Assembly (NCBI GenBank): GCA_003551675.1
Contig: PUNG01000152.1
Location: 5,377 to 69,376 of the forward strand
Reading direction: 5' to 3'
DNA: 64,000 nucleotides
Origin: Thermoplasmata archaeon
GTDB lineage: Archaea; Thermoplasmatota; Thermoplasmata; Halarchaeoplasmatales; Halarchaeoplasmataceae
Part shown: piece after piece, positions 1 through 64,000 of the stretch
Layout: every line of letters begins with the position of its first letter
Numbering within the stretch: position 1 is the stretch's first letter
Position numbers and translations under genes: made by a program
The notes under the pieces: generated by a model
What the model saw: only the letters and a program-made list of their open reading frames with translations
Database searches by the model: none
Told to the model about the DNA's origin: nothing

Positions 1-2
1 AT

Positions 3-1142
3 CCTGAAGAAGGTACTCATACCTACGAAGAAGGTGCTGAGGTGACTGTTACAGCAACATCTGACGCAGGCTGGTACTTCGACGGATGGACAGGAGATCA
101 TGAAGGGACGGAAGAAGAGATCACCATTACCATGGTCGATGACAAAGAAGTGACAGCAGTGTTTGAAGAAGATGTAGAGTATTACGAACTTACGTTAGAC
201 GTAGAAGGCGAAGGTGAAGTAAACATCGATCCTTATCAAGAGGAGTACGAAGAGGGTACCGAAGTTGAATTGACTGCTGTACCAGAAAAAGGTCACGTGT
301 TCGTGGAATGGACCGGTGATGCGGAAGGAACGGAGGAAGAGATCACCATCACCATGGACGGCAACAAGGAGATAACAGCGGTGTTCGAAGAGGAAGAGTA
401 TCATGAGCTCACAGTAAACGTAGAAGGTGAAGGCGAAGTAGAAATTGAGCCGGATCAAGATGAATACGAAGAGGGAACTGAAGTCGAATTGACAGCCTCA
501 CCGGAAGAGGACTGGGTATTTCTAGAATGGATCGGAGATAAAACCAGTACAGACACGACTATACAGGTCACAATGGACTCTGACAAGTCCATAACGGCAC
601 ACTTCGAGGAGTTAGGAGAAGCATATTTTGAAGTGAGTATAGTATCTCCTGAAGACGGTGAGGAATTTGAAAAAGGTGAAGAGATAGTCGTGGACTACGA
701 AGTAATGAATACTGGTGTGGTTACAGGCGAACAGGACATCGAATTTTACGTCGGCGGTGAGTTAGTAGACACAGAAGAAGGAGTCGAGATCGAACCCGAC
801 GGAACTTACGAAGGTCAATTTACTTGGGAGGTCGAAGAAGACGGTGCCGTCGAACTAGAGGTTCACAGTTCGGATGAAGGTGAAGTAGATTCGATCTCGT
901 TGACGATCTCTTCCATGGATGATCCGGAGGATGACGACTTCCCCTGGTGGCTGATCTTGGTCGTTCTCATAGTGCTAGCCTTAGTCGCTGTGATCTTCTT
1001 TGTGACTACGACTAAATCAGAGGAAGATGAAGAAGCAAACGAAAAAGTAGATGAGGATGATGAACCTGCAGATATCCCTATGAGCTCTACCGAGAAGAAA
1101 ACTTTCGTACATCCCGCCAAAAAAAGAAAAAATAGAAAGTAA
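3..1142 (+). CDS. Cell-surface repeat protein, 3' portion (5'-truncated by window edge); Listeria-Bacteroides-type ~90-aa repeats, CARDB-like domain, C-terminal TM anchor plus acidic tail
   Basis: The reading frame is open from nt 3 (PEEGTHTYEEGAEVTVTATSDAGWYFDGWTGD...). About 4 repeats of the unit E.EG.GEV.I.P..EYEEGTEVELTA.PE.GW.F.EWTGD...T...I.ITMD..K.ITA.FEE are paralogous to repeats in the 16546..19575 protein. The C-terminus has a hydrophobic helix WWLILVVLIVLALVAVIFFV followed by an acidic/K-rich tail. Confidence 0.75.
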   Translation, partial: PEEGTHTYEEGAEVTVTATSDAGWYFDGWTGDHEGTEEEITITMVDDKEVTAVFEEDVEYYELTLDVEGEGEVNIDPYQEEYEEGTEVELTAVPEKGHVFVEWTGDAEGTEEEITITMDGNKEITAVFEEEEYHELTVNVEGEGEVEIEPDQDEYEEGTEVELTASPEEDWVFLEWIGDKTSTDTTIQVTMDSDKSITAHFEELGEAYFEVSIVSPEDGEEFEKGEEIVVDYEVMNTGVVTGEQDIEFYVGGELVDTEEGVEIEPDGTYEGQFTWEVEEDGAVELEVHSSDEGEVDSISLTISSMDDPEDDDFPWWLILVVLIVLALVAVIFFVTTTKSEEDEEANEKVDEDDEPADIPMSSTEKKTFVHPAKKRKNRK

Positions 1143-1169
1143 AGTTCGAGAGAGGACTTTGATTGATGA

Positions 1170-2507
1170 TCACTCATTGTTCTCATCGATACTCTTCAAT
1201 GAACTCTTGTCCGGTTCTTTGACGGTAAAGTTGATGAAGATAACACCGATCAGGCCGACGAACAGGGCCAAGAAGAACGGCACCCGAAGTCCCATAAAGT
1301 CAGCCACGATACCGCCCAAAAAGGATCCAGATGCGAAGGCCAAGTTCTGGGCAAAATTGTAAACCCCCATCATCTTACCCCTGTGCTGTATGGGGCTCAA
1401 AGAGGAAACGAAAGCGGGAAAAGAAGGTCTTGCCAATGCTCTTCCTACTGTGTAAAATCCTACTGCGAACATTATGAAAAAGAAACCGGTCGAAAGTCCT
1501 ATGACACCCGAGAAGATTGCAGATATCAATATGCCCGACACGATCAATTTTTTTCTACCTATCCTATCGGACAGACTGCCGGCGGGGAACATCACTATCA
1601 CCTGAACTACTCCTATCAGCGTGAAGATAAGAGAGATCTGGAACGCCGATAAGTACAGTATCTCGTCTCCGAACAAAGACAACATGGACCATACCATGGC
1701 CAGGCCAAAGAAGACGGTGAAGGAGCCCACCGTGAGACCCAAGAAAGTTTTTGGATATGGGGTAATATCGGTGAGCTTGAACTTCAAGAATGAGAACGGA
1801 TGTCTTTTCTCACGAGAAACCGGTGAAATTTTCTTAGAACCTTCATAGGATTCCTTGACACCTACCAGTAAAAGTACGCCGCTCAGTGCGGCCAGTCCCG
1901 AAGTGAAGAAAAAAGGAACAGCGAGCGTGTAGTAACTAGCGATGAGCCCTCCTAAGATAGGGCCGGTAGCGTTACCGCTGGCGAAGGCCACGGAATACAG
2001 ACCCATGGCCTTTCCTCTATCTTCCTCTTTTACAACGTCACCGATATAAGTCATGGCCACGGGCCAAACCAGGCCCGACGCCGCACCTTGACCTCCTCTA
2101 TATATGAATAATTCAGGCAGTGTTCTGGCGGAACCGAAGAGGAACATCACTATCATGTACATGAACATGCCTCCGACCATGATGGGTTTCCTTCCGTACA
2201 TGTCCGCAAGTTTTCCACCTATGGGTGCGATGAAAATCTTTACCAAAGAAAAGATGCCCAGCATCAGCCCTATATGTGTCTTGGTAGCTCCAAAGTCTCT
2301 TGCATATATGGGTAGAAAGGGCATTATAAGCCCGAATCCCAACATACTTACAAAAACGGCGAAAGTCAGCACGGACAGCTCTTTGTACTTCAGCACGATC
2401 TTGAGATCGGATAGGATACTCTTTATGCCGAATGGTTCTAGTTCTTCAGAGGCACTCATCTGATTTTTCATTACGTACACGGCATTATTAAACGTTTGCA
2501 TTACCAT
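1170..2507 (-). CDS. Major facilitator superfamily transporter
   Basis: 445 aa with about 12 predicted TM helices. It has an MFS-like GxLaDrxGrkp motif (GGKLADMYGRKP) and two 6-TM halves. Confidence 0.8.
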   Translation of the reverse strand: MVMQTFNNAVYVMKNQMSASEELEPFGIKSILSDLKIVLKYKELSVLTFAVFVSMLGFGLIMPFLPIYARDFGATKTHIGLMLGIFSLVKIFIAPIGGKLADMYGRKPIMVGGMFMYMIVMFLFGSARTLPELFIYRGGQGAASGLVWPVAMTYIGDVVKEEDRGKAMGLYSVAFASGNATGPILGGLIASYYTLAVPFFFTSGLAALSGVLLLVGVKESYEGSKKISPVSREKRHPFSFLKFKLTDITPYPKTFLGLTVGSFTVFFGLAMVWSMLSLFGDEILYLSAFQISLIFTLIGVVQVIVMFPAGSLSDRIGRKKLIVSGILISAIFSGVIGLSTGFFFIMFAVGFYTVGRALARPSFPAFVSSLSPIQHRGKMMGVYNFAQNLAFASGSFLGGIVADFMGLRVPFFLALFVGLIGVIFINFTVKEPDKSSLKSIDENNE

Positions 2508-2621
2508 ACAAACAAAAATTCCCCTCTACTCAGTAAAAAATCCTGATAGCCATCCTTTCTGTAGAAATAGCGACGGTCCCCCTACCGCCAAATTTAAAAA
2601 TGAGTATGCACAATAGCTAAC

Positions 2622-3488
2622 ATGGGTCCGGTCCTCAGAGCTCTGATATGGTTCTTACCCGCCTTGGTTTTACTCGTTATTATCGCTTTACCTCTTTTCG
2701 ACGAGGATGGTAAGCTGAGGAGGAACTATGATGACTTCGATAGTTCTCTTTGGAAGGCAAGGGGAGGTATCTTGATCCTATCCCTAGTTTTCTTGGCACT
2801 GCAGATAGAAAATTTGATACAAGATTCCTACGAGCCCGGTCTGAGGATGTCTCAGCAATTCTACAGTTTTTCAGGAGTATCTCACGTTGTATGGCTTCAG
2901 GAGAACCTTGCCAATGGTGTGGTGATCCATTTTTTTTCTCTTTTTTACTTGGTAGGACTTCCCTTTTTGTTGGCTTTCATACCCACTTTTTTCTTGTTGA
3001 GAGGCGAGAACGATCTTTTTGAGCTGTACGCGAAAGCGGTGGCAGTCAACATGGTCTGTTTGATCGTGGCTTATCTATCTTTCCACGTTTGGATCCCGGC
3101 TTTTCAAAGCGAATCCGTTTTACCTTTGATGCACGAGATCCCACAATACGAAGGGATCATCAAACTCGTGAACAGACAGGTGAACAGTTTCCCTAGCGGA
3201 CATACCAGCTTAACTTTTACTCTCATGCTGATAGCTCTATACAAGACCGAGCTGAAGAGGCTGGCCTGGTTCGGAGTGGCATTTACGGTTTTAACCGTCT
3301 TCGCCATCACCTTTCTGGGATCGCACTGGTTCGTGGACGTGCTCGGCGGCATGGCGGTGGGAAGTTTCGCTTATTGGATAACTTCAACCGGGAAGATAGA
3401 TCCTTTCTTTGAACCTATCATGGAACGCTTTGATCGATTGACACTCAGGTGGTCAAAGGAGAGAACTTACCGTAAGGATAAAACCTAA
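2622..3488 (+). CDS. PAP2-superfamily membrane phosphatase
   Basis: Polytopic membrane protein carrying PAP2 signature motifs: SFPSGHTS (PSGH) and GSHWFVDVLGG (SRx5Hx3D-like). Confidence 0.7.
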   Translation: MGPVLRALIWFLPALVLLVIIALPLFDEDGKLRRNYDDFDSSLWKARGGILILSLVFLALQIENLIQDSYEPGLRMSQQFYSFSGVSHVVWLQENLANGVVIHFFSLFYLVGLPFLLAFIPTFFLLRGENDLFELYAKAVAVNMVCLIVAYLSFHVWIPAFQSESVLPLMHEIPQYEGIIKLVNRQVNSFPSGHTSLTFTLMLIALYKTELKRLAWFGVAFTVLTVFAITFLGSHWFVDVLGGMAVGSFAYWITSTGKIDPFFEPIMERFDRLTLRWSKERTYRKDKT

Positions 3489-3514
3489 ATGTATATCCTT
3501 CTTTTAATGGATAT

Positions 3515-4549
3515 ATGATATACAGTGAAGACGAACTAGACCTGCGGCTGCTACGTTTCCTTCTTTCGGGCGAAGGGGTCCACGTCAATGTAAGCGAGCT
3601 ATCCAGAGATCTAGATATACATTGGGCCACGGCAAAGAAAAAACTTCAGTTTTTGTACGACCGCGGTATATTGGCGCCGCCGTTCTACCCCTTCCTTCAG
3701 CTATTCGACGAGTATCCTTTGCTGGTACTGGTCAAGGCCGACATGCCGAGAACCCAGGGTGTTAAAAACTTTTACCGGGACGATTCGCATATATTCGCGG
3801 CATTCTCCTGCATGGAGGGCTTTTACAACACCTTTCTTCTAGAATTCTTCGAAAGTTTGGAGGACTATCACTCGTGGCGGAGTGAGATAGTCAAAGAGAA
3901 CAAGATCCCGGCAAGAGGAGAAAGGACACCCGCACAATCAGAATTCTTCAGCAACAGGCTGACCTTCAAATATGAACCTAACTGCTTCATCCACAAGATC
4001 GTGAGGGAATTCGAAGATCAGGGTTTTGTGGAGTTGAACGGGATAAAGATAGAATATAATACATTCCACATACTGGAGAAGGTGATGAAAGGGGAAGGCA
4101 TCCGGACCAATTACTCCTACATAGGTAGAGAGATAGGTGCTAACAGAAAAACGGTGAAGAGAAGGATAGATTCTCTTTTGGACAAAAAAATCATAGATAG
4201 GCCGGCGTGTTATTTTCCGAACCTGTTGATCCCGCCGGGCTACAATCTGATCGTGACCATGATAGAGGCGCGATCGGATATAGACGAAGTGAAGGCCTTT
4301 TTAGAAAGGGATGATAACGTTCCCAGGGCAGTAGAGACCAGTACAGAGAGATACAATTTTCTTGTATTCTCTGCCTTCGAAAGTATGGAGGAGTTTTTCG
4401 AATGGGGCGAGAAACTAAATTCCAAGTTTCCTGAAGCTATAGGAGCCATCTCTAAGACCATATTATCTTCCAGGATGGTGCACCTCATCGAGCCGCAGAA
4501 GGTCTCCTTGGGGTTCATCGAAAGGAGGTTATGGAATATCAAGAGTTGA
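3515..4549 (+). CDS. Lrp/AsnC-like transcriptional regulator, tandem-duplicated (two HTH + RAM-like units)
   Basis: There are two winged-HTH-like segments (LRFLLSGEGVHVNVSELSRDLDIHWATAKKKLQFLYDRGIL and NYSYIGREIGANRKTVKRRIDSLLDKKII). Each is followed by a beta-alpha-beta-like segment (LLVLVKAD..., NLIVTMIEAR...). Confidence 0.5.
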   Translation: MIYSEDELDLRLLRFLLSGEGVHVNVSELSRDLDIHWATAKKKLQFLYDRGILAPPFYPFLQLFDEYPLLVLVKADMPRTQGVKNFYRDDSHIFAAFSCMEGFYNTFLLEFFESLEDYHSWRSEIVKENKIPARGERTPAQSEFFSNRLTFKYEPNCFIHKIVREFEDQGFVELNGIKIEYNTFHILEKVMKGEGIRTNYSYIGREIGANRKTVKRRIDSLLDKKIIDRPACYFPNLLIPPGYNLIVTMIEARSDIDEVKAFLERDDNVPRAVETSTERYNFLVFSAFESMEEFFEWGEKLNSKFPEAIGAISKTILSSRMVHLIEPQKVSLGFIERRLWNIKS

Positions 4550-4692
4550 AAAGTTGAGATAGATCACCATATATCTTACTCACCTTCTTTAAAAATCTAA
4601 CATATAGCCTTTAATATCATAGAAAGGTGGATGTTATTTTTTAAAAAAATACACCATCTTATCTACTTTTCTCACATGATTTTGTAAAAAGG

Positions 4693-4702
4693 TTTTTTAT
4701 AC
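4693..4702 (+). promoter_or_regulatory. Putative archaeal TATA box upstream of gdhA
   Basis: A TTTTTATACT element sits about 40 bp upstream of the ATG at 4740, in an AT-rich intergenic region. Confidence 0.25.
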
Positions 4703-4739
4703 TACCCATTTTCTCCCCAAATCACCTATAGGTGGAAAT

Positions 4740-6026
4740 ATGACGGAAGATGGTTATAACCCATATAAGATGGCCCAGGAACAGTTCGACAGGATAGCTG
4801 AAAAGTTAGATCTTGAAGAATCACTGAGGGAACTGCTTAGAGAACCGATAAGGGAATATCACTTCAACCTGCCCGTGAAGATGGACGAAGGCGGGACTAA
4901 AGTTTTCAAAGCCTTCAGGGTTCAGCATAACGATGCTTTAGGACCGTGTAAAGGCGGCATCAGGTTCCATCCCGAAGAAACTATCGATACGGTAAGAGCC
5001 TTGGCCATGTGGATGACATGGAAAACGGCTGTTGCAGACCTTCCTCTCGGAGGCGGGAAAGGAGGCGTTATCTGTGACCCGAGAGAACTCTCAGATAGAG
5101 AGCAAGAAAGGATATGTCGAGAATATATCAAGGCGATAAATAAGAATATAGGGCCTCTACAAGACGTTCCTGCCCCGGATGTGATGACTACGGCACAACA
5201 CATGCTTTGGATGATGGATGAATACGAATGTATCAAAGGAGGACAATATCCAGGCGTCATAACCGGTAAACCCGAAGGTAAGGGTGGCTCGAAGGGTAGG
5301 ACTGAAGCTACAGGTTACGGAGTGATCTACGTTTTGAGAGAACTTCTTGACGAAATCGATCGAGATTTTGAAGAGATCACTGCATCGATACAGGGCTTCG
5401 GAAATGTTGCTCAACACGCTGCCGAACTCTTCATCGAGTACGGAGGAACTTTGGTATCAGTATCCTGCTGGGACCAAGAAGACAAGAAAGCTTACTGTTA
5501 TTATAGAGAAGACGGAGTATGTATCGATGAACTCAGAAGCATAACTGATCGCTATGGAAGTATAGATAAGAAAAAGGCTAAAGAGAGAGGTTACGAACAA
5601 TTCCCTGGAGATGATTGGTTAAAACACGAAGTTGACTTATTGATACCCGCCGCACTTGAGAACGCGATAAATGAAGACAACGTGGACGATATACCTTCCT
5701 GCGTGGAACTGATAGTATCAGGCGCCAACGGCCCGATAACTCCCGAGGCCGACGAAATCCTCGAAGATAGAGATATGATAGTTGTACCGGACTTTTTGGC
5801 GAATTCGGGTGGAGTAACCTGTAGTTACTTTGAACAGGTACAGAACAACCAAAATTATTATTGGCCGAAAGACGAAGTTCTAGAAAAACTAGATAACAGT
5901 ATGACCAAGGCTTTCCACGAAGTTTGGGACATGGCACAGGAAAAAGACGTCAGGATGAGAGACGCGGCCTATATGATTTCTATAAACAAGGTTGCCGAGG
6001 CCTGTAAAGCGAGAGGCTGGATCTGA
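4740..6026 (+). CDS. gdhA: Glutamate dehydrogenase
   Basis: Carries the Glu/Leu/Phe/Val dehydrogenase signature with the catalytic lysine (GPCKGGIRFHP), plus a Rossmann GFGNVAQH segment; 428 aa. Confidence 0.9.
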   Translation: MTEDGYNPYKMAQEQFDRIAEKLDLEESLRELLREPIREYHFNLPVKMDEGGTKVFKAFRVQHNDALGPCKGGIRFHPEETIDTVRALAMWMTWKTAVADLPLGGGKGGVICDPRELSDREQERICREYIKAINKNIGPLQDVPAPDVMTTAQHMLWMMDEYECIKGGQYPGVITGKPEGKGGSKGRTEATGYGVIYVLRELLDEIDRDFEEITASIQGFGNVAQHAAELFIEYGGTLVSVSCWDQEDKKAYCYYREDGVCIDELRSITDRYGSIDKKKAKERGYEQFPGDDWLKHEVDLLIPAALENAINEDNVDDIPSCVELIVSGANGPITPEADEILEDRDMIVVPDFLANSGGVTCSYFEQVQNNQNYYWPKDEVLEKLDNSMTKAFHEVWDMAQEKDVRMRDAAYMISINKVAEACKARGWI

Positions 6027-6122
6027 CGGAGTTAGGATCAGTACGAACTTAAAAACCCCCATCATCCATTCCAAAATTGGCCGAGAGTAATAAAATAATA
6101 CAAATCAGATGGAGTGTAATCT

Positions 6123-8341
<2,219 letters not shown>

Positions 8342-8399
8342 CAAAGTGCTTGAGCAAAGATCATTTCGATAGTTTTTAATCCTAGAAGTCGTTAAAGTA

Positions 8400-8879
8400 A
8401 TGCTCATGGATCATCTAGAGGACCTGTACGGAAAGCTTTCTGATCTGTACTCCAAAGAAGAGTTCTATCAGGAGATCGAAAAAAGGAAGGAAGAGTTCAA
8501 CGATCTCTTGGACGAAGAGGCTTTAGCGTACCTTATCGTAGCCGAAGAGGATAGGAACGAAGAGGCTTTGGACGATATAGAGAGCGTTGGACCTGGAGAC
8601 GAATGTACAGTAGAAGGTGAGGTAGTTGATCTAGGGGTTCTGCGGACTTTTGAGAACAAAAACGGACAAGGTAGAGTCAGGAACGTACGTATCGACGACG
8701 GTACCGGTTCCATAAAAGTGGTTTTCTGGAACGAAGAGACCGATAGGATAGAAGACGAGTTCGAGACCGGAACTGTCATAAGAGTGGCCAACGGCTACGT
8801 ACAGGATAGAGGGTACGGAAAGCAGATATCTGCGGGAAAATGGGGCGAAGTCAAAGTGATAGATAGGAAAAAGGATTAA
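8400..8879 (+). CDS. OB-fold ssDNA-binding (RPA/SSB-like) protein with N-terminal helical extension
   Basis: The C-terminal ~90 aa resemble an RPA-type OB fold (RVRNVRIDDGTGSIKVVFWNEETD...GTVIRVANGYV). Confidence 0.45.
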   Translation: MLMDHLEDLYGKLSDLYSKEEFYQEIEKRKEEFNDLLDEEALAYLIVAEEDRNEEALDDIESVGPGDECTVEGEVVDLGVLRTFENKNGQGRVRNVRIDDGTGSIKVVFWNEETDRIEDEFETGTVIRVANGYVQDRGYGKQISAGKWGEVKVIDRKKD

Positions 8880-8903
8880 TATCTTTATCTCTATCCCCCT
8901 TCG

Positions 8904-9122
8904 ATGGCAGAACAAGATAGAAAGGAAGGATTTATCGAAGAATTGGTCGAATGTCATTTCTGTGCAGGATTCATCCCCGACGAGTTCAAATGTATCTTGT
9001 GCGGGGAGGATCTTTTGGATACGGAGATGACCACCCGAACGAAAACGGTTTGTTCTAACTGTCGTACCGATGTGAACGAAGATGCGGAGGAATGCTTAAA
9101 CTGTGGTACCGCCTTCACCTAA
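8904..9122 (+). CDS. Small zinc-ribbon protein
   Basis: Four CxxC pairs (CHFCAG...CILCGE...CSNCRTD...CLNCGT). Confidence 0.4.
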   Translation: MAEQDRKEGFIEELVECHFCAGFIPDEFKCILCGEDLLDTEMTTRTKTVCSNCRTDVNEDAEECLNCGTAFT

Positions 9123-9176
9123 GATCTATCCGGAAACAACAAATTTCTTAAAATACATACAAGGTCGCGAAGAAAC

Positions 9177-9827
9177 ATGGATGATAAAGAGCTCACCTAT
9201 GAAGATGTCTTAGACGTTTTGGAGAGAGAGAAAGGATCCGAACAGCCGTGCGCTTTACCGGATGATTTTTACCGCCGCCTAAGGGAATACATACAAAGGT
9301 TGGAAGAGAGGAGCGAAGAGATCGGTGTAGCTCCCAGCGATAAAAGGGAAAGGAGGATGCAAAGACAGCATGAAAAGGTGAAACAGATCGCTAATCATTT
9401 TTTTAAAGAGCGTCAGAAGAAGATAATTTTAGCCGCTTATCACAGATCATTAGGCCAGAGAGTAAATACTGATAATCTGATAGATCGTGAACAACAGCTT
9501 TTGAACGAAGTTTCTAGTCTTTTGAAAGACTTGAAGAACCTCGTCTTCTTAGGAGAGTACAAACGCAAAACTAAAGATGAAGAAAAGAAAAAGGTCGAAG
9601 AGGTCAGGGAGGAAAAAGATGTGGAAGAAGAACCGTCGGAAAAACCCTCTTTAGAAAAAAAAGTAGAACCCCATGAAGAACTGCTTGTACACATAATCGA
9701 TGACGTGCCTCCCTTCGTGGACGTAAACACCTCTTACGATCTAAAGAAAGAAGATGTAGTGACGCTTCATGAAGAAATAGCTAACGTTCTGATAGAGAGG
9801 GGTAAAGCTAGGAAGGTAAAGCTGTGA
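9177..9827 (+). CDS. GINS-like (Gins51/Gins15-type) replication protein, tentative
   Basis: The N-terminal helical pattern YEDVLDVLEREKGSEQPCALPDDFYRRLREYIQRL resembles the archaeal Gins51 A-domain. The protein has a K/E-rich linker and lies next to the OB-fold and Zn-ribbon genes. Confidence 0.35.
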   Translation: MDDKELTYEDVLDVLEREKGSEQPCALPDDFYRRLREYIQRLEERSEEIGVAPSDKRERRMQRQHEKVKQIANHFFKERQKKIILAAYHRSLGQRVNTDNLIDREQQLLNEVSSLLKDLKNLVFLGEYKRKTKDEEKKKVEEVREEKDVEEEPSEKPSLEKKVEPHEELLVHIIDDVPPFVDVNTSYDLKKEDVVTLHEEIANVLIERGKARKVKL

Positions 9828-9843
9828 AAAGTATCTGTGAAGA

Positions 9844-10320
9844 TCAGAAAGCCGAGTCGTAATCTCCTTCGTCTATGAGTTTTTGGACTTCCCTAGGCTC
9901 TTTTTCATCCACGGTGATACCCATGGATACGCAGGTGCCTATGACCTCTTTGGTCTTCTGTTTCAAGTTTTTTCCGAGGAGATCATCTTCTTTCATCTCC
10001 GCGACCTCTTTAGCTTGTTTTATTGTTATGTTTCCCGCTTTACTGGTCTTAGGATTACCGCTCCCCTTTTCGATACCCGCCTTTTCTAAAACTAGGGCGG
10101 ATGTGGGAGGGGTACCTACTTCGATCTCGAAGTCACCAGATTCTGTATCGACCGTGAGTTTTATGGGGACTTTCATCCCTTCAAACTTGCCGGTCTTCTC
10201 GTTTATCGCGTTGACGATTTTCATTATGTCGACTCCGAGAGGTCCCAATTCAGGACCCAGCGGAGGTCCCGCGCTGGCTTCGCCGCCATCAATCAATGCT
10301 TCTATCGTTTCAGTTGCCAT
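9844..10320 (-). CDS. rpl11: 50S ribosomal protein L11 (uL11)
   Basis: uL11 signature SAGPPLGPELGPLGV; 158 aa. Confidence 0.9.
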   Translation of the reverse strand: MATETIEALIDGGEASAGPPLGPELGPLGVDIMKIVNAINEKTGKFEGMKVPIKLTVDTESGDFEIEVGTPPTSALVLEKAGIEKGSGNPKTSKAGNITIKQAKEVAEMKEDDLLGKNLKQKTKEVIGTCVSMGITVDEKEPREVQKLIDEGDYDSAF

Positions 10321-10346
10321 ATTATCATCTCTTTATGTGACTAATA

Positions 10347-11252
10347 TCATCTATCTTTTTCCAGGACTCTGACATGATCGCCTCTAACGGTAACGGGGAT
10401 GGGCACGGTGGCTTCGAACAGTTCCACGGTGATCTCGTCGTTATCTTTATCTATCTGGGCGACCCTTGCCTTCTCCCCCTTGAAAGGTCCTGCGGATAAC
10501 TCTACTATGTCCCCTTCCGCTATACCTTCCACTGCAAGTTTTGGAGCTAGAAAATGTTCTATCTCTTCGATACTCGTTTCGCCTCCTATGACCCCTTTGG
10601 CTTTCCTTGTACCGTCGGTGATCTCGTCGACCAGGGTTGGGTTCATTGCTTCTATAAATACGTATCCTCTGACTGGTTTTGGAGCTAGGATGGAAAAAAC
10701 GCCCATATCTTTATCTTTCGCCCAGGATGCTATGTAATCCGCGACGTTCTTCTCCTGGTTGATCTGAGTTTTCATGGCTATAACGGCCGGTCTCGCAGTA
10801 GTTACTAAAGTCAAAGAATCGGATAACATCTTATCTTTAGATGAAGTCGCATCGATTATGATCTCTGCTTTGTCTCCATAACTAGCTCCCTCTGGAGCAC
10901 GGACACCGATGGGCAACATAAATTCGTCATTTCCGTCAACTTTGATGGTCTTGTTGAATGAATCCGAAGGTTCTGACAATTTATCTCCGTCCCATAAGGT
11001 GATCTGCCACGGTATCGGGTTTTCCTCGTCCGAACTGTACAGTAGATGTATCCTCAAATCGATGCTGATCTCCGAAGACGAGGTGTTGACCAATTTGACA
11101 TTATAAGTGGTTTTTTCTCTAGTAGGGATGGATTTTTTGTAAGGTTCACACTTTAAAATGATTTCTTTCTCTTCCTTTTCCTCCTCTTCCTCGGGAAATT
11201 TTTCTTCTTCCTCTGTGATTTCGTCCTCGGTAAAGTCGTCTAACAGTCCCAT
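10347..11252 (-). CDS. spt5: Transcription elongation factor Spt5 (NusG family) with unusual ~150-aa N-terminal extension
   Basis: C-terminal NGN segment (VIAMKTQINQEKNVADYIA...RGYVFIEAMNPTLV) plus KOW segment (GDIVELSAGPFKGEKARVAQID). The N-terminal 150 aa are acidic (EEEEKFPEEEEEKEEKE) and followed by a beta-rich segment. Confidence 0.8.
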   Translation of the reverse strand: MGLLDDFTEDEITEEEEKFPEEEEEKEEKEIILKCEPYKKSIPTREKTTYNVKLVNTSSSEISIDLRIHLLYSSDEENPIPWQITLWDGDKLSEPSDSFNKTIKVDGNDEFMLPIGVRAPEGASYGDKAEIIIDATSSKDKMLSDSLTLVTTARPAVIAMKTQINQEKNVADYIASWAKDKDMGVFSILAPKPVRGYVFIEAMNPTLVDEITDGTRKAKGVIGGETSIEEIEHFLAPKLAVEGIAEGDIVELSAGPFKGEKARVAQIDKDNDEITVELFEATVPIPVTVRGDHVRVLEKDR

Positions 11253-11286
11253 GTTTTCACCTCGAATAGAATCCCTGATCTCATAA

Positions 11287-11532
11287 TCATCCCATCATGA
11301 AATAATCTGGTAAATTATTCCACAGCCAAGTAAGCAGAAAACCGACTGAGCCTATGAGCAGCAGTCCTCCTACGACTATGAGCAGGGTTTTTTTGAACTC
11401 TTCTCGATCTGGCTTTCTAGCCATCTTGAGAATCCTACCGTATTTGCCTTTTCCTATCTTTCCTGCTTTTTCTTCGATTTTATCTTGTATATTCCAGGAC
11501 CCTTCAATAATGTCCATCTGTTTTCCCCTCAT
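11287..11532 (-). CDS. secE: Preprotein translocase subunit SecE (Sec61 gamma)
   Basis: 81 aa with the motif KPDREEFKKTLLIVVGGLLLIGSVGFLLTWL and a single C-terminal TM. The ftsZ-secE-spt5-rpl11 order is conserved in archaea. Confidence 0.75.
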   Translation of the reverse strand: MRGKQMDIIEGSWNIQDKIEEKAGKIGKGKYGRILKMARKPDREEFKKTLLIVVGGLLLIGSVGFLLTWLWNNLPDYFMMG

Positions 11533-12653
11533 GCAATTGTTTTGATCTCATCTTTATTCATCGCTATCTCTTTTCCAAAGATCTGTTTAGACTTCACTCC
11601 TGTGATGACCACCATAACTTTCAGAGATTTTTCTTGGGTGGGCTCAACCGCGGCACCCCAGATGATCTTAGCATCCTTTCCTATCTTATTCTCTACGATC
11701 TTAGCGACTTCTTCGGCCTCTGATACCGTCATATCGCTACCGCCTACGACGTTGATCAACGCAGCGTTAGCACCACGTATATCCACTTCGAGCAACGGCG
11801 AATTGATGGCGTCTTCTATGGCCTTTTCCGCTCTATTTTCCGAGTCGTCTTCTCCCATGCCTATCATGGCCACTCCCGCTCCTTCCATGACCGTCTTCAG
11901 ATCGTTAAAATCAAGATTGACCAGGCCTGGTTTAGTTACTAGTTCCGTCAAACCTTTGATAGAGCGGGTGAGAACTTCATCGGCTACTTTGAATGCTTTG
12001 TTTAAAGACAAACGCGGACACAGTTCCAGCAGTTTATCGTTCGGGATGGTGATAACGGTGTCTGCCACGTTTTTAAGTCGGGAGAGACCCCATTCTGCGT
12101 TTTCCATCCTGGACTTTCCTTCGGCTTCGAAAGGAGTGGTACAAACTGCAACGGTCAAAGCACCTTCTTTTTTTGCCATCTCGGCCACAACGGGTGCTCC
12201 CCCAGTACCGGTACCTCCTCCCAGTCCACACGTAACGAATACCAGGTCGCTTCCTTCTAAGATATCCTTCAATTTGTCTCTCGCTTCTTCGGTCGCTTCC
12301 ATACCTATCTCGGGTCGAGCCCCTGCACCTAGTCCTCCGGTTTTACGTCGTCCCAATAGCACCTTTCTTTGCGCAAGAACGGTCAAAAGATGCTGAGCAT
12401 CGGTATTAGATGCTATAAGTTCCGCACCTTGTAATCCCTCTTCTGAGATCCGTTCTACAGTGTTGCATCCTGCTCCACCAACCCCGACGATCTTTATGTT
12501 CGTCTTCAGACCTTGAAGTACCTCTCTCAGCTCTTCGTCGGCGGCGGTTAGGTTCTCGCCTCTCTGATCTTTGGACCCCGTCCTTCCTGATTTGCTTCGT
12601 TCAGTTTTAGACAGAGCCTCTTCAACAATCGATTCCATCAATACACACTCCAT
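11529..12653 (-). CDS. ftsZ: Cell division protein FtsZ
   Basis: Tubulin/FtsZ signature GGGTGTGGAPVVAEMAKK; IASNTDAQHL; N-terminal VGVGGAGCN. Confidence 0.9.
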   Translation of the reverse strand: MECVLMESIVEEALSKTERSKSGRTGSKDQRGENLTAADEELREVLQGLKTNIKIVGVGGAGCNTVERISEEGLQGAELIASNTDAQHLLTVLAQRKVLLGRRKTGGLGAGARPEIGMEATEEARDKLKDILEGSDLVFVTCGLGGGTGTGGAPVVAEMAKKEGALTVAVCTTPFEAEGKSRMENAEWGLSRLKNVADTVITIPNDKLLELCPRLSLNKAFKVADEVLTRSIKGLTELVTKPGLVNLDFNDLKTVMEGAGVAMIGMGEDDSENRAEKAIEDAINSPLLEVDIRGANAALINVVGGSDMTVSEAEEVAKIVENKIGKDAKIIWGAAVEPTQEKSLKVMVVITGVKSKQIFGKEIAMNKDEIKTIA

Positions 12654-12698
12654 TTGGAGTTAAATCATACTGTATAGTATCCCAATCATTAATCCCTT

Positions 12699-12706
12699 AT
12701 ATAAAA
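12699..12706 (-). promoter_or_regulatory. Putative TATA box for ftsZ
   Basis: On the minus strand TTTATATA lies about 46-53 bp upstream of the ftsZ ATG. Confidence 0.3.
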
Positions 12707-12753
12707 TGTTTTGCCCCTAAGCCCGGTAAAAACGATCATTCAACTTTTTCAGT

Positions 12754-13305
12754 TCATGCCGTCTTTTTCCAGGAGAATATATTGATCAAGAGATACAGTA
12801 TGAAAAATACCGCCGAAGAGAAGATAACCATGAGTATTATCTCTATATTGGCTCCTATGCCCATCTCTAAAGAACTGTATGCGCCTATCAATCCGGCGAA
12901 AACGGCCAAAAAAAATCCCATCACGACGTTACCAAACAAGTCATTCAAGGCGGATCTTTTAAAGTCCTGCACGTTCTTGTCCGAACTACTTTCAAAAACT
13001 TCATCTATACCGCTGACCAGCAGCGTGTTCCTAGCGTAGAACCAAACACCTACGAAGAGGAAAAAGAAACCTATTATCGATAACAGGTTGGCGGTTGTGA
13101 AAGAGATCACCCTGTTGACGAAAAGGTAAGATATTATCAGCAGAGGTATACCTGAATCCAGGAATAATAGCCTACGCACATTGTAACCTATCAAGGGGAC
13201 TATACAGAAGATCAAGGGAAAAAACCAGTATACCGAATGAAGGGATGTCAGACTCGCCAGTGCCGCCGACAAGATCATCAAGGCGGAAACAAAAACTCTA
13301 GTCAA
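12754..13305 (-). CDS. Polytopic membrane protein (module gene D, copy 1)
   Basis: 183 aa with about 5 TM helices. Paralogous to 21198..21725 (shared SLHS.YWF.P..F......YN......LD.GI....S..FVN and IGFFFLFVG.WFY.RN). Confidence 0.5.
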   Translation of the reverse strand: MTRVFVSALMILSAALASLTSLHSVYWFFPLIFCIVPLIGYNVRRLLFLDSGIPLLIISYLFVNRVISFTTANLLSIIGFFFLFVGVWFYARNTLLVSGIDEVFESSSDKNVQDFKRSALNDLFGNVVMGFFLAVFAGLIGAYSSLEMGIGANIEIILMVIFSSAVFFILYLLINIFSWKKTA

Positions 13306-14588
13306 GCTCGTCTTTTTCTCTGTCTGTATCTTAACACCTCCTCTAAAGCCGGTTCTAAAGGTTGGTTAGGATCCCAATCCACTACCACCGTTCCGTAGGT
13401 CCAAAGTTTTTCTATTATATTCTTCCTTTCCGCACGGTGTAATTTTTCCGCCGTAGATCCAAGGTCACCCACGATATTTTTTTCTATCTTTACAGGGTCT
13501 GGAGAGATCACCATAACGTCGTATTCTCTTCTGCAAAAGTCTACGATGGTGTCGCTGAACTCGGGTACCGTTAAGGGGGAAATAAAGATGATCATGCTCC
13601 TTCTTGGAAAAAAATCCTCTAATAGCCACTTAACACCTTCAAGGCCCCAAGTACCCCCTTTTTCAAATTTGGCCAAGTTGGATAAGATGCTTTGGTATTG
13701 ATTTTTGCCCGTACCCGGGTAGACCCAGTTAAGGTACTCGCCCGCCACTATGACCCCTACCTGATTCCGGGCGGAAAGTATGGCCGAGGACAAACTCGCT
13801 GCCGCGTCTACGGAGGATTCCAGTGTGTTATTTCTCATGGTCCCTACTATACCTTTTTTATATCCGTCCACCACCAAGATCACGTCCCCTGATTTTTCAG
13901 CTTCGTATTCGTTGGTGAAGGGCTTTTGATATCGTGCGGTAGCCTTCCAGTTTATATCTCTGATCTCGTCGCCTATATGGTATTCCCGCAGAGAAAAGAA
14001 TTCGTTACCTACACCTATGCTTTTTGATTTTATATCTCCAAGCCAGTGCTTGGTATAACTGGGATTTATATCTATTTTTTTCATCTCTTGAACCCGTGGA
14101 AGTATCCGTATCGATATATTTTCTTCTTCATCTAATTCTTCACTAAAAAAATTAAAGGTGTCCCTGTATCTTATCTTGGTGGGGCCCACTTCTATCTTTC
14201 CACTGACAGGGCATGAGATCTTGTAGTATAGATCTTTTTTTTCTCCCTTTTCAAGCCTCACGATTTGATGGTTAGATCCATCTACCACTTCAACAAGGGA
14301 GGGGAGTATGTCGTGTACCTCCAAAAAACGTAGTTCATCTCCTTTATTTTCTAGATGGATATTCAGTTCGATCTCGTCGCCCAAGTAAACGTCTCTTATC
14401 CCTCTACTGGTCTCTCTACGAACATCTACGCGAATATCGTCAGGCGGTAGCGATCTACCCACGATGACGAAGAGTGCTAGGGACGATATGGCCCCCATAA
14501 AGAAAACCCAACTTCTGAATAGATTTCCCAGGAGCACCGTTAAAATGGTGAGTGCCGTCAGATAGACCAGGAGTTTATCCATCTTCAT
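13302..14588 (-). CDS. DUF58-family (vWA-like) protein with N-terminal TM segments (module gene C, copy 1)
   Basis: DUF58-like core NEFFSLREYHIGDEIRDINWKATARYQKPFTNEYEAEKSGDVILVVDG. Two N-terminal TM helices are followed by a beta-rich domain. A 4-nt overlap with the downstream gene suggests an operon. Confidence 0.7.
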   Translation of the reverse strand: MKMDKLLVYLTALTILTVLLGNLFRSWVFFMGAISSLALFVIVGRSLPPDDIRVDVRRETSRGIRDVYLGDEIELNIHLENKGDELRFLEVHDILPSLVEVVDGSNHQIVRLEKGEKKDLYYKISCPVSGKIEVGPTKIRYRDTFNFFSEELDEEENISIRILPRVQEMKKIDINPSYTKHWLGDIKSKSIGVGNEFFSLREYHIGDEIRDINWKATARYQKPFTNEYEAEKSGDVILVVDGYKKGIVGTMRNNTLESSVDAAASLSSAILSARNQVGVIVAGEYLNWVYPGTGKNQYQSILSNLAKFEKGGTWGLEGVKWLLEDFFPRRSMIIFISPLTVPEFSDTIVDFCRREYDVMVISPDPVKIEKNIVGDLGSTAEKLHRAERKNIIEKLWTYGTVVVDWDPNQPLEPALEEVLRYRQRKRRA

Positions 14589-14634
14589 GTATTACACCCC
14601 TCAGCAGCCGAGAACGTAGACTTCGTATTTTGCA

Positions 14635-15258
14635 CTAGTTCCATTCTTCGATCCTCCGTATGATCTCCTTTACTTTTTTTTCGTAATCTTTTTTTGACTC
14701 TTCATCCTTGGACCCAGGTCGTAGAAATCTTTCAAGTCCCTTTTTTTGCTCTCTCCCATGATCGTTAGAGAGCATGAAATCCGAGATCATATCGTCTTGA
14801 ACCATGCTGCGGAACTCGTCTGGGTTTCTCAAAAGATATCGTACGTCTTTTTCAGATAGATCTTTTTTTTCTTTCAATTTCATGATGAATATTTTTCTAA
14901 CCTTTTCCAAGAACATTTTTTGACTTATCTTCTTTCCCTCAGAAGCTCTTTGAAGGAGGACCGACGTATCCTGCATCCTTAGGTTTATGGTCTCGTCGAG
15001 TTCCTTTTTTTCTTTCCAGAAATCGGGCTTTTCAGTGGAGCTCATGGTCAACTGGATCAAGTCAAATCCGATGACGATCAGTAAAAGGAATCCCAACGCC
15101 CTTCCTATGCTCTTCTGTATGCCGCTCCCTCCCTCTAATGTCAATACGAAAAAAGAGACGATCAACAGCAGTAGTAGGATGTAATAGACATTCGAACTTT
15201 TTTTCCGTAGGATCAGGTCTTTTTTGATCATCGACATGTTAAACGAGGTTTCAGACAT
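14635..15258 (-). CDS. Membrane protein with 2 TM and cytoplasmic helical K/E-rich domain (module gene B, copy 1)
   Basis: Paralogous to 23035..23577 and 26419..27087 (shared C-terminal DVRYLLRNPDEFRSMVQDDMISDF / EVNKLIRYPDKFRDVVKDDTLADF / DIKELLKNEDDLRKIVEDETLVDF). Confidence 0.5.
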   Translation of the reverse strand: MSETSFNMSMIKKDLILRKKSSNVYYILLLLLIVSFFVLTLEGGSGIQKSIGRALGFLLLIVIGFDLIQLTMSSTEKPDFWKEKKELDETINLRMQDTSVLLQRASEGKKISQKMFLEKVRKIFIMKLKEKKDLSEKDVRYLLRNPDEFRSMVQDDMISDFMLSNDHGREQKKGLERFLRPGSKDEESKKDYEKKVKEIIRRIEEWN

Positions 15259-15261
15259 GTT

Positions 15262-16239
15262 TCACTCCAAATCTTTTTTTAATTCCTTAAGATTTTTTAA
15301 GGTCCGGTTCTTTTCCTTCTCACCCAGCGGATGAGAACTGTACTTGGCCAGCTCGAACACTTCTCTTATGTTTACGATCTTTAAGGAGGGCACATCTAAT
15401 TTTTCAGTCGCTAACTCTTCAAATTCCCTAGGTGTCATGGAATCTTCGTTCTCCACGCCCTTCTCTTCCAGTATCAAGCACATCTGCTGGTAGCATCTTA
15501 TTATGGTGGATTTCACGTCTCTGCCTTGGTGCAGCTCCGTTATGGCACGGTCAACGGCAGAAGTTATGTCGTCCTCCAACTTGTCTTCGTCTTCTACCTG
15601 TTTAGAGGGTTTCAGCGGCTGGAATCTTTGATACATGAAAAAAACGATGGCTAACACGAAGATAAGGATGAATACGGCCACCCCGGGTCCCCCTATACTT
15701 TCAGTAGCCACTCCAGCTTCATCCCAGAGATATGAGACGGACTCCCCGTTCAAAGAAGGTAGACGGTCAAGGGGAAAGTAGCCGTAAAGTGCATCCGCCA
15801 ATACATCACTGAAAGCATAGACTATCAATCCGCCGATCCCAATGAAAAGGGATACTAGGATCGCCACCTTTTTTGAACTTATATGCCCTTGCAAAACCGC
15901 AAAGAGTAGAAGACCACTACCCAGTATGATAAGCCCGAAATATAAAGCACCCAAAGCCTCAAAGAAGATCGGAGTTATGACCCAAAACAGTGCAAAACTC
16001 AACAGCAATAAGAGCATACGTGATCTTCCTTTATAGAATACGACTGCCGCTATAAAGAAGGGCGCGATGATACCTATGACTGCAAGGTAAGAAAGGTTTA
16101 GAGGACTCCCTCCTATGTCGTACTGAAAATTCATCATATTCCCTATAAGCCATGCACCTAGAAGGAAGAGGATGAAGGTCGTCACTACCGTTGTTTTTTT
16201 GTCCAAACTTATTCCTCTCAGTCGAAACAAAATCAACAC
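15262..16239 (-). CDS. DUF4129-like membrane protein (module gene A, copy 1)
   Basis: About 8 TM helices. The C-terminal cytoplasmic domain (DRAITELHQGRDVKSTIIRCYQQM...TPREFEELA...FELAKYSSHPLGEKE) matches the recalled DUF4129 pattern (TPrE...yE.arYs). Confidence 0.6.
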   Translation of the reverse strand: MLILFRLRGISLDKKTTVVTTFILFLLGAWLIGNMMNFQYDIGGSPLNLSYLAVIGIIAPFFIAAVVFYKGRSRMLLLLLSFALFWVITPIFFEALGALYFGLIILGSGLLLFAVLQGHISSKKVAILVSLFIGIGGLIVYAFSDVLADALYGYFPLDRLPSLNGESVSYLWDEAGVATESIGGPGVAVFILIFVLAIVFFMYQRFQPLKPSKQVEDEDKLEDDITSAVDRAITELHQGRDVKSTIIRCYQQMCLILEEKGVENEDSMTPREFEELATEKLDVPSLKIVNIREVFELAKYSSHPLGEKEKNRTLKNLKELKKDLE

Positions 16240-16260
16240 TCCGTGGATTTTAATCTTTTG

Positions 16261-16277
16261 CTATAGCCTCGCTAGTG
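16261..16277. repeat. 17-bp exact direct repeat CTATAGCCTCGCTAGTG (copy 1; copy 2 at 19746..19762)
   Basis: The 17-mer is identical at 16261 and 19746 and brackets the large surface-protein gene. Confidence 0.5.
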
Positions 16278-16289
16278 TCGTATCCCTAC

Positions 16290-16492
16290 ACATAAAAGAG
16301 TCTGGTGAGCACGAGTTGAAAGCGGAAGGTGTGAGCCTCACTTTTACAGTCGAAGAAGTCACAACCGACAGCTGGTTGGTAGTTGCGTTGATCCTCTCGA
16401 TCATAGCTCTGCTCTTGTTCGTCTGGATGGGGATGCAAAGTGACGAGAAGACGGTTGATAAGCCCACCCTTAGGAAAAAAGAGAATGAGTGA
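16290..16492 (+). pseudogene. 3' fragment of a surface-protein paralogue (C-terminal TM-anchor coding remnant)
   Basis: Its translation LKAEGVSLTFTVEEVTTDSWLVVALILSIIALLLFVWMGMQSDEKTVD matches the C-terminus of the 16546..19575 product (AEGFTRIIDVEEVTTDGWLIAALILSIIALLVFVWMGMESDGKTVD). Nucleotide identity is high, and no upstream gene body is present. Confidence 0.55.
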
Positions 16493-16545
16493 TATAACTG
16501 GTGTTATCGTGCGGTAGAGTATTCATCTCCTTAAGTGATATATAG

Positions 16546-19500
16546 ATGTATATCTATATAGTCTATAAAAGAAGGATTTGTATGAGGGAAAAGAGATTGG
16601 TCTTCGTCGTAAGTTGCCTACTTATAACCGGCGGGATGGTAGTTGTTGTCGGGGGCGAGGCGATAGAAGGGAACGAAAGTGTTGGTGGAGTGACAGGGGA
16701 AAATGAACCGCAGGCTGTTCAAGAGATCCACGACTGGTACGATCTCGATGATGTGCGGGACGATCTAGACGGCGATTATATTCTGATGAACGATTTGGAT
16801 GAAAATACCGACGGTCATGACGAATACAACAACCAGAAAGAGAATTATAAAATCAGAGAAGATGCTGGATATGAAGAAGCTTGGGACGATGGCGATACGA
16901 TAGATATACCCTTTGATGAAGATGATTATGATTCAGTTTTATCAGTTGAAGATGAAGACGGAAACTCTATAGATCATACTGTAGACCATCCCACGATCAC
17001 AATAGATGAAGACACGGGGGAACGATATATTTATGTAAACTACGAAGATGCTGTTGTGGGCTGGGAGCCGATAGGTGATGATGATGACGGATTTTCAGGT
17101 ACTTTCGACGGAGATGATTATGAAATAAGGGACCTCTACACCGACCGATTAGGCACAGATAACGTTGGCCTGTTTGGGTATATCGATGAAGGTGGAGAAG
17201 TTCGCAACGTTGGTGCTGTCGATACGGATGTGAGGGGATTCATTGGTGTAGGCGGGCTCATAGGATTTATCTATGAAGGCACGATCGAAAACTCATACGT
17301 CACGGGTGATGTGAGTGGAGACTCGCATGTTGGTGGGCTCGTTGGATGGAACGCGGGGGAAGGCACGGTGGCGAACTCGTATGCTACGGGAGATGTGAGT
17401 GGAGAAGGTGGTATAGGTGGGCTCGTTGGAACGAACATAGGCACGGTGGCGAACTCGTATGCAACTGGAGACGTGAGAGGGGGAGGTGGTATAGGCGGGC
17501 TCGTTGGATCGAACTCTGGCCTGGTGGCGAACTCGTATGCTACTGGTGTGGTGAGCGGGGGAGACAGTGTAGGCGGGCTCGTTGGTGTGAACCATGATAC
17601 GGTGTCGAACTCGTATGCTACTGGTGTGGTGAGTGGGGGAGATGGTATAGGCGGGCTCGTTGGAATGAACATAGGCACGGTGTCAAACTCGTATGCTATA
17701 GGAGATGTGAGTGGAGACGAGCTTGTAGGCGGGCTCGCAGGACTTAACTATAAAGGCACGATCGAAAACTCGTATGCAACTGGAGGGGTGAGCGGAGATG
17801 AGGACATAGGTGGGCTCGTTGGATTGAAATTTGAAGGCAGCACGGTTGAGAACTCGTTCTGGGATATCGAAACATCAGGACAAGATGATTCCAACGGCGG
17901 TACAGGGAAGACCACCGTTGAGATGAAGGATGCTGTGACCTACACAGATACAAGTACTGAAGGATTGAACGAGCCGTGGGATTTCGTAGGCGATCCGAAC
18001 GACGACGAAGGTGATGAGGATATATGGGACATCGACGATAGTACTAACGACGGATATCCATTCTTGACTTGGTCAGCAAGGGAACTTGCGATAAACATCG
18101 AAGGCAAAGGTAATACCGAACCTTTGGAAGGTACTCACACCTATGTAAAAGGTACTGAGGTAACTGTTACAGCAACGCCTGATGAGGGCTGGTACTTTGA
18201 CGGTTGGACTGGCGATCACGAAAATGCCAACAGGGAGATAACGATAATCATAGATGACAATAAAATCCTGACGGCTAATTTTGATGAGATAAGAGAAGGA
18301 GAACAAGTTTTAACGATAAATGTTGATGGTGAAGGCACGACGGAGCCGAAGCCAGGAGATCACATCTATGACAAGGGTGAAGAAGTCACGATTAAAGGGA
18401 TTCCGGAAGAAGGCTGGTACTTTGTCGAATGGACCGGCGATCACGAAGGTACAGAAGACAAGCTCACTATAACTATGGACGAGGATAAAGAAGTAACAGC
18501 TCATTTTGCCATACACGAATACACCTTGACGGTGAACGTCGAAGGAGAAGGAACTACCGATCCTGAAGAAGGTATTCATAGTTATGAAAAAGGAGATATC
18601 GTGACGGTTGAAGCTACGCCCGCAGAGGACTGGATTTTTGTAGAGTGGATAGGAGACGAGGTAGGAACGGACACGACCATAGAGATAAATATGTACGAAA
18701 ACAAGAGTATAACGGCTGTCTTCGAAGAGATCCAAACATACGAGTTGACGGTAGATGTAGAGGGTGAAGGCACCGTAGAAGTTGAGCCTGAGCGGGAAGA
18801 GTACGAAGAGGGCACGGAAGTCATTTTAACAGCGGTACCTGACGAAGGTTGGTACTTCGAAGAGTGGACAGAAGACTATGAAAGTACTGAAGACGAACTC
18901 ACCATAATCATGGACAGTAACAAAGAAATCACGGCATGGTTCGAAGAGGAAGTAAAGTATCACGAGCTAGAGGTGAACATAGACGGTGAAGGCACCGTAG
19001 AAGTTGAGCCCGAGCAGGACGAGTACGAAGCGGGCACGGAAGTCACTTTAACAGCGGTACCTGCCGAAGGTTGGTACTTCAAAGAGTGGTCTGGTGACGA
19101 AACAAGTACAGAAGTGGAAATCACCGTCACCATGGACGAAGACAAAAACATCACCGCACATTTCGAGAAGTTAGCTCCTGCGGAATTCGAATTCTCTGCC
19201 CTAACAATAGAGCCGGGAGAACCGGAGGTGGGCGAAGAAATCAAGATAAACATAGAAGTGACCAACATGGGTGGGCTAGAAGGAGAATACACCGTAGAAT
19301 TTTACATGAACCATGCTCTCATCGACGAAGTAGATGTAGAGCTGGAGGCCGGTGAAACAAAAACGGTTTCAACGACCTACGAGATCGAAGAGGCTGGGGA
19401 TTATCACATAGAAGCGGAAGGTTTCACTCGGATTATCGATGTCGAAGAAGTCACCACCGACGGTTGGTTGATCGCCGCTTTGATCCTTTCGATCATCGCT

Positions 19501-19575
19501 CTACTCGTGTTCGTCTGGATGGGGATGGAGAGTGACGGGAAGACAGTTGATGCTCCCGAGGAGGACGAAGACTAA
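16546..19575 (+). CDS. Large cell-surface protein: signal peptide, GLUG-motif repeats, about 7 Listeria-Bacteroides-type repeats, CARDB-like domain, C-terminal TM anchor
   Basis: N-terminal signal/TM segment (LVFVVSCLLITGGMVVVVGG) and an acidic region. About 8 repeats of GGLVG.N.GTV.NSYATGDVSG are GLUG-like. About 7 repeats carry GWYF.EWTGD...ITA.F. A CARDB-like segment reads EPGEPEVGEEIKINIEVTNMGGLEGEYTVEFYMN. The C-terminal TM is WLIAALILSIIALLVFVWMG, followed by an acidic tail. Confidence 0.85.
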   Translation: MYIYIVYKRRICMREKRLVFVVSCLLITGGMVVVVGGEAIEGNESVGGVTGENEPQAVQEIHDWYDLDDVRDDLDGDYILMNDLDENTDGHDEYNNQKENYKIREDAGYEEAWDDGDTIDIPFDEDDYDSVLSVEDEDGNSIDHTVDHPTITIDEDTGERYIYVNYEDAVVGWEPIGDDDDGFSGTFDGDDYEIRDLYTDRLGTDNVGLFGYIDEGGEVRNVGAVDTDVRGFIGVGGLIGFIYEGTIENSYVTGDVSGDSHVGGLVGWNAGEGTVANSYATGDVSGEGGIGGLVGTNIGTVANSYATGDVRGGGGIGGLVGSNSGLVANSYATGVVSGGDSVGGLVGVNHDTVSNSYATGVVSGGDGIGGLVGMNIGTVSNSYAIGDVSGDELVGGLAGLNYKGTIENSYATGGVSGDEDIGGLVGLKFEGSTVENSFWDIETSGQDDSNGGTGKTTVEMKDAVTYTDTSTEGLNEPWDFVGDPNDDEGDEDIWDIDDSTNDGYPFLTWSARELAINIEGKGNTEPLEGTHTYVKGTEVTVTATPDEGWYFDGWTGDHENANREITIIIDDNKILTANFDEIREGEQVLTINVDGEGTTEPKPGDHIYDKGEEVTIKGIPEEGWYFVEWTGDHEGTEDKLTITMDEDKEVTAHFAIHEYTLTVNVEGEGTTDPEEGIHSYEKGDIVTVEATPAEDWIFVEWIGDEVGTDTTIEINMYENKSITAVFEEIQTYELTVDVEGEGTVEVEPEREEYEEGTEVILTAVPDEGWYFEEWTEDYESTEDELTIIMDSNKEITAWFEEEVKYHELEVNIDGEGTVEVEPEQDEYEAGTEVTLTAVPAEGWYFKEWSGDETSTEVEITVTMDEDKNITAHFEKLAPAEFEFSALTIEPGEPEVGEEIKINIEVTNMGGLEGEYTVEFYMNHALIDEVDVELEAGETKTVSTTYEIEEAGDYHIEAEGFTRIIDVEEVTTDGWLIAALILSIIALLVFVWMGMESDGKTVDAPEEDED
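17290..17830 (+). repeat. ~60-bp tandem nucleotide repeats (about 8 units) encoding GLUG motifs
   Basis: Recurring units such as ggtataggcgggctcgttgga...ggcacggtggcgaactcgtatgctactggag...gtgagtgg occur with high inter-unit identity. Confidence 0.7.
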
Positions 19576-19745
19576 CTGCAGATCCTCACCAACAAAGTCG
19601 ACCTCAGTTTTTCCTTCGTATCGAATTCGTGCCCTTTGATGATGAGCACGTTCCGATTTTCCAACGATCTATCCGTTCAGATGAAAACGTCTACACCTCA
19701 TTTCGATCCAAAAACGAAAAGCAGATCCCGGAAAAATTAGAAAAA

Positions 19746-19762
19746 CTATAGCCTCGCTAGTG
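19746..19762. repeat. 17-bp direct repeat CTATAGCCTCGCTAGTG (copy 2)
   Basis: Exact match to 16261..16277, located 170 bp downstream of the surface-protein stop codon. Confidence 0.5.
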
Positions 19763-19790
19763 AAAGATTAATGTACTACCAAAAACAGTT

Positions 19791-20537
19791 ATGATCGAGG
19801 TATGGAATATGAGGAGTTTCACCAGGACAAAAGTCCTGATCGTTTTGGGGCTTATCTTGTTCAGTCCGGTACTTCCCTGGTATTATGGGGGAGAACAACA
19901 TGGCGAGCAGCTTTCTAGGGTCCCGGACTCTGAAAGCGTCAACTTGAACCCCGGTGATGATATGTTCACTTACCATTTTAGGGCCGAAGCCGAGGACGAA
20001 ATACATATCAGAGTATCCTCCGACAGACAGCCGTCTTTCCAAGTGGTCCTCATACCCGTAGAACACCTGGACGAATATAGACAAGATCCATCCTTTACAG
20101 ATATAGAGAAGATCGAAGAGGCGTCCAACAAACAAACCAGATCGTTCAGGGCACATCTATCCGTACCTGAAGAGGGCGAATACGTTCTGGTCGTTCGTTC
20201 CTTGGACTCCAGGAGTGCGGTTTACAACGTTTTGATCGGAAGAGGTCTTTTTTCATCGATGGTGGTACGATCAGGAGGATTTGTGGAGTTTTTCGGTATC
20301 CTCTTTATGGGTGTCGGTGCTGTATCCGCTAGCATCTATCTTTACATGAGGTTGAAAGAAAAAAAGAAAGACTCACTGAAGAACGGAATTTCCTTGGATA
20401 TGAGTTTATCGCAGATCGATGAGGAAGACAAGGAGAGATACAAAACGGAGGAAAAAAGACCGGATATAGGCTCTTCCACCCATACCGTCGAGGACGACTC
20501 TTCACCCGAAGAAGACTACCTTAGATATGATGATTGA
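19791..20537 (+). CDS. Secreted/membrane-anchored protein of unknown function (signal peptide, C-terminal TM, acidic tail)
   Basis: N-terminal hydrophobic segment VLIVLGLILFSPVL, a central soluble domain, a C-terminal TM FGILFMGVGAVSASIYLYM and a D/E-rich tail. Confidence 0.45.
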   Translation: MIEVWNMRSFTRTKVLIVLGLILFSPVLPWYYGGEQHGEQLSRVPDSESVNLNPGDDMFTYHFRAEAEDEIHIRVSSDRQPSFQVVLIPVEHLDEYRQDPSFTDIEKIEEASNKQTRSFRAHLSVPEEGEYVLVVRSLDSRSAVYNVLIGRGLFSSMVVRSGGFVEFFGILFMGVGAVSASIYLYMRLKEKKKDSLKNGISLDMSLSQIDEEDKERYKTEEKRPDIGSSTHTVEDDSSPEEDYLRYDD

Positions 20538-20605
20538 ATACAAGTCCGACCGAAGAGTTAAAAGTAGTAACGATTATTTATTTTCTGAGATGATAGGAGA
20601 CAGTC

Positions 20606-21205
20606 ATGAGTAAAACAGGAAAGTACCGTTCTCTAGATCTCGATGATAGCAACTCGAGGACAAAGGCCAATCCCTTCTTGAGAGTGATCGCTTTTTTTAT
20701 AGACGTGGTGATGATCAGGCTCGTTGTGGAGTTTGTAGCGTTTTCTCTGGCCCGGGCAGAATTGATCTCTGAAAGATGGATGGACGTAGTCGGAGGATAC
20801 CTAAGAGAAGGTCTAGCTCCATTACGAGGGGGTGCCATGAGTAGGGAAGAGATACTCATCATAACATCCACCGAGGACCTAACGGTACATATCCTCTACA
20901 GTGCTTTGTTTTTGATGTATTTTATTTTACTGGAGTCCAGGTACGGCTGGGGTCAGACAATCGGGAAGAAGATCTTGAGCATGGAAGTTTTAGACCGACA
21001 CAGCAAAAAGATATCCTTGAAGGAATCATCTTTACGGAACATCCCCAAGTACGTACTCCGCATACCGGTAGTGGGAGTTTTTTTTGGCTTGTTCGAGTTG
21101 TTTCTGATGTTCTATTACCTCAAACGAACAGGCGATATCTTGGCGAACACCGACGTGGTTTCACAGTATGGAAAAGGCTTGCTAGGACGGATCTTCTCTA
21201 GATAG
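20606..21205 (+). CDS. RDD-family membrane protein (tentative)
   Basis: The N-terminus ANPFLRVIAFFIDVVMIRLV resembles the RDD-domain start. There are 3-4 TM helices. Confidence 0.45.
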   Translation: MSKTGKYRSLDLDDSNSRTKANPFLRVIAFFIDVVMIRLVVEFVAFSLARAELISERWMDVVGGYLREGLAPLRGGAMSREEILIITSTEDLTVHILYSALFLMYFILLESRYGWGQTIGKKILSMEVLDRHSKKISLKESSLRNIPKYVLRIPVVGVFFGLFELFLMFYYLKRTGDILANTDVVSQYGKGLLGRIFSR

Positions 21206-21725
21206 AACTCTCTATAGAAAGAGCTCTTATGATAAAGTAGACTATAAAGAAAATTCCTGAGGAAAAGGCCACCATGAGTAGTATCTCGACCATGGGGCTC
21301 ACATCTATCCCAAGAGGACTGTACATACCTACCAGCGATGCAACTATCGCAAGAAAAGCCGCAATAAAAAGTCTGCCCGATATATCAATCGAAACGGCTC
21401 TTTTGAAAGAGACTAAACTATCTACCTCACCTATCTCCGAGACCAAGTTGTCCTCGATACCACTGATATATATCAAGTTTCTAACGTAGAACCAGATGCC
21501 AACGAATAAGAAGAAAAAACCTATGACCGATGATAAGTTGAGAAGGTTTGGATACAATCCGTGGTTGACAAAAAATAAGGAGAGTATGGAGGATAGGATC
21601 CCGATATCCAAAAGAAAGATGCTCTTCAGGTTGTAAGCTAGTATAACGAAGCAGCCGAATAAGATGGGTAAGAACCAGTAATGGGAATGTAAAGAAAAAA
21701 CACTGGCTAGGATAGCCACTGCCAA
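21198..21725 (-). CDS. Polytopic membrane protein (module gene D, copy 2)
   Basis: Paralogue of 12754..13305. Confidence 0.5.
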   Translation of the reverse strand: MAVAILASVFSLHSHYWFLPILFGCFVILAYNLKSIFLLDIGILSSILSLFFVNHGLYPNLLNLSSVIGFFFLFVGIWFYVRNLIYISGIEDNLVSEIGEVDSLVSFKRAVSIDISGRLFIAAFLAIVASLVGMYSPLGIDVSPMVEILLMVAFSSGIFFIVYFIIRALSIESSI

Positions 21726-21751
21726 GACCAGCAGCGAAACAAAGATATCTC

Positions 21752-23077
21752 TTATCTTCGCTTGTATCTTAACACCTCCTCCAAAGTCGGTTCTAGAGGC
21801 TCTCTAGGGTCCCAGTCCACCACGATGGCTCCGTGGGTCCAGAGCTTGTCTAACAGATGCTGCCTTTCCGCGTGGTGCAGCTTTTCGGCCAGACCTTCAT
21901 AATTATCCGTGAGATCCATCTCGATCTTGAGGGGGTCTGGAGAGATGACCATCACGTCGTATTCTCTCATACAAAGATCGATCATGGTCTCGCTGAATTT
22001 TGAAACCGTCAACGGAGAGATAAAGATAATCATGCTCTTTCTCGGAAAAAGATCCTCTAGGATCCATTTTACTCCCTCCATCCCCCAGCCGCCGCCCTCC
22101 TCGAATTTCGTAAGGTTCGCGATTATACGATGATAGTGATTTTTACCGGTACTAGGGTACAGCCAATTAAGATAACTGCCCGAAACTATCAATCCCACAC
22201 GGTGTCTAGATGAAAGAAGAACTGAGGCTAGACTTGCGGTTGCATCTATGGACGCCTTCATGGTATTATGTTCCATGGTTCCTATCATACCTTCTTGGTA
22301 GCCATCTACAACCAATATCACGTCTCCGCTTTTTTCGCCTTCGTATGCGTTGGTCTTGGGGTCCAAGTATCTAGCCGTGGCCTTCCAATTGATGTCTTTT
22401 AAGCCGTCTCCCGGATGGTATTCGCGGAGAGCAAAAAATTCACTACCGAAGCCTATGTTTTTAGACTTAGTATCTCCTAACCAGTGCTTGGTGTAGCTTG
22501 GAGCAATGCTCACTTTCTCCATATCTTCGGTTTTAGGTAATACTTGAAGATCTATCTTTTTTCTTGGCTCCAATACCCTGGAAAAAAGACAAAGACCGTC
22601 TCTGTATCTCAACTTTATGGGCCCCACTTCAAAATTTCCTGTGACTGGACATTTTATCTTATAATCGAACTCGAAGACATCATTTGCTTTTATCGTACAG
22701 ATGTGGTGGTTGGTTCCCTCCGAAACTTCGATCCGCGGTGGAAGAACATCATGCACCTCCAAAAAGCGTATCTCGTCTCCCTTGTTTTTGATCTTTATCT
22801 TCAGTCGGAGTTCGCCTTCAACGTGAACTTCCCTCGCTTCATGCCGGGAACCCCTTTCCACTTCGATATGAAGGTTTTTAGGAGGTAGTGACCCCACGGC
22901 CACGACTAAAATTGCTACTGAACAGATGGTGCCTATGAAAAAGATCCAACTACCTAAAAGATTGCCGAATATGATCCCCGCAACCGCCAAGAGCACTATG
23001 TAAAGGAACGGCCTCCCTTTTTTCGTCTCTCCATCTACCCCCATCTGTCGATCCTCTCCATGATCTCTGATAACCAT
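21752..23077 (-). CDS. DUF58-family (vWA-like) protein (module gene C, copy 2)
   Basis: SEFFALREYHPGDGLKDINWKATARYLDPKTNAYEGEKSGDVILVVDG; about 60% identical to copy 1. Confidence 0.7.
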   Translation of the reverse strand: MVIRDHGEDRQMGVDGETKKGRPFLYIVLLAVAGIIFGNLLGSWIFFIGTICSVAILVVAVGSLPPKNLHIEVERGSRHEAREVHVEGELRLKIKIKNKGDEIRFLEVHDVLPPRIEVSEGTNHHICTIKANDVFEFDYKIKCPVTGNFEVGPIKLRYRDGLCLFSRVLEPRKKIDLQVLPKTEDMEKVSIAPSYTKHWLGDTKSKNIGFGSEFFALREYHPGDGLKDINWKATARYLDPKTNAYEGEKSGDVILVVDGYQEGMIGTMEHNTMKASIDATASLASVLLSSRHRVGLIVSGSYLNWLYPSTGKNHYHRIIANLTKFEEGGGWGMEGVKWILEDLFPRKSMIIFISPLTVSKFSETMIDLCMREYDVMVISPDPLKIEMDLTDNYEGLAEKLHHAERQHLLDKLWTHGAIVVDWDPREPLEPTLEEVLRYKRR

Positions 23078-23577
23078 TCTTCGTATTCCTCGTCTTCCCT
23101 AACATCCTCTTCTGCATCGTCCTCGTCGGCTAGTACGAAATCAGCCAGGGTGTCGTCCTTCACCACGTCTCTAAATTTATCAGGGTACCGGATAAGTTTA
23201 TTCACTTCGTCTCTGGATAGATTTCTTTCAACTTGCAGTTTGCTTAAAAAAATATCTTTTATCTTTCTTTCTAAAAGACCGCGGCTGACCCGCATCCCTT
23301 TAGACGCTCTTTTGACCAGGTTGGAAGTGTTCCCCAATCTAATATCTATCTCCTCTTTCAGAACTTCTTCGTGTTTCCAGATATCCTCGTCTTCCGTAAT
23401 TTCTCTCGCCCAGAGAACCAGGTTCATCCCCATGAGGAACAATATGAACATGGCTGAGAAATATCGTAGTAGTCCTTCCGAACCGACGGTAAAAACGGTT
23501 AAAACTAGGATGAAAAAACCGCTCAAGATATAGTATGATCTGTTCTTTTTATGGCCGAGACTATTCACGGCGTTCAT
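23035..23577 (-). CDS. Module gene B, copy 2 (2-TM plus cytoplasmic helical domain)
   Basis: Paralogue of 14635..15258. Confidence 0.5.
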   Translation of the reverse strand: MNAVNSLGHKKNRSYYILSGFFILVLTVFTVGSEGLLRYFSAMFILFLMGMNLVLWAREITEDEDIWKHEEVLKEEIDIRLGNTSNLVKRASKGMRVSRGLLERKIKDIFLSKLQVERNLSRDEVNKLIRYPDKFRDVVKDDTLADFVLADEDDAEEDVREDEEYEEWLSEIMERIDRWG

Positions 23578-24512
23578 CCCAATTCCTCCTGTATATCCTT
23601 CAGAGTCCTTACAGCTCGATCCCTTTCTTTTTCACCGAGTTCATGCTGGCTGTACTTTGCGATCTCGAACAATTTCCTGATCTCTGTTATTTTAGAGGCG
23701 GATACGTGTATGTTGTTGATAGCTCTTTTTTCGAACTCTCTAGGTGTGGTGAACTCAGTATCTTTCAAACCTTTCTTTTCAAGTATATTACACATCCTTT
23801 GATAGCATCTCAATATGGTGGATTTTACATCTTTTCCTTTGTGAAGCTCTTTGATGGCTTCATCTACAGTAGATGATATATCGTATTCTATATCTTTTTC
23901 AGATCCCTCCTCCTCGGATTTACGGAGTAAAGGTATCACTCTCTGCACCAATAAGAAGAGCAGTACCGCCGCGATCAAAAGTACGAGTATGAACGTGCCC
24001 ATACTACCGAATGCATGTTCTACCATGGCTCTAGAGTTATCCCAGGGGAGTGAAAGTCCCTCTCCGTTCCCCTCTGTTTGGATCGGGATCAGATCTCCTC
24101 CTGTTCCGAAATAGGTGACGATCAAAAGTAAAAGGCCTCCCAAAGCTATCACAACAAAATAGGCCGACATCCCTTTCTGTCCCAGCCCCTTCCAATACAT
24201 CAGAGCCAAAAGGAATATGGTGATGATTATCACCGAAGGCCAAAGTATCCCGTATCTCAGAAAAAGATAAGGTGCGAGTCCCATGGCCACAAGGCTACCT
24301 GAGACCATCAAAATAGTGGGAGACTTACTCTTCAAAACTATAAAGAGCGGCACGATCAATAACGGTAAATAGATCCACAACCAGGATATGGTGAAATCGA
24401 AGGTCTGTGTGTCCTCATCTAGTGTGGGTGATAAAGACATCACATTACCTATGCTCCAGGAAGCAAAAAGAAAGAGGATCAAGATCAATCCGGTCAATGT
24501 TTTTCTATCCAT
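23574..24512 (-). CDS. DUF4129-like membrane protein (module gene A, copy 2)
   Basis: C-terminal DEAIKELHKGKDVKSTILRCYQRM...TPREFEKRA...FEIAKYSQHELGEKE is paralogous to 15262..16239. Confidence 0.6.
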   Translation of the reverse strand: MDRKTLTGLILILFLFASWSIGNVMSLSPTLDEDTQTFDFTISWLWIYLPLLIVPLFIVLKSKSPTILMVSGSLVAMGLAPYLFLRYGILWPSVIIITIFLLALMYWKGLGQKGMSAYFVVIALGGLLLLIVTYFGTGGDLIPIQTEGNGEGLSLPWDNSRAMVEHAFGSMGTFILVLLIAAVLLFLLVQRVIPLLRKSEEEGSEKDIEYDISSTVDEAIKELHKGKDVKSTILRCYQRMCNILEKKGLKDTEFTTPREFEKRAINNIHVSASKITEIRKLFEIAKYSQHELGEKERDRAVRTLKDIQEELG

Positions 24513-24584
24513 GTGACGTGACCGATATCATATGATGATCCCTTGAACTTTAATCTTTCCCCACTGATCATTTCAAACCCATGT

Positions 24585-25247
24585 TCAACCGATCTTCTTA
24601 CGTGCGAAGTACTTCGGTAAGAAAACTACGACTCCGTATACCGCTGTGAAAACTACTGCACCGAACAGGAGTATGATAAATGTGGCAAGATCAGGGGAAA
24701 AAGGTCCCACGAAACTATAGATGGCTACGACTCCTCCCAACGAAGCTACGACGAATCCCCAAAACAAAGACCACAGGTGATAATGTGCGGAATGTCTTTT
24801 GTATTCCTGAAGAAGATCCGTCTCTCCGTCTCCCTGCATATCTTTTTCTATCTCTCCGATCAACGATGCTCTTCTCATGAATGACCATGCACCAAAATAT
24901 AGGATGAACATGGTCAAAATAAAGATGAGATTAGCAGGGTTTAGTGAGATATAACGGACGAAGTAGAAAAAGGACGAAGCCGAAGCGAGGATACTCACAT
25001 CCACTGCAATTTTTATTTCCCGGTAGAATCCGATGATACCTACAGAACCACTTACCAGAGGAAACCACCATCCAGAAGTATCGTAAGATACCGCGGAGGC
25101 TAATAGACAGATGGTGAAGACGAACACGCCTAGTAAGATCTTATCAATTTTCAGCCTCCACTCATCTTCCAATATCTTATCACCTCCTCTAAAGACGCCT
25201 CTAAAGGTTCGTTGGGATCCCAGTCCACTACCACGCTGTATTTCCAC
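24585..25247 (-). CDS. Polytopic membrane protein (module gene D-like, copy 3, more divergent)
   Basis: 220 aa with about 5-6 TM helices, in the same position and orientation as gene D in copies 1 and 2. Similarity is weak. Confidence 0.4.
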   Translation of the reverse strand: MEIQRGSGLGSQRTFRGVFRGGDKILEDEWRLKIDKILLGVFVFTICLLASAVSYDTSGWWFPLVSGSVGIIGFYREIKIAVDVSILASASSFFYFVRYISLNPANLIFILTMFILYFGAWSFMRRASLIGEIEKDMQGDGETDLLQEYKRHSAHYHLWSLFWGFVVASLGGVVAIYSFVGPFSPDLATFIILLFGAVVFTAVYGVVVFLPKYFARKKIG

Positions 25248-26422
25248 AGCTTTTCTAGGATGATATCTCTTTCAAGCCGTGTGAGCTCTTCAGCTAACAA
25301 GTTATGTTCTTTCATGATCTCTTTCTGGATCACCAACGGGTTAGGCGATATCACCATGATATTATATTCCCTCATGCAGATATCGATTATCGTTTCGCTC
25401 ACCTTTTTGGAGAGCAGAGGGGATATGAATATGATCATACTCCTGTTAGGGAAAAACCGCCTCAAAAGCCACCTCGCATCTTTTAGTTTCCAATGACCTC
25501 CTTTTTCCACCTCGCTCAGATGCTCCATTATCTTATAAAATTGATCTCTCCCCGTCTCCGGATAGAGCCAATTCAGATAGTCGCCTAAGATGATCAGACC
25601 TACTCTGTTCCTGTCCGCGAGTATAGACGAGGCAAGGGAGCCGGCGGCTTGAATGGTCGCATCGAGAGTATTGATATCCGAGTTGCCTATGTTTCCCAAC
25701 CTATGTCCATCTACTACGATGATCACATCTCCTGATTTTTCACCGACGAATTCGTTGGTCATGGGTTCAAGAAATCTTGCACTAGCTTTCCAATTTATCT
25801 TTCTTATTTCATCGTCCACCATGTACTCTCTAAGGGAAAAAAATTCCGTACCTATCCCCATATGCTGTGACCCTATATTTCCCATCCACTTCTTCGTGTA
25901 TAAGGGTCTTACATTTACACTCTCCATGTCCTGTACTTTTGGCAGGACGAAGAGTTTCATCAATTTGTTGCTGGTCCATTCCTCAACATAGTAGTTAAGA
26001 GGATCTCTGTATCTGATCTCGATAGGACCTACTTTGATATCCCCTCTTTTAGGACATTTTATCTTGTAGCGGATGGTTTTCTCTTCTTTTTCATCCAATC
26101 TCAAAACCTGGTGATTTGATCCTTTTATAACCTTCACGTTAGAAGGAAGTGAATCGTATATCTCGATATAGTTCAGTGCAGAGCCATGATTCTTGACTGA
26201 CAGTTCGACCCATACATGGTCTCCTTCGTACAAACTCATCTTTTCAGATTTTCTTTCGGCTTTCAATTTGACGTCGCCTTTTAAAGCACCTCTGTTTCCA
26301 ACGGCCAGCATGGAAAAATTAGCGATGGCTAAGATGAGAAAAACCCAACTATCTAGGATCATACCGATGATAAGCGATAGGATGGTGACGGCGATCAGGC
26401 TGAAACTAGTGATCGATCTCAT
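25151..26422 (-). CDS. DUF58-family (vWA-like) protein (module gene C, copy 3)
   Basis: TEFFSLREYMVDDEIRKINWKASARFLEPMTNEFVGEKSGDVIIVVDG. Confidence 0.7.
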   Translation of the reverse strand: MRSITSFSLIAVTILSLIIGMILDSWVFLILAIANFSMLAVGNRGALKGDVKLKAERKSEKMSLYEGDHVWVELSVKNHGSALNYIEIYDSLPSNVKVIKGSNHQVLRLDEKEEKTIRYKIKCPKRGDIKVGPIEIRYRDPLNYYVEEWTSNKLMKLFVLPKVQDMESVNVRPLYTKKWMGNIGSQHMGIGTEFFSLREYMVDDEIRKINWKASARFLEPMTNEFVGEKSGDVIIVVDGHRLGNIGNSDINTLDATIQAAGSLASSILADRNRVGLIILGDYLNWLYPETGRDQFYKIMEHLSEVEKGGHWKLKDARWLLRRFFPNRSMIIFISPLLSKKVSETIIDICMREYNIMVISPNPLVIQKEIMKEHNLLAEELTRLERDIILEKLWKYSVVVDWDPNEPLEASLEEVIRYWKMSGG

Positions 26423-27087
26423 ACTTCATCCCCCCTCCATCCCGAGACCTTCTCCATCACGTCTTTCATCTTTTTTTCATAGGCGCTGTCCTTCTTCTTA
26501 TTCACATCCTCAGAGCGAGATAACAGATGGAAACCGTTTACTCTTTCGTCCTCTTTTCCAACGATATCTTCGATTTTTTTACTGTTAAGCAAAAAGTCTA
26601 CTAGAGTTTCGTCTTCGACTATCTTTCTCAAATCATCCTCATTTTTCAAAAGTTCTTTTATATCCCCCTCCGACATGTCTTTTTTTTCCTTGATCTTCTC
26701 CACCAAATCCCTTTTCAACCGTTTCTCTATCAAGGTTTGGCTCAGTTCCAACCCTTTCAGTGCCCTATCCATCCTACCAGACATCCTCTCCAACGGCAAA
26801 TTTTGGACTTTATCCTCACCTTGGGGTCTTCTCCATGTTGAGATGATGTTGACGTCTTTCGAGGCGGTAAATATTATATGTGATCCTATCCAACTCAGCA
26901 GGAGCATCGTGACGAACCGTTGTAAGTATCCCCCTGAAAACAGGAGTATTATCATCAAAGCCACACCTACGAAAAGAAATAAGAGAGGAGGCCCCATAAT
27001 ATCTCTTCTCTCCAGACCTGTTTTTTGCACCCATTCCGGTTTTAGATGCAGCCTTTCGACTGTGATTTCTCCTCCAGCATCCGTCAT
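26419..27087 (-). CDS. Module gene B, copy 3
   Basis: Paralogue of 14635..15258 and 23035..23577. Confidence 0.5.
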   Translation of the reverse strand: MTDAGGEITVERLHLKPEWVQKTGLERRDIMGPPLLFLFVGVALMIILLFSGGYLQRFVTMLLLSWIGSHIIFTASKDVNIISTWRRPQGEDKVQNLPLERMSGRMDRALKGLELSQTLIEKRLKRDLVEKIKEKKDMSEGDIKELLKNEDDLRKIVEDETLVDFLLNSKKIEDIVGKEDERVNGFHLLSRSEDVNKKKDSAYEKKMKDVMEKVSGWRGDEV

Positions 27088-27923
27088 AAGGATCCTCTCC
27101 TGAGTTCCTTTAGTTGCTGTAGAACTTTGCTTCTATGTGATTCATCCAGATCATGAGGACTGTATCTAGCTTCTTCAAACAGGTACGTTATATCCGAGAC
27201 CAGCTTTTCGGCCTTCGGCATCTTCTCTATAGTGTATTTTTTGAATTCCCTAGGAGTCATAGAATGATGGTTTTTAGCGCCTTTTTCTTCCAACAGCATG
27301 CTCATCTCTCTGTAGCAATTTATTATGGTAGTGCGGATTTCGCCGCCTCTATCTAGATCCGTGATAGCTTTGTCTAAAGTCGAATAGAAAGAGTCTTCGA
27401 TATCTTCCCTTTTTTTTAGCTCCTTCTTGGGTAAGCTGATATCTGTCTTTTCTCTCTCATCTTTACCGCCGGGGATATTCAGATATATATAATAGGTGAA
27501 CAGGGCTCCCAAGAGTAAAAGCAGCAGAACAAAGCCTATATCTAGAAGAAAGATCAGGGAGGGTACCTCGACTCCTAAAAAATATTCCAATCTCACCTGC
27601 ATCGCTAAAGGCCAAACTGCCAATACAACGAACAAAAGACCACCTATGGATGCAAAGATCCAAAATCCTAACAATAATAGTTCACTCACCATCATCCTAT
27701 CGTTACTTTCGGAACGAAGATATACGATGGATAAGTAAAGTATAGGCGTGGTTAAAAGCAAGATCATGCCGACTATAAATACCTCTTCAGGTACGCCAAG
27801 AAAAACGGGTTCGGAGTCCTGATCGACACTCATATCCATCAGATTGCCGATGAACCATGAAGATATAAGGACCACGAAGACGGACCATATCAATATCTTT
27901 TCACTTTTTAAATCCATGCGCAA
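27084..27923 (-). CDS. DUF4129-like membrane protein (module gene A, copy 3)
   Basis: C-terminal DKAITDLDRGGEIRTTIINCYREM...TPREFKKYT...FEEARYSPHDLDESH. Confidence 0.6.
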   Translation of the reverse strand: MRMDLKSEKILIWSVFVVLISSWFIGNLMDMSVDQDSEPVFLGVPEEVFIVGMILLLTTPILYLSIVYLRSESNDRMMVSELLLLGFWIFASIGGLLFVVLAVWPLAMQVRLEYFLGVEVPSLIFLLDIGFVLLLLLLGALFTYYIYLNIPGGKDEREKTDISLPKKELKKREDIEDSFYSTLDKAITDLDRGGEIRTTIINCYREMSMLLEEKGAKNHHSMTPREFKKYTIEKMPKAEKLVSDITYLFEEARYSPHDLDESHRSKVLQQLKELRRGSL

Positions 27924-27959
27924 TATTATAAATTTGAGATAGGGCTATTATACTTTTCC

Positions 27960-30788
27960 ATGGTAACCGCATCTCACATACCCGCCGAACATTTTATTTA
28001 TCCCGTTCCGAATCGATTAGATATCATGTTTGAAGAAGAGTACAGACTTGAATATTTCGAAGAGAACGCTTTCGTCAGAAAGGAGTGCACCAGCTGCGGC
28101 TCTTATTTTTGGACTTTGAACGAGGATATGGAAACTTGTCAGGACGCGCCCTGCACCGAATTCGGTTTCATAGGAGACCCTCCTACCAGTCGAACTTTTT
28201 CGGTTGAAGAGATGAGAAGTTTTTTCATCGATTTTTTTGCCCAGAGAGACCATACGCCTCTAGAAAGATATCCTGTGGTGGCCCGTTGGAGAGACGATGT
28301 TTTCTTAGTTCATGCAAGCATATATGATTTTCAACCCCATGTGACTTCTGGTCGAGTAAAGCCTCCGGCTAATCCTTTGGTGGTGTCTCAGCCCTGTATA
28401 AGATTACCCGACGTTGACGAAGTCGGGCGAACGGGTAAGCATCAGACGGCTTTCGAGATGATGGGGCATCATTCCTTCAACTCACCTGAAAATCAAGTGT
28501 ATTGGAAAGAGGAAACCGTTGAATATTGTCACGATCTGCTCAAAAAGATGGGAGTCCCTGAAAACTTGATCGCCTACAAAGAACATCCTTGGATCGGTGG
28601 GGGTAACGCAGGACCTTCTTTGGAAGTTAACGTACAGGGTCTCGAAGTAGCTACGTTGGTATTCATGAACCTCAAAAAAGACCCAAAGGGGGAAATAGAA
28701 TTGGACGGAGAGGGTTATTCTCCACTGAGGTTGAACGTCGTAGATACGGGATACGGCCTTGAACGCTTGGCCTGGATCAGCGGAGGTGAACCCACCATAT
28801 ACGATTCCGTTTACCCCAGGATGATACGATTTATCCTCGACGATATGGACATAGAGCATCCTTTGGATGATGAGGATTATAAACGCATGCTCACAGAATA
28901 TACCAACTTGGCGGGTACGTCCGATAAAGATTTTGAGGACCCGGATCTGATAGATGGATTGATGGACAGACTATCCTCCTTCTCGACAAGTATGGATAGA
29001 GATGAAGTAGTGGAACAGCTCTCAAAATTGAAATCGGTTTATACTTTGGCGGATCACAGCTATGCCGTGGCATTCATGTTATCCGACGGAGTCGTGCCTT
29101 CTAACGTTGAAGAGGGCTATCTGGCCAGGATGATGATCAGGAGAGCGCTGAGACAGATGGATCGACTCGGCACAACTCTTTCTTTACCTGAGTTGGTAGG
29201 TAAACAGATGGACCTGCATCCTGACGTAATAGATCAAAATAAAAAAGATATGGTCTTCGATATCCTAGAGAACGAGATAGAAAAGTACCGGATAACTTTA
29301 GAAAAGGGTAAGAGGATGGTGACCAGGGAGCTCGAAGGCATGGACAGTGAAGAACTTTCACTGGAAAGGCTGATAGACTTTTACGATACACATGGGATAC
29401 ATCCAACCATAGTCGAAGAGCTTGCGAAGGACTTTGAGATAAGTATAGATATACCTGACGATTTCAACGCCATGCTGGCGGAGCATCACCAGGGATCTGG
29501 AAAAAAGAAAGACGAAGTCGAGTCGGAAGAAAAGACAAAAGAGAGAAAATTAGATATCCCTGAAACAAAGATCATCTATTACGATAATCCAAATAGTAGG
29601 TCCTTCGAAGCCGTAGTATTACATTCCCAGGAGGGCGAAGTTTTTCTTGATCGAACACTGTTCTACCCTGAAGGTGGCGGACAACCATCGGATCATGGAG
29701 TTTTGACCACGGACGAGGCGAGCTATCCCGTGAACCACGTACGAAGAGAGAACGGTTTGATAGTCCATGAGATCGAAGGAACCATACCCAAGGGAGAAGT
29801 GGTTCAAGGGAGGATCGATTGGGAAAGGCGAAGTGCGCTTTCAAGACATCATTCTGCGACCCATCTTATAATCAGCGCCGCCAGGAAAGTGCTGGGTGAC
29901 CATATATGGCAGAGAGGCGCTCAAAAGGGCGTAAAAAGTGCTAGATTGGATATATCTCATCATAAGAGGATAACTAGGGACGAGTTAAAGGATATAGAGA
30001 AAATAGCGAACCAGGTAGTGCTGAAAGACGTTCCGGTAAGAAAGGAAGAATTGAGTAGAGACGAGGCGGAGCAAAGGTTCGGTTTTCAACTCTACCAGGG
30101 CGGAGTGCCGGAGAGCGAAGTCATCAGAGTTGTTCATATATCCGATGTAGAAGATTACGATGCCCAGGCCTGCGGTGGGACTCATGTAGAAAGTACCGCG
30201 GGGATCGGTGCCATAAAAGTGCTAAATACCCAGCGTATACAAGACGGGGTGGAAAGGCTGGAATACTCCGCAGGCATGGCTACCGTGGAGCACGTACAAC
30301 ACCAGGAGGACCTTCTCAAAAAGGCGGCCTCCAAGTTCAACGTGGAGCCCGAAAAACTTCCAGAAACTTCAGAACGTTTCTTCAAGGAGTGGAAGGAGCG
30401 GGGTAAACAGATAGAAGAGTTGAAGGAATACAGGTCCATCGCGACTGCCGAAGAGCTACTACCTGGAGACGAGATCGAAGGTGTTGAGTTCGTAGTGGAC
30501 TCGGTAGACATGAGTACCAAAGAGATGCTGTCTACCGCGGAACGTATCACCTCTGAAGAAGGGAGAGTAGTTTTACTCGCTTCAAAGGGTGAAAAAGTAG
30601 AGCTTGTCTTTTCACGGAGCGACGATATAGACTTGAACATGGTAAAGATCTTAAATAGGGCCGCAAAGGAGATCAACGGCGGCGGCGGTGGGTCACCCAA
30701 GACCGCCCAGGGCGGTGGAAACAAGCCAGAAGGCAGAGACGCCGCTCTGAAGAAAGCCAAGTCGTTTGTCCTGGAAGGATTGAGGTAA
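27960..30788 (+). CDS. alaS: Alanyl-tRNA synthetase, archaeal type
   Basis: 942 aa. The N-terminal catalytic region reads FFAQRDHTPLERYPVV. The editing domain carries HSATHLI...CGGTHV (HxxxH/CxxxH). The true start may be an internal Met (MFEEEYRLEYF at about 28024). Confidence 0.9.
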   Translation: MVTASHIPAEHFIYPVPNRLDIMFEEEYRLEYFEENAFVRKECTSCGSYFWTLNEDMETCQDAPCTEFGFIGDPPTSRTFSVEEMRSFFIDFFAQRDHTPLERYPVVARWRDDVFLVHASIYDFQPHVTSGRVKPPANPLVVSQPCIRLPDVDEVGRTGKHQTAFEMMGHHSFNSPENQVYWKEETVEYCHDLLKKMGVPENLIAYKEHPWIGGGNAGPSLEVNVQGLEVATLVFMNLKKDPKGEIELDGEGYSPLRLNVVDTGYGLERLAWISGGEPTIYDSVYPRMIRFILDDMDIEHPLDDEDYKRMLTEYTNLAGTSDKDFEDPDLIDGLMDRLSSFSTSMDRDEVVEQLSKLKSVYTLADHSYAVAFMLSDGVVPSNVEEGYLARMMIRRALRQMDRLGTTLSLPELVGKQMDLHPDVIDQNKKDMVFDILENEIEKYRITLEKGKRMVTRELEGMDSEELSLERLIDFYDTHGIHPTIVEELAKDFEISIDIPDDFNAMLAEHHQGSGKKKDEVESEEKTKERKLDIPETKIIYYDNPNSRSFEAVVLHSQEGEVFLDRTLFYPEGGGQPSDHGVLTTDEASYPVNHVRRENGLIVHEIEGTIPKGEVVQGRIDWERRSALSRHHSATHLIISAARKVLGDHIWQRGAQKGVKSARLDISHHKRITRDELKDIEKIANQVVLKDVPVRKEELSRDEAEQRFGFQLYQGGVPESEVIRVVHISDVEDYDAQACGGTHVESTAGIGAIKVLNTQRIQDGVERLEYSAGMATVEHVQHQEDLLKKAASKFNVEPEKLPETSERFFKEWKERGKQIEELKEYRSIATAEELLPGDEIEGVEFVVDSVDMSTKEMLSTAERITSEEGRVVLLASKGEKVELVFSRSDDIDLNMVKILNRAAKEINGGGGGSPKTAQGGGNKPEGRDAALKKAKSFVLEGLR

Positions 30789-30789
30789 G

Positions 30790-31203
30790 ATGATTTACGA
30801 TATAGAGGTCAGAACGGAAAAACAACTACAAGTTGTAGATATCACCAAAGAGGTGGGCAAACATCTGGTAGATGTAGATGAAGGATCACTGACCCTTTTT
30901 GTTCCCCACACCACGGCGGCCTTGACCATACAGGAGGCTGACGAAGAACTATGGGACGATATGTTGGAGATCTATAAGAGACTGGTTCCCCTCAAAAACA
31001 ACTACAAGCATAATGCGAAGTATGGTGATATGACAGCGGAGCAAAACGCACACGCCCACATATTGAGCAGTCTGATCAAACCATCCGTTCATATACCCGT
31101 GAAGGACGGTAAGATGGTCTTGGGAACTTGGCAGAGAGTTCTTTTCATAGAGTTGGACGGAGGTAGGGCTCGAAAGGTGATGATGTATATATTGGAACCG
31201 TGA
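30790..31203 (+). CDS. YjbQ/UPF0047-family protein
   Basis: 137 aa with FVPHTTAALTIQEAD and the typical YjbQ length. Its start is 2 nt after the alaS stop. Confidence 0.6.
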   Translation: MIYDIEVRTEKQLQVVDITKEVGKHLVDVDEGSLTLFVPHTTAALTIQEADEELWDDMLEIYKRLVPLKNNYKHNAKYGDMTAEQNAHAHILSSLIKPSVHIPVKDGKMVLGTWQRVLFIELDGGRARKVMMYILEP

Positions 31204-31236
31204 ATTGTAACCGGTTTCACGGCTCCGTGTTAAACG

Positions 31237-31482
31237 TCATCCAAAGATGTTATCGAGTTCTTTTTTTACAGTCCCTCTGACCGACTTTCTGAGGCTTTTA
31301 GTTTCACACCTTGGACAGTCCACTTCTACTAGGCTCTTACCCTTTTCGATCTCTACGTCACCATGGAAAGAACAGTTGGAGCAGCTCATCCTTTCGATGT
31401 AGGTTCCCTTACCTTCTTCAGGAGTTTCCTCCTCTTGGTCAAGGTTTTCTTCTTCGTTGTTATATTCCATACTTTCAAACAA
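31237..31482 (-). CDS. Small acidic zinc-ribbon protein
   Basis: CSNCSF...CPRCET with an acidic N-terminus. Confidence 0.4.
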   Translation of the reverse strand: MFESMEYNNEEENLDQEEETPEEGKGTYIERMSCSNCSFHGDVEIEKGKSLVEVDCPRCETKSLRKSVRGTVKKELDNIFG

Positions 31483-31576
31483 ATCAATGTCTGTTTCGAT
31501 ATATAAGAATTAGGTCTGATACAAGGAAAGGAGGGTAGCTAGACATGTTTTCGGATCCCCCTCGAAGGTATTGTTT

Positions 31577-31930
31577 TCAGAAAACAAGGCCGTATATGCC
31601 TACCAACAGAGTTATTATGCCTATGATCGTCTGGAAGCTGCCTAACCATCTTGCAAGTTTATCTAGATGATCACCCACAGCTGGAAGAGTCTGGAGTATC
31701 CCTGCGCCTAACATTATTCCTGCTATTATCAGCATTATAGGACTTAGGCTTATACTGAACTTCCAGATACCTACGACCAGTGCAACTATGCCTATTATCC
31801 CTTGGAAACTGCCCAGCCATCTGGCAAATTTTTCTAGATGATCACCCAATGCGGGGATCGCTCCCAACAACCCAGTCAGCAGGACTAGACCTGCCAAGAT
31901 CAAGAGTATGTCTACTATCAATTTTTTCAC
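31577..31930 (-). CDS. Small membrane protein with internal tandem duplication
   Basis: Two ~55-aa halves each contain LPA(L/V)GDHL(E/D)K(F/L)ARWLGSFQ.IIGI..LVVGI. Confidence 0.5.
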   Translation of the reverse strand: MKKLIVDILLILAGLVLLTGLLGAIPALGDHLEKFARWLGSFQGIIGIVALVVGIWKFSISLSPIMLIIAGIMLGAGILQTLPAVGDHLDKLARWLGSFQTIIGIITLLVGIYGLVF

Positions 31931-31976
31931 CTATTATGAATATAGAATCGCATATATTTATATTTTTCTGCATTAT

Positions 31977-32063
31977 AGTTAAGGACATATGCTTTCTGTA
32001 ATTTAGATATGTCCTTAACTAGCAGTGGAGGACATAACGAATTGGCCATGAGTTATGTCTTCC
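31977..32063. promoter_or_regulatory. Two adjacent palindromes built from four GGACATA(T/A) half-sites (putative operator array)
   Basis: AGTTAAGGACATAT-N16-ATATGTCCTTAACT is a perfect 14-bp inverted repeat. It is followed by GGAGGACATAAC-N12-GTTATGTCTTCC. The array lies between the minus-strand TATA-like box (31931..31965) of the membrane-protein gene and the 3' end of tRNA-Ala. Confidence 0.35.
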
Positions 32064-32082
32064 ACTATAAATAGTTAAAGGA

Positions 32083-32180
32083 TGGACCAGCGGGGATTTG
32101 AACCCCGGGCCTCCACCATTCTAGCGGAGATGTTTTCTCCCGTTGCCAAGGTGGCGATCTTCCAACTGATCTACTGGCCC
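32083..32180 (-). tRNA. tRNA-Ala (anticodon GGC) with ~25-nt intron in the anticodon loop; CCA not encoded
   Basis: The reverse complement folds as a tRNA. The acceptor GGGCCAG/CTGGTCC includes a G3:U70 wobble, the Ala identity element. The D-stem is GATC/GATC and the anticodon stem CCACC/GGTGG with loop TTGGCA-intron-. The T-arm is CGGGG TTCAAAT CCCCG and the discriminator is A. Confidence 0.75.
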
Positions 32181-32296
32181 ATAAATACTCTCGGTTGGGA
32201 TGTCTGCCATGATAGTTCCACCTCCCATAAAAAACTTACGTCTCGGATGGGGGCGAAAGACTTATACCCACTTTCTAATACCGGCTTGGTGGTATA

Positions 32297-33394
32297 TTGA
32301 AAAAAGAAGATCCCTTTGTTTACGCCCACGAGAGGGAGCAAAAAATAGTTTGGATGAGCCAGAACACGAACCAGATCGAAACGTCTCCTGAGATAATAAA
32401 AGCCATGAAGGAGGCACTAGAAGAGGGTAAGTACAACCTTTATCCTCACCGTGACGGCATACTCGGATTGAAGCAGGCACTCCTGGATGACCTTGGTTTA
32501 AAGGATGGATTCGACGCCTTGATCACCAACGGGGCCATAGAAGGCACATATACTTTGACGAGGGCGATGCTGGAGGAAGGAGATAACGTCATCGCCTCCG
32601 ATCCCAGTTTCATGCCGATACATCACCAGATCGAACTCAGCGGTGCCGAGCCAAGGGAAATAGACGTTTATAAAGACCCCTACAAGTTGAGAGTGGAAGA
32701 GATCGAGGAGGCGGTGGATAAAAACACGAAGATGATACTTTTGATCGATCCCTTGAACCCTTTGGGTTCGTCCTACTCAAAAAAAGAAGTGAAGCAGATC
32801 TCTCAGATAGCTGAAGACAACGACCTTTTACTCATACATGATATCACCTATAGGGACTTTGCGTACGAACATACTTTGGCATCGGAGTTCGTTCCGGAAA
32901 GGACCATCTTTGTTTACTCGTTTTCGAAAAACGTAGGTTTCGCAGGGATGAGATTAGGCGCCCTCGTTATGCCAAAGGAGTATTCCGATATACTCCACAG
33001 ATATCGTACCAACGTTCTCTCGGCCAACGTTATAGCGCAGGTCGGCGCGAAAAAAGCTTTAGAAACCAAGGACGGTTGGTTACCAGATATGTTGAAACGA
33101 TCCAGAAAAAATCAGGCCATAATAAAGGAGGCCGTGGACAAGATACCGGATATAAGCTTACCCGTTTACCCCTCCAATACGAACATGTTCGTCATAGACG
33201 TGGAAAAAACGGGTTTAGATCCCCAGGAGATCCAAGAAAAGCTCCTCTATGAACACGATGTTTTCGTTAGGGGCGGCAATTATTTATCGAAAACAGCAGG
33301 GGATAAGTTCATACGGATATCTTTTACCGTATCTGAGGAAGGTACAAGAAAGTTTGCGGAAAGATTACCCATGGTGTTGGATGATCTGAGATGA
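32297..33394 (+). CDS. PLP-dependent aminotransferase, class I/II
   Basis: YSFSKNVGFAGMRLG supplies the PLP-lysine motif. The fold is aminotransferase-like. The start is possibly at a downstream Met. Confidence 0.8.
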   Translation: MKKEDPFVYAHEREQKIVWMSQNTNQIETSPEIIKAMKEALEEGKYNLYPHRDGILGLKQALLDDLGLKDGFDALITNGAIEGTYTLTRAMLEEGDNVIASDPSFMPIHHQIELSGAEPREIDVYKDPYKLRVEEIEEAVDKNTKMILLIDPLNPLGSSYSKKEVKQISQIAEDNDLLLIHDITYRDFAYEHTLASEFVPERTIFVYSFSKNVGFAGMRLGALVMPKEYSDILHRYRTNVLSANVIAQVGAKKALETKDGWLPDMLKRSRKNQAIIKEAVDKIPDISLPVYPSNTNMFVIDVEKTGLDPQEIQEKLLYEHDVFVRGGNYLSKTAGDKFIRISFTVSEEGTRKFAERLPMVLDDLR

Positions 33395-34047
33395 CCGAAG
33401 AACCTATACCGGTTTCCCACGGCGTATTCAAAATACAAGGAAACATATATACGCTAAATCTGGTACCCGGAAAGTCAGTTTACGGCGAAGAGCTCTTCCT
33501 GTATAAAGATGTAGAGTACCGGAGATGGGATCCTCGAAGGAGCAAACTGGGCGCCTTTTTGATCAAAGAAAAAGATCTGCCTTTCCGATACGACTCAGTG
33601 GTGCTTTATTTGGGAGCGGGCGACGGCACCACCGTATCTCATCTTTCAGATATTTTGACCCACGGAAAAGTTTTTGCCGTAGAAGTCGCTAAGAAACCTT
33701 ACAGAAATCTTTTAGAACTGTCAAAAAAAAGAAAGAACATATTTCCTGTACTTGCCGATGCTAGAAACCCCGAAAATTACAAGGACATCATAGGAAAAGT
33801 AGATGTGATCTACCAAGATATAGCGCAACGGGATCAGGTGGAGATATTCCTCAAGAACCTTTTCCTTCTCGAGGAAGAAAGATTCGCTCTCATAGCGGTG
33901 AAGGCTAGAAGTATGGACGTGTCAAGTCCCCCGAAAGAGATGTATCGTAAGGTAGAAAAAAGGCTGGAAGAACGTCACGAAGTGATCTCCTGTGTAGATA
34001 TATCCCCATGGCAGAAGGACCACGCCATAGTGGTGATCAAGAGATGA
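33391..34047 (+). CDS. flpA: Fibrillarin-like rRNA/tRNA 2'-O-methyltransferase
   Basis: VLYLGAGDGTTVSHLSDI...VFAVEVAKKPYRNL...VLADARNPENY...VDVIYQDIAQ. There is a 4-nt overlap with the upstream gene. Confidence 0.85.
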   Translation: MTEEPIPVSHGVFKIQGNIYTLNLVPGKSVYGEELFLYKDVEYRRWDPRRSKLGAFLIKEKDLPFRYDSVVLYLGAGDGTTVSHLSDILTHGKVFAVEVAKKPYRNLLELSKKRKNIFPVLADARNPENYKDIIGKVDVIYQDIAQRDQVEIFLKNLFLLEEERFALIAVKARSMDVSSPPKEMYRKVEKRLEERHEVISCVDISPWQKDHAIVVIKR

Positions 34048-34110
34048 ATCCGCAAAAGGCGACGCAAATCATCCAAATCTATTTTACACCCTTAACGATA
34101 TCACGGAACG

Positions 34111-34836
34111 ATGATCGATACGATCTTTATAGATGAAGATAAATTCTATGAAACGATATGGGGTAAATTATTCCTATTTTTCCTCCCGATCATGATCGGA
34201 TTCTCATACGTCGGTCTGCTTTACTTGATTTTAAAGGATGTTAATAACGTGTTTTGGGTCATCGGCCCCGCGATATTCGTTTATTTTTTCCCACCCTTAG
34301 GAAAGGAAACGGTGATACCTGGTGCGATCATCGCACTTCATGGAACCCTGGATCCCGTGGCCGCTGTATTTTTAGTTTCCGGCTCCATCGCGTTCGTAGA
34401 TATCGTGAGTTCATACTTTTTGATGTGGAATTTTTACATGGTAAAAAAGATACCTATGCTTGGAGATTGGATCGATGACTTCCAGAGCTTCGGTGCCCAA
34501 AAGATGAAAGAAAACAGATGGATAAAAAACACAGCCTTCCTAGGTGTCTCGAGTTTCGTAGTTTTTCCGTTCCAGGGGAGTGGCGGTGTCGGTGCGACCA
34601 TATTGGGGAGGATCATAGGCTTAAAAAAATTTCATGCGTGGCTGGCCATCATCGTTGGTTCTTTCGTAGGGTGTTTTACATTGGGGATACTTTCGTATTA
34701 CATGGGTGATGCCGTCAAGGGTGCGTTCGAAAGGAATATCTGGGCGGGTATAGGCGCTCTTGCTGTAGTGATAGTAGTGTTTATATTCTTTTATTACATA
34801 GCGAAAACCCGCTTGTTTGCAGAAAAAAAGAGGTAA
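34111..34836 (+). CDS. Polytopic membrane protein of unknown function
   Basis: 241 aa with about 6 TM helices. Confidence 0.4.
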   Translation: MIDTIFIDEDKFYETIWGKLFLFFLPIMIGFSYVGLLYLILKDVNNVFWVIGPAIFVYFFPPLGKETVIPGAIIALHGTLDPVAAVFLVSGSIAFVDIVSSYFLMWNFYMVKKIPMLGDWIDDFQSFGAQKMKENRWIKNTAFLGVSSFVVFPFQGSGGVGATILGRIIGLKKFHAWLAIIVGSFVGCFTLGILSYYMGDAVKGAFERNIWAGIGALAVVIVVFIFFYYIAKTRLFAEKKR

Positions 34837-34841
34837 GAAAG

Positions 34842-35810
34842 ATGAGGTTGAAAGATAGAAAGATCTTGGTGACAGGTGCCGCGGGCTTCATAGGCAGCCA
34901 TCTTTGTGATGCACTGTTGGAAAACAATAGAGTGATCGGATACGACAATCTCTCTTCTGGAAAGAAGGAGTTATTAGAACATCTTGAAGACGAAGATAGG
35001 TTCGAACTCGTGGTAGGAGATATATTGGATGAAGAATTCCTTTCACGGCAGATGGAACGATGCGATATGGTGTTCCATCTCGCGGCCAATCCAGATGTTA
35101 AAGTCGGGGCCGAAGACACCTTCGTCCATCTAGAGCAGAACATAATCGGGACCTATAACGTTCTGGAGTCCATGAGAAAAAATGCAGTCCAGGACATCGT
35201 GTTCACCTCCTCCTCTACGGTCTATGGTGAAACTGATGTCATACCGACGCCGGAGGACCTAGGTCCATTGAAACCCATATCATTATACGGCTCTTCCAAA
35301 CTGAGCTGCGAAGCCCTGATATCTTCTTTCTGTGAAACTTTCGAGATGAATTCCGTCTCTTTCAGATTTGCAAACGTAGTCGGTCCTCGAAGCACCCATG
35401 GGGTCACCTACGACTTCGTTGAAAAATTGAACAAAGATCCTTCTAAACTGGAGATACTAGGGGCTCCCCCCGGTACCAGCAAGTCTTATTTTTACATCAC
35501 CGATTGTATCGAAGGGATGCTCTTTGCGACTAAGAACGCAAAAAAAAGAGTGGAGTATTTCAACCTGGGTTCCGAAGATCACATAACCGTTGAAAAGATA
35601 GCGAACACAGTATGTGACGAGATGGGCCTCGAAGATGTAGAATACAGGTGGACAGGCGGCTCTAAAGATGACAAAGGAGGGTGGAAAGGAGACGTAAAAA
35701 CCATGCTCCTATCGTTAGAAAAGATAAAAGACCTTGGTTGGAAACCCCGGTACGACAGTAGTGAAGCCATCGCTAGAACTGTAAGGGCCTTAACGGGTAC
35801 GGTCCGTTGA
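34842..35810 (+). CDS. NAD-dependent epimerase/dehydratase (UDP-sugar 4-epimerase family)
   Basis: N-terminal ILVTGAAGFIGSHLCDAL Rossmann motif and an SDR-extended YGSSK catalytic motif (YxxxK). Confidence 0.8.
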   Translation: MRLKDRKILVTGAAGFIGSHLCDALLENNRVIGYDNLSSGKKELLEHLEDEDRFELVVGDILDEEFLSRQMERCDMVFHLAANPDVKVGAEDTFVHLEQNIIGTYNVLESMRKNAVQDIVFTSSSTVYGETDVIPTPEDLGPLKPISLYGSSKLSCEALISSFCETFEMNSVSFRFANVVGPRSTHGVTYDFVEKLNKDPSKLEILGAPPGTSKSYFYITDCIEGMLFATKNAKKRVEYFNLGSEDHITVEKIANTVCDEMGLEDVEYRWTGGSKDDKGGWKGDVKTMLLSLEKIKDLGWKPRYDSSEAIARTVRALTGTVR

Positions 35811-36280
35811 AGATCCCTATCACGTCATATGAATGAACCTAGTATGTCGGCTGGTTTGGCGATCCAAACAGCCAGCAATATACAACCAACGAAGTAGAGA
35901 TAGTACAATATCTCGTACTTATGGTCGTCCAATTTTTTACTCAGCTCATCCGTCATACGATATCACCTAACTTGTCATACATATTTATGACAAAGTCATT
36001 CAATTTCGTACACCTATAAATACTTTTTCACCGATTTCTACTTTTCTTACCGCTAACAACAACCAAAAAAATATAAGTAGTTCAATCACTATCTTAAGTC
36101 ACTTGAGGAATCTGAATGGATAAAAAAATCCACAAAAAAATAGATAAGCAGGACGAATCTATCGGCATCGGCGATATCCAGGATATGATGAAAAAGATAC
36201 AAGAGGAGAATCCTGATAGAGAGGTCTTCTTCGACGGAGATGAATATGCTATCTGTAGTACAAAAAAGGAAGGATGACCC

Positions 36281-37033
36281 TTGATCCTGATCAAACTAGG
36301 CGGCAGTATTTTAACCTTCAAGGACCGCAAGTATTCTTTTAGAACTCATGTGGCAGAGAGATTGATCAAAGAGATAAAAAATAGTTCCGTTGACCGATAC
36401 GTGTTGGTTCACGGAGGTGGAAGTTTTGGTCATCCTGGAGCCCAGAAGTACGGCTTGAATACCACTGAACCTCCATCGCCGGCCGAGGGTATTTCTAGAG
36501 TTCAATTGGATATGAGGAGGATGAACAATCACATATTAGAGATGATGCTGGACCAAGGTATTTGGGCGGTCTCTATGCCCGGGGGCTTGATCACTATTTT
36601 CGATGGTGGTGAGCTTTATGAGATAGATCACGAGATGGTAAGGCGGTATCTTTCTTTAGGCACGGTACCGTTGGCCTTCGGCGACGTGACCATCGATAAG
36701 AAAAGAGGCACCACCATCTGTTCCGGAGATGATATCATGTTGGGTCTGTCCGACTTTGCCGACAGAGCTGTCTTCGTCAGTGATATCGACGGTATCTACA
36801 AAGGAGGAGAACTCCAGGAAGAATTTACGGAAGATATGCTGCCTTTGGAGACCCATGACCTGCCCAACGAGAAAAAAAAGATAGACGTCACCGGAGGCAT
36901 GAACAAAAAAGTGAAAAACATGCTCAAGATCTCCGAGAGATCCAAGACCTATCTGGTCAATGGTGAGGTAAAGGGTAGATTGAGAAAGATATTGGATGAA
37001 GAAGAAGTGCTCGCAACGGAAGTGATAGGATGA
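36281..37033 (+). CDS. ipk: Isopentenyl phosphate kinase
   Basis: Amino-acid-kinase fold (ILIKLGGSILT...VLVHGGGSFGH) and a position immediately upstream of fni and GGPPS. The apparent start is TTG. Confidence 0.75.
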   Translation: MILIKLGGSILTFKDRKYSFRTHVAERLIKEIKNSSVDRYVLVHGGGSFGHPGAQKYGLNTTEPPSPAEGISRVQLDMRRMNNHILEMMLDQGIWAVSMPGGLITIFDGGELYEIDHEMVRRYLSLGTVPLAFGDVTIDKKRGTTICSGDDIMLGLSDFADRAVFVSDIDGIYKGGELQEEFTEDMLPLETHDLPNEKKKIDVTGGMNKKVKNMLKISERSKTYLVNGEVKGRLRKILDEEEVLATEVIG

Positions 37034-38076
37034 TAGAATCGAGGAAAGAGGATCATGTAGATATATGTCTGAATGAAGAAGTCGAGATAAAAAAGAATTA
37101 TTGGGACGAGATAAAACTGCATCACCAATCGGCACCTGAGATCGATCTAGATGATATATCTTTGAAAGCTAATTTTTTGGGAGGAAGGCTTGACGCGCCC
37201 ATCGTCATCGCAGGGATCACCGGAGGTTATGGAGGCGCTGCCGAGTTGAATCGGGGTTTAGCAAAAACAGCCGAAAAGATGGGGATCGGCTTTGGAGTCG
37301 GTAGTCAAAGAGCGGCACTAGAAGATGAAAGATTGAGAGACAGTTATGAACTGATATCGGATCATTCCATACCTCTGGTTTTTGGTAATATAGGTGCACC
37401 TCAATTGATAAGTCAGAACGATGAAGAACCCTTCGGTGTGCAGGAAGCTAAAAAGGCCCTTGATATGATAGGCGGAGATTATCTCGCCGTACATTTTAAT
37501 TATCTTCAAGAAGCGGTACAACCTGAAGGCGACACGAGAGCTAAAGGAGTCATGAACGCTCTGAGTGAAATATCGGATCATGTTCCTACCATCGCTAAAG
37601 AGACAGGTGCGGGAGTATCTTCCGCCACGGCGATGGAATTTCGTGATGCGGGTGTAGCCGCCATAGACGTGGGTGGCATGGGCGGTACGTCGTTCTCCGC
37701 GGTGGAGTATCACCGACTCAAAGACGAAAGGAAAAAGAAAATAGCGAAGGATCTCTGGGACTGGGGTATACCCACTCCCGTTTCGCTGATAGAATGTAGA
37801 GGATCCGTATCTTTACCCATGATGGCTACAGGAGGCATCAGGAACGGAGTTCAGATAGCCAAAGCACTGTCTCTAGGGGCAGACGTGGTAGGGATAGCCG
37901 GGGGCATTCTTCCCGAAATAGATAAAGGTGAGAACGCATCTCTCCAATATATCGAAAGATTGAAAGAGGAGCTGAAGATCACCATGTTCTTGTTGGGATG
38001 TGAGAGACCTAAAGATCTATGTGATATAGACAAGGTGATCACAGGAGAATTGGAAGCCTGGATAGGAAGGAGGTAG
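37030..38076 (+). CDS. fni: Isopentenyl-diphosphate delta-isomerase, type 2 (FMN-dependent)
   Basis: TIM-barrel FMN motifs (MATGGIRNGVQIAKALSLGADVVGIAGG). There is a 4-nt overlap with ipk. Confidence 0.85.
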   Translation: MIESRKEDHVDICLNEEVEIKKNYWDEIKLHHQSAPEIDLDDISLKANFLGGRLDAPIVIAGITGGYGGAAELNRGLAKTAEKMGIGFGVGSQRAALEDERLRDSYELISDHSIPLVFGNIGAPQLISQNDEEPFGVQEAKKALDMIGGDYLAVHFNYLQEAVQPEGDTRAKGVMNALSEISDHVPTIAKETGAGVSSATAMEFRDAGVAAIDVGGMGGTSFSAVEYHRLKDERKKKIAKDLWDWGIPTPVSLIECRGSVSLPMMATGGIRNGVQIAKALSLGADVVGIAGGILPEIDKGENASLQYIERLKEELKITMFLLGCERPKDLCDIDKVITGELEAWIGRR

Positions 38077-38081
38077 AGATC

Positions 38082-39065
38082 ATGTCGTTGATGGATGAGA
38101 TGAACAAAAGAAAGGGCAGGATAGAGAAAGAGATATCTGAAGTCTTTGATCATAACAGGAGCCATCCCATGTGGGAAAATATGGCGTATTATCCTGAAGC
38201 GGGAGGAAAGAGACTGCGACCGTTTTTGACTATGATCACCACCGGTGCGTTCGGTGAGGAGGAAAGCAGGGCTATACCTTACGCTGTGGCGATAGAGTTA
38301 GTACATAATTTTACACTGGTACACGACGACATAATGGACAAAGACGAGAGGCGGAGGGGTAAAAAAACGTTGTACAAAAAGATCGGCGACGCCCGCGCCA
38401 TCAATGCAGGGGACGGTCTTTTTGCTCTAGCTTTTAAAAAACTGGCCGAAACCGATGTGGATGAAAAAGATCTGAGAGTTTTGCTTGATGAGTTATCCAC
38501 CTCCATCGTTAGAGTGGCCGAGGGACAGGAAGAAGATCTTAGTTTTCAAGGAACATACGATATCACCGAGGATGAATTCATAGATATGATAGAAAAGAAG
38601 ACCGGCTATCTTTTCAGAGCCGCCACCCGGGGAGGCGCTATGATAGGCGGAGCGGATGAAGCCTCGATCAAGGCGGTCGGTGAATACGCCAGAAAGATGG
38701 GGATCGCCTTCCAGATACAGGACGATTATTTAGACCTCATAGGAGATGAAGAGCTCATAGGTAAGGATGTCGGCAGCGATATAGGAGAAGGAAAAAAAAC
38801 ATTGATGGTGATAAAGTCCCTATCGGAGTTGCCCCATGAGAACAAAGAAAGGCTCATCGAGATATTAGAAAAGGAAAGTAATACGACGGAGGAAGTCAGA
38901 GAGGCCGTGGACCTGTTCGAAAAAGCCGGAGCCGTCGAATATTCTAAAGATTTAGCTGAAAAGTACGCTAGGGAAGCTAAAGAACATCTAGAGATCCTCT
39001 CGGATGGAGAATACAAAAAGATGCTTGAAGAATTGATAGAATTTATGATCTCCCGGAACAGGTAG
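38082..39065 (+). CDS. idsA: Geranylgeranyl diphosphate synthase (polyprenyl synthetase)
   Basis: First DDxxD motif LVHDDIMDKDERRRGK; second motif FQIQDDYLDL. Confidence 0.85.
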   Translation: MSLMDEMNKRKGRIEKEISEVFDHNRSHPMWENMAYYPEAGGKRLRPFLTMITTGAFGEEESRAIPYAVAIELVHNFTLVHDDIMDKDERRRGKKTLYKKIGDARAINAGDGLFALAFKKLAETDVDEKDLRVLLDELSTSIVRVAEGQEEDLSFQGTYDITEDEFIDMIEKKTGYLFRAATRGGAMIGGADEASIKAVGEYARKMGIAFQIQDDYLDLIGDEELIGKDVGSDIGEGKKTLMVIKSLSELPHENKERLIEILEKESNTTEEVREAVDLFEKAGAVEYSKDLAEKYAREAKEHLEILSDGEYKKMLEELIEFMISRNR

Positions 39066-39066
39066 A

Positions 39067-39603
39067 TCAAAATAATTTTTTTAAGCTCTCCCGTGCTCTA
39101 CAAAGTGCGATCATAGTGTGAGGGTGTAAAATCTTCCCACTATCCAACATATCGTACACCTCTTTTATTTTCAATGATACCACATCTATATCTTCCCCTT
39201 GGTCGTGGTTCACTTCACCGCTCTTCTCCGCTTCTCCTAGATAAAGATAAGCTTTTTGATCGTTCAAACTCGCAACGGGATGGTAGTCTATGAGCCTTTG
39301 GCTTTTTTTGAGCTCATAACCAGTTTCTTCTCTGAGCTCTCTTCCCGCCGCTTCCTGAGGAGATTCTCCTTCTTCGATGAAACCCGCCGGGAGTTCTATT
39401 ACCTTTTGATCTATGGGATACCTGTAGTTTTTTACCATGACCAGTTCATCTTCTACTCTAGGGAGGACTCCTGCGAAGTCAGGTAGATCCAACATAGTAT
39501 AGGTCATTTCAGTCCCATCTGGAAGAACGACGTCGTCTTCTGCCAGGGTAAAAAAAGTAGATCTCGCCACCGTCCTGGAATCTTTTTTTTTCCACGAGTT
39601 CAT
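39067..39603 (-). CDS. NUDIX hydrolase (ADP-ribose pyrophosphatase-like)
   Basis: Nudix box GFIEEGESPQEAAGRELREETG. Confidence 0.8.
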   Translation of the reverse strand: MNSWKKKDSRTVARSTFFTLAEDDVVLPDGTEMTYTMLDLPDFAGVLPRVEDELVMVKNYRYPIDQKVIELPAGFIEEGESPQEAAGRELREETGYELKKSQRLIDYHPVASLNDQKAYLYLGEAEKSGEVNHDQGEDIDVVSLKIKEVYDMLDSGKILHPHTMIALCRARESLKKLF

Positions 39604-39638
39604 ATCGTCAAAACAGAGAAAGAGGTATTTTTACTTGT

Positions 39639-40214
39639 TCATGTAAACAAGGCTTCTATCAAAAACACCATCCCTATAACTATGAAAAGCCCTCCCGTGA
39701 TCAGGTCTATCTTATCCCTTTCAAAGAGATCGCCGATTTTAGATCCTAGTAGTACACCGATGGCCGTGATGGTTCCCAAGCCCGCGATGGCTCCTATAAA
39801 AACAAAAACAGGAGAACCATAATGGGCGGTGAGCGCTATGATCGCTAACTGAGTTTTATCTCCAAATTCAGCAAAGATCGAGAGTAAAATAGCGGTGCTC
39901 ATGGCCCCTCCCTTTTTTCTCTTTACCTCCTCAACGTCCTTTTTTCTTTTTCTAAACGTCAGTACGCCGAAGACGATGAAGATAAGCGCTGCTGAGATCT
40001 TGACCGTTCTCATGGGGACAAATCTGAATACCAAAGTTCCCAACGCTACGGACAAGACCGTTACCAGTGCGGTCCCCAGTAAAAGTCCTAAAAACACGAT
40101 TTTTTTCTCGTCGTACCGTGAAGCTAAAGATATGGTGATCAGTTGACTCTTGTCCCCTAACTCCGCGACGAAAACGGTCGTGAAAGTTATAAGGATTATA
40201 CCAAACCACAGCAT
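39639..40214 (-). CDS. UPF0016 (GDT1/TMEM165) family cation transporter
   Basis: Two internal repeats each carry the E-x-G-D-K-[ST] motif (AELGDKSQLI; AEFGDKTQLA). Confidence 0.7.
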   Translation of the reverse strand: MLWFGIILITFTTVFVAELGDKSQLITISLASRYDEKKIVFLGLLLGTALVTVLSVALGTLVFRFVPMRTVKISAALIFIVFGVLTFRKRKKDVEEVKRKKGGAMSTAILLSIFAEFGDKTQLAIIALTAHYGSPVFVFIGAIAGLGTITAIGVLLGSKIGDLFERDKIDLITGGLFIVIGMVFLIEALFT

Positions 40215-40293
40215 CGATATATGTTAATACCTACAGTATAATAACTTTTTTCAAAACAGGATACGGATTGATGGGAAAGGATTAGATTTATAT

Positions 40294-41367
40294 TTGATGG
40301 ATACTTTCCTGAAAAAAGGTGTCCACTTGAAGATATCCTCTCTGGTATCTCGCCCCTATCATGTCCATTTCTTCCAAAACTTTGCCAAGGAGATGGAAAA
40401 AAAGGGCCATAAGGTATTATTGTTCCATACCGGAAACGAGTTGACCCAGAAGTTACTGGAACCACTTCAAATAAAAAATAAAATATACGGCCGCCATTTT
40501 AAAAAACGTGCTACAGCCGCTGTTTCCTCTTTATACAACAAAGCTTCTCTACTCAGAGGGTTGAAAAAATTTGAACCGGATCTTATTTTATCCCTCAACG
40601 GCTCACCGCTATCTCCTTTCAATTCCCTATTAGACGCACCTACCATCGTATTTTTGGATACACGACCTCTCCGTAGAGAAGAGTACTTTATATTCAATTA
40701 TTCTACCAAGATCATCACTCCCGACTGTTATCATGCGGATCTACCTAAAAAGAAGACCCTGTGTCATTCAAGTTATCACCCTCTTGCGTATCTTCATCCT
40801 AATTGGTTCAGTCCTTCTACTAAAGTTCTCGATGCACTGGATATAGAGCCGAAAGATTATGTTATAGCTAGTTTTGGGAGGAACTTACGGAAGAAAATAG
40901 ACATAAGAAAACATCCGCTCAGGAGAAGACAGGTCATCGATCTTGTCAGAAAGTTTGATGAACACTGTACAGTTTTCGTGGATAAAAGAGGGTACGTTCC
41001 AGAGATCTTAGAGGAGTATTGTCCTCCCATCCATCCAGTTCATTATCAAGATCTTTTGGCTAATTCCGCTTTGGTGATAGGCGACAATCCCGTGGTATCG
41101 GCCGAAGCCGGAGTGTTAGGTACTCCTTGGATACACATATCTAATCATACGACCTTTACTTTAGAGGAACAAGAGATCAAATATGAGATCGGTAGCCAGA
41201 TCCCTAATTTAGACGAGGCTATCGAGCTGGGAGAGATGATCTTATCCGGCGAATTGGAGTTGGACCTTAAAAACGTTCGAAAAAATATTTTGAAAGACAA
41301 GTCGGATCTAACTAAGTGGATGCTATATATGACCAGGTCGATGAAAAAACGAGGCTATTTTTCTTGA
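40294..41367 (+). CDS. DUF354-like protein (GT-B-like, predicted glycosyltransferase/epimerase-related)
   Basis: The N-terminal SRPYHVHFFQNFAKEMEKKGHKVLLF resembles the recalled DUF354 start (HPAHVHFFK..I..L...GHEV). Confidence 0.4.
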   Translation: MMDTFLKKGVHLKISSLVSRPYHVHFFQNFAKEMEKKGHKVLLFHTGNELTQKLLEPLQIKNKIYGRHFKKRATAAVSSLYNKASLLRGLKKFEPDLILSLNGSPLSPFNSLLDAPTIVFLDTRPLRREEYFIFNYSTKIITPDCYHADLPKKKTLCHSSYHPLAYLHPNWFSPSTKVLDALDIEPKDYVIASFGRNLRKKIDIRKHPLRRRQVIDLVRKFDEHCTVFVDKRGYVPEILEEYCPPIHPVHYQDLLANSALVIGDNPVVSAEAGVLGTPWIHISNHTTFTLEEQEIKYEIGSQIPNLDEAIELGEMILSGELELDLKNVRKNILKDKSDLTKWMLYMTRSMKKRGYFS

Positions 41368-41368
41368 T

Positions 41369-43192
41369 TTAGATCAGGATGTTCACTCTTTTTCCTTTAT
41401 CTCTATCTCGGAGTATACGTTTTCCCACCCTGGTGCCTTTTCTTATCTTTATAGAACCGTCTTGTCCAACGGTCAGGGTCGAGACGTATTCGTTTTCCGA
41501 GTAGATATCTACACTCTTTCCTGAGTGTTGTGCTCCTATGTCTATCTCTATCTTATCCTTCAGTATGTTTATGTCTACGTTTTTCAGCTCAGAGCCGGTC
41601 TTTCTACGTTCTGCTTTTTCCCATAGAGGTTGGACGTCTATCCTCATATCAAAATCTTCTTCGATCCGTGAGATATTTCTACCGTTTTTACCTAATAAAC
41701 GAGGTATCTCACCGTCGGGCACGTAAACCGTCATCTTGTTAGAAGAGTCGACTTCAACTTCTACCCTTCCTTTAACATATCTCTTCATCTCTCTCCCGAT
41801 CTCACGTTCCGCCATATCCCATATAGGCTTTTTTGTTTTGTCTTCCTTTACGGGCATAACCACGACTTGTTCGCCGTAGGAATACACCTCGTATTCCAGC
41901 ATATCGCTTTCAAAGTCCCTGACCTCTATGACGGGTCGAGCCAAGTCTTCTTCTGTCATGCCTGCTGGAACTTTTACGGTATAGGTGACATCGTAAACTT
42001 TGTTGATCTCCCCCTCTTCCACATATACGATGGTATCCACTACCTGAGGTACCATCCCTAGTTCTACTCTTCCGATCAATCTTTGAAGGGCGTCGATAGC
42101 TCGATTCGCGTGAGTCACTCCTATCATACCGACTCCTGCCAATCTCATATCTGCGAAAACCTTGAAATCGGGAGTTTTTCTTACTTCGTCGTAGATCGTA
42201 TAGTCCGGTCTTACCAAGAGTAGTATGTCTCCTGTATCTTCCATCTTTCCGTCCAGACTGGTATATTGTGTTATCTCGTCTCCTACCTGTAGGTCCCTTG
42301 GTTTTTCCATGGTCTTCACCGTATAATCTAGATTTTTAAGGTATTCCGCGATCGCCTGGGCTAGGGTACTTTTTCCCGCACCCGGTGAACCCGCCAAAAG
42401 AACACCACGCTGCTTTTTTACCAATCTCTTTTTTAGCTTTTCTGATAACCTGTATTGCTCCAGTTCTATCTTGGCCACAGGTTTTACTGCGGTGATCTCG
42501 AAGCCGTCGGAGAATGGAGGTCTAGCTATAACTATCCGTATATCTTCAAGTTGTACTATGGTGGCACCTTCTTTGTCTATCTCTATGAATCCTTCAGAAG
42601 ATCGTTTAGTACTTTCGATGATATCATGGGCTATCTCTCTGAGTTCTTTTTCCGTTAAAACTTCGTCTTCGATTATCTTCGTGCTGATATCACCTGGAGT
42701 TCCCACTTTTGCTTTGGGTTTATCTCCCTTTCTCAGGTGTATCGACATCACATTTTCATGGAAATAATCTCTGATACTCTTATCCGTTTCTCCGTGATTG
42801 AGTTCGGGTTCTAAGTACTCTATGTTTAGTCCTTTTGCTTTGCCAACTTCGGCTTGAACTATGTCGCTGGTGATGAGGGTGGCTTTTTCGTCTATGGCGA
42901 GTTCACGTATGATAGAATCTATCTCTCCGCCGGGACTCAGTTTTTTTTGTTCAAGAGTGGGTCTTTTACCTGCAAAAGAGAGTTTTATCATTCCCTGCTC
43001 ATGATATTTTCTCAATTTTTGTATCTCTTCTAGTCCGCTCAAACCCGTCTCCTGGCCTCGATTGGCCTGTTCCTCTAGTTCGAACAAAACAGCCTCGGGT
43101 ACGATCACCTCCGCCCCTTGGTACAGACTCTCTTCTACTCTGTCCGTGATACGGCCATCGATTATAACACTGGTGTCTGGAACTATCTTCAT
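41369..43192 (-). CDS. PIN-domain / PhoH-like P-loop ATPase / KH-domain protein
   Basis: N-terminal PIN ([15 protein letters not shown]), Walker [13 protein letters not shown] and a C-terminal KH-like [12 protein letters not shown]. Confidence 0.7.
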
Positions 43193-43589
43193 ATCTATCT
43201 TTCGAATCGGCCCCTGCCTATTTAGTTTTTCTTTAGATCCGATTCCTTTCGTCTTTTTCCGTTTTTCTTTCGTCAGACAGAACTATCATGGATGATATTC
43301 ATACGAATGATAAAAAACCAGGGGATCGGAAACCGTTAGTAAAGATGGAATTTGCTAAAGTTCTGTTAGAATCTTTGTTTATGCTCGTTCAAACATGATG
43401 AACTATAAGGATAAAATGATGCAGTTTTTCACGTCAGACGGCGGTATCTTTCAGGGATGAAAACCATGGAAAAACCCGGATTTTAGGGATAAAAATCCTG
43501 GATATTAGCGAAAGGTATTTATATTAATAGATTATTCACTACCTGGGGATCGGTGATGACACCGACCTCCCATTTAGGAGGAAAAAAAA

Positions 43590-43810
43590 TGAGCATGGAA
43601 AAAATAAGCGTAGAAAAAGCAAGAGAGATAGCGGATAAGAAAGGTCTAAAGCCCGGCTTAGTTAAAGGTACAGACGGAATCCAGTTCACGAAGGGGAATA
43701 ACGACAGGATAAAGACTGTAGATTGGCCGGAATTCGAGGAGAAATTGAACGAAAGAAACCTTGCGGTCTACGAATCTGGCGGCTGGATGAAAATAATGAG
43801 TGAGGACTAA
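43590..43810 (+). CDS. Small hypothetical protein
   Basis: A GGAGG Shine-Dalgarno-like site lies 8 nt upstream of the ATG (MSMEKISVEKAREIADKKGLKPGL...). Confidence 0.35.
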
Positions 43811-43875
43811 GAAAAACTTAGTCCTCCCTTTCTTTTTTTTATTTCTTTTCGAACTAAATCTTTTTTACACCCCCT

Positions 43876-45564
43876 TTGATTGTATGTCTGATGATAGAGA
43901 TAACCGACAGATGGGGACTCGCAAAAAAAGGCCTATGGGATTTCGAAGGCCATACCATAAAGATACCCAACGTATTTTTTCTTGAAGGAGATCGATTTAC
44001 TCCACCACAGGATGCCGAACTCACACTTTCCGTCGACCGCGGCTCTCTTTTCGATATCTCTAGTTTTTTTATAGATTACCATGAAAGTACGTTTCCAAGG
44101 ATCTTCTCTTATCCGGGAGTCATGGGTAACGTTTTAGTCCAGGAGAAAGACGGACATGAAAAGATACAGGTGGTATATCATCAGCCGTTGGATCCCGAAG
44201 CCGAACTCTATGTGGTGGGCAACGCTCCCGAACTCCTGCAGAGGAGCAGACTACTTTTTGAAAAGATAATAGGACTTAGGAAGGAGATAGATGAGCATAA
44301 GCTTATCTATGTACCGGGTATAGCACAACCTCAAAATATGGCTTTATTGACTTATCTAGGCGTTGATCTGTTTGATTCTACTTTTGCGGAGTTAGTCGGT
44401 TCAGAGGGCGTAGAACTGTCTGATTGGATGGGTTTTTCCGGTGAAACTGAAAAAAGCAAGTTGAATATGTTGAGAGAGCTCCGCCTCCTGCGCAAGGGTA
44501 TCGAACACGGCCGCATAAGGGAGCTGGTCGAGAGTCGGGTCAGCACCGAACCTTGGATGGTGGAGGTTTTGAGACATGCTGACCATGAACAGGAACTATT
44601 TTTGGAGGGCGTACCGGTGACAGGGGACGATGTTTACGTAACGACGAGAGAGAGTTTGAACAGGCCGGAGATAAAGAGATTTTCCCAAAGGATAAAATCA
44701 AGGTACGAGCCGCCGGAAAGAGAAGTTCTACTGCTTCTACCTTGTTCGGCTAGAAAGCCTTACTTTCGATCAAGGACTCATCAACGCATAAGGGAAGCGA
44801 CCCGGCAGGCAGATTGGACTAATATGCAGGAATTGATACTTACCTCTCCCTTAGGTGCGGTACCGAGAGAGCTTGAGCTCTTCTACCCTGCTCAACAGTA
44901 CGATATACCAGTTTCAAATATGTGGTTCAAGGAAGAGAAGGAACTTATCATAGGGCAGTTGAACACGGTGATGGACAAAGGAGACTACAAAAAAGTCATC
45001 TCTCACCTACCAAAAGATATGGAGTTCGTACCCGATAGTATCGAGTGTATAAACACCGCGGCAGGAGATCATCCAACCTCTTCCGAAGCCATAGATAGGC
45101 TTGCGAAAACAGTGAAAAACTTTACTGGACAGAAAAAGGGTGATGTACAGCGGTACTTACGAGAAAATCTTACATCCTTCGCCAGATTTCAATTCGGGAA
45201 GGAGGGCGAAGCCCTGCTCAAGGACGCAGAAGTCAAGGGCAGATACCCTCGTTATAGGATAATATCTAGAGGAAAACAGAGAGGTATGCTGGTCCCGGAA
45301 AGAGGTTTGATCTCCCTGACCATGGAAGGAGCTCGAAAGTTGAAGGAAAAAGGCATCTATCAGGCGCAGATCGATGATTTTGAACCCAAGGGAAGCGTGT
45401 TCGCCGTAGGGGTGAAAAAGGCGTCACATGAGATCAGACCTGAGGACGAAGTTATGGTCATGCACGAGGACGAGCTCAGAGGCGTCGGCCCGGCATCCAT
45501 GTCGGGAAAGGAGATGGAAAAAGCGAATAGAGGCGAAGCCGTAAGGCTCAGACATCACACTTAG
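43876..45564 (+). CDS. arcS: Archaeosine synthase ArcS-like (TGT-like domain plus C-terminal PUA)
   Basis: PCSARKPY matches the recalled PC-X3-KPY ArcS motif. The C-terminal PUA domain reads GSVFAVGV...EVMVMHEDELRGVG. Confidence 0.7.
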   Translation: MIVCLMIEITDRWGLAKKGLWDFEGHTIKIPNVFFLEGDRFTPPQDAELTLSVDRGSLFDISSFFIDYHESTFPRIFSYPGVMGNVLVQEKDGHEKIQVVYHQPLDPEAELYVVGNAPELLQRSRLLFEKIIGLRKEIDEHKLIYVPGIAQPQNMALLTYLGVDLFDSTFAELVGSEGVELSDWMGFSGETEKSKLNMLRELRLLRKGIEHGRIRELVESRVSTEPWMVEVLRHADHEQELFLEGVPVTGDDVYVTTRESLNRPEIKRFSQRIKSRYEPPEREVLLLLPCSARKPYFRSRTHQRIREATRQADWTNMQELILTSPLGAVPRELELFYPAQQYDIPVSNMWFKEEKELIIGQLNTVMDKGDYKKVISHLPKDMEFVPDSIECINTAAGDHPTSSEAIDRLAKTVKNFTGQKKGDVQRYLRENLTSFARFQFGKEGEALLKDAEVKGRYPRYRIISRGKQRGMLVPERGLISLTMEGARKLKEKGIYQAQIDDFEPKGSVFAVGVKKASHEIRPEDEVMVMHEDELRGVGPASMSGKEMEKANRGEAVRLRHHT

Positions 45565-45566
45565 CT

Positions 45567-47087
45567 CTAATATACCTTTTGAAGTCTTGGATGCTCTTCC
45601 AATATCATACCTTCAACTTTTAAAGGTTTCAAGTGTTTAGCTACCTTCACGGCTTCCTCTAATTCTTTCTTACTCTCAGAATACAATCTGTATAGGCATT
45701 CGTCCTTTTCTACCTTATCTCCCTTTTTCTTTTCCAAGAACAAACCAGCACCTTTACAGTGTGGTCCTCCTGCGGCTCTAACGATCCTGATTATCTCGTC
45801 ATTGTTTATACTGTTCACGTATCCTTCTTCTAATGAGCAGATCTCTTCGGAGTACTTTCCTATCTCGACATCTTCGGAACTTACTTCGGGATCACCACCT
45901 TGCCTGTCTATTATCTGTTTCATCTTGTCCAATGCCTTCCCACTTTTCAGGATCCGCTTAGCTTCTTTTTTTCCATTTCTTGAGCCCCCCAGCTCTAATA
46001 TCATGCCTGCTAGTGTAGTAGATTTTTCTATCAGGCTGGAAGGTACATCCTTACTCTCCAAAGCTCTCAGGGCTTCTTTCGCCTCTATGGCGGGCCCCAC
46101 AGCTCTTCCTACCGGTTGTCCGCCGTAGCTCAGGGCACATCTGGTTTCTATACCTATCTCCTCACCCAGTGAGACAAAATCCCGGGCATATCTTCGTCCT
46201 TCTTCCAGGCTTTTAACTTTGGTGTTTTCCCCTATAGGTATATCCATAACAAGATATTCCGCTCCTGCGGCTTTTTTCTTAGACAGGACCGAAGCCAATA
46301 CCTGGGCATAGGGGTCGATCCTCAAAGGATATTCGGCCTTTATTATCAGATCATCGCTGGGAGCCAGATTTACGGCGCCGCCCCATGCGATGGTTCCTCC
46401 TATATCCTCGGCGATCTCTTTTATCTGCTCCGTTGTCAAAGTAACATCGGCCAAAGTTTCGAATATATCTGCCGTACCTCCTGCGCTAGATATGGCCCTG
46501 GAGCTGGTTTTGGGTATCATCAGACCGGCGGCGGCGATGATGGGAACTATCAATAAAGTGATCTTGTTACCAGGAACGCCACCGATACTGTGGTGATCGA
46601 AGACGGGATGCTTGTCGAATTCTATCTTATCGCCTGTATCGATCATGGCTTGGGTAAGATCTTTTATCTCTCTCTGGTTCATACCCTGGGAATATACGCC
46701 CGAGACGTAGGCTGAAAGCTCTATATCCGATAAACGTCTTTCTACGATATCTTGGATTATCTCGTTGATAGCATGGGTAGATAATTCCTTTCCCTCCAAT
46801 TTTTCCCTTATATGTTCGACTGATTCGGGTCTGCCAGTTTGATTCACGCTCAGTCTTTTGCCTTCCTCCGCATGGATCTCGTCTACGATCTTTTCTACCA
46901 GGCCGATCTCTCCTTCGTCCACTAACGTTCTAGATACTTTTACCACTGCAGTGGTGTTTTTTCCATTTTTGTTAACCCTGACCCTGCTCTGACTTTGTAA
47001 CCCCATCCTTTTCGCATCTTCTTTGTGAAGGATAACAACATGTTCTTCAGATTCGAGATCTATGATCTTGGCAGTTAGTTTGATCAT
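45567..47087 (-). CDS. deoA: AMP phosphorylase (thymidine phosphorylase family)
   Basis: HSIGGVPGNKITLLIVPIIAAAGLMIPKTSSRAISSAGGTADIFE; about 505 aa. The start is assumed at MIKLTAKIIDL. Confidence 0.85.
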   Translation of the reverse strand: MIKLTAKIIDLESEEHVVILHKEDAKRMGLQSQSRVRVNKNGKNTTAVVKVSRTLVDEGEIGLVEKIVDEIHAEEGKRLSVNQTGRPESVEHIREKLEGKELSTHAINEIIQDIVERRLSDIELSAYVSGVYSQGMNQREIKDLTQAMIDTGDKIEFDKHPVFDHHSIGGVPGNKITLLIVPIIAAAGLMIPKTSSRAISSAGGTADIFETLADVTLTTEQIKEIAEDIGGTIAWGGAVNLAPSDDLIIKAEYPLRIDPYAQVLASVLSKKKAAGAEYLVMDIPIGENTKVKSLEEGRRYARDFVSLGEEIGIETRCALSYGGQPVGRAVGPAIEAKEALRALESKDVPSSLIEKSTTLAGMILELGGSRNGKKEAKRILKSGKALDKMKQIIDRQGGDPEVSSEDVEIGKYSEEICSLEEGYVNSINNDEIIRIVRAAGGPHCKGAGLFLEKKKGDKVEKDECLYRLYSESKKELEEAVKVAKHLKPLKVEGMILEEHPRLQKVY

Positions 47088-47091
47088 GGGT

Positions 47092-48321
47092 TCACATCCA
47101 TTTATCAAGGGCCTTTTTTAACTCGGTATGCTCTTTTGCATACTCTCTCAATCCGATCCCCGAACAGACGGCATCTACAGCTTGCGTCAACGCCTTAGCT
47201 CCCGCCATCACTCCGTCCGGGTGACCCGAGACACCTCCTCCTGCTTGTATTTGAACGTCTTTACCGCTCACATCCATGAGTTCTTGTACTAATCCAGGAT
47301 GGAGTCCGCCGCTTGAAACCGGCATCACTTTTTTTAAGTCGTGTTCTTCACCTAGTAATACTTCTTTCGAAAATAGCTCTTCAGATATGTCGGCGTGCAT
47401 CTTTCCGGCCCCGTACGTACCCGTATGCAGAGCGTCTCCTCCTGCCATCCTTACCAGTTTGGCTATGACAGGCATGGAGATCCCGTGGTCTGGATTTTTT
47501 GTTATGGCTCCGTGCATGGCTCTATGTACGTGTATAGGCACATCCACTGAAGGATCTTCAGCCAAAGCCTGTAGACCGGGGAACCCTACGGTCAAAACGT
47601 CCACCATAAGTTGTCTAGCACCGTTTTCCAATGCTATATCCGCCGCATCCAATATCTCATGGGCGTTGGTACTGATGTTGTGGGCATGTATCATCTGGTG
47701 ACCTTCTTCTTGAAGCAGGTCCAGCTTTTCACTCACACAGTTTACCCTATCTTCCAAGGGACAGAAGTCTTGGTCCACCAGGGTCTCGTCGTCTTTAGAG
47801 TTAGTGAGTCCACCCTTTCCCGCCTGGTAAACGTAGTCGGCGAATTCCTTGGGTGGCAGTCCTATCTTCGGTTTCACGATGGTCCCTACTAGAGGTTTTT
47901 TAGGTCTGTTAAGTATCGTTCTCAAACCCTCCAGGCCGAATCGGGGTCCAGGATAGTTTTTTACGAGCTTAGAGGGCATCTCTAGATTCACTAAACGCAC
48001 TCCCTCTAACGAATCTAAACCAAAAAGGTTGCCGGCGATTATACTCAAAATCTGGGGGATACCTCCTATGTCGCCTGAAAAATCTATTACAGGGTAGCCT
48101 ATCCTGACTTTGTCGTTCTTGGCCTCAGTAACTTTTGCTCCGTACCTCTGGAATATATCATCCGATAGGGTGGTAGGATGAGTCCAAGTTCCTGTGGATT
48201 CTTCTTCGGCTATCCTCACTCCCGCGGTTTTTATATCCAAGTCGCTTTTGACGGTATATTCACATATCACATACTCTTCCGGGTCTAACTCTTCATCCAA
48301 TGCTAAGTAATCCATACTCAT
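47092..48321 (-). CDS. rbcL: Ribulose-1,5-bisphosphate carboxylase, form III large subunit
   Basis: RuBisCO large-subunit motifs (GGLDFTKDDE-like TNSKDDETL; VSSGGLHPGLV; GGGVSGHPDG). The ATG at 48319..48321 overlaps the TGA stop of the upstream isomerase gene (ATGA). Confidence 0.9.
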   Translation of the reverse strand: MSMDYLALDEELDPEEYVICEYTVKSDLDIKTAGVRIAEEESTGTWTHPTTLSDDIFQRYGAKVTEAKNDKVRIGYPVIDFSGDIGGIPQILSIIAGNLFGLDSLEGVRLVNLEMPSKLVKNYPGPRFGLEGLRTILNRPKKPLVGTIVKPKIGLPPKEFADYVYQAGKGGLTNSKDDETLVDQDFCPLEDRVNCVSEKLDLLQEEGHQMIHAHNISTNAHEILDAADIALENGARQLMVDVLTVGFPGLQALAEDPSVDVPIHVHRAMHGAITKNPDHGISMPVIAKLVRMAGGDALHTGTYGAGKMHADISEELFSKEVLLGEEHDLKKVMPVSSGGLHPGLVQELMDVSGKDVQIQAGGGVSGHPDGVMAGAKALTQAVDAVCSGIGLREYAKEHTELKKALDKWM

Positions 48322-49241
48322 GATTCCATCTCCTTTATTATTCGGTATGCTCCTTCGGGCGATATGACCCCGTTTTCGGTTATTATACAATCTATATATT
48401 CCGAAGGAGTCGCGTCGAAAACGGGGTTTCTTATCTCAACACCAGGAAATTTTTTGGGATCTACGATCTCAGAGGGGTCCCTTTCCTCGATGGGCACCAG
48501 ATCACCGAATGCAGTTTTTCTCGAAAATTTATAACTCTCCGCACAGACGGTGAGAGGCACCCTCGCTTCGTTTGCACACAATGCCACCTGAGATGTACCG
48601 ATCTTGTTGATAACCGCTCCGTTAGAGGTTATGGTATCCGCTCCCACATAAACTTTATCCACGTCTTTCATGGTATGTCTTACGGCGGAATCCACGATGA
48701 GAGTAACGGGTACTCCTACGTTAGAGAGTTCTTTGATGGTTATGTAGCCCTGTTTTTTGGGACGTGATTCGGTGGCGATCACTTTTATGTTCTTACCTTG
48801 ATCCCACGCGTACTTGATCGCGGCCAATGCTAAGGAACTGTTGCAGTGAGTCAATATCACATCGTCTTCTCCGATCCTTTTACCACCGTATTCTGCTATA
48901 TTCTCCTTCGCTTCCAATGAACGTTGGATAAAATCCGAGCAGTTCTTCTTTATCCTTTTTTTCAGTCGTTCAACGTCTTCTTCTTTTTGCGCTCCTTTCA
49001 TGGCACACACAAGGCAGTTCTCTAGAGACACCGCAGTTGGCCTAGTACTGAGCAATTCAGATCTGCATCTTTCCAATTCCTTTAAAAGATCTTCTTTATC
49101 TTCGTTTTCAAACTCTTCTATGACTTTTTTAAGCGCATGGGCTCCAGCCCTAGCTATCTCAGCGGCCCCTCTTATCTCCATGCATTCTATCTTTTCAGCG
49201 ATCTCTTGTATATCGAGTTTCTCTATATCTTCGCACTCCAT
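48318..49241 (-). CDS. Ribose-1,5-bisphosphate isomerase (eIF2B-like family)
   Basis: eIF2B/MtnA-like fold (VILTHCNSSLALAAI...VGADTITSNGAVINKIGT) and a position directly upstream of rbcL. Confidence 0.8.
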   Translation of the reverse strand: MECEDIEKLDIQEIAEKIECMEIRGAAEIARAGAHALKKVIEEFENEDKEDLLKELERCRSELLSTRPTAVSLENCLVCAMKGAQKEEDVERLKKRIKKNCSDFIQRSLEAKENIAEYGGKRIGEDDVILTHCNSSLALAAIKYAWDQGKNIKVIATESRPKKQGYITIKELSNVGVPVTLIVDSAVRHTMKDVDKVYVGADTITSNGAVINKIGTSQVALCANEARVPLTVCAESYKFSRKTAFGDLVPIEERDPSEIVDPKKFPGVEIRNPVFDATPSEYIDCIITENGVISPEGAYRIIKEMES

Positions 49242-49287
49242 GGATAGAGAAAATAGACATATGCTTTAAAAAACCTTTGTAACCTTC

Positions 49288-49938
49288 TCACATATCTAGG
49301 ACATCAAAGAGAGCGGACAGATCCTTTTCTTCTATGACCCAATCCGCAGATCTTTTTACCTTTTCGTCGTCCGGATTGAATGCTATACCCAATCCAGCCC
49401 TTTCAAGCATGGGCGCATCGATATGACTGTTTCCTATGGCTACGCATCGTTCTTTTTTTATGCCTTCTTCGGAGAGCAGTTTTTCGAGGATATCCCCTTT
49501 GTTTTTCAAAGGTACGTCTACGATCCCACGGGAGCTCAACCTTCCTTCATGATCTTTTATATCGTTGGCAAATATCCTGTCAAAGTATTCTCCGCCTACG
49601 TGTTCCGCCAAAGGCTTCAAACCGCCGCTGATTATCGCCGTGTTGTAATTCTCTTTTAGAGAAGGTATCACTTTATGAAAACCTTTCATCACAGGTGCTG
49701 TTTTCAATATGTCTATGATATCTTGTCTCGATATGTTAGGTTCGGCGGACTTCCAAAGTTCGATATCTCTTCTGATGAATTCACCATCGTCTATATCGCC
49801 TCTTTCGTACGCTTTTAAAGAATCTTCGTTATCGACTCCGAATCTATCGTGGATCCATGCCCATGAACTTTTCGCATCGATGAGCACACCATCCATATCG
49901 AATACGATGATCTTCCAATCTGAACTCATTTTATCCAT
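49288..49938 (-). CDS. HAD-superfamily phosphatase (PSP-like)
   Basis: Motif I IVFDMDGVLID and motif IV GNSHIDAPML. Confidence 0.75.
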   Translation of the reverse strand: MDKMSSDWKIIVFDMDGVLIDAKSSWAWIHDRFGVDNEDSLKAYERGDIDDGEFIRRDIELWKSAEPNISRQDIIDILKTAPVMKGFHKVIPSLKENYNTAIISGGLKPLAEHVGGEYFDRIFANDIKDHEGRLSSRGIVDVPLKNKGDILEKLLSEEGIKKERCVAIGNSHIDAPMLERAGLGIAFNPDDEKVKRSADWVIEEKDLSALFDVLDM

Positions 49939-51862
49939 TTATCTCGTCCATGCTCTTTTTGTACTTCTTTAGATTTTCAAAACTTTTTTTGACGTCTCCT
50001 CTTTTTAGAGCTTTGTTCGTTTCTTTTAGATATTTCACGGGTTTCGATACGTCAGCACCCTTTATTTTTGCCTCTTTCAATTTGTTTTTTGCACCTTTTA
50101 TCTCATCTCTCAAGATCGCTGGCAGCTCATCGGATAATTTATCCTCCGCTTGTAAAAGGAATTTTCTAGATATCTGTGGATTTTTTTGTTTACTCCTCTC
50201 TTTCGCTTTTTTCAGCAGTTTTTCGGCTTCAGGAAACTTAAAACCATGTTCTTTTACGTCTTTTATTATACCTTCTAGTACGGCGATATCTTTTTTCACC
50301 TCTTCCATGACCTCTTTTTTATCCTCGGCTTTTTCTTTTCGTTTCTCCTCTATCTTTTCTTTCGCCTTTTCTATGGACTCAGAAACTTTTTCATAATCCT
50401 CTTGGTCTCTATACTTTTTTATGTCTTCTATTATGGTGCCTCTCTCTTTTTGTGGCAGTCGTCTCTCTATATTTTTTATCTTTTCGTTTATCTGGTTTTC
50501 GAGTTTTTTCTGGAAAAATATCTTACACTCATTTAATGAATTCAAGGCATCCTCGTATTCGTTATCCTTTGTCTTTTTCACAGCTTGGTTGATCAGTTCT
50601 TTCCCATCTTTAACGTCGACATCGAAGTTTTTAGCGGTTTTCAGAAGCGCCGTCATCTCGGGTATCTTCTGTTGTATTTTCTTGAAGTGATCCTTCTTAT
50701 CTTGATCTTTGAAAACCAATTTTTTTTCTAAAGTCTTCTTCATCTCTGCGATATTTTCATCTAATAGATCTTTTGCTTCAGTGAAATCACCATGTTCCGC
50801 TTTGTCCATGGCCTCATCTATTTTATTTGAATATTCGCTGGTGTCTACGCCTTTAAGACTGAGTTTTTCCAGATGTGATTTAGCTTCGGCGGCGTCTTCG
50901 GCAACATCGTACAAACTTTCTGACATCTTTTGCGCACTCATAAGGCTGTGGTAGCTCGCCAGTATCCGGTTTTTTTTCTTTTCTTTTTCAGCTTTTTTCA
51001 GCATCTTTTTGATCCGGTGGGTTTTGATGATCTTCTTCTCTAACTCCGAAAGTATCTCTTGAATCGATTTTTTCTTCTCTTTCATCACCTTTGAGAATTC
51101 GTGTTTTTTCGTCAGTCCCATATCCTCGACGACTTCTTCTACGTCCCTTTCGACTTCTTTCGCCTTTTTCGCCGCTATGGCATACTCGCCTATTTCACAA
51201 CCCCTGTATACCTGATCCAACCAACCTTCGATCTCAGATGCATCAGTCTTTTGGGAGATCCATTCAAGGTAATTCTTGCATCTTTCCAACCTTTCCTTTA
51301 TCTCTTCAGCGTGACTTATGGTGATCTTCAATCGTTCCATCAGTGTATTTTCTCTTTCAGGATCTAATTCGTCGGTCTTTTTTACTTCTTCGAGATCCTC
51401 TTTTATCTCCTCCAATCCTATTCCAAATCGGTCCAACTTCCCTATCCTTTTTTCAAAAGATTCGATGCTGTCTTCTTCCTCTACTTCGTCTATTTCGACC
51501 TCATCCTCCTCTTCCTCTGCTTCGAACACAACGCCACACTCAGGGCATTTAGAAGCGTCATCCGAGACCTCGCTCTCGCATATGGGGCACTCAAAGGTGA
51601 AGAAACTTTCATCTTCGGACTCTTCTAAGATATCCTCTTCAGACAGCCCCAACTCTTCGAGATCACCTATCAGTTCTTCTTCGTCCTCCTCGTCGAGTAC
51701 CAGACCCATGACTTTTTCTATGGATTCCTCTGATACTTCTTCATCTAGATCTATACCTTCCTCGAAAAGGTTTAGATCAGCTTTGCACACAGGGCATCTA
51801 TCTTTGCCCTGGGGTACCTCTGAATCGCAGACTGGACATGGTCTTTTAGAATCTTTTGCCAA
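49931..51862 (-). CDS. Double zinc-ribbon, acidic, long coiled-coil protein of unknown function
   Basis: N-terminal CPVCDSE...CPVCKAD and CPICESE...CPECGV zinc ribbons, D/E-rich linkers and about 450 aa of K/E-rich predicted coiled coil. Confidence 0.5.
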   Translation of the reverse strand: MAKDSKRPCPVCDSEVPQGKDRCPVCKADLNLFEEGIDLDEEVSEESIEKVMGLVLDEEDEEELIGDLEELGLSEEDILEESEDESFFTFECPICESEVSDDASKCPECGVVFEAEEEEDEVEIDEVEEEDSIESFEKRIGKLDRFGIGLEEIKEDLEEVKKTDELDPERENTLMERLKITISHAEEIKERLERCKNYLEWISQKTDASEIEGWLDQVYRGCEIGEYAIAAKKAKEVERDVEEVVEDMGLTKKHEFSKVMKEKKKSIQEILSELEKKIIKTHRIKKMLKKAEKEKKKNRILASYHSLMSAQKMSESLYDVAEDAAEAKSHLEKLSLKGVDTSEYSNKIDEAMDKAEHGDFTEAKDLLDENIAEMKKTLEKKLVFKDQDKKDHFKKIQQKIPEMTALLKTAKNFDVDVKDGKELINQAVKKTKDNEYEDALNSLNECKIFFQKKLENQINEKIKNIERRLPQKERGTIIEDIKKYRDQEDYEKVSESIEKAKEKIEEKRKEKAEDKKEVMEEVKKDIAVLEGIIKDVKEHGFKFPEAEKLLKKAKERSKQKNPQISRKFLLQAEDKLSDELPAILRDEIKGAKNKLKEAKIKGADVSKPVKYLKETNKALKRGDVKKSFENLKKYKKSMDEING

Positions 51863-51989
51863 AGGGTTAGCACCTCGTGTAGCTGGTGAAAAAGATAGGA
51901 TAGCATATAAAGGTTTTATGTTGATATATTAATGAAACGGTACTCACTCACCAAAATCTTTTAAACTACCTCGATACCATGGTCATCCG

Positions 51990-53255
51990 ATGACTCTCAT
52001 AGAAAGATGTGAAAAAAGCGTACCTGAACAGGTCGTTAAAGCGGTGGAGAACGAACCCATAGACTCTAAGAGATTGGCTCGTCTGATAAAAAACGGTCGA
52101 GCGGTCATACCCTACAATCCTATCCACGGTCCTGAACCGATCCCGATCGGCAAAGATATGAAAGTGAAGATAAACGTTAATCTTGGCACCTCTAGAGACC
52201 ATAAGGATGAGGACCTAGAACTGAAAAAATTAAAGGTGGCGGAAGAATACGGGAGCCACGCGGTCATGGATTTAAGCACAGGTGGAGATATCGACAGGGT
52301 GAGAAGGAAAGTGATAGATAACACCGATCTACCTGTGGGTACCGTTCCAATATACCAATGCGGCCTTACCAAGGCGAGAGAGTCATCCGTAGTGGATATG
52401 AATTCTGATGAGATGTTCAACAGTGTGAGGAAGCACGCCAGAGACGGTGTTGACTTTGTAACGGTACATTGTGGCGTCACGAAAAAAGCTATCGACAGTT
52501 TGAAGGAATGTGGAAGATTAACAGACATAGTGAGCAGAGGTGGATCCTTTTTAGCGGCGTGGATATTACACAATCAAGAGGAAAATCCACTCTACCAGGA
52601 ATTCGATTACCTTTTGGAGATCGCTAGAGAATACGACCTAACTTTGAGTTTAGGCGACGGGTTGAGACCTGGTTCCATAGCAGATGCTACTGATAGACCG
52701 CAGATACAAGAATTGATCACACTCGGTGAACTGGTAAAAAGGTCGAGAGAGAAAAAAGTACAGGCCATGGTCGAAGGACCGGGTCACGTGCCCCTTGATC
52801 AGATAAGTGCTAACGTTAAGATACAAAAGGAGATATGTGACGGAGCACCCTTTTACGTGCTTGGTCCTCTTGTTACCGATTTCGCACCGGGCTATGATCA
52901 TATCTCCGGAGCTATAGGAGGCGCGTTGGCTGCATATCATGGTGCAGATTTTCTTTGTTATGTAACTCCTGCAGAGCACCTGGGTCTTCCCGACGTCGAA
53001 GACGTAAAAGAAGGCGTCATAGCCTCTAGGATAGCTGCCCACGCCGCCGATATAACCAAAGGTATAGACGTCGATATAGATGATGACCTATCAAAGGCGA
53101 GAAAAGAGCTCAACTGGGAAAAGATGTTCGAAAAAGTGGTGGATCCTAAAAAAGCTAAAAAGATGAGAAAAGAAAAGAACAGTGCGGACGAGGATGTATG
53201 CTCCATGTGCGGAGACGTCTGTGCCATAAAGATGGTTGAAGATCAATTTCGGTAA
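51990..53255 (+). CDS. thiC: Phosphomethylpyrimidine synthase ThiC
   Basis: IVSRGGSFLAAWI and the C-terminal CSMCGDVCAIK radical-SAM-like cluster motif. Confidence 0.85.
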   Translation: MTLIERCEKSVPEQVVKAVENEPIDSKRLARLIKNGRAVIPYNPIHGPEPIPIGKDMKVKINVNLGTSRDHKDEDLELKKLKVAEEYGSHAVMDLSTGGDIDRVRRKVIDNTDLPVGTVPIYQCGLTKARESSVVDMNSDEMFNSVRKHARDGVDFVTVHCGVTKKAIDSLKECGRLTDIVSRGGSFLAAWILHNQEENPLYQEFDYLLEIAREYDLTLSLGDGLRPGSIADATDRPQIQELITLGELVKRSREKKVQAMVEGPGHVPLDQISANVKIQKEICDGAPFYVLGPLVTDFAPGYDHISGAIGGALAAYHGADFLCYVTPAEHLGLPDVEDVKEGVIASRIAAHAADITKGIDVDIDDDLSKARKELNWEKMFEKVVDPKKAKKMRKEKNSADEDVCSMCGDVCAIKMVEDQFR

Positions 53256-53328
53256 TTTTAAAAGTGAGTAGCCATTTCTTCTGGACCTCGAGGGCCATAA
53301 AAACACTACAACACGGCCCCTTCTTCAT

Positions 53329-53479
53329 GCCGAGGTAGCTAAGCCTGGACCAAGGCGCCGGCCTTGAGAGCCGCCGATCAGAGGAAAGTCTTCACGGGCT
53401 TTCCTCGAGCCGGGATTCCCGGCGATCAAGCAAGCCGGTGGCGCGCTGCGCCTCAGGAGTTCGAATCTCCTCCTCGGCG
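53329..53479 (+). tRNA. tRNA-Ser (anticodon UGA), type II, with 64-nt intron at canonical 37/38 position
   Basis: The acceptor GCCGAGG/CCTCGGC is a perfect 7-bp helix and the discriminator is G. The D-arm is GCU...GGC and the anticodon stem CCGGC/GCCGG with loop CUUGAG-intron-A. A 16-nt variable-arm hairpin reads UGGCGCGCUGCGCCUC. The T-arm is AGGAG UUCGAAU CUCCU. The intron spans 53369..53432 and has its own hairpins. Confidence 0.7.
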
Positions 53480-53620
53480 TTCGTTCCTATGTCACTCACG
53501 CCTTCAGATGAGATTCGAAAACTGTTCGGAATGCCTCTGGCATTCCAAACGCTCACAATTCGCAGGAAACCGAAGGTTTCTGAATAAGAATAGGATGAAA
53601 TCCTACGAAATCAAAGATTT

Positions 53621-53641
53621 GTTCGTCTCCTCCTCGGCGTT
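53621..53641 (+). repeat. Direct repeat of tRNA-Ser 3' end (GTTCG..TCTCCTCCTCGGCGTT), possible attR/integration scar
   Basis: An exact 16-mer TCTCCTCCTCGGCGTT occurs at 53466..53481 (tRNA T-stem/acceptor 3' strand) and again at 53626..53641. The second copy is preceded by GTTCG, a T-loop fragment. Confidence 0.5.
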
Positions 53642-53773
53642 TTCATTAACTTTCGAGCGAAGCGAAAAATGAAAAGACAAAAAAATATTCCATTTCCCTA
53701 TTCCACCAAGAAAAGTTAAATCAAAGTAGTATTTCATCTTATGTCATAGGTCCAATTATCTATTTAAAGAAGT

Positions 53774-54250
53774 GTGATTAATTTGAAGATGGAAAAACCG
53801 ACGGACATATACAAGGTTACAGGAAGGATCAGAGTGATCTTCAACTATATTATAATAAACTTGATCTGTTCTCCTCTTCCGCCTGGAAGGCTAAAAAACT
53901 GGTTTCTGAGGAGAACTGGTATGAAAGTTGGTAAGGACGCGTGGGTGAATCCGCAGTGCGTTTTCGACCCGTTAAATCCTGAAATGATCACCATAGATGA
54001 TGGGGCTTTTCTAGGTTGGGGATGCAGACTGATGGCCCACGTGATAGTCCCCAGCGAAAAAGGTGGTTATGATTATAAAGATGGCGAAGTGGTGATCAAA
54101 TCAAAAGCCTTCGTCGGTGGATTCTCTACGGTCCTACCGGATACGATAGTGGAAGGTATGCTTTTCAATAATTCACTGGTTTGTGAGGATATACCAAAAG
54201 GGGAAAGGTGGGGAGGAGTTCCTGCAAAAAAGATCAGTAACAACGATTGA
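53774..54250 (+). CDS. Hexapeptide-repeat acetyltransferase (left-handed beta-helix)
   Basis: Hexapeptide-like repeats (IDDGAFLGWGCRLMAHVIV...VIKSKAFVGGFSTVLPDTIV); 158 aa. Confidence 0.65.
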   Translation: MINLKMEKPTDIYKVTGRIRVIFNYIIINLICSPLPPGRLKNWFLRRTGMKVGKDAWVNPQCVFDPLNPEMITIDDGAFLGWGCRLMAHVIVPSEKGGYDYKDGEVVIKSKAFVGGFSTVLPDTIVEGMLFNNSLVCEDIPKGERWGGVPAKKISNND

Positions 54251-54508
54251 TCCAAATTGATGACAATCCATGAAAAACCTTTTTCTGTTTTTGCCCTTAT
54301 ACAAAAAATACTTTTAGCGTATGCTCTAGTAAAAGAATGCGTCTAAATCGCTCTGTAGAAACTAACTTTGCCCCTTGATAAAATTTTCATAGCAATCAGA
54401 AGATACAATTTTGTTTAAGCAAGGTATTAGGATGATATTCGGGATGTTGAAAGACGAATTAGAGCTCGAAAGAAAAGTGATTTAAATGATCGGTTCTATC
54501 CTTAAAGT

Positions 54509-55066
54509 ATGTCGTGGATAGACGAGATAGAAAAAGAAGATGCTCAAGGCGAGCTCAAAGATATTTATGATGAATTGATGGAGAGCAGAGGAAACGTATC
54601 AAATATCTTAAAAGTGCACAGCTTGAACCCAGGAGCTATGAAAGCACATCTTGATCTTTACATGTCAGTGATGTTCAAAGATTCAAGCCTTAGTCGAAAA
54701 GAATCGGAGATGATAGCGGTTGTCGTTTCCGCAGCAAACGGCTGTGAATACTGCGTTGAACATCATGTAGAAGCTTTGAACCACTACTGGCGAGACGAAG
54801 AAAGGGTAAGACTTCTGGCGGAAGACTATGAAAAAACCGAGGTAGACGAAAGATATAAGGTGATGCTCGGATTCGCCAAAAAGTTGACTGAAGAGCCCCA
54901 TAAGATGATAGAGGATGATGTGGATAAACTAAAAGACGAAGGTTTTTCTCATCAGGACGTACTCAATATAACTTTGGTAACCGGCTATTTTAACTTCGTC
55001 AATCGTATAGCACTGGGGCTCGGTGTCGAACCACAGGAAGAAGAGGTCAAGGGTTACGAGTATTGA
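54509..55066 (+). CDS. AhpD-like / carboxymuconolactone decarboxylase family protein
   Basis: VVSAANGCEYCVEHH, the CxxC...H AhpD-core motif. Confidence 0.7.
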   Translation: MSWIDEIEKEDAQGELKDIYDELMESRGNVSNILKVHSLNPGAMKAHLDLYMSVMFKDSSLSRKESEMIAVVVSAANGCEYCVEHHVEALNHYWRDEERVRLLAEDYEKTEVDERYKVMLGFAKKLTEEPHKMIEDDVDKLKDEGFSHQDVLNITLVTGYFNFVNRIALGLGVEPQEEEVKGYEY

Positions 55067-55069
55067 TTT

Positions 55070-56251
55070 TCACTTGGATATCAAGGTGAACCATGCCCAA
55101 ACACCGCTCAAAATCCCAACGCCTAGGAACACCACGTTTAAATCTGTGAATACCAGAGACAAACCGATCACTAGGGGGGCCATCGTCATGCCCACGTACT
55201 TCATGGTGTTGAAGATCGATATCACGGATCCTGTGAGTTTCGGAGGTGATAATCGGGTCACCCGGTTATATATGGTGGGTGAAACGATGCCCATGCCTAT
55301 GCCATAAAAGATGAAGCTGAAACTGATCAGATAGCTTCCTTCTGGCCAGTACGGCAGCGTTAAGAAGCTGCCGCAGATGAGAGCGAACCCAAGAGAAGCT
55401 CGTTTCCGCCAATTTAGATGATCGGCGATAAAAGTAGCTCTTGATGCGAGTACTGCTGAAAAAACCGCCTGACCGGACAGGGCTATGCCGTTGAAGATTT
55501 CAGAGAAGCCGTGGGCCTCCATGAGATATATAGGCAGATATGTGATCAGCGCGTAGAGCAAAAAATAAAGGATCAGAGAATGTATCATCACGTTACGTAT
55601 CTTTTTAATTTTCAGCGTAGAGAACAATGATGATACGTAATCAAAGACTCCGTCGTGCTTAGGCTTTTTTGATTTAGAACTCGTTTCAGGGATAGTAAAG
55701 TAAAACAACGCGGCCAAAAATATAGATAGACCGTACACGGCGAAGACGAGCTTCCAACTTACCGATGCGAGTACACCACCGATGAAAGGGATAACCGCTG
55801 CTCCAAGAGAGATGGTTCCGGATAGATAACCCATGAGCTGTAACCTTTTATCGCCTGAAAAAAGGTCCCCTATCACTGTCATGGCTATAGGTACCAATCC
55901 GGCGATACCGATACCTTGTATGAATCGGAGGATCAAAAGTGTAGAAAAATTTGGAGCAAAGACTATAGCTAAACCGGCACATCCGTCGATGAGTAGGCAC
56001 ACAACTCCTACTTTTTTCCGACCTACGAAATCGATAAGGTATCCTATGACGGGCAGGCTCAAAGCGGCCGCTAGAGTATAGATGCTCAAGATCAAACCAA
56101 CATGTTCCTCGGCGGCGTCGAAAGCGGCCCCTATGGTAGGTAAACCTGGAGCTACCAAACCACCTCCCATCACTCCGAAGGCCCCCAACAGTAGAAGTAT
56201 CATCACCACGAATTTGGAGATGTTTCCTTTATCTGTCTGCAAGACCATCAC
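55070..56251 (-). CDS. Major facilitator superfamily transporter
   Basis: 393 aa with about 12 TM helices and the MFS motif GYLIDFVGRKK. Confidence 0.8.
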   Translation of the reverse strand: MMVLQTDKGNISKFVVMILLLLGAFGVMGGGLVAPGLPTIGAAFDAAEEHVGLILSIYTLAAALSLPVIGYLIDFVGRKKVGVVCLLIDGCAGLAIVFAPNFSTLLILRFIQGIGIAGLVPIAMTVIGDLFSGDKRLQLMGYLSGTISLGAAVIPFIGGVLASVSWKLVFAVYGLSIFLAALFYFTIPETSSKSKKPKHDGVFDYVSSLFSTLKIKKIRNVMIHSLILYFLLYALITYLPIYLMEAHGFSEIFNGIALSGQAVFSAVLASRATFIADHLNWRKRASLGFALICGSFLTLPYWPEGSYLISFSFIFYGIGMGIVSPTIYNRVTRLSPPKLTGSVISIFNTMKYVGMTMAPLVIGLSLVFTDLNVVFLGVGILSGVWAWFTLISK

Positions 56252-56368
56252 TCCGGAACACGGTGAACATATTGAAAGGATGAAGTCCTATGCAAAAATA
56301 AAATTTCCCCATGAAAAAGAAAGATATCATCCAAAAAAAGATTAAAACCATCACCGATTGGGTAGATC

Positions 56369-57613
56369 ATGTTGATCGACATACCTTACGCAGATGACAA
56401 GATAACCGTGGATGTGGAAGAGCAAAAAGTCCATGCGGTCCTACATCCCAACGAGGTACAGAAAAAAGAAGAGAAAGAAGTGATACTCGAAGCACTAAAG
56501 TATCCCATAGACAAACCCAAATTTTCAGATTTCATCGAAGACGGCACTTTGATGATCGTCAATGATGCAACTAGACCGACTCCAACTTCGTTGGTACTGG
56601 AAACGATATCAGAATATATAGAAGAGCACGAGGTAGAATTCATAGTTGCTACAGGTTCCCATCGGAAGCCCACCGGAGAAGAACTCCGATGGATATTCGG
56701 TGATATCTATCAGAGCGTCAAAGAAAATATACACATCCACGATGCAAAAAACGACGATACGGTGGATTACGGAACTACCAAGAGAGGAACTCCAGTCAGA
56801 TTCAACAAACTCGCTGCGGAGGCCGAAAAGGTCTTTGCCGTGAACACTGTAGAACCCCACTACTTTGCCGGATTCACGGGAGGAAGAAAATCATTTTTAC
56901 CGGGGATAGCCTCCTACGAAACCATAACAGAAAATCATTATCATTCTCTCAAAAAAGATGCAAAAGCGTTGAAACTCAAAGGCAATCCGATCCATGAGGA
57001 TATGATGGAGGCTTACAGAAAATTTGATGCTGAAGTTTACGGACTTAATATAACGTTGGATAAAGAGGGAAGAGTTTACTCCGCAAGCTCGGGAAATTTA
57101 GAAAGAGTTTTCCTTGAAGAAGTCAGAACAGCCAAAAGGATATTCACAGCAAGTATAGAAAATAGATCTGAAGTTGTCGTGACCGCCGCATATCCCATGG
57201 ACCTAGACCTTTACCAGAGCCACAAAGCCGTAGAATTCGCAAAGTCGGCTCTGAAGAAAGGAGGGATCATGATACTTGTATCGCACTGTTCCGACGGGAT
57301 AGGGCCTAAAAATTTCTATGAATTGATGAGCTCTGTTGATTCATTAGAAGGAATTTTAGAAAGGGTAAAAGAGGAGTACCGATTAGGCTATCAAAAGGCT
57401 GTAAAATTAGAATATCTATGCTCAAACGATTCTCTTTGGGCGGTAACTGGTTTAAACGACCGAGTTCTCAAATCGATATCCATTGAGCCAAAAGAGTCGC
57501 TTCAAAAAGCCATCGACGAGGCTCTTCTTAAGACTGGAGGAAAAGTTACATTTATTCCTGAAGGTGGTACCACGGTGCCCATATTTAAAGAAGAGTCAGT
57601 TTATCTAGAGTAG
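56369..57613 (+). CDS. LarA-like (nickel-pincer lactate racemase family, DUF2088) protein
   Basis: IVATGSHRKPT (G[ST]HR motif) and FAGFTGGRKSFLPGIA (conserved Lys); 414 aa. Confidence 0.6.
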   Translation: MLIDIPYADDKITVDVEEQKVHAVLHPNEVQKKEEKEVILEALKYPIDKPKFSDFIEDGTLMIVNDATRPTPTSLVLETISEYIEEHEVEFIVATGSHRKPTGEELRWIFGDIYQSVKENIHIHDAKNDDTVDYGTTKRGTPVRFNKLAAEAEKVFAVNTVEPHYFAGFTGGRKSFLPGIASYETITENHYHSLKKDAKALKLKGNPIHEDMMEAYRKFDAEVYGLNITLDKEGRVYSASSGNLERVFLEEVRTAKRIFTASIENRSEVVVTAAYPMDLDLYQSHKAVEFAKSALKKGGIMILVSHCSDGIGPKNFYELMSSVDSLEGILERVKEEYRLGYQKAVKLEYLCSNDSLWAVTGLNDRVLKSISIEPKESLQKAIDEALLKTGGKVTFIPEGGTTVPIFKEESVYLE

Positions 57614-58057
57614 GTGGGGAGGAACATCCGCTTCTAGAGGGTCTTCTTGGCTCCAGTCGGGTCGGTATCGAAGGATCATACCTGTCTCGTCTTCCTGGAT
57701 TTCGAAGCTGATCCTGAACGTATCGCTCTCTCCACCGGCGATCTTGCTTGGAAACCCTATTTCATCGTGGTAAGATCTGCTGTATCTTTTATCTGTCTCG
57801 AGTTCGAAATGCCGAGCTACGGGATAAAAATCCGATCCTACATCTAGGTTTTCCATTCTCACCTGGATGTACAAAAATACATGATCATCTTTGGGAGCAC
57901 GGTTCCTTGCATCGTACTCTTTTATCTCCGCATCCTGCACCGTCATATCTATCTCTGGGTCGAGAGAAACTTCATCATCTAAGCATCCTGTGAGCGCAAC
58001 TACACTAAATAGGAGTATGACAGAAACAAAGATCGCAGAGACATCTACTACTCTCAT
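57605..58057 (-). CDS. Predicted lipoprotein / secreted protein
   Basis: Signal peptide with a lipobox-like LTGC (MRVVDVSAIFVSVILLFSVVALTGC). Confidence 0.45.
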   Translation of the reverse strand: MRVVDVSAIFVSVILLFSVVALTGCLDDEVSLDPEIDMTVQDAEIKEYDARNRAPKDDHVFLYIQVRMENLDVGSDFYPVARHFELETDKRYSRSYHDEIGFPSKIAGGESDTFRISFEIQEDETGMILRYRPDWSQEDPLEADVPPHLL

Positions 58058-58198
58058 GGCGCACACGTCTTGGAGGGTATAGAAAGTGAAAGGATATGAA
58101 ATTTTCTCATGATATGTGAAATGTGTTGGTCCGTATACCAAAACACTGGGTATTCAAAACATATATATAGACGTCTATAAATCATAAAACGTGATATC

Positions 58199-58570
58199 TT
58201 GTCATGGTCTGACAGAATCGAGTTTGATCTATCTCAGAGGTTGAAAACCAAGACAGAAGCTGGTGATGGAGATGAGGTCAAAACTCCACGAAAGAAAAAC
58301 AAAAAGAGAGCCGCTTTAGCATCTCTATTCTTTCCAGGTTTAGGTCAACTCTATAACAGACATTGGGGGAAAGGCATCCTTTTTTTCGCCATAGGTGTGG
58401 TATGTGCGGTATACCTTTTTTACTATATTACCGGCTATCTGATTTTCACTCCGGTGATGATCATATCGCTTTTCTGGGCGTACAATGTTTACGATGCGTT
58501 TTCAAAGGCTGAAGGGGACCATGAAGACGAAGGTAGTATGATGCTCAGGAAGAGTAAGAGACGAAGCTAA
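58199..58570 (+). CDS. Small TM2-like membrane protein
   Basis: SLFFPGLGQLYNRHWGKGILFFAIG is followed by a second TM. The N-terminus is basic. Confidence 0.4.
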   Translation: MSWSDRIEFDLSQRLKTKTEAGDGDEVKTPRKKNKKRAALASLFFPGLGQLYNRHWGKGILFFAIGVVCAVYLFYYITGYLIFTPVMIISLFWAYNVYDAFSKAEGDHEDEGSMMLRKSKRRS

Positions 58571-58599
58571 AGGTCAAAAAAATAAGGGTCAAAAGACAT

Positions 58600-59466
58600 T
58601 TATTTCTTTTTGATATCTTTCAAACCCTTTTTGTTTTTTACAGTTGCGGATTCGTGGACCTTAAGGTTTTTTGCCTTGACCGTCTGGATCTTACATCCGG
58701 GGCCTATGACAACATCACTTCCCATAACATTTTCAGCTTTCGTATTCTCCAGGTAGATGTCGTTCCCTGTGATGCTTTCCACATCAAGGGAGCCGGTCTT
58801 TCTAAAACCGAAGGAGAAGAATCCCGAACCACCGCTTTCCACGACGACATCTCCGCCTTCTATCTTTTTTATCTTTGACTTATCAGAGAGTTTGAGGGCA
58901 ATGTCGCCTCTCAAGACATTTTTTATGTGGACAGCACCACTGGCGTTCATGGTTTCACACACCACATCACCATCGACTTTAAAAGAACCAGAAGCTTCTA
59001 TCACATCCACTTTTACATCTTTTTCAAACTTCGACGCGCCGCTGACATCAAGTTTTTCTCCCTCTGTTTTCCCCAGCACTTTTAGAGCTCCGCTCGAACT
59101 CAATTTTCCTATGTATACGTTGCCGTTTACTTTAGTGGCTCCGGAGATTTTTGCATCATCGGCTATAAGGTCACCGCTTATACCGGATGCACCGGCGGCT
59201 CTAAAGATCTCACAGTTGCAGCTGTCGATCCTGGTGGCTCCCGTGATCTTGACCTTTTTTGTTTTTTCATCCGTTTTTGTTTCTTTTTCTGAAACATCTT
59301 CTATCTCTTCGTCTATAATCTCTTCTTCTATTTCGTCTTCCGTGTTTTCTTCGCTCTTCTTGTACCTGGAAACGATCTCGTTGTAAAGCTCCTGGGATAT
59401 CTCTCCATCAGCAAGCCTTTGGTCCAATTTTTTTAACATCTTTTCGTTTTCATCCATTTTTACCAC
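58600..59466 (-). CDS. Bactofilin-like (polymer-forming beta-helical) protein with N-terminal SHOCT-like domain
   Basis: The central domain has repeated short beta-strand units with regularly spaced G/A/S/V (GATRIDSCNCEIFRAAGASGISGDLIADDAKISGATKVNGNVYIGKLSSSGALKVLG...), typical of bactofilin DUF583. The N-terminal LADGEISQELYNEIVSRY is SHOCT-like. Confidence 0.55.
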   Translation of the reverse strand: MVKMDENEKMLKKLDQRLADGEISQELYNEIVSRYKKSEENTEDEIEEEIIDEEIEDVSEKETKTDEKTKKVKITGATRIDSCNCEIFRAAGASGISGDLIADDAKISGATKVNGNVYIGKLSSSGALKVLGKTEGEKLDVSGASKFEKDVKVDVIEASGSFKVDGDVVCETMNASGAVHIKNVLRGDIALKLSDKSKIKKIEGGDVVVESGGSGFFSFGFRKTGSLDVESITGNDIYLENTKAENVMGSDVVIGPGCKIQTVKAKNLKVHESATVKNKKGLKDIKKK

Positions 59467-59600
59467 CTGTTTACATTGTACATGATCACGAGATTATATA
59501 TACTTATCTTGAATATATTATTAGATAGGCTGAACTTTGAAGTAGTTATCATCAACTTTTTAGTTGAAAAACCTAAATATCTCCTTTCTTATGGGTATTC

Positions 59601-60032
59601 ATGAAAGATTTCACCGAAGAGATGATAGGCATATTTTCATCTAAGACAAGGTGCGAGATCTTGGATATGTTAGGGGAGGGCTACGATCATCCTGAGGATC
59701 TAGCCGAAGAGTTAGAACTTACAAGACAGGCCGTGGACAAACACCTGATATTACTACACGATCGGGGTATGGTGGAGAGGAACGCCATATTCCCTCCCGA
59801 AGGAAGACCTAGGATCATCTATGAGATAACTAAAACAGGGAAAAGATTGATGAATACATTGGACAAACTCGCCGATAGATACAAGGCAACGATGTTGGAA
59901 AGAGCGGAGAACGAGATCGAGCAGTTGGACATGAAGCTCGCCGCGGGTGACCTCTCGGAAAAGATATATAAGAAAAAGGTAGAAGAGGTCAAAAAAAGGT
60001 GGAATTATTCCGCATTGAAAGAACAAGAGTGA
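59601..60032 (+). CDS. Winged-helix (ArsR/TrmB-like) transcriptional regulator with C-terminal coiled coil
   Basis: SKTRCEILDMLGEGYDHPEDLAEELELTRQAVDKHLILLHDRGMVER. Confidence 0.55.
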   Translation: MKDFTEEMIGIFSSKTRCEILDMLGEGYDHPEDLAEELELTRQAVDKHLILLHDRGMVERNAIFPPEGRPRIIYEITKTGKRLMNTLDKLADRYKATMLERAENEIEQLDMKLAAGDLSEKIYKKKVEEVKKRWNYSALKEQE

Positions 60033-60307
60033 AAAGCGGGATTTCTTACCGTTGTTATCATGATTTAGTAGGCCAGGGGGACTTTTACAACTTTTGAGTT
60101 GACGTTGTTCAACCTCGTTTTGGACATATCCATTATTATTTTCAAGAATAATATAAATACCTCCCTCTCCTTATCATTATTAGTGAGAAAAATGATGAAA
60201 GGAAAAAGATTCAAGGTAAGAAGGGCCGGATATCCGAGTTACGAACACGCTAACCTGTTGTCGGTGTTGGTCGGCAACAAATAAAGCTCCGGTCAAAAAC
60301 CCTTTTT

Positions 60308-61768
60308 TTACTTTTCTTTTCCTCTTGCTTTTGTGAATTTACAACCACCAACTTTTATGGAAGGTATAAATGTGGGTGTATCCACCGCCCACCACTTCAC
60401 CTGTTTAGTATCTTTTCCTATGGCTTGCATGTTCTCGCACATCTTTAAAAGGTTCCCTTTCAATCTGAGTCCTTTTATAGGTTTTTTGATCTCTCCGTTT
60501 TCTATTAAGAACATTGCGTCCCTGGGAACCGTTGAAAACTCTCCTTCGCTCATGTTAGTGAACCTGGTATACCAGTTCGAAGTTAGATATATGGTGGGTC
60601 TAGTGGAGGTGGATATGATCTCGTCGAGACTGTACGAGCCGGGGTCGAAACGATAATTTGAAGGCGCGGGTAGAAGGATCCTTGGGTTCTCCTCGGTACC
60701 CGTCATCCCCATCTGCCCTAAGATCGAATTCGAAGAAGTTTTTGCCCTTCTCCAGAATTTCAGTTTTATCGTGTTGATGAAGCTCCAAAATTTAGCCGTA
60801 GACGTATTGTGTATCAATCCTGTGAACTCTCCGTCTTTGAATAGAGTTGTTTTCTGGGAGGGGGTTCCTTCGTCGTCGAAAGGTCTGCTGTTCAGTCCTT
60901 CTTCTACCAAAGAATCGTCTTTTACGGTCAGTTCTTCAGGGCCGACCTTCTTTTTCATCTTGCCTCTGAGACAGCTCATACCCGCGATCATCATGATAGG
61001 GTTAGTGCCGCTCAGCAGGTTACCAAATAGGTTGGCGCCAACAGTGGGGCTCATTATCATATCGTAGGTACCTGGTTTACCCTGTTCGGCCCCTGTACTC
61101 CGCCTGGACAATCGGCCGGCTTTTCGACCCGCATCTTCGAACTTTTTCTCTATGTTGGAAAGTTTTCTAGTGACTACCAACCCCTGACCACTGCTCTCTT
61201 CGTCGTGAAATGCACGTATGGTGCCCCTGCAGAAAGAGGACTCGTACTCGCCTCCGTTTCCGTAGCCGGTGAGAAGACCGGTTTTGCTGATACCTGAATG
61301 CAGCACGCCTGCGGAATTTTTGGCACCGACCTCGTCTGCTGAGTCTATCATCTTCTTTACAAGTTTTGGACCTTTTTTATGGAACTCTTCCATCCCTTCG
61401 TCGTATAGCTTTATGGAAGGGTAAGAACTGTGGGGCTCCTCATCCATACCCCAATATAGTTTACTTTTAGGTAGTTGGTCTAAAAACCTCACCTGTTTTG
61501 GTACTCTTTTTTTGACCTTTTTTTCATCGGGATCGTGGATTGTCAAGGTATCGATCTTTCTGGTGAGAGAAAAACGTGGTTTTTTGGAGATGAACACATC
61601 CAAATAATGATTATCCCATCCTTTATTCACGTCGATGGATGAATTTGAAAATCTTATCTGGTATTTTTTCTCTTCAACCAGTTTAGCTATGACTTCATCC
61701 GCTCCGGATCTCAATGCTGTTTCTACAGCGGTCTTCAATATTTCCTCATCAAATCTTTTTCCCATCAT
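60308..61768 (-). CDS. pmbA: TldE/PmbA-family metallopeptidase subunit
   Basis: Peptidase U62 fold that lacks the HExxxH motif and is paired with tldD. The start is assumed at the internal Met (MMGKRF). Confidence 0.7.
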   Translation of the reverse strand: MMGKRFDEEILKTAVETALRSGADEVIAKLVEEKKYQIRFSNSSIDVNKGWDNHYLDVFISKKPRFSLTRKIDTLTIHDPDEKKVKKRVPKQVRFLDQLPKSKLYWGMDEEPHSSYPSIKLYDEGMEEFHKKGPKLVKKMIDSADEVGAKNSAGVLHSGISKTGLLTGYGNGGEYESSFCRGTIRAFHDEESSGQGLVVTRKLSNIEKKFEDAGRKAGRLSRRSTGAEQGKPGTYDMIMSPTVGANLFGNLLSGTNPIMMIAGMSCLRGKMKKKVGPEELTVKDDSLVEEGLNSRPFDDEGTPSQKTTLFKDGEFTGLIHNTSTAKFWSFINTIKLKFWRRAKTSSNSILGQMGMTGTEENPRILLPAPSNYRFDPGSYSLDEIISTSTRPTIYLTSNWYTRFTNMSEGEFSTVPRDAMFLIENGEIKKPIKGLRLKGNLLKMCENMQAIGKDTKQVKWWAVDTPTFIPSIKVGGCKFTKARGKEK

Positions 61769-61773
61769 GTGGA

Positions 61774-63258
61774 TCACTCTATCCTCACGTTTCTCATCCT
61801 GAGGTAAGGACCTCCGGTCGACACACTCACAGGCTGCATGGGATCGCTCTTCCCACAAAAGTTCATACGGTACTCGTAATCGTTGGAAACGGCATCTATG
61901 CTTTCTAGAAGCGCCGGTGTGGTCATTTCCAGGGCCGGGCGCTTGATCATCTTGTTTGTGATCCTTCCGTTCTCTATCAGATAGGATTCGAGTCCAACGT
62001 ACTTACTATGATACCTCCTATCGTCTATGTTCCATTCGGTGAAACTCTCTATGAGGACGCCTTTTTTCACGTCTTCTACGAGTTCCTCTTTACTCTGATC
62101 CTTTGGTTCAAAAAAAGTGTTGGACATCCTGGGTATAGGTTCTCTGCTGAATCCCGCCGAACGTGCGGCTCCGTTAGAGGAAGTCCCAAAACAAGAGGCG
62201 AACTCACGATTCAAAAGGAGATCGTTCAGCTGTCCATCTTTGATCAGATAGCGCGCCCTCGCTTCAACACATTCTTCATCGTAGAGATAAAAACCGGGGC
62301 TTCCCTTGAGGGTGGGATCATCGACCACTGAAACCACTTCAGAGCCTATATCTACACCGGTATCATCCAGATCGATTTTTTTCGCGTCATTATTTTCCTT
62401 GATACCCAAAAGTTCCCTGTAAAATGATCCACCGGCCTGCGCCTTTTCACGACCCATTATCCTGTCACTTTCGCTGGGATGTCCTACGTTCTCGTGGGCC
62501 ATGATCCCTGAAACTTCCGGACCGACGATCACATCCAATGGTTTACGGAAATTCACTTTTTTAGCCTCTTCAGCGGACCGTACCAGTTTTTTGCTTTCCC
62601 GGAGTATCACATCTCGTACGTTACCTTCCTTCAGCCATTCCCATCCTGAACTTCCTCCTAGCCCGAACATCCTCTGCTCTTTATCGTTTTTTGTCTCGGC
62701 GTTCATAACACAGAATATGGATATGAATGATTCGTCCGAGTGTACCTTGGAGTCTTCTGAGGTCACGATGTACTTTTTAGATGAGTTTGTATGAAAGAAG
62801 AGGATCCTGTTCTTTATCTTGTTCCGGATAGAAAATTTTTTTGAACCGCATTTTTTAATATCATCGTCTAATTTTTTGACGAACTCCTGTTTCTCCTTTT
62901 TTGAAATATCTTTGAAAGGTATTTTGGTGGGCACGCTCCAATTCTTCTTGACGCTCTTTTCTTCAGAGAATTCTATGGGCTCTTTTCTTTCGCTCAACTG
63001 CGCCATCTTAGATATAGATTGAACCCTTTCTTCTACCTGTTCTTTTTCCAAACTATCCACGGAGCCGAATCCGAGACAGCCGTCCATGAGGACTCTTATC
63101 CCGAGACCCTTTGTGGGTTTTTTTTGTATGCTCAGAAATTCTCCATTTCTTGAAAAGTAATTTTCGTTGATAGAATCTATGAAGCGAGCCTCTACGTAAT
63201 CCGCTCCGTTATTCATCCCATACTCTACTGTATGCTCCGCTAGAGTCTTTCCGTCCAT
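61774..63258 (-). CDS. tldD: TldD-family metallopeptidase
   Basis: HENVGH (HExxxH) and GxC...; 494 aa. Confidence 0.8.
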   Translation of the reverse strand: MDGKTLAEHTVEYGMNNGADYVEARFIDSINENYFSRNGEFLSIQKKPTKGLGIRVLMDGCLGFGSVDSLEKEQVEERVQSISKMAQLSERKEPIEFSEEKSVKKNWSVPTKIPFKDISKKEKQEFVKKLDDDIKKCGSKKFSIRNKIKNRILFFHTNSSKKYIVTSEDSKVHSDESFISIFCVMNAETKNDKEQRMFGLGGSSGWEWLKEGNVRDVILRESKKLVRSAEEAKKVNFRKPLDVIVGPEVSGIMAHENVGHPSESDRIMGREKAQAGGSFYRELLGIKENNDAKKIDLDDTGVDIGSEVVSVVDDPTLKGSPGFYLYDEECVEARARYLIKDGQLNDLLLNREFASCFGTSSNGAARSAGFSREPIPRMSNTFFEPKDQSKEELVEDVKKGVLIESFTEWNIDDRRYHSKYVGLESYLIENGRITNKMIKRPALEMTTPALLESIDAVSNDYEYRMNFCGKSDPMQPVSVSTGGPYLRMRNVRIE

Positions 63259-63429
63259 TTTCTAATAACCTCCTAGATTGAAGTTCAGATAGATATTTAC
63301 ATATTTTGGTGGAAACGGTAGAGATGACCGTGGGTAACAATAAAAATTAATATAAAAAGAAAAATTGTTTTTTGAACAAGTTTCAAGTTAATTTTGTTGG
63401 TGAGTAAAAAAAGTTACCGACCTCTAAAA

Positions 63430-63624
63430 TCACTCGAGCTTTTTAACGTTAACAGCCCTAGGGCCTCTATCGCTCTGTTCTGTTTCGAACTCTACAATAT
63501 CTCCTTCGCTCAAGTAGTTACCTTCTATGTCGCTTCTGTGAACGAACAAATCTTCATCACCTTCGTCAGGCTTGATGAATCCAAAGTTTTTCATGGTGTT
63601 GTAGAACTTTACTTCGCCTTTCAT
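63430..63624 (-). CDS. csp: Cold-shock domain protein
   Basis: MKGEVKFYNTMKNFGFIKPDEGDEDLFVHRSDI carries the RNP1-like KGFGFI and RNP2-like VFVH motifs. Confidence 0.85.
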   Translation of the reverse strand: MKGEVKFYNTMKNFGFIKPDEGDEDLFVHRSDIEGNYLSEGDIVEFETEQSDRGPRAVNVKKLE

Positions 63625-63760
63625 ATCTAGTTCACCTCCTTTTTGTTCTTTTTCTACTATGTGAATCCCTTCTACATGCTCCTTGTATATATAGCTATGG
63701 ATAGCGAAACCGGTCAGTGGGCTTTCGAAAAAGTATAATTAACCCTTTTGAATGGAAGAG

Positions 63761-64000
63761 TATGTATCGAAGAGTCATATTACCTACTGACGGATCGGAA
63801 GAATCCATGAAAGGGGTCGAAGAAGGTATGAAGTTGGCCAGTTTTTTGGAAGTTCCCGTTACCGCCATCCACGTGGTCGAGTTAGGCGAATTACATATAT
63901 CGGAGAAGATGGAAAAAGCGCTCAGAAGATCCGGTGAAAAGATATTAGATGAAGTCGGATCTCTTGCGAACGAAATGGATGTAGAGATCGAAAAGAAGAT
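63761..64000 (+). CDS. Universal stress protein UspA family (3'-truncated by window edge)
   Basis: MYRRVILPTDGSEESMKGVEEG...PVTAIHVVE; the frame stays open to the window end. Confidence 0.65.

Follow-up and report, generated by a model that had tools for sequence, protein, structure and literature searches.

A probable membrane-anchored surface protein with a predicted GLUG beta-helix head and a proposed five-repeat stalk from a soda-lake Thermoplasmatota archaeon

Gene and locus organization

The gene lies on the forward strand of the window (the whole 64,000-nucleotide stretch of DNA that was analysed) as a single uninterrupted open reading frame of 1009 codons plus stop, 16546–19575, as the earlier note had described. 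Public gene calls begin at the ATG at 16582 (Met13) and give a product of 997 amino acids. The N-termini of homologues start M-[RK]-x-K-L at the position matching Met13, a GAAGGA element is located 8 nt upstream of this codon, and the ATG at 16546 sits within an AT-rich, TATA-like stretch. Judging from these features, the true start is very probably, if not almost certainly, Met13, and the first 12 codons of the longer frame are probably left untranslated. Residue numbers throughout follow the 1009-aa frame. A protein of identical sequence is on record at NCBI and JGI, its source being soda-lake sediment. Because archaeal transcription terminates at oligo-T tracts, the T5 tract read from the sequence 33 nt past the stop codon (19608–19612, +) is a possible terminator, and the gene is probably monocistronic.

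Just upstream of the promoter region, a tblastn search revealed the 3′ remnant of a paralogue, comprising the last CARDB strands, the transmembrane anchor and the tail (16283–16492, +). It shares 62–66% amino acid identity with residues 944–1004 and 77–84% identity at the DNA level, and public records do not annotate it as a gene. Over 113 nt the remnant and the 3′ end of the gene differ by 18 mismatches, 8 of them at A in the remnant and 10 at codon position 3. A diversity-generating retroelement target was considered and rejected, since the mismatches lack adenine specificity and the scanned neighbouring genes include no reverse transcriptase. A direct repeat of 17 nt, CTATAGCCTCGCTAGTG, is perfect between its left copy (16261–16277, +) and its right copy (19746–19762, +), which enclose exactly the remnant, the promoter, the complete gene and the terminator. 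A scan of the whole collection gave 14 matches to this repeat, all with unrelated flanks; the fetched loci contain no further copies outside this same locus, and the remaining contigs that carry the repeat belong to the same strain.

Signal segment and membrane anchor

A hydrophobicity scan of the protein confines hydrophobic segments to the N- and C-terminal ends, in line with the signal peptide and the C-terminal anchor reported earlier. The scan and the homologue N-termini point to a Sec-type signal peptide that follows directly on Met13, MREKRLVFVVSCLLITGGMVVVVGGEA (16582–16659, +), which may be cleaved after GEA according to the −3/−1 rule. If left uncleaved, this segment would tether the protein at both ends. 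The candidate lipobox VVSC at residues 21–24 lies about 6 residues into the hydrophobic core, with the hydrophobic stretch running on past it, and was therefore judged not to be a lipoprotein signal.

The C-terminus reads ...VTTDGWLIAALILSIIALLVFVWMGMESDGKTVDAPEEDED. It contains a predicted transmembrane helix, GWLIAALILSIIALLVFVWMGM (residues 973–994; 19462–19527, +), located by a Kyte-Doolittle scan and modelled by AlphaFold (AF2) as a helix of residues 973–991, followed by an acidic, presumably cytoplasmic tail of 15 residues, ESDGKTVDAPEEDED, and the stop codon (19528–19575, +). Several homologues terminate instead in [IT]PGF, a transmembrane segment and KK-type tails. The present protein was rejected as a PGF-CTERM substrate of archaeosortase A, as it has no PGF and its tail is acidic rather than basic; none of the sorting-signal models in the NCBIfam scan matches it.

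Predicted structure of the beta-helix head

Scans with Pfam and NCBIfam models returned GLUG, Listeria-Bacteroides-type repeats and CARDB at curated thresholds, which upholds the three broad assignments made previously. The GLUG model (PF07581) scores 87.9 bits against a cut-off of 20.5 and matches seven stretches, and the expression GGL[VIA]G identifies eight GLUG units at residues 236–448 (17251–17889, +), each predicted to form one coil of a beta-helix. The count of about eight given in the earlier note thus stands, while its unit length of 20 residues does not, each unit spanning 26–28. At the DNA level the units form a 78-nt tandem array of six copies with a 78% match.

The AF2 model of residues 37–532 has a mean pLDDT of 85.2 and a pTM of 0.82, and presents residues 57–461 as one right-handed beta-helix with pLDDT above 90; the GLUG repeats are accordingly modelled as a right-handed parallel beta-helix, as in solved GLUG domains. 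An N-terminal cap, IHDWYDLDDVRDDLDGDYILMNDLDENTDGH (residues 56–91; 16711–16818, +), is modelled with pLDDT above 90 and is conserved in homologues, and is covered by no Pfam model. The first coils of the helix, ahead of the canonical GLUG units, are formed by residues 172–235 (GWEPIG...FSGTFDG...VGLFG...; 17059–17250, +). The units are followed by a segment at residues 449–513 (...GGTGKTTVEMKDA...WDF...DIWDID...NDGYPFLTW; 17890–18084, +) that has no Pfam match, although it is strongly conserved in homologue alignments. Residues 449–461 form the C-terminal cap in the model, and the pLDDT falls below 50 from residue 463 in both AF2 models.

Between the N-terminal cap and the first coils, an acidic, beta-rich domain of 80 residues is inserted (residues 92–171; 16819–17058, +). 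About 10 of 27 aligned homologues contain the insert, which is cleanly missing in the remainder and is modelled by AF2 as six strands with pLDDT above 90. Of 1.84 billion clusters, 29 match it at E ≤ 1e-3; it has no match in Pfam scans and gave a single, marginal match in a PDB profile search (3q6a, E 2e-3, 53 residues). The insert is restricted to this lineage and without an assigned class. On this evidence the D/E-rich region at the N-terminus (residues 46–215) belongs to the beta-helix domain and is folded with high confidence, rather than being a linker or low-complexity spacer. This corrects an annotation trap, as an acidic, Pfam-blank N-terminal region that resembles a linker is folded and carries an inserted domain.

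Among solved structures, the head most closely resembles 3N6Z and the beta-helix of IgA1 metalloproteases, which is non-catalytic. The mature protein has no cysteine and HExxH is absent anywhere in the protein. Invariant columns in the alignment of the head are almost all glycine, leucine or tyrosine.

The proposed B-repeat stalk

The head is followed by five tandem InlB-type B-repeats (18085–19182, +), proposed to form a stalk. Flg_new_2 (PF18998) matches five stretches with 238.9 bits against a cut-off of 23.6 (E 3e-72), and the NCBIfam model TIGR02543 scores 42.2 against 20.95. By contrast, Flg_new (PF09479) matches one stretch with 21.6 bits (E 2.3e-4), where 27 would be required. On these scores the repeats fall within the same broad group and are best filed under PF18998: the Listeria-Bacteroides type named before is right, the family PF09479 given for it is not. 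Pfam, the repeat boundaries and AF2 further agree on five repeats of 71–76 residues across residues 514–879, rather than seven of about 90. The boundaries are B1 514–588, B2 589–660, B3 661–731, B4 732–807 and B5 808–879, with pairwise identities of 43–62%, and the AF2 model of residues 431–1009 shows five separate compact beta domains with pLDDT of 82–94. B-repeats have been described as beta-grasp 'periscope' spacer domains (PMC12415215).

Adjoining the membrane, residues 880–967 (19183–19446, +) form the single copy of a CARDB Ig-like beta-sandwich that the earlier reading had placed here. PF07705 matches residues 887–957 with 34.8 bits against 22.7, and the AF2 model displays a seven-strand sandwich with pLDDT of about 87. 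A Foldseek search of the C-terminal model against the PDB yielded generic beta-sandwich strings only, with TM-scores of at most 0.21.

Organism, acidity and related proteins

The organism is a halophilic Thermoplasmatota archaeon near Ca. Natronoplasma. The window holds ordinary housekeeping genes, including FtsZ, Spt5 and AlaRS, and its AlaRS is 81% identical to that of a Ca. Natronoplasma sp. This genus is placed in an order of halophilic Thermoplasmatota that was defined from MAGs and whose members are described as living free and degrading carbohydrates and organic acids (PMC11332174). The initial impression of a very acidic proteome is not borne out: the 42 ORFs of the window have a median pI of 5.36, D+E being about 16% and K+R about 12%. 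Against this background the protein is an outlier and the most acidic of the window (pI 4.05, D+E 24%, K+R 4%), and the net charge of its mature form is about −200 at pH 7. Such extreme acidity fits an ectodomain that needs to be soluble in brine.

GLUG and Flg_new_2 are combined in about 44 of the best 120 database matches; where these carry a name, it is in many cases that of an archaeon, such as Thermoplasmatota or Aenigmatarchaeota. A genome scan revealed 33 related loci, as many as six in one genome and almost all of them in MAGs of halophilic Thermoplasmata. These distributions speak against the view that the architecture is a hallmark of bacterial adhesins; the secreted, membrane-anchored, multi-repeat surface protein proposed at the outset, of a kind annotated as adhesin-like, is borne out. 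Within the same genome, P0002 combines eight Flg_new_2 repeats with GLUG and CARDB, and other proteins carry NosD/Beta_helix with five Flg_new_2 repeats and CARDB, a PQQ propeller with Flg_new_2, or Flg_new_2 with VWA. Another paralogue, at 3–1142 of the window, has at least three B-repeats. The protein is thus a member of a modular, multi-copy family in which one stalk of B-repeats, CARDB and transmembrane helix is combined with swapped heads and a variable number of repeats.

Comparison with known systems

The Methanomassiliicoccales also belong to Thermoplasmatota. The adhesin-like proteins (ALPs) of host-associated methanogens, found in this group and in Methanimicrococcus blatticola, are likewise archaeal, membrane-bound and multi-copy and use the same two domain families; two proteins of M. 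blatticola carry both Flg_new and GLUG, and adhesion is there too read from architecture alone (PMC9723798). The methanogen proteins have been explained as adaptive for life in the animal gut (PMC9723798), whereas the present one stems from a free-living lineage in hypersaline soda-lake sediment. It differs further in having PF18998 rather than PF09479, a CARDB domain, a plain transmembrane anchor, extreme acidity and the cap insert.

A stand-alone GLUG beta-helix, BACOVA_03286 of Bacteroides ovatus (PDB 3N6Z, 'putative IgA1 protease'), is a near structural relative of the head, as is the N-terminal beta-helix of the Gram-positive IgA1 metalloproteases of S. pneumoniae (7JGJ) and G. haemolysans (7UVK). 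In these 1300-residue enzymes the beta-helix gates the protease active site and has no protruding elements (PMC7695701). The present protein, by contrast, lacks both a protease domain and HExxH, and its cap bears a protruding domain. The pneumococcal beta-helix adhesin PfbA (PDB 4MR0/3ZPP) has only 11% identity; it is not a GLUG helix, has another anchor, and binds plasmin and fibronectin.

The domain order, with a head, tandem rigid repeats and a C-terminal anchor, corresponds to the periscope layout. Gram-positive periscope and InlB B-repeat proteins similarly place an N-terminal head on tandem small beta domains that act as a spacer above a C-terminal anchor (PMC12415215). In both cases the repeat number varies among related proteins, with at least three, five and eight repeats in the same-genome paralogues considered here. 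The variation was, however, seen among paralogues and not among strain contigs, most of which begin inside the gene, and the anchor is a transmembrane helix in an archaeal membrane, not an LPXTG or wall anchor.

Proposed function

The protein is an already catalogued sort of surface protein, with a GLUG beta-helix head and a five-repeat stalk. We regard it as fairly probable that it works as a type-I membrane-anchored, periscope-like protein whose head is most likely a non-enzymatic, adhesin-like binding module. The Sec-type signal peptide would carry the protein across the membrane, where the single C-terminal helix would hold it with the acidic tail inside; this tail departs from the positive-inside rule, which counts against the proposed topology. 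By analogy, CARDB and the five beta-grasp-type B-repeats would form a beads-on-a-string stalk, with a reach of roughly 20 nm if such domains extend as they do elsewhere. The most likely target of the head would be a polymer or a partner surface, for instance polysaccharide, particles (mineral or organic) or other cells. To our knowledge, GLUG has no experimentally defined ligand, and the suggestion of adhesion derives from the architecture and from usage in the literature.

The head might instead be a surface-displayed polysaccharide enzyme (a lyase, hydrolase or epimerase) that the stalk presents to extracellular polymer, which we consider unlikely. Many polysaccharide lyases and hydrolases share the beta-helix fold, carbohydrate degradation is ascribed to the order (PMC11332174), and the sister protein in the same genome bears its NosD/Beta_helix/pectate-lyase-like head on the same stalk. 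However, structural matches to such enzymes have only 7–15% identity and reflect the generic fold alone, and no glycoside-hydrolase, lyase or Beta_helix/NosD model of Pfam matches the protein even at E ≤ 1. The GLUG coils are uniform and glycine-rich, with no conserved acidic or basic catalytic cluster in the alignment, so that the Beta_helix, NosD, PL or GH model with conserved catalytic site that marks a pectate-lyase-fold CAZyme was not found. An M26-type, IgA-protease-like metalloprotease is hardly conceivable and was rejected, as neither PF05342 nor PF07580 matches the protein and HExxH is lacking. It was in such enzymes that the GLUG motif was originally defined, the IgA1 proteases 7uvk and 7jgj are among the best structural matches, and several database homologues join GLUG with Peptidase_M26_N (PF05342); the likeness to the IgA1 proteases nevertheless does not extend beyond their N-terminal beta-helix, which is non-catalytic.

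An abundant acidic coat or spacer, with a mainly structural role in shaping a pseudo-periplasm or binding cations, would agree with the strong negative charge and with the multi-copy presence of the family in every related genome, and some homologues end in PGF-CTERM signals like haloarchaeal S-layer glycoproteins. Yet the 1009 residues contain only three N-x-S/T sequons, few for an archaeal S-layer glycoprotein, no S-layer domain model of Pfam or NCBIfam matches, and many divergent paralogues with swapped heads suit variable binding proteins better than one lattice former; we hold a structural role to be improbable. Attachment of a symbiont to its host, as suggested in the earlier note, or a docking site for DPANN episymbionts, appears very unlikely. 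The protein is encoded in a Thermoplasmatota genome whose housekeeping genes are normal, the AlaRS of the window is nearest to Ca. Natronoplasma, and the MAG-based description of the order is one of free-living heterotrophs (PMC11332174). Flg_new and GLUG proteins are indeed enriched in host-associated archaea (PMC9723798), and close homologues occur in MAGs from similar habitats labelled Aenigmatarchaeota (53% identity over residues 1–944) and Micrarchaeota, but these DPANN labels were assigned to metagenome bins, and gene transfer or mis-binning may lie behind them.

The proteins document a modular surface toolkit of an uncultured order, in which one stalk of B-repeats, CARDB and transmembrane helix bears GLUG, NosD-type, PQQ-propeller or VWA heads. 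Archaeal Flg_new/GLUG 'adhesin-like proteins' had been read as gut-specific acquisitions (PMC9723798); the present data show that Thermoplasmatota living free in hypersaline settings likewise have surface proteins with GLUG and InlB B-repeats in abundance and in multiple copies. The value of these observations is modest, and the understanding of how such proteins work is unaltered. A more far-reaching proposal is that the cap insert is a new ligand-binding module that gives halophilic Thermoplasmatota a binding specificity of their own and, at the same time, that the 17-nt repeats mark a cassette-like recombination system for the swap of surface-protein genes at this locus; that both should hold together seems unlikely to us.

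Neighbouring genes and strain contigs

The gene neighbourhood offers no functional clue. A functional link to the flanking DUF4129/TM/DUF58 trios was rejected, as such genes lie near one of the 33 related loci (L029), in another arrangement. The downstream gene (19809–20537) has no homologues beyond this strain in a word-indexed search of 5.8 billion proteins. The same gene recurs on six further contigs at 99.97–100% identity, and no strain-level repeat variation is seen among them, most of them beginning inside the gene. Contigs of other assemblies start at window positions 18137, 19358 (twice), 19508 and 19694. Of these breaks, the ones at 19358 and 19508 are next to or inside sequence shared with the paralogues and are most simply explained as an assembly effect.

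Gene and domain organization

The segment 16546-19575 (+) is, as the earlier note had it, a single ORF of 1009 codons in the ORF listing. An identical protein of 997 aa, without the first 12 residues, is found in NCBI assembly GCA_003553425.1 (contig PWEF01000082.1) and in JGI metagenome 3300000477, where the contig label SL_5KL_010_SED is read as a soda-lake sediment sample. The ATG at 16582 (M13) is favoured as the probable real start, because public gene calls begin there, the N-termini of homologues (M-[RK]-x-K-L followed by a hydrophobic core) fall exactly at M13, a GAAGGA is located 8 nt upstream, and the ATG at 16546 sits within an AT-rich stretch, TATATAGATGTATATCTATATAG. A T5 tract lies 33 nt 3' of the stop codon and the next downstream gene starts more than 215 nt away; the gene is therefore probably transcribed alone.

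Pfam and NCBIfam scans recover the domain types previously proposed, namely GLUG repeats, Listeria-Bacteroides-type repeats and a CARDB domain. The repeat family initially named, Flg_new (PF09479), scores 21.6 bits over one stretch, below its cut-off of 27, whereas Flg_new_2 (PF18998, 'divergent InlB B-repeat'; hereafter B-repeat) fits five stretches with 238.9 bits (E 3.2e-72, cut-off 23.6). TIGR02543, an NCBIfam repeat model related to Flg_new, also passes (42.2 versus 20.95). Direct inspection locates five B-repeats of 71-76 aa, with starts at aa 514, 589, 661, 732 and 808 and pairwise identities of 43-62%, in place of the approximately seven of about 90 aa claimed at first sight. Glug (PF07581) matches seven stretches (87.9 bits, E 1.9e-25, cut-off 20.5), and eight units initiated by GGL[VIA]G are discerned by inspection at aa 236-448, which form a 78-nt tandem array in the DNA. 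The original count of about eight thus stands, but each unit comprises 26-28 aa rather than 20. The CARDB assignment is upheld by one match of PF07705 at aa 887-957 (34.8 bits, E 2e-8, cut-off 22.7). Neither aa 46-215 nor aa 441-515 is matched by any Pfam model, even at E<=10.

The predicted beta-helix head and its inserted domain

Matching regions cut from 26 homologues were aligned to aa 37-532 (alignment A1) and used as input to AlphaFold2. The resulting model has a mean pLDDT of 85.2 and a pTM of 0.82, with pLDDT values above 90 for aa 57-461. The modelled head segment is all-beta and contains three short strands per coil, the pattern of a parallel beta-helix. Its sole sequence-level match in the PDB is 3n6z, in an alignment that begins at GWEPIG. 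The corresponding beta-helix of the pneumococcal IgA1 metalloprotease forms a small domain without catalytic function and gates the active site (PMC7695701). On the basis of the model and the 3n6z match, the acidic region is predicted to form the cap at the N-terminal end of the beta-helix together with its first coils, rather than a spacer; what had been described as a separate D/E-rich region is a folded part of the helix in the model (pLDDT >90).

The alignment reveals a clean 80-aa insertion at aa 92-171 (DEYNNQKENYKIREDAGYEEAWDDGDTIDIPFDEDDYDSVLSVEDEDGNSIDHTVDHPTITIDEDTGERYIYVNYEDAVV), preceded by the cap motif DLDENTDG[YH]D and followed by GWEPIG. About 10 of the 27 aligned proteins contain it, the remainder reading ...DENTDGYDDLVDTEKGWDPIG, and AlphaFold2 models it as six strands with pLDDT >90. 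When 1.84 billion cluster representatives were searched exhaustively with HMMER, only 29 proteins were returned at E<=1e-3 (20 at E<=1e-10), and in almost all of them the insertion lies some 50-170 residues into the protein or module. GLUG cap motifs flank it on both sides in three of the five matches read in context; two weaker matches, P0139 and P0141, carry it outside a GLUG-cap context. A 22-sequence profile of the insertion (A4) matched no Pfam family, and its only PDB match, 3q6a, is marginal (E 2e-3 over 53 residues). The inserted domain is small, lineage-restricted and unclassified, and is the sole non-routine part of the protein itself.

Proposed stalk and membrane anchor

The C-terminal half, aa 431-1009, was modelled with AlphaFold2 from a separate alignment (A3). 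Structure prediction, which the earlier note had proposed for the repeat units, resolves the B-repeats into five separate beta domains (pLDDT 82-94); the GLUG units fall in the beta-helix of the first model. CARDB (aa 881-967) folds in the model as a seven-strand sandwich with a pLDDT of about 87, and a helix is placed at aa 973-991. The pTM of 0.35 reflects undefined inter-domain angles, as in beads on a string; a Foldseek search with this model was uninformative. A conserved segment at aa 463-513 (...WDF...DIWDID...NDGYPFLTW) has pLDDT <50 in both models.

Hydrophobicity analysis identifies only two membrane-competent segments, one N-terminal and one at aa 973-994, the latter followed by an acidic 15-residue tail, in agreement with the C-terminal anchor and tail first described. 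Several homologues terminate in PGF-CTERM-like signals; the C-terminus of this protein has no PGF motif. The mature protein contains no Cys, three N-x-S/T sequons only, and no HExxH. A reading as an M26 protease is refuted by the sequence.

Homologues and paralogues

At E<=1e-5, a word-indexed search with the protein yielded 7,728 proteins. GLUG and Flg_new_2 occur together in about 44 of the 120 best matches, four of which also have CARDB. The architecture had been presented as bacterial, but nearly all of the 33 related loci in species-representative genomes belong to halophilic Thermoplasmata/Thermoplasmatota MAGs, three genomes holding five to six loci each. The remaining matches include bins labelled Aenigmatarchaeota and Micrarchaeota, and two bacteria. 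Close homologues in DPANN-labelled bins from similar habitats (loci L003 and L028, Aenigmatarchaeota; L021 and L023, Micrarchaeota) reach 53% identity over aa 1-944, which could be due to mis-binning or to genes transferred among co-resident archaea.

A second paralogue at 3-1142 (+), which runs off the left edge of the window, contains at least three B-repeats and a CARDB/Big_7 domain and is 57% identical to aa 673-957, with a long charged tail and a TM anchor unlike that of the main gene. On another contig of the same assembly (PWEF01000123.1), four surface-protein genes, all with B-repeats, are clustered at 6086-17003. They encode proteins of 285 aa (Flg_new_2 and VWA), 1400 aa (P0002; GLUG, eight Flg_new_2 and CARDB), 556 aa (PQQ propeller and Flg_new_2) and 1319 aa (NosD/Beta_helix, five Flg_new_2 and CARDB). 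The anchor sequence VTTD[GS]WL..ALILSIIALL.FVW.GM of P0002 is shared with the main protein. Since the same unit is found under GLUG, NosD, PQQ and VWA heads, B-repeats (with or without CARDB) plus a TM segment appear to be a reusable stalk for different heads in this organism. Archaeal Flg_new and GLUG proteins have been treated as adhesin-like, two of them carrying both domains (PMC9723798), and B-repeats have been described as beta-grasp 'periscope' spacers (PMC12415215). The protein belongs to a known, widely distributed kind of surface protein.

Organism, acidity and presumed function

The alanyl-tRNA synthetase (AlaRS) at 27960-30788 is 81% identical to a protein of Ca. Natronoplasma sp. 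and 66% to that of Ca. Saliniplasma, members of a MAG-defined, halophilic order of Thermoplasmatota found in soda-saline lakes (PMC11332174). The surface protein has a pI of 4.05 (D+E 24%, K+R 4%), and the median pI of 42 ORFs in the window is 5.36. The proteome as such is thus not the very acidic one assumed previously; the protein is far more acidic than its proteome, which fits a putative brine-exposed ectodomain.

Established are the order of the domains, the beta-helix head and its insert as modelled, the five B-repeat domains, the CARDB sandwich, the single C-terminal helix, the extreme acidity and the modular paralogy. The protein would be exported by the Sec pathway, with cleavage of the signal peptide, and would adopt a type-I membrane topology, its head raised on a stalk of perhaps 20 nm, as judged from the typical sizes of such domains. 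The reading as an adhesin-like surface protein, advanced in the earlier note, is a reasonable one on sequence grounds, and the head would then bind rather than catalyse. For the alternative of a surface enzyme, the similarity is confined to the level of the fold, and no enzyme family was matched. A structural coat is at odds with the few sequons and the many divergent paralogues. Docking to a host or symbiotic partner, as first suggested, is disfavoured by the AlaRS affiliation with Ca. Natronoplasma, whose order has been characterized as free-living and as degrading carbohydrates and organic acids (PMC11332174).

A gene remnant and a 17-nt direct repeat

Directly upstream of the adhesin-like gene, at 16283-16492 (+), lies the 3' end of a paralogous gene (CARDB end, TM anchor and tail), whose last ~60 residues are encoded by 16283-16465. 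Identity to the end of the main gene (aa 944-1004) is 62-66% at the protein level and 77-84% at the DNA level, and codon position 3 accounts for 10 of the 18 core mismatches; the anchor sequence of the remnant is shared with P0002, and public records contain no gene call for it. The remnant looks as if it was left behind when a paralogue was deleted or replaced.

A perfect 17-nt direct repeat, CTATAGCCTCGCTAGTG, occurs at 16261-16277 and 19746-19762, 3485 nt apart, and encloses the remnant, the promoter, the entire surface-protein gene and the T5 tract. The left copy ends 5 nt upstream of the start of remnant homology and the right copy is 170 nt past the stop codon. The window contains no further copy; in shuffled sequence, 0.09 matches are expected even when up to three mismatches are allowed, and no shuffle contained two. 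The 17-mer is absent from every other fetched locus and has unrelated chance matches only across the whole collection. Candidate explanations for the repeat are a recombination scar, an att-like site and a shared regulatory element. The repeat-bracketed gene with its remnant and the inserted cap domain are the only non-routine features.

Contigs of five independent assemblies of the same strain (L052-L056; 99.97-99.99% identical) start at 18137, 19358, 19508 and 19694, inside or just past the 3' half of the gene. The breaks at 19358 and 19508 are next to or inside 19388-19551, a stretch common to the remnant and P0002, and the breaks are most likely an assembly effect of paralogue-shared sequence.

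Neighbouring genes

Downstream, 19809-20537 (+) encodes a predicted membrane protein of 242 aa in which a hydrophobic segment at the N-terminus is followed by a beta-rich middle, a TM helix and an acidic tail. It has no Pfam match, and no homologue beyond this strain emerged from 5.8 billion proteins in the word-indexed search. A trio of DUF4129, small membrane protein and DUF58 genes is present in three tandem copies, all on the (-) strand (13302-16239, 21752-24512 and 25151-27923), and the DUF58 copies are 55-64% identical to one another; no adjoining MoxR ATPase was seen. The interval between the first and second trios holds the surface-protein gene, the orphan gene and an RDD-family gene. 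A functional tie to the trios was rejected, as they are unlinked to the homologues at other loci.

An Spt5/NusG ORF at 10347-11252 (-) comprises NGN (aa 158-235) and KOW (aa 246-277) domains and an apparent N-terminal extension of ~150 aa that has a weak match to an Ig-like domain (FixG_C); the extension may simply arise from an ORF call that begins at the earliest possible start codon and is too long. Two tRNA matches to the 71-position Rfam model, at 32083-32180 (-; 98 nt) and 53329-53479 (+; 151 nt), were not found by ARAGORN; from the length of the matches, both are probably intron-containing archaeal tRNAs.

What the first reader, a model, noticed from the sequence alone, without database searches (positions are those of the whole stretch)
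45567..51862. AMP-salvage/RuBisCO operon (R15P isomerase-rbcL-AMPpase) preceded by HAD phosphatase and a zinc-ribbon coiled-coil protein
The three enzymes of the archaeal AMP pathway are contiguous on the minus strand. The R15Pi stop and rbcL start overlap as ATGA, and the rbcL to AMPpase junction is a few nt. Directly upstream in the same orientation are a HAD phosphatase (DMDGVLID) and a 643-aa double-Zn-ribbon coiled-coil protein whose stop overlaps the HAD start. If these are co-transcribed, the HAD enzyme could be a phosphoglycolate phosphatase for the RuBisCO oxygenase side-product, or a nucleotidase feeding the pathway. The coiled-coil protein might scaffold or regulate the complex.
Basis: partly seen in the sequence, partly recalled or inferred. 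Interest (0 to 1): 0.55.

Follow-up and report, generated by a model that had tools for sequence, protein, structure and literature searches.

The report
AMP-salvage RuBisCO operon with unrelated neighbours
This is an ordinary archaeal three-gene AMP-salvage/RuBisCO operon in a salt-loving Thermoplasmata archaeon, and the phosphatase and zinc-ribbon rod protein just upstream look like a separate two-gene unit with its own promoter, not part of the pathway.

Summary
The five minus-strand genes are real, and the junctions are as described. R15P isomerase, a form III RuBisCO with a complete catalytic residue set, and AMP phosphorylase form the known e2b2-rbcL-deoA cluster. That cluster is kept in all 80 related genome loci, which span Halarchaeoplasmatales, Methanomassiliicoccales and Syntrophoarchaeum.

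The upstream pair looks like a separate unit.
- A BRE/TATA motif sits 37-42 nt before the isomerase ATG in 28 of 29 clade sequences. It is there whether the upstream gene is the HAD, the rod protein or inserted genes. This fits a leaderless promoter for the operon.
- The rod-protein gene has its own conserved promoter, a GAGGTG ribosome site and a TTG start. It overlaps the HAD gene.
- The pair is next to the operon only in this halophilic order. Four loci lack the HAD and one has a 6-kb insertion.
- The unrelated convergent archaeosine synthase gene is at least as conserved a neighbour.
- HAD and rod-protein homologues outside the clade lie in unrelated contexts.

The HAD is a HAD-IB, phosphoserine-phosphatase-like enzyme. 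It falls below every phosphoglycolate-phosphatase threshold and lacks the phosphoserine-binding residues. The rod protein is a chain of three-helix bundles from a large uncharacterised Thermoplasmata family.

Verdict: known kind, low interest. Transcriptional read-through is not excluded.

The parts
45567..47087 (-). AMP phosphorylase (deoA-type), third gene of the operon
   Evidence: TIGR03327 equivalog at 667 bits against a cutoff of 535. The ATG lies 4 nt after the rbcL stop, with GGATGTGA just upstream. The gene is present after rbcL in 77 of the 80 related loci; the other three contigs end first.
47092..48321 (-). RuBisCO large subunit, short (409 aa) form III type
   Evidence: Pfam RuBisCO_large N and C domains. 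The closest solved structures are archaeal form III enzymes (6hun, 2cwx, 1geh; E 1e-76 to 1e-82). Catalytic residues present: E40, T45, W46, N98, K150, K152, K176, D178, E179, H266, R267, H270, H299, K307, S337, G338, G339, G361-363. The start overlaps the isomerase stop as ATGA, with GGAG 9 nt upstream.
48318..49241 (-). Ribose-1,5-bisphosphate isomerase (e2b2 family), first gene of the operon
   Evidence: TIGR00511 equivalog at 384 bits against a cutoff of 314. Cys133 and Asp202 are present. There is no Shine-Dalgarno site, and the ATG lies 25 nt after the conserved TATA motif.
49267..49280 (-). Predicted BRE/TATA promoter of the AMP operon (ACAAAGGTTTTTTA), giving a leaderless or near-leaderless mRNA. 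Its T6 run may also end the upstream transcript.
   Evidence: The motif mCRAAGRTTTTATs starts 37-42 nt before the isomerase ATG in 28 of 29 clade sequences. The rest of the spacer is not conserved. The motif is present whether the HAD, the rod protein or inserted genes lie upstream.
49288..49938 (-). HAD-IB phosphatase, phosphoserine-phosphatase-like, substrate unknown. The real start is possibly the ATG at 49929.
   Evidence: HAD-IB subfamily TIGR01488 at 62.8 bits against a cutoff of 45. Archaeal PSP-like TIGR01491 at 135.8 against 151.9; SerB at 96 against 144; archaeal phosphoglycolate phosphatase at 35 against 123. The closest solved structure is M. jannaschii PSP, E 2.6e-13. The PSP substrate residues E20 and R56 are not kept, and motif IV reads GNSHID.
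49931..51862 (-). Rod protein with two zinc ribbons: two CPxC-x10-CPxC ribbons, acidic disordered linkers, then about seven tandem three-helix bundles
   Evidence: Weak DZR and Zn_ribbon_3 hits below their cutoffs. AlphaFold2 model with mean pLDDT 82.4 and an alternating pattern of short helix then long helix. Only generic three-helix-bundle matches, EzrA included. The family has 1172 representative clusters, with named members in Thermoplasmata.
51871..51919 (-). Predicted promoter (ATAAAACCTTTATAT, 51919-51905) and Shine-Dalgarno site (GAGGTG, 51876-51871) of the zinc-ribbon/HAD unit
   Evidence: The TATA-like motif, the GAGGTG 7-8 nt before the start, and the TTG/GTG start codon are conserved across about 20 clade loci.

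Best explanation
The region holds two adjacent transcription units, each with its own promoter, in a halo(alkali)philic Thermoplasmata archaeon (order Ca. Halarchaeoplasmatales/Haloplasmatales).

Unit 2 is R15P isomerase, RuBisCO and AMP phosphorylase, the known archaeal AMP/pentose-bisphosphate pathway. AMP plus phosphate gives adenine and ribose-1,5-bisphosphate. The isomerase converts that to ribulose-1,5-bisphosphate. RuBisCO then carboxylates it to two 3-phosphoglycerate. The unit is driven by its own BRE/TATA promoter and starts with a leaderless isomerase mRNA. The two downstream genes are translationally coupled through the ATGA overlap and short gaps with Shine-Dalgarno-like sites.

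Unit 1 is the zinc-ribbon rod protein plus the HAD-IB phosphatase. It is a leadered bicistron with its own promoter, a strong ribosome-binding site and a weak TTG start.

Its place next to the AMP operon is a lineage-specific, tightly packed neighbourhood (ThiC | rod-HAD | e2b2-rbcL-deoA | ArcS). It is not evidence of a shared function.

Shown here: gene identities, catalytic residues, conserved promoter-like motifs and their spacing, and synteny limits. Inferred: promoter activity, the leaderless start, and the lack of functional coupling.
For: - Family scores above the equivalog cutoffs for AMPpase and R15P isomerase.
- Complete RuBisCO catalytic set, invariant across 13 homologues. R15Pi has Cys133 and Asp202.
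- The three-gene order is kept in all 80 genome loci, down to 55% RbcL identity. It is documented in the literature (10.1101/386292; PMC5113843 is the earlier report of this nucleoside-pathway RuBisCO in uncultivated bacteria).
- A conserved 14-nt BRE/TATA motif lies 23-28 nt from the isomerase ATG in 28 of 29 sequences, with otherwise unconserved spacers of 18-110 nt. It persists when the HAD is missing (L026, L027, L029, L030) and when 6 kb of opposite-strand genes are inserted (L031).
- A separate conserved promoter, GAGGTG site and TTG start precede the rod-protein gene. The rod-HAD overlap is 4 nt in most loci.
- The HAD and rod protein are absent within 10 kb of rbcL in all 48 non-halophilic loci.
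- HAD homologues at 37-48% identity, and a Methanomassiliicoccales rod-protein homologue, lie in unrelated contexts.
- The unrelated ArcS gene is at least as conserved a neighbour.
Against: - Inside the order, the rod-HAD pair stays next to the operon even though genes further out are rearranged: 0-1 of 32 loci keep them. That could reflect selection.
- The rod protein stays directly upstream of the isomerase even where the HAD is lost.
- The spacers are short, often 41-59 nt, and most lack a clear oligo-T terminator. Read-through from unit 1 into unit 2 is therefore plausible.
- Promoter and leaderless status are inferred from motif conservation only. There are no transcript data.
Confidence: 0.7

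Rival explanations
1. Five-gene functional module. The HAD-IB enzyme is an accessory phosphatase of the pathway, and the rod protein scaffolds or regulates it. Candidate roles for the HAD are removing 2-phosphoglycolate from the oxygenase side reaction, dephosphorylating RuBP or R15P, or making R15P from PRPP. The pair would be co-expressed with the operon by read-through.
For: - Same strand, with short spacers of 18-110 nt.
- Adjacency is kept in 23 of 28 informative clade loci, while more distant genes are shuffled.
- There is precedent for HAD phosphatases acting on RuBP in archaea: the haloarchaeal RuBP phosphatase (PMC9700705) and TK2301 (PMC11032457).
Against: - A conserved independent promoter sits in front of the isomerase.
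- The HAD is lost in four loci that keep the operon, and a 6-kb insertion is tolerated in L031.
- There is no association outside the order.
- The HAD scores far below the cutoffs for archaeal phosphoglycolate phosphatase (35 against 123 bits; 40 against 198). It has no HAD-IIA PGLP-type domains.
- The characterised haloarchaeal RuBP phosphatase occurs in Rubisco-less species, in an operon with a Ru1P aldolase (PMC9700705). That aldolase is absent here.
- The ArcS control shows that adjacency in this clade is not specific.
Confidence: 0.15
2. The HAD is simply the organism's housekeeping phosphoserine phosphatase, and its position is coincidental. At most it reflects a loose link through 3-phosphoglycerate, the precursor of serine.
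For: - The best family matches are the archaeal PSP-like TIGR01491 (135.8 bits) and SerB TIGR00338 (96 bits).
- The closest solved structure is M. jannaschii phosphoserine phosphatase.
- Some sources name homologues 'phosphoserine phosphatase'.
Against: - Both scores are below the curated cutoffs (151.9 and 144.15).
- The PSP residues that hold the substrate's amino and carboxylate groups (E20, R56) are replaced. A family-specific SSWxW(V/I)H signature follows motif I instead.
- The first Asp of motif IV is Asn in this clade.
Confidence: 0.12
3. The cluster is a methionine-salvage-like set (MtnA isomerase, RuBisCO-like enolase MtnW, HAD-IB phosphatase MtnX) and not an AMP pathway.
For: The domain families are the same as in the B. 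subtilis mtnA/mtnW/mtnX genes. There are weak hits to MtnW (263 bits), MtnA (207 bits) and the MtnX-like HAD-IB family (29.5 bits).
Against: - All those scores are below their cutoffs (409, 279 and 81.55).
- RbcL keeps every carboxylase residue, including K176, D178, E179 and K307.
- The isomerase passes the R15P isomerase equivalog cutoff.
- A bona fide AMP phosphorylase is the third gene.
Confidence: 0.03

Closest known systems
Archaeal AMP (pentose bisphosphate) pathway: AMP phosphorylase, R15P isomerase and form III RuBisCO of Thermococcus kodakarensis. Clustered e2b2-rbcL-deoA versions occur in CPR bacteria, DPANN and other archaea.
   Same: The same three enzyme families, with RuBisCO between the isomerase and the phosphorylase as in most clustered examples (10.1101/386292). 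The catalytic residues of RuBisCO and the isomerase are kept.
   Different: The host is a halophilic Thermoplasmata order. RbcL is a short 409-aa type shared with Methanomassiliicoccales and Syntrophoarchaeum, and it scores below the NCBIfam form III cutoff (383 against 497 bits). No activity has been measured.
Haloarchaeal non-carboxylating pentose bisphosphate pathway (R15P isomerase, HAD-type RuBP phosphatase, Ru1P aldolase; PMC9700705)
   Same: A HAD-superfamily phosphatase gene lies next to an R15P isomerase gene in a halophilic archaeon.
   Different: - That pathway occurs in species without Rubisco, and its HAD gene forms an operon with a FucA-type aldolase. Here RuBisCO is present and no aldolase is nearby.
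- The window HAD is a HAD-IB, PSP-like enzyme.
- No halobacterial protein appeared among its 108 homologues.
- The two sequences could not be compared directly.
2-Phosphoglycolate phosphatases of archaea (TK1734, PGLP-type; TK2301/Ta0175, HAD-IIB type; PMC11032457)
   Same: Both are HAD-superfamily phosphatases in an organism with a form III RuBisCO.
   Different: The window HAD matches the archaeal PGP models only over its C-terminal 70 residues (35 and 40 bits against cutoffs of 123 and 198). It has no PGLP-type domains. TK1734 is not adjacent to rbcL either.
EzrA and other spectrin-like rods of tandem three-helix bundles
   Different: - The N-terminus has two zinc ribbons where EzrA has a membrane anchor.
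- There is no sequence relationship.

Membership tests
AMP phosphorylase (TIGR03327) | Whole-protein score above the curated equivalog cutoff | tested here: met
   667.3 bits against 535, covering residues 4-498.
Ribose-1,5-bisphosphate isomerase (TIGR00511, e2b2) | Score above the equivalog cutoff, plus the catalytic Cys133 and Asp202 of the T. kodakarensis enzyme (residue roles from my own knowledge) | tested here: met
   383.8 bits against 314.1. HCNS at 132 and GAD at 200 place Cys133 and Asp202.
Bona fide RuBisCO (forms I-III, as opposed to RuBisCO-like form IV) | Complete set of catalytic and RuBP-binding residues: carbamylated Lys, Asp/Glu metal ligands, the loop-6 Lys, and the P1/P2 phosphate-binding residues | tested here: met
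   E40, T45, W46, N98, K150, K152, K176, D178, E179, H266, R267, H270, H299, K307, S337, G338, G339 and G361-363 are present. They are invariant in 13 homologues.
Form III RuBisCO (NCBIfam TIGR03326) | Score above the curated equivalog cutoff | tested here: not met
   383.4 bits against 497.45. It is still the best-scoring model, and the nearest solved structures are form III. The protein is about 20-35 residues shorter than those enzymes. No tree was built to place it among forms III-a, III-b and III-c.
Form III RuBisCO in the AMP pathway | Carboxylase activity on RuBP made from AMP | not testable with these tools
   Needs an enzyme assay.
Single operon containing all five genes | No internal promoter or terminator, and co-conservation of all members | tested here: not met
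   A conserved BRE/TATA lies before the isomerase gene. The HAD is absent in 4 clade loci, separated by 6 kb in 1, and absent in all 48 loci outside the clade. The transcripts themselves were not observed.
HAD-IB subfamily (TIGR01488) | Score above the cutoff, HAD motifs I-IV, and a C1 cap between motifs I and II | tested here: met
   62.8 bits against 45. Motif I is FDMDG (13-17), II is ISGG (103), III is K147, and IV is GNSHID (169), with Asn replacing the usual first Asp.
Phosphoserine phosphatase (SerB TIGR00338; archaeal PSP-like TIGR01491) | Score above the cutoff, and the phosphoserine-binding residues (E20 and R56 of the M. jannaschii enzyme; residue roles from my own knowledge) | tested here: not met
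   96.1 bits against 144.15, and 135.8 against 151.9. E20 aligns with K23 or S24, and R56 aligns with a conserved Asp.
Archaeal 2-phosphoglycolate phosphatase (TIGR01487 / PRK01158; PGLP type) | Score above the cutoff over the full length, with a HAD-IIB or HAD-IIA cap | tested here: not met
   35.1 bits against 122.75, and 40.4 against 198, over residues 145-212 only. No Hydrolase_6 or Hydrolase_like hits.
Haloarchaeal RuBP phosphatase (Halxa_2271 / VNG_1202C) | Sequence orthology, and an operon with the FucA-type Ru1P aldolase | tested here: inconclusive
   No aldolase gene lies in the window neighbourhood or in the clade loci. The reference sequence was not obtainable: one search found none in the supplement, so no direct alignment was made.
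MtnX-type HAD-IB phosphatase (TIGR01489) | Score above the cutoff | tested here: not met
   29.5 bits against 81.55.
Double zinc ribbon (Pfam DZR PF12773) | Score above the gathering threshold | tested here: not met
   24.8-25.0 bits against 27.3. However, all eight Cys of the two ribbons are invariant in 15 homologues, so two zinc ribbons are very likely.

The most novel reading that the evidence does not exclude
[quoted passage not shown] The phosphatase has an unusual Asn in its Mg-binding motif IV and a family-specific SSWxWxH cap signature. It would act on a pathway sugar bisphosphate or on 2-phosphoglycolate. The rod protein would organise or regulate RuBisCO. Selection for co-expression by read-through would explain why the pair stays beside the operon while the surrounding genome is shuffled.
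Probability: 0.1. Interest if true: 0.5.

Novelty: new member of a known kind. Interest (0 to 1): 0.2.

Why it matters
The result adds the halophilic Thermoplasmata (Ca. Halarchaeoplasmatales) to the lineages that carry a compact e2b2-rbcL-deoA AMP-salvage operon. It also gives comparative evidence for that operon's promoter and leaderless start.

It warns against reading function into same-strand neighbours in tightly packed archaeal genomes. Here a tRNA-modification gene is as faithful a neighbour as the phosphatase.

The only open leads are two uncharacterised families: the archaeal PSP-like HAD-IB group, and a large Thermoplasmata family of zinc-ribbon three-helix-bundle rods, some of them giant. 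Neither is tied to RuBisCO by the evidence.

Tried and rejected
- **Methionine-salvage reading (MtnA/MtnW/MtnX).** Rejected on the scores and the complete carboxylase residue set.
- **Phosphoglycolate phosphatase identity for the HAD.** Rejected on the family scores.
- **Haloarchaeal RuBP phosphatase lead (PMC9700705).** It could not be aligned because no reference sequence was available. The context does not match: there is no aldolase and Rubisco is present.
- **Pfam and NCBIfam on the rod protein.** Only sub-threshold zinc-ribbon hits.
- **ARAGORN.** It found no tRNAs in the window, although Rfam found two long, presumably intron-containing ones.
- **Rfam at gathering thresholds.** No riboswitch or other RNA anywhere in the window, so none in 45.4-52.1 kb.
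- **Sigma-70 promoter scanner.** Not used, because the organism is an archaeon. Promoters were inferred from cross-species conservation instead.
- **Literature searches on Ca. Halarchaeoplasmatales/Haloplasmatales.** The search returned no paper that discusses this gene cluster.


Full report
**Observation**

- a 643-aa zinc-ribbon/helical protein, 51862-49931, with a TTG start;
- a 216-aa HAD hydrolase, 49938-49288;
- ribose-1,5-bisphosphate isomerase, 49241-48318;
- the RuBisCO large subunit, 48321-47092;
- AMP phosphorylase, 47087-45567.

The junctions, read from the sequence:
- The isomerase stop and the rbcL start overlap as ATGA.
- The rbcL stop is 4 nt from the AMPpase ATG.
- The zinc-ribbon gene's TAA overlaps the first HAD ATG by 8 nt. 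It lies 1 nt before a second ATG at 49929, which fits the orthologues' N-termini better.
- A 46-nt spacer separates the HAD from the isomerase.

The flanking genes are archaeosine synthase ArcS and ThiC. ArcS (43876-45564, +) is convergent, and its stop lies 2 nt from the AMPpase stop. ThiC (51990-53255, +) is divergent.

**Identity of the three pathway genes**

- AMP phosphorylase passes its curated equivalog cutoff: 667 bits against 535.
- R15P isomerase passes its cutoff: 384 bits against 314. It keeps Cys133 and Asp202.
- RbcL has both RuBisCO domains. Its closest solved relatives are archaeal form III enzymes. It keeps the full catalytic and RuBP-binding set: K150, K152, K176, D178, E179, H266, R267, H270, H299, K307, S337-G339 and G361-363, plus E40, T45, W46 and N98. 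All are invariant in 13 homologues.
- RbcL is a short 409-aa type. It scores below the NCBIfam form III cutoff (383 against 497), so I call it form-III-like by best match and residues. No tree was built.

**Organism and comparative set**

The closest RbcL homologues (74-84% identity) come from MAGs named Thermoplasmata, Ca. Natronoplasma, Saliniplasma, Halarchaeoplasma and Haladaptatiplasma. These belong to the halo(alkali)philic order Ca. Halarchaeoplasmatales/Haloplasmatales (PMC11332174, PMC11287216). One scan of species-representative genomes returned 80 loci with up to 10 kb on each side. Thirty-three are from this order. Forty-seven are from Methanomassiliicoccales, Syntrophoarchaeum and relatives, at 55-60% identity.

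**The three-gene core is universal; the upstream pair is not**

tblastn of the seven window proteins against the 80 loci finds R15Pi-RbcL-AMPpase in this order wherever the contig allows. This matches the published observation that RuBisCO usually sits between e2b2 and deoA when the genes cluster (10.1101/386292). PMC5113843 is the earlier report of this nucleoside-pathway RuBisCO in uncultivated bacteria.

The HAD and the zinc-ribbon protein are found only in the halophilic order. The tally comes:

| Arrangement | Count |
|---|---|
| HAD directly upstream of the isomerase | 23 of 28 informative loci |
| No HAD; zinc-ribbon gene directly upstream (L026, L027, L029, L030) | 4 |
| 6 kb of opposite-strand genes between HAD and isomerase (L031) | 1 |
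| Zinc-ribbon gene directly upstream of the HAD | 19 of 22 informative loci |

In the Saliniplasma-type loci other genes intervene between the zinc-ribbon gene and the HAD. In Methanomassiliicoccales the gene upstream of the operon is often a different protein of about 570 aa.

A synteny map of all window ORFs shows a bounded conserved block. The number of loci with a hit covering more than half of each query was:

| Gene | Loci with a hit |
|---|---|
| PIN-ATPase | 10 |
| ArcS | 27 |
| AMPpase | 30 |
| RbcL | 32 |
| R15Pi | 30 |
| HAD | 24 |
| Zinc-ribbon protein | 12 |
| ThiC | 11 |
| Genes further out | 0-1 |

The zinc-ribbon count is low because that protein diverges fast. The unrelated convergent ArcS gene is at least as faithful a neighbour as the HAD, at about 29 of 30 informative loci. 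Adjacency in this tightly packed block is therefore not specific evidence of a shared function.

**Promoters**

I aligned the 60 nt before the isomerase ATG in the window and 28 clade loci. Only one segment is conserved: a BRE/TATA-like motif, consensus mCRAAGRTTTTATs. The rest of the spacer has near-zero information.

A Gibbs search places the motif start 37-42 nt before the ATG in 28 of 29 sequences, with 23-28 nt between the motif end and the ATG. In the 29th, L031, the same motif is visible at about -40 by eye. The motif is present whatever lies upstream.

With a TATA box about 25-30 nt from the ATG and no Shine-Dalgarno site, the simplest reading is a leaderless or near-leaderless mRNA starting at the isomerase. 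This is an inference from established archaeal promoter geometry. By contrast, rbcL and the AMPpase gene have GGAG and GGATGTGA upstream, as expected for internal cistrons.

The zinc-ribbon gene has a different conserved arrangement:
- ATAAAACCTTTATAT about 45-55 nt upstream of the start;
- a GAGGTG site 7-8 nt before the start;
- a TTG or GTG start codon.

It overlaps the HAD gene by 4 nt in most loci.

The region therefore reads as two units: the zinc-ribbon/HAD pair, and e2b2-rbcL-deoA. The spacers are short (18-110 nt) and only some carry T-runs. In the window the T6 run is part of the TATA motif. Read-through cannot be excluded.

**What the HAD is**

- It is a HAD-IB enzyme: TIGR01488 at 62.8 bits against a cutoff of 45.
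- Its best specific models are the archaeal PSP-like group (135.8 against 151.9) and SerB (96 against 144). Both are below cutoff.
- The nearest solved structure is M. jannaschii phosphoserine phosphatase.
- In the alignments the PSP residues that bind the substrate's amino and carboxylate groups (E20, R56) are not kept. Their roles are from my own knowledge.
- The family has a nearly invariant SSWxW(V/I)H segment after motif I.
- In this clade the first Asp of motif IV is Asn (GNSHID).
- Matches to archaeal phosphoglycolate phosphatases are partial and far below cutoff (35 against 123 bits; 40 against 198). There are no PGLP-type domains.
- The known archaeal 2-PG phosphatases TK1734 and TK2301 belong to those other HAD classes (PMC11032457).
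- The haloarchaeal RuBP phosphatase works in Rubisco-less species, in an operon with a Ru1P aldolase (PMC9700705).
- HAD homologues at 48%, 37% and 39% identity sit in unrelated neighbourhoods.

The substrate is unknown. Nothing points to 2-phosphoglycolate.

**What the zinc-ribbon protein is**

- All eight Cys of two CPxC...CPxC ribbons are invariant in 15 homologues. The Pfam hits are just below threshold.
- The AlphaFold2 model (mean pLDDT 82.4) shows two small ribbons, disordered acidic linkers, and about seven repeats of a 15-residue helix followed by a 35-50-residue helix. That is a chain of three-helix bundles.
- A profile search finds the repeat module in 1172 representative clusters, 191 of them at E<=1e-30. 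They range from 393 to 7,686 residues, with up to 33 repeats.
- The members sampled by Pfam carry zinc ribbons or helix-hairpin-helix domains. Most named members are Thermoplasmata or Methanomassiliicoccales hypothetical proteins.
- A Methanomassiliicoccales member lies beside a KaiC-like ATPase, a DUF835 ATPase and PGK, not AMP-pathway genes.

The family is uncharacterised and is not generally linked to RuBisCO.

**Verdict**

The AMP-pathway operon is a new member of a well-known kind.

I put about 0.7 on two independent units with no obligatory functional link. I put about 0.15 on an accessory-module reading, and smaller weights on a housekeeping-PSP or methionine-salvage reading. Transcript mapping and a substrate screen of the HAD would settle it.

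Noticed in passing
window 32083-32180 (-) and 53329-53479 (+): Rfam finds two tRNA genes of 98 and 151 nt, far longer than a mature tRNA, so presumably intron-containing archaeal tRNAs. ARAGORN reported none. The second lies just downstream of ThiC.
   Followed up: no
window 49432-49415 (HAD residues 169-174, GNSHID): In the halophilic clade the first acidic residue of HAD motif IV, normally a Mg2+ ligand, is Asn. More distant homologues keep Asp. The effect on catalysis is unknown.
   Followed up: partly
window 49931-51862; proteins P0250, P0252, P0258: The helical repeat of the zinc-ribbon protein belongs to a large uncharacterised family of 1172 representative clusters. It includes giant proteins of 3,000-7,686 aa with 17-33 repeats. 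It has no Pfam model.
   Followed up: partly
window 51860-51876 and clade loci: The zinc-ribbon gene uses a conserved TTG or GTG start behind a strong GAGGTG ribosome site in nearly all clade members. This is an unusual, conserved weak-start arrangement.
   Followed up: no
window 45564-45567: The stop codons of the convergent ArcS and AMP phosphorylase genes are 2 nt apart. That leaves no intergenic terminator, so their transcripts must overlap at the 3' ends.
   Followed up: no
L025 17-1837, 1909-3870, 6417-8336: One relative carries three zinc-ribbon/helical paralogues within 8 kb upstream of the operon. The Saliniplasma-type locus L021 has a helix-hairpin-helix variant 2 kb upstream of the HAD.
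   Followed up: no
L001, L064, L077; proteins P0159, P0287: Several records with near-identical loci are labelled Aenigmatarchaeota, Faecalibacterium, Eggerthellaceae or Lentisphaeria. Their loci, or their closest homologues, match Thermoplasmata, so the bins are probably contaminated or mislabelled.
   Followed up: no
window 41369-43192 (-): A 607-aa PIN-domain, secretion-ATPase-like and KH-domain protein lies next to the block. It is kept in 10 clade loci.
   Followed up: no
window 31241-31254 (+): This is the only other site in the 64-kb window that matches the isomerase-promoter motif matrix above threshold, at 15.1 bits. It lies just after the ORF 30790-31203.
   Followed up: no
window 47092-48321: The 409-aa RbcL and its Methanomassiliicoccales and Syntrophoarchaeum relatives (411-419 aa) form a short-RuBisCO group. 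The window protein scores below the NCBIfam form III cutoff despite a complete active site. Its place among forms III-a, III-b and III-c was not determined.
   Followed up: partly

Follow-up and report, generated by a model that had tools for sequence, protein, structure and literature searches.

The window, the whole 64,000-nt stretch of DNA analyzed here, comes from a MAG of soda-lake sediment that represents an uncultured, haloalkaliphilic member of the Thermoplasmata. The ThiC protein encoded at 51990-53255 is 100% identical to that in MAG GCA_019594035.1 and in Kulunda soda-lake metagenomes, and the nearest other ThiC relatives are Thermoplasmata MAGs with identities of at most 80%. A tRNA-Ser(UGA) gene starts 73 nt downstream of thiC (Table 1), and the synteny of thiC with the intron-containing tRNA-Ser(UGA) gene is kept in three relatives (L002, L008 and L009). 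The Rfam alignment of the gene contains a 66-nt insertion in the anticodon loop, and the anticodon TGA occupies 53365-53367. Folding of the precursor gives a cloverleaf in which the anticodon/intron helix is extended (z = -4.3), and the long variable arm is that of a class II tRNA. The long variable arm and the precursor fold together identify the gene as an intron-containing tRNA-Ser(UGA). ARAGORN, run in its bacterial/linear setting, reported no tRNA in the window; this result was discarded because both Rfam and folding show intron-containing tRNAs. A second tRNA gene of the window (32083-32180, reverse strand), which carries a 27-nt intron in the anticodon loop, is likewise found by Rfam and not by ARAGORN. 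Elsewhere in the window, the reverse strand of 45567-49241 encodes an AMP phosphorylase-like protein (Glycos_transf_3/PYNP_C), a RuBisCO large subunit and an IF-2B-like protein of the ribose-1,5-bisphosphate isomerase type, a set of genes that corresponds to the AMP/nucleoside salvage pathway of archaea; this cluster is conserved in relatives.

The 3' end of the tRNA-Ser(UGA) gene is present twice in the same orientation. The second copy lacks the tRNA body and consists of GTTCG (53621-53625) followed by an exact TCTCCTCCTCGGCGTT (53626-53641), so that 21 of the 23 bases of GTTCGAATCTCCTCCTCGGCGTT are repeated and the AA of the T loop is missing. Only these two exact matches to TCTCCTCCTCGGCGTT exist within the 64 kb, and a search at up to three mismatches adds only two unrelated sites, both with three mismatches, at 12.8 and 23.9 kb. 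The number of matches expected at this tolerance is 0.58, and four matches were reached in none of 100 shuffles. The identical structure occurs in four other assemblies (contigs L081, L084, L085, L086 and L210). Because it is present in independent assemblies, the repeat structure is not an assembly artefact. The original prediction had described a duplicated tRNA 3' end of 16 nt plus GTTCG, a 144-bp separation, an 8-bp hairpin between the copies and a window free of integrase genes, and each of these descriptions holds. The duplication is exact and non-random in shuffles; the separation between the exact 16-nt copies is precisely 144 nt (53482-53625), which contain neither a gene nor an ORF; the 8-bp hairpin, GGAATGCC-TCT-GGCATTCC, is found at 53528-53546; and a tblastn search with five XerA-like integrases detects no homologue in the window.

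Table 1. Features of the tRNA-Ser(UGA) locus and related attachment sites, in window coordinates
Feature	Position	Strand	Basis or remark
tRNA-Ser(UGA), intact attL-side gene	53329-53479	+	Rfam RF00005, 37.5 bits against a gathering score of 29
tRNA-Ser(UGA) intron, ~64 nt	~53369-53432	+	canonical 37/38 position
24-nt core GGAGTTCGAATCTCCTCCTCGGCG (T arm and 3' acceptor strand)	53456-53479	+	common to type A attL and attR
First exact 16-nt copy, TCTCCTCCTCGGCGTT (tRNA end and TT)	53466-53481	+
Type B left arm	53480-53511	+	100% identical to the arm behind tRNA-Ser(CGA) in L138
Conserved block GATTCGAAAACTG	53512-53524	+	all 12 instances with at most 1 mismatch; unique in the window
Hairpin H1, 12-bp stem with one C.A mismatch	53524-53550	+
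Conserved block CGCTCACAA	53550-53558	+
Two extra small hairpins, GGAAACCGAAGGTTTC (53565-53580) and TAGGATGAAATCCTA (53591-53605)	53565-53605	+
Hairpin H2 (AAATCAAAGATTT), module right arm	53608-53620	+
Second, partial copy, GTTCG^TCTCCTCCTCGGCGTT, attR-like, without tRNA body	53621-53641	+	T-loop AA absent (^)
Nested hairpin A (TTTTCATTAAC TTTCG AGCGAAG CGAAA AATGAAAA)	53640-53675	+	alignment to relatives, fold
Acetyltransferase-like cassette, ~550 bp	53708-54251	+	ORF 53774/53789-54250; sole variable neighbour
Type A attR loci: L105, L106, L115, L146, L154, L170, L175, L189, L190, L198

What does the second copy of the tRNA end represent? In L002 and L008, whose ThiC proteins are 78-80% identical to that of the window, the tRNA end is directly followed by a nested hairpin, CTTTTTACATTTTCT-GAGYGAYAGCGA-AGAARAT..., and relatives with such a direct junction between the tRNA and the hairpin flank have ThiC identities of 74-80%. 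The window sequence after the second copy (53642-53690) aligns with this flank of L002 and L008 and also with the flanks of L138 and L120 that are located behind the second copy there. What follows the first copy bears no relation to the tRNA flank of the relatives. An empty site is therefore available in L002 and L008, where the uninterrupted tRNA end carries the flank that matches the sequence beyond the distal repeat. Judged from this alignment, hairpin A is the displaced native flank of the tRNA, and the second copy together with its flank looks like the original tRNA end, pushed downstream by an insert of ~160 bp. This insert looks as if it had brought a new tRNA end along, with the geometry of attL and attR, and the duplicated tRNA 3' end is best read from its sequence context as an attL/attR-type footprint. 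The protein database contains no ThiC relative between 80% and 99% identity and offers no closer empty site; among close relatives, there is no clean pair of empty and filled sites, with ThiC identity jumping from 99% to 80%.

The tRNA end that is duplicated in the window serves as an integration target in the same archaeal group. A metagenome scan with the 21-nt tRNA end retrieved at least 118 stretches, and the fetched loci total ~1.9 Mb. One of them, contig L148, originates from the same metagenome (3300027784) as the window-type contig L084. The first 99 nt of L148 are identical to window positions 53381-53479, including intron sequence specific to this tRNA. Exactly after 53479, L148 diverges into CTA-ATTTACGGGTAAAT (sequence CTAATTTACGGGTAAAT...), and the occupied junction consists of the tRNA end followed by CTAATTTACGGG. 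Beyond this junction, L148 encodes a 174-aa protein that is RHH-like by eye, then a 312-aa tyrosine integrase and then a DnaG-like primase. The integrase gene is intact, lies 0.57 kb from attL and encodes a Pfam Phage_integrase domain (1.3e-27) and a SAM-like N-terminal domain. Neither the 144 bp between the repeats nor the rest of the window contains a XerA-like integrase gene; an integrase was found only in this occupied variant.

The element in L148, here called type A, is also recognized at other loci. Three left ends (attL) were recovered, in L148, in L114 (the same contig as L218) and in L216, which is binned with the MAG of the relative L008; those of L114 and L216 sit on tRNA-Ser(CGA). 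Right ends were recovered on at least ten contigs, in which ATTTACGGGyAAAT-TGGA precedes the 24-nt core without a tRNA body and with host flank downstream. The type A right end reads ...AAATTGGA-core, and the palindrome ATTTACGGGTAAAT is present on both sides of the core. A homologue of hairpin A follows the type A attR in L105, L106 and L146. The type A integrase has 572 homologues at E <= 1e-20 and is ~50-54% identical to archaeal chromosomal XerA/XerD-like proteins; related integrases adjoin tRNA-Ser(CGA) in L206 and tRNA-Leu in L208. On the evidence of these junctions, the T arm and acceptor core of tRNA-Ser is an active attB for type A integrase elements, and the sequences of L148 and L084 indicate that tRNA-Ser(UGA) is present in occupied and unoccupied forms in one sample. 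Viral contigs gave no match to the 21-nt tRNA end and, when queried with the AA-less copy, a single chance match inside an ORF of a high-GC phage.

Several further loci illustrate the diversity of integrase-associated elements at tRNA genes. At the tRNA-Ser(CGA) of L206 (9337-20000), the element has a related integrase (72% identity) and carries genes for a HerA/FtsK-like ATPase, a SIR2-domain protein, a TIR-domain protein and a DDE transposase, possibly as defence cargo; the fetched stretch stops short of its right end. In L208 (5590-5840), the integrase gene lies beside tRNA-Leu(GAG), with a partial copy of the tRNA 5' end (GCGAGGGTAGCC) ~75 nt upstream of the gene. L189 (1601-3100) has a second, degenerate type A right end (TTTCACGGGCAAATTGGCGTCAGAATCTACTCCTCGGCA) 1.47 kb downstream of the intact one, a further sign of serial insertions at tRNA-Ser. 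In L185, a type A element is reduced to a scar of ~21 nt, core-CTA-ATTTACGtaCAAAT-TGGA-GTTCcAAT, and gene-less mini-scars therefore do form at the tRNA-Ser site. Its sequence is what recombination of the two flanking palindromes with each other would be expected to yield.

The use of this site also affects genome assembly. In five assemblies, contigs terminate at the tRNA 3' end or within it, and the recovered contigs do not include the distal type A junction of this strain, in which attR would be joined to the spacer. The breaks are explained by the polymorphism of occupied and unoccupied sites and by repeats that are common to tRNA-Ser loci. Many metagenome and MAG contigs from different species stop precisely at the final base of tRNA-Ser or of the 24-nt core (the ends of L009 and L001, as well as L094, L101, L111, L176, L115 and L170), and the tRNA-Ser 3' end is a general assembly breakpoint in this archaeal group.

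The spacer between the two copies has a composition of its own, which recurs in a family of modules designated type B. Their common layout consists of a left arm of ~30 nt, GATTCGAAAACTG, hairpin H1, CGCTCACAA, optional extra hairpins, hairpin H2 and GTTCG-TCTCCTCCTCGGCG. In the window, the spacer begins with TTCGTTCC directly 3' of the core, the 8-bp hairpin sits inside the longer stem of H1, and the right end of the module is formed by H2 and then GTTCGTCTCC. The long form with two extra hairpins is common to the window and L181, and H2 is replaced in other instances by the equivalents AAACCGTAGGTTT, AAGACTTCGTCTT or AATCAGAGATTT. At least 12 instances were identified (the window, L138, L088, L193, L089, L093, L120, L164, L181, L185, L140 and L137), of which the L140 instance is cut by the contig end and the L137 instance has its second copy deleted. 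The modules contain no gene and span 97-160 bp between directly adjacent copies. They are found behind both the intron-containing tRNA-Ser(UGA) and tRNA-Ser(CGA) genes; some abut the tRNA, and others come after one to three other hairpin units. In the ~1.9 Mb of fetched loci, every occurrence of the module and hairpin motifs lies no farther than 1.2 kb from a tRNA-Ser core, and the window contains them nowhere else. The AA-less second copy is present in all 11 instances that retain or reach a second copy. In H1, three of nine consensus pairs are changed on both sides across the family with pairing kept. The window and L138 share 69 identical nt, comprising the core and the left arm, and their tRNA bodies differ. 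Local alignments of the spacer to the type A arms are no better than those of shuffled sequences, and an origin of the spacer as a decayed type A element was rejected on this result.

In addition to type B modules, tandem units of ~66 nt are located behind tRNA-Ser genes. Each unit comprises a long nested hairpin with the loop GAGCGnnAGCGAA, a short hairpin and TTGGCG. The units may be older att scars, native flank or of some other origin. Up to five units stand in a row, and they are found only near tRNA-Ser genes (window 53640-53675; L093 143-500; L138 3549-3900; L088; L131; L202/L008 9514-9680). Near-identical downstream sequences occur behind UGA and CGA tRNA bodies in the pairs window/L138, L093/L120, L089/L185, L137/L140, L095/L122 and L097/L108. 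Such sharing of flanks suggests gene conversion between the two tRNA-Ser loci, their exchange driven by an integrase, or the presence of the module twice in one genome.

The original prediction had placed a block of accessory genes next to the repeat and had considered that the pair might be part of a larger element with a far att copy. GC content is flat across 53-58 kb. In L002/L095 (80% ThiC identity), the order of the CMD, MFS and LarA-like genes behind the tRNA is conserved, and one 997-aa gene stands in place of the acetyltransferase gene. Given this synteny and the flat GC content, CMD, MFS and LarA are chromosomal neighbours rather than an island. A larger element bounded by a far repeat was rejected on the repeat search across the window, the flat GC content and the synteny with L002/L095, and the region from 54251 to 54508, after the acetyltransferase gene, contains no detectable att remnant. 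Among the downstream neighbours, variability is confined to the acetyltransferase-like cassette. Including its upstream 80 nt, the cassette is 90% identical at the nucleotide level to a segment of L122 (reverse strand, about 569-1117), in which it lies directly behind tRNA-Ser(CGA); the two sequences are homologous as far as the stop codon and have different genes after it. The ORF has no Pfam match. The gene looks like a cassette tied to tRNA-Ser flanks and may be captured cargo.

How did the gene-less spacer arise? The locus is probably an att-flanked, decayed remnant of an integrase-mediated insertion at the 3' end of tRNA-Ser(UGA), and we infer that the module derives from an integrase element. 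According to this proposal, a tyrosine recombinase would have integrated an element into the 3' end of tRNA-Ser(UGA). The attP of the element would have consisted of the H2 hairpin, GTTCG-TCTCCTCCTCGGCG as an imperfect tRNA end, and the left arm, and the crossover would have occurred somewhere within TCTCCTCCTCGGCG. The tRNA would have retained a functional 3' end, with the left arm of the element now behind it, and the original tRNA end with its native hairpin flank would have been pushed downstream and joined to the right arm. A crossover in TCTCCTCCTCGGCG would leave a second copy whose left part is of the element type (TTTGTTCG, without AA) and whose right part is of the host type. The AA-less junction shared by the modules would then be explained if each second copy combined a left part derived from a single kind of attP with a right part of host origin. 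Later, only the two arms would have been left as a 144-bp, gene-less, att-flanked remnant resembling a CIME of very small size. Lacking the AA, the distal site is probably a poor substrate, which would lock the remnant in place. The proximal site in the tRNA is still in use, with a different element, type A, inserted exactly after 53479 in part of the population.

This proposal preserves the core of the earlier interpretation and changes its history. The reading of the duplication as an att scar stands in that the footprint is of the attL/attR type and its core is used by integrase elements; no island accompanies it, and simple loss of an element is insufficient. A remnant left by a lost element is favoured, but loss alone is too simple an account because the spacer belongs to a recurring module family with maintained hairpins. 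Twelve short modules with a conserved architecture and compensatory changes in H1 are not expected from independent random deletions. The matches listed and the viral-contig scans include no full-length type B element with these arms and an integrase, and no parent from which the module could have decayed is seen in the fetched loci; L185 exemplifies such decay for type A. The same spacer in relatives, with neither variation nor an element, had been named as an observation that would speak against the att reading. This holds only for strain-level relatives (99-100% ThiC), which alone have an invariant spacer; distant relatives have no spacer, and an element is found at the site. The module family can be read as an old scar spread by descent and gene conversion, as a remnant moved in cis with full elements by CIME-type accretion or as a module that is itself mobilized.

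The last of these readings is unlikely, although it is the most probable of the alternatives. The 97-160-bp module would itself be mobile, either as a gene-less miniature integrative element or as a passenger of accretion, with integrases supplied in trans. The 12 instances with one architecture and one AA-less right end would fit this reading, as would their occurrence behind both tRNA-Ser isoacceptor genes at differing positions in the downstream arrays, the sequence identity of the window and L138 despite different tRNA bodies, the compensatory changes that maintain the hairpins and a long parent not seen in the fetched loci. However, a circle of ~100-160 bp is a poor recombination substrate, neither a circular junction nor a pair of empty and filled sites was observed in the loci examined, and the missing AA falls in the T loop. 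Moreover, gene conversion between tRNA-Ser flanks or vertical descent could account for this distribution. A wider version of the idea is unlikely as well: the modules and the ~66-nt units would together be miniature site-specific integrative units, which XerA-like integrases would insert, copy or exchange in trans at the tRNA-Ser 3' core, and the tRNA-Ser flanks would be accretion arrays shuffled between loci. Such shuffling might extend to an integrase-driven exchange of the UGA and CGA genes, of the kind reported for tRNA genes of Thermococcales.

An origin of the repeat without any integrase has only a small probability; the mechanism would be slippage, a local duplication or gene conversion involving the flanks of paralogous tRNA-Ser genes, in a region that is no more than a repeat-prone array. 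The ~66-nt tandem units downstream, some of which are nearly identical to their neighbours (L093), are compatible with such a process, and the same arrays stand behind both tRNA-Ser genes. An intragenomic repeat is suggested by L210 and L086, contigs of a single MAG whose sequences overlap over 120 nt (window 53457-53576). Nevertheless, the duplication covers the tRNA end and leaves out the spacer, so it is not a tandem one. The junction between the second copy and the displaced native flank is exactly that of an attR, and the core is demonstrably used by integrase elements.

Could the spacer instead have a function of its own, in cis or as a small RNA, for example as a tRNA 3' trailer, as a terminator or in regulating the acetyltransferase gene, with the second copy serving a structural role? 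Its five local hairpins fold better than shuffled sequences (z = -2.5), H1 has undergone compensatory changes, and the orientation relative to the tRNA is constant. These properties lend the idea little probability when set against the remaining data: an Rfam search of 53250-53800 at E values up to 10 detects, apart from noise, only the tRNA; a terminator-like site is not found; and mismatches in the stems of the module hairpins comprise seven G.T and five A.C, with no bias toward the RNA strand. Selection on the hairpins at the RNA level was rejected on the similar frequencies of G.T and A.C, the lack of an Rfam family and the lack of a terminator-like site. A scan for promoter-like sites near the spacer found none, and being of the bacterial type, it is uninformative for this archaeal host. 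In addition, the module is missing at the orthologous tRNA-Ser(UGA) loci of relatives and is thus dispensable.

A target-site duplication generated by a transposon-type element, namely a casposon, an IS200/IS605-derived PATE or another MITE, is very improbable: casposons produce target-site duplications of ~14-16 bp, some of them at tRNA 3' ends, and the subterminal hairpins of the module resemble IS200/IS605 ends, but the insert ends, CGTTCCTATG... and ...GATTTGTTCG, do not form inverted repeats (only 4 of 10 positions agree between CGTTCCTATG and CGAACAAATC, the right end in reverse complement), the similarity extends with a gap beyond the exact repeat as is typical of att sites, there are no copies away from tRNA-Ser in the fetched loci and none of the motifs recurs in the 64-kb window, and no cas1, tnpA or tnpB adjoins any instance in a non-exhaustive search. 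Without terminal inverted repeats and dispersed copies, the locus does not bear the footprint of a casposon or MITE. An integron attC-like site was rejected by inspection, given that the order 5'-GTT...AAC-3' in H1 is opposite to the R''...R' arrangement.

The attL/attR-flanked remnant thus remains the preferred reading, and the locus is informative beyond its own history. The 24-nt tRNA-Ser core gives a concrete attB for mobile elements of uncultured haloalkaliphilic Thermoplasmata, together with a first view of one element family that combines a XerA-like integrase, a candidate RHH-like regulator and a primase and whose relatives carry SIR2/TIR genes. Occupied and unoccupied alleles are seen in one natural population. 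In practical terms, the site accounts for assembly breaks at tRNA-Ser, and the genes downstream should not be taken for an island.

Comparison with known systems indicates that the locus most likely belongs to a known class, as a CIME-like remnant that is flanked by att sites, has decayed and lies at a hot spot of active integration. Archaeal mobile genetic elements typically have partial tRNA genes as their attR sites, and PYG1 of Pyrococcus yayanosii is integrated between a partial and a complete tRNA-Gln (PMC9897764). Like the PYG1-type elements, the locus in the window combines a complete tRNA with a downstream repeat of its 3' part in the same orientation, and both would involve integration by a tyrosine recombinase with restoration of the tRNA 3' end by the element (PMC9897764). 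However, the copies enclose 144 bp and no gene here and 9-23 kb in the PYG1-type examples, and the repeat comprises 16 exact nucleotides (21 of 23 with a gap, the distal copy having a 2-nt deletion) compared with 44 bp for PYG1 (PMC9897764). Archaeal integrated elements mostly use XerC/D-type integrases, target tRNA genes and form arrays (PMC6563490). Type A resembles those of Thaumarchaeota in its intact XerC/D-like integrase gene near one end and its tRNA targets, and the short att sites of the latter (median 17 bp) and their tandem arrays have counterparts here (PMC6563490). The host, a haloalkaliphilic Thermoplasmata archaeon, and the palindrome on both sides of the core distinguish type A from these elements (PMC6563490). 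The SSV-type 'suicidal' integrases of Thermococcales and Sulfolobales also use tRNA genes as attB, and their activity is linked to genome rearrangement between tRNA genes that share 3' sequences (PMC7253208, PMC5495485). Their attP lies inside the integrase gene, which is split on integration (PMC7253208, PMC5495485); the integrase gene of type A is intact, and type A is therefore not of the SSV type.

A further parallel is provided by CIMEs, which are known from Streptococcus and other bacteria as decayed att-flanked remnants that act as landing pads and accrete in tandem at tRNA 3' ends (PMC5704250). The gene-less 144-bp spacer shares their defining organization, flanked by attL and attR without genes for recombination or transfer, and as with CIMEs (PMC5704250), a new element would integrate at one att site and remnants would pile up at one tRNA gene; L148 shows insertion at the proximal site. 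CIMEs are bacterial, kilobase-sized and mobilized in cis as shown experimentally, whereas the remnant described here is archaeal, measures 0.1-0.16 kb and is known from sequence (PMC5704250). The unusual aspects of the locus are its size of 0.14 kb, the recurrent module family and the stacking of hairpin units behind tRNA-Ser genes. The miniature modules with maintained hairpins are the sole part beyond textbook expectation, and if they prove mobile, they would be the archaeal equivalent of CIMEs, on a much smaller scale.

Follow-up and report, generated by a model that had tools for sequence, protein, structure and literature searches.

A long bactofilin-like protein and its divergent winged-helix regulator carry matching SHOCT-like hairpins in a Thermoplasmatota archaeon

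The DNA analysed here, a window of 64 kb from a Thermoplasmatota archaeon, contains near its end three adjacent open reading frames. The coordinates and orientations given for them in an initial annotation were all confirmed, and the length of the bactofilin frame was corrected from 288 to 285 aa. The locus comprises:

58199..58570, plus strand: gene for a small DUF5683 membrane protein, 123 aa
58600..59457, minus strand: bactofilin-like gene, 285 aa (long, assigned to the BacE/BacF type)
59458..59600, no strand: divergent promoter region, 143 bp, common to the regulator and bactofilin genes
59601..60032, plus strand: winged-helix regulator gene, 143 aa, ArsR/HVO_A0261-type

The bactofilin frame as called mechanically starts from an upstream GTG at 59466 (58600–59466, minus strand, 288 aa). 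The true start is almost certainly the ATG at 59457, since all orthologues begin with MDE or MSE and an identical database protein (P0001) has 285 aa. Both this gene and the regulator gene are real, with homologues down to E 1e-100 and E 1e-74, respectively. Within the bactofilin gene the following parts were distinguished:

59347..59451, minus strand: SHOCT-like helix-turn-helix hairpin, residues 3–37 of the 285-aa protein, LKKLDQRLADGEISQELYNEIVSRY
59269..59346, minus strand: acidic linker, disordered, residues 38–63
58624..59262, minus strand: predicted right-handed beta-helix of about 12 windings, 17-residue period, SGAxKVxGxV repeats
58792..58833, minus strand: flexible aromatic/basic loop GGSGFFSFGFRKTG jutting out of the beta-helix

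In the AF2 model the N-terminus forms two helices (residues 6–19 and 25–40, pLDDT about 95), in agreement with the helix pair that had been proposed there. The acidic linker, also proposed beforehand, has 14 D/E among its 26 residues and pLDDT values < 50; its length and sequence vary in the alignment of bactofilin orthologues. Regular beta-strand repeats had been noted over about 150 aa; they are indeed present, and the predicted beta-helix extends over about 213 aa (residues 69–281) in about 12 uninterrupted windings without internal helices. The repeats are real and not due to chance: the autocorrelation peaked at a lag of 17 residues (identity 0.149) and again at 34 (0.125), against a background of about 0.07, and invariant glycines are spaced 16–17 residues apart across 29 homologues. 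A conserved C-terminal block, IxGxDIYLENTxA...IGPGCKI...VHES, follows the repeats. The aromatic/basic loop, in which residues 215–219 have pLDDT < 50, keeps its position and its F/L-rich character, together with R, K and G, in close, distant and bacterial relatives, and could perhaps be a membrane-binding loop. Neither a signal peptide nor a hydrophobic transmembrane (TM) segment was evident in the 285-aa sequence. Canonical bactofilins possess an N-terminal membrane-targeting sequence (MTS) motif; nothing similar was visible in the N-terminus MDENEKMLKK.

Membership of the bactofilin superfamily is based on transitive and profile-level homology together with the predicted fold. An HMM search against PF04519 (Bactofilin) had been suggested as a check, and its outcome depended on what was searched. 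Single-sequence scans of the 288-aa ORF against NCBIfam and Pfam yielded no bactofilin match, and the window protein alone did not match PF04519 even at E ≤ 1; this is a sensitivity limit of single sequences for a divergent member. Four orthologues (P0014, P0017, P0020 and P0021; 47–52% identical to the query, E 1e-66 to 1e-84) reached 28.3–32.4 bits for PF04519, the gathering cut-off being 27.9, and matches were obtained with 24 of the 29 aligned family members (best E 3.6e-12). The family profile detected BacA (2n3d, E 1.3e-4) and the Thermus bactofilin (6ria, E 0.017). A Foldseek search of the predicted structure against the PDB returned nothing significant; superposition of Caulobacter BacA on the predicted fold gave 2.5 Å over 99 of 103 residues. 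The proposed bactofilin beta-helix is thus borne out by profile, orthologues and model, where a lack of both profile match and beta-helix had been named as the finding that would speak against it. The beta-helix is the likely polymerising core, the 285-aa protein would be expected to polymerise, and a role in the membrane or in cell shape may be considered.

Like the canonical bactofilins (BacA, 2n3d; TtBac, 6ria), the window protein is predicted to be a right-handed single-stranded beta-helix with about 17–18 residues per winding. It differs from them by having about 12 instead of about 6 windings, by the internal aromatic/basic loop, and by its N-terminus: the canonical core lies between disordered tails, whereas the window protein starts with a folded hairpin, followed by the acidic linker, and has no short membrane-targeting tail. 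With the halofilins HalA and HalB of Haloferax volcanii it shares the archaeal origin and the superfamily. HalA consists of two six-winding subdomains arranged head-to-head and joined by an alpha-helical membrane-targeting hairpin, and HalB spans the membrane with five TM segments and has its bactofilin domain on the extracellular side (PMC11459167). In contrast, the window protein appears as a single unbroken beta-helix that lacks a TM segment as well as an internal helical hairpin; by its AF2 secondary structure and sequence it does not belong to the halofilins.

Two bacterial relatives, P0031 (E 5.8e-25 to the query; locus L007) and P0045 from Paenibacillus radicis (E 3.7e-13; locus L051), are situated in DUF4004-bactofilin-bactofilin operons, i.e., operons of the bacR-bacE-bacF (yhbDEF) type. 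On these grounds the window protein is assigned to the BacE/BacF-type long bactofilins, by way of the operon homologues rather than by direct comparison with P39132 and P39133 of B. subtilis. Features in common with Bacillus subtilis BacE/BacF (YhbE/YhbF) are the long beta-helix of about 12–13 windings and the same conserved C-terminal block; orthologues P0014–P0022 possess one additional 17-residue winding compared to the window protein, which brings them to about 13. Archaeal members of this group are already known, and bacterial and archaeal BacEF-like proteins with 13 windings were reported as a separate fourth cluster (PMC11459167).

In Bacillus, BacR binds to BacE/BacF, and DNA binding by BacR is thereby blocked (PMC13649987). 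The archaeal locus resembles the BacR (YhbD, DUF4004) system in that a small HTH regulator gene adjoins the bactofilin gene. The differences are considerable: the archaeal regulator is a winged helix (wHTH) of the ArsR/HVO_A0261 type, unrelated to DUF4004, of which no match was found in the neighbouring regulator; its gene is divergent, whereas that of BacR is the first of the operon; and archaeal loci usually contain one bactofilin gene, not two. The N-terminal SHOCT-like hairpin and acidic linker are present only in the archaeal bactofilin and absent from the bacterial proteins in the alignment, and a matching hairpin occurs on the archaeal regulator, unlike in the BacR system. Since no DUF4004 regulator is located upstream in an operon, the archaeal pair stands outside the BacR system, though it may work like BacR.

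The 143-aa regulator scored 29.7 bits for HTH_5 (cut-off 22) and 33.8 bits for HVO_A0261_N, just below the cut-off of 35, in Pfam searches. Its profile matched structures of ArsR, CmtR, Phr, QsrR and Lrs14-like proteins, with E values of about 1e-5 for the ArsR structures 2oqg and 2jsc; the structure 2p4w was also among the best matches. The DNA-binding domain is therefore of the HTH_5 type, as in ArsR/SmtB and Phr/Lrs14 regulators, from which the protein differs by its C-terminal SHOCT-like hairpin and by the position of its gene next to SHOCT-bactofilin genes in the loci surveyed. The family is narrow and was found only in Thermoplasmata/Thermoplasmatota where the source names the organism; homologue comparison showed the regulator to be more conserved than the bactofilin.

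A divergent HTH regulator linked to the bactofilin had been noticed previously, and the survey made it the conserved partner. The wHTH gene adjoins the bactofilin gene divergently in 27 of 27 related species genomes and at all three distant loci inspected (L056, L058 and L060), and it is adjacent in 66 of 68 metagenomic loci. The clade of these loci shares about 35% identity with the query of the scan, and at the two remaining loci the bactofilin is tandemly duplicated. The query for scanning the metagenomic collection was a six-member subgroup of distant hairpin-bactofilin fusions, and the 80 metagenomic loci are not independent, since they stem mostly from one soil clade. All surveyed genomes are MAGs, and among them no cultured or genetically tractable carrier of the pair was identified. 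Two other candidates for a conserved partner were discarded, namely a downstream ABC transporter, which was seen at L058 and L060 (0 of 58 loci), and DUF4352 (adjacent in only 5 of 27 genomes).

The region between the two genes contains the following elements:

59552..59568, no strand: palindrome TTCAAC-N6-GTTGA(T), putative operator of a wHTH dimer
59573..59580, plus strand: TATA-like box of the wHTH gene, CTAAATAT
59494..59502, minus strand: TATA-like box of the bactofilin gene, TATATATAA, clade consensus TATAAATA, kept in the 25-locus alignment

This promoter region is strongly conserved in 25 orthologous loci, the proteins being only 45–65% identical. The spacing between the genes is 137–160 bp in the soda-lake clade and 139–154 bp in distant lineages. 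The palindrome abuts the BRE/TATA element of the wHTH promoter and precedes the TATA box of the bactofilin gene by about 50 bp. Its strict form, TTCAAC-N6-GTTGAA, is found in 21 of the 25 orthologous regions, the four other copies deviating slightly; within the 64-kb window it is the only exact match, and palindromes of the same 6-N6-6 geometry occur at L058 and L056. Binding of the regulator to this site as its operator would be consistent with these observations. A second palindrome-like site at 60086–60102 (one mismatch) is within chance expectation. The TATA-like box of the wHTH gene forms a conserved block of columns, TAT..TTAa, in the alignment of 25 loci; if the reading as an archaeal promoter is correct, its distance of about 25 nt from the ATG implies a leaderless mRNA. 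For the bactofilin gene, a TATA function of the conserved box on the minus strand is probable, and a GGTGG Shine-Dalgarno sequence is located at 59463–59467.

The second link between the two genes is found in their products:

59910..60002, plus strand: C-terminal hairpin of the regulator, residues about 104–134, EIEQLDMKLAAGDLSEKIYKKKVEEVKKRW

The regulator hairpin and the bactofilin hairpin gave reciprocal HMM matches (E 2.4e-4 and 5.7e-5), which were unique among the 725 segments of the window, and were aligned by hhalign with E 7.1e-6 and a probability of 84%. These profile matches show the two to be homologous. Several motif residues of the regulator hairpin are invariant in 23 orthologues. 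In AF2 the C-terminus of the regulator is a helix-turn-helix with pLDDT 92–94; this model was made from a single sequence; its wHTH domain is of poor quality, and only the C-terminal hairpin can be used. The regulator tails of the distant clade contain the motif in 50 of 66 cases by HMM and in 66 of 66 by a permissive regular expression. It is present in the tails at L056 and L060 as well, and at L058 it is recognisable by eye only. The hairpin is thus kept on both partners across lineages in which the bactofilins are only about 30% identical. At L056/L108 the same hairpin is found at the N-terminus of a multi-TM protein, the product of a third, overlapping gene directly downstream, and in these archaea the hairpin was also found on an EMC3/DUF106 insertase (L037, L038) and on a surface-type protein.

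The label "SHOCT-like" is the right one for this hairpin. With SHOCT (PF09851) it shares the two-helix hairpin of about 28 residues and the signature (L)xxLxxxGxI(S/T)xxE(Y/F). The HMM check of the proposed SHOCT-like N-terminus showed a match for the window bactofilin (17.1 bits, E 0.0048), which remained under the Pfam cut-off of 27. Matches were obtained with all 16 archaeal-clade members tested, each of them below cut-off (best 22.6 vs 27 bits), and one orthologue is named a SHOCT domain-containing protein by NCBI; together with the hairpin in the AF2 model these sub-threshold matches uphold the proposal. SHOCT is typically C-terminal, and so is the hairpin of the regulator, whereas that of the bactofilin is N-terminal; N-terminal examples of SHOCT have been reported (PMC3581485). 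In the literature library searched, there was no paper in which SHOCT and bactofilin are mentioned together.

The following model is proposed. In this haloalkaliphilic Thermoplasmatota archaeon, the bactofilin carries its SHOCT-like hairpin on a flexible acidic linker attached to the beta-helix core. The wHTH regulator would bind the TTCAAC-N6-GTTGAA palindrome as a dimer and, the palindrome being situated in the shared promoter, could thereby control its own gene and that of the bactofilin. The same hairpin on both proteins suggests that filament and regulator touch; should the hairpins of the two proteins dock together, the bactofilin polymer could capture or release the regulator. Such a feedback between filament and regulator would be analogous to the BacR-BacE/BacF partner switch of Bacillus and would have been built independently of it. 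The data show the fold, the membership of superfamily and subgroup, the pairing of the genes, the conservation of the palindrome and the homology of the hairpins; polymerisation, binding to the operator, docking of the hairpins and a role in the membrane or in cell shape are inferences. For the model as a whole, i.e., a long BacE/BacF-type bactofilin, a palindrome-bound divergent wHTH and a hairpin-docked partner switch, our judgement leans slightly to the positive side. The more general idea of the hairpin as a heterotypic docking module, which would tie the bactofilin polymer to a transcription factor as well as to the membrane protein of L056 and perhaps to DUF106/EMC3 (L037, L038), is offered only tentatively.

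Many Thermoplasmatota have no cell wall. Archaeal bactofilins have, as far as we are aware, so far been studied only as the halofilins of Haloferax, while the long BacE/BacF-like form was noted in archaea and not examined. The locus described here represents a compact two-gene unit of Thermoplasmatota, consisting of a filament protein and its dedicated regulator, which is conserved very consistently. The matching hairpins lead to a cheaply testable hypothesis, namely that a cytoskeletal polymer reports its state to transcription, and they bear on the question whether the recently reported BacR-BacEF switch is a general principle which was reached twice with unrelated regulators. If the docking module is real, filament assembly or the state of the membrane would feed back on transcription, an archaeal counterpart of the BacR-BacE/BacF switch would have evolved independently, and a SHOCT-type domain would have its first assigned function, which has been sought since 2013. 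Without an interaction of the hairpins, what is left would be a bactofilin variant specific to the lineage, whose promoter is autoregulated; this is of value for annotation and no surprise.

The pairing could also be purely transcriptional, brought about by the palindrome, with regulator and bactofilin proteins that never touch; the hairpin of the regulator would then be a dimerisation element, and that of the bactofilin would serve filament bundling or another partner. Terminal helices of ArsR-type regulators commonly serve just for dimerisation, C-terminal dimerisation helices are known from ArsR/Phr-type regulators, and 2p4w is among the best matches of the family. The hairpin is promiscuous, being carried by unrelated proteins of these lineages too, so that the two partners could make use of it independently, and the only published test for self-association of SHOCT was negative (PMC3581485). 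This explanation has to contend with the retention of the hairpin on both proteins at about 30% bactofilin identity, with the third adjacent hairpin-bearing gene in one lineage, and with the precedent of a physical switch between regulator and bactofilin in the homologous bacterial system (PMC13649987); we consider it somewhat unlikely, while contact of filament and regulator through their hairpins is the reading we prefer. Much less probable is the view that the beta-helix is a monomeric scaffold, an adhesin-like solenoid or a hexapeptide-repeat (LbH) enzyme instead of a cytoskeletal polymer. With LbH enzymes the alignment to the predicted fold reaches no better than about 11 Å rmsd, a sign of the wrong handedness; the repeats have a period of 17 and not 18 residues, the 285-aa protein has neither signal peptide nor TM segment, and the homology to PF04519 proteins and to proteins of BacE/BacF operons is significant. 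The LbH enzyme reading was dropped because of handedness and repeat period.

The initial annotation had combined the bactofilin, a TM2-like protein and the regulator into a membrane-tethered cytoskeletal module; it did not include the hairpin of the regulator, the BacE/BacF-type assignment or the promoter palindrome. The membrane protein gene is there as described, convergent to the bactofilin gene with a gap of 29 bp, but its PGLGQLYN-containing product belongs to DUF5683 (PF18935, 31.1 bits, cut-off 26.7) and not to TM2 (PF05154, 11.6 bits, E 0.33, cut-off 27.9). The genes are neighbours in the window and at L015, which would fit such a module; the co-occurrence with bactofilins that had been suggested for checking amounts to adjacency in one of 27 related species genomes, and at L008, where the gene order is otherwise the same, the DUF5683 gene is absent. 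An HMM search found no copy of the shared hairpin in the 123-aa protein. Adjacency in only 1 of 27 genomes places the DUF5683 protein outside the conserved system, as a lineage-specific neighbour. The module in this form is largely refuted by synteny and can hardly be maintained. Tethering to the membrane by some other partner is nevertheless plausible, since another membrane protein, which bears the hairpin, is encoded directly downstream in a distant lineage.

The three open reading frames around the bactofilin-like gene were confirmed where the initial annotation had placed them:

58199-58570 (+): DUF5683 (TM2-like) ORF, 123 aa, convergent, with a 29-bp gap to the bactofilin ORF
58600-59466 (-): bactofilin-like ORF, 288 aa as a mechanical ORF
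59601-60032 (+): winged-helix (wHTH) regulator ORF, 143 aa, divergent

To judge from the sequences, the start codon of the bactofilin-like gene is almost certainly the ATG at 59457, yielding 285 aa, since all orthologues begin with MDE or MSE and the identical database protein P0001 has 285 aa. In database comparison the window matched a contig of assembly GCA_019594035.1. The nearest relatives are MAGs of Thermoplasmata/Thermoplasmatota, some of which bear the names Ca. Natronoplasma or Ca. Saliniplasma.

The protein is a bactofilin-superfamily β-helix with a SHOCT-like N-terminus, as had been proposed. The Pfam scan of this protein alone gave no match to Bactofilin (PF04519), even at E ≤ 1, and yielded weak matches to Hexapep (E 0.0013) and, below threshold, SHOCT (E 0.0048, 17.1 bits); at the family level PF04519 was recovered. 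When scanned singly, 24 of 29 aligned family members matched PF04519 (best E 3.6e-12), orthologues of about 50% identity passed its gathering score of 27.9 bits (28.3–32.4 bits), and SHOCT was matched below threshold in all 16 archaeal-clade members. Searching 5.8 billion proteins gave 50 homologues, of which 23 were close (46–64% identity, ca. 285–300 aa) and kept the entire architecture, and about 27 were shorter (ca. 225–250 aa, 25–38% identity), lacked the N-terminal module and in several cases carried the names polymer-forming cytoskeletal protein or CcmA. Run against all PDB sequences, the family profile picked out BacA of Caulobacter (2n3d, E 1.3e-4) and the bactofilin of Thermus (6ria, E 0.017). 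An AlphaFold2 model based on a 29-sequence alignment (pLDDT 87, pTM 0.72) contained the expected β-helix:

residues 6-19 and 25-40: N-terminal helices
residues 41-65: disordered segment
residues 69-281: continuous β-helix, pLDDT > 95
residues 215-219: low-confidence loop

The repeat period of the β-helix is 17 residues (autocorrelation maxima at lags 17 and 34), with glycines at residues 76, 92, 109, 143, 160 and 177 invariant in the alignment of homologues. There are about 12 windings, seven of them clean SGAxKVxGxV, and one winding more in the orthologues P0014–P0022; D or E make up 14 of the 26 linker residues. The predicted fold is that of a long bactofilin of the BacE/BacF type, to which an acidic tether joins the hairpin, and the proposed identity of the protein stands, because bactofilin homology at the family level and a predicted β-helix were both obtained.

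A 13-winding BacEF-like cluster, bacterial and archaeal, has BacE/BacF and a protein of Methanobacterium as its representatives and is separate from canonical bactofilins, HalA and HalB (PMC11459167). The protein fits with this cluster; it matches neither HalA, in which a helical hairpin links two six-winding subdomains, nor HalB, which is a TM protein. Shorter bacterial relatives are located in DUF4004-bactofilin-bactofilin operons (L051 of Paenibacillus radicis, and L007), the same arrangement as Bacillus subtilis yhbDEF (bacR-bacE-bacF). Exhaustive searching with phmmer against 1.84 billion representatives gave 1343 relatives at E ≤ 1e-3, 618 at E ≤ 1e-10 and no more than 8 at E ≤ 1e-30, so that the protein's own clade is a small one in a sizeable long-bactofilin family. 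Hairpin, charged linker and long β-helix were also found in many distant representatives (27–41% identity); the single one that bears an organism name is again from Ca. Thermoplasmatota, and two are already labelled CcmA (bactofilin family) by JGI.

For the gene neighbourhood, one genome per GTDB species was scanned with the archaeal-clade alignment. Full-length relatives were present in 27 genomes, 26 of them Thermoplasmata/Thermoplasmatota MAGs and one labelled Aenigmatarchaeota, and in all 27 a divergent wHTH gene was directly upstream. A DUF4352 gene adjoined the bactofilin in five, and the DUF5683 gene in one (L015). The initial annotation had proposed that the latter, as a TM2-like protein, could belong to a membrane-tethered cytoskeletal module, and had suggested a check of co-occurrence. 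The 123-aa protein passed DUF5683 (31.1 vs 26.7 bits) and did not pass TM2 (only 11.6 bits); its gene was absent from L008 despite a gene order as in the window (CSD, TldD/PmbA twice, wHTH, bactofilin, DUF4352, LarA). From family assignment, adjacency counts and L008, this gene is a lineage-specific insertion outside any module, and the proposal of a membrane tether that involves it is not supported.

The pairing with the regulator reaches far outside the soda-lake clade. Three distant fusion bactofilins (L056, L058, L060; ca. 31–33% identical to the bactofilin of the window) each have a divergent HVO_A0261-type wHTH of 136–139 aa about 140–155 bp upstream. Of 80 metagenomic loci, mostly from one soil/sediment clade, 68 had sufficient upstream DNA, and 66 of these had the divergent regulator; in the other two a second SHOCT-bactofilin, in tandem, sits between regulator and bactofilin. 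The counts show that the divergent wHTH is a near-obligatory partner. The regulator is better conserved than the bactofilin: its family comprised 44 clusters, mostly of 142–150 aa and none with less than 56% identity to the regulator in the window, those with an organism name being all Thermoplasmata or Thermoplasmatota; a word-indexed search found no more distant homologues. Tandem duplications with the extra SHOCT-bactofilin between regulator and second copy were seen at L061:2696-3496 and L136:1916-3175, and recall the Firmicutes bacE/bacF pair.

Regulator and bactofilin share the hairpin. An HMM of the bactofilin N-terminus matched the regulator C-terminus (E 2.4e-4) and, among 725 six-frame segments of the window, nothing else besides the bactofilin itself (next best E 0.33); a broader hairpin HMM gave the same outcome, and the reciprocal search gave E 5.7e-5. 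Profile-profile alignment covered 34 columns and both helices (E 7.1e-6, probability 84%), with the motif LDxRLAxGE(I/L)SExxY ... EIKxR(Y/W), several residues of which are invariant in 23 regulator orthologues. The regulator C-terminal segment was predicted as helix-turn-helix (pLDDT 92–94) with no alignment needed. The motif persists in regulators of the distant clades: among the 66 of the soil clade, an HMM detected it in 50 and a permissive regex in all 66; the hairpins of L056 and L060 were detected by HMM, that of L058 by eye only. On the strength of these profile matches, the two hairpins are shown to be homologous.

The hairpin, a promiscuous module, is carried by other proteins of these archaea as well. 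In one distant lineage (L056:2925-3521 (+), also L108:4330-4935) a gene that overlaps the stop codon of the bactofilin gene codes for a multi-TM protein starting with the same hairpin (in L056, 198 aa, about four TM segments, N-terminus LLTQLDEWLANGDIDESTYHRLKDKY), so that regulator, filament protein and membrane protein alike carry it; among the 80 metagenomic loci the membrane protein is confined to this lineage. In related Thermoplasmata MAGs (L038:4013-4885 (+) and L037:3974-4882 (+)), directly after SecY, an EMC3/TMCO1-like insertase (DUF106, YidC-type; PF01956 80–85 bits) bears the same hairpin and a long acidic linker as an N-terminal fusion; the species-genome scan found no pattern-matching SHOCT-bactofilin in these MAGs. 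In L050 a surface-type protein carries the hairpin C-terminally. The hairpin peptide pattern also retrieved C-terminal SHOCT-type tails of unrelated proteins of ca. 300–370 aa in Chloroflexota MAGs (L039–L049), which therefore places the archaeal module near bona fide C-terminal SHOCT domains.

The region between the two genes is strongly conserved across 25 orthologous loci, although the encoded proteins are just 45–65% identical:

59458-59600: divergent intergenic region, 143 bp
59552-59568: palindrome TTCAAC-N6-GTTGAA, strict in 21 of 25 loci, the remaining 4 deviating slightly
59573-59580: TATA-like box of the regulator gene, ca. 25 nt from its ATG
59494-59502: TATAAATA box, oriented toward the bactofilin gene
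59463-59467: GGTG Shine-Dalgarno, oriented toward the bactofilin gene

The short distance of the TATA-like box suggests a leaderless regulator mRNA. The palindrome abuts the BRE of the regulator promoter, occurs exactly only once in the 64-kb window, and is a putative operator of a dimeric wHTH. Variants were present in L058 (ATCAAC-N6-GTTGAT) and L056 (TTTAAC-N6-GTTGAA), and another 6-N6-6 palindrome in the GC-rich soil clade. A one-mismatch copy, TACAACTTTTGAGTTGA, at 60086-60102 (+), on the 3' side of the regulator before the convergent PmbA/TldD gene, is probably a chance match without meaning, since 1.6 such matches are expected.

BacR (DUF4004) of Bacillus regulates yhbDEF, binds BacE/BacF, thereby loses DNA binding, and shuttles between membrane foci and nucleoid (PMC13649987). 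The archaeal regulator is unrelated to BacR, and any common logic would therefore be convergent. The long β-helix would polymerise, and a wHTH dimer would bind the palindrome and control both genes; on the Bacillus model, docking of the hairpins on each other could let the polymer sequester or stabilise the regulator. Against docking, ArsR-type regulators often use terminal helices merely for dimerising. The promiscuity of the hairpin likewise counts against it, as does the negative outcome of the sole published test of SHOCT self-association (PMC3581485).

BacEF-like proteins have been recorded in archaea before, and some relatives already carry a bactofilin annotation, so that the protein as such belongs to a known kind. 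The literature search turned up no account of a SHOCT-like N-terminal cassette in the BacEF-like group, of the invariant divergent wHTH partner with the same hairpin, or of the conserved operator-like palindrome; the bactofilin family is an ordinary one, and its regulatory twist is clean and testable.

A conserved loop, GGSGFFSFGFRKTG, at 58792-58833 (-), is predicted to be flexible and breaks into the β-helix; long bactofilins of archaea and bacteria alike have there an F/L-rich stretch with R/K/G on either side. From its conservation and predicted flexibility, this aromatic/basic loop may be a candidate for membrane contact or insertion, replacing the absent N-terminal targeting sequence; no account of it was found in the literature examined.

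Several other genes of the window deserve mention. A DUF4352 protein, 57605-58141 (-), has an N-terminal hydrophobic segment ending in a lipobox-like LTGC; it has 178 aa here vs 150 aa as annotated in the matching contigs L052/L053. At 60308-63258 (-) is a pair of TldD/PmbA metallopeptidase genes; the second gene, 516 aa from a TTG as a mechanical ORF vs 489 aa as called in L052, probably starts downstream of the TTG. Close to the bactofilin locus is a LarA-type lactate racemase homologue, 56369-57613 (+) (Lar_N 181 bits); L003:6786-8649 has instead Ni_insertion (PF01969) and AIRC (PF00731) family genes, which we take to be LarC-like and LarB-like, and a nickel-pincer cofactor gene set appears to travel near the bactofilin locus in some relatives. 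Two tRNA genes, 32083-32180 (-) and 53329-53479 (+), scored 55.7 and 37.5 bits with Rfam and were missed by ARAGORN; with 98 and 151 nt, both presumably contain introns, in keeping with an archaeal origin.
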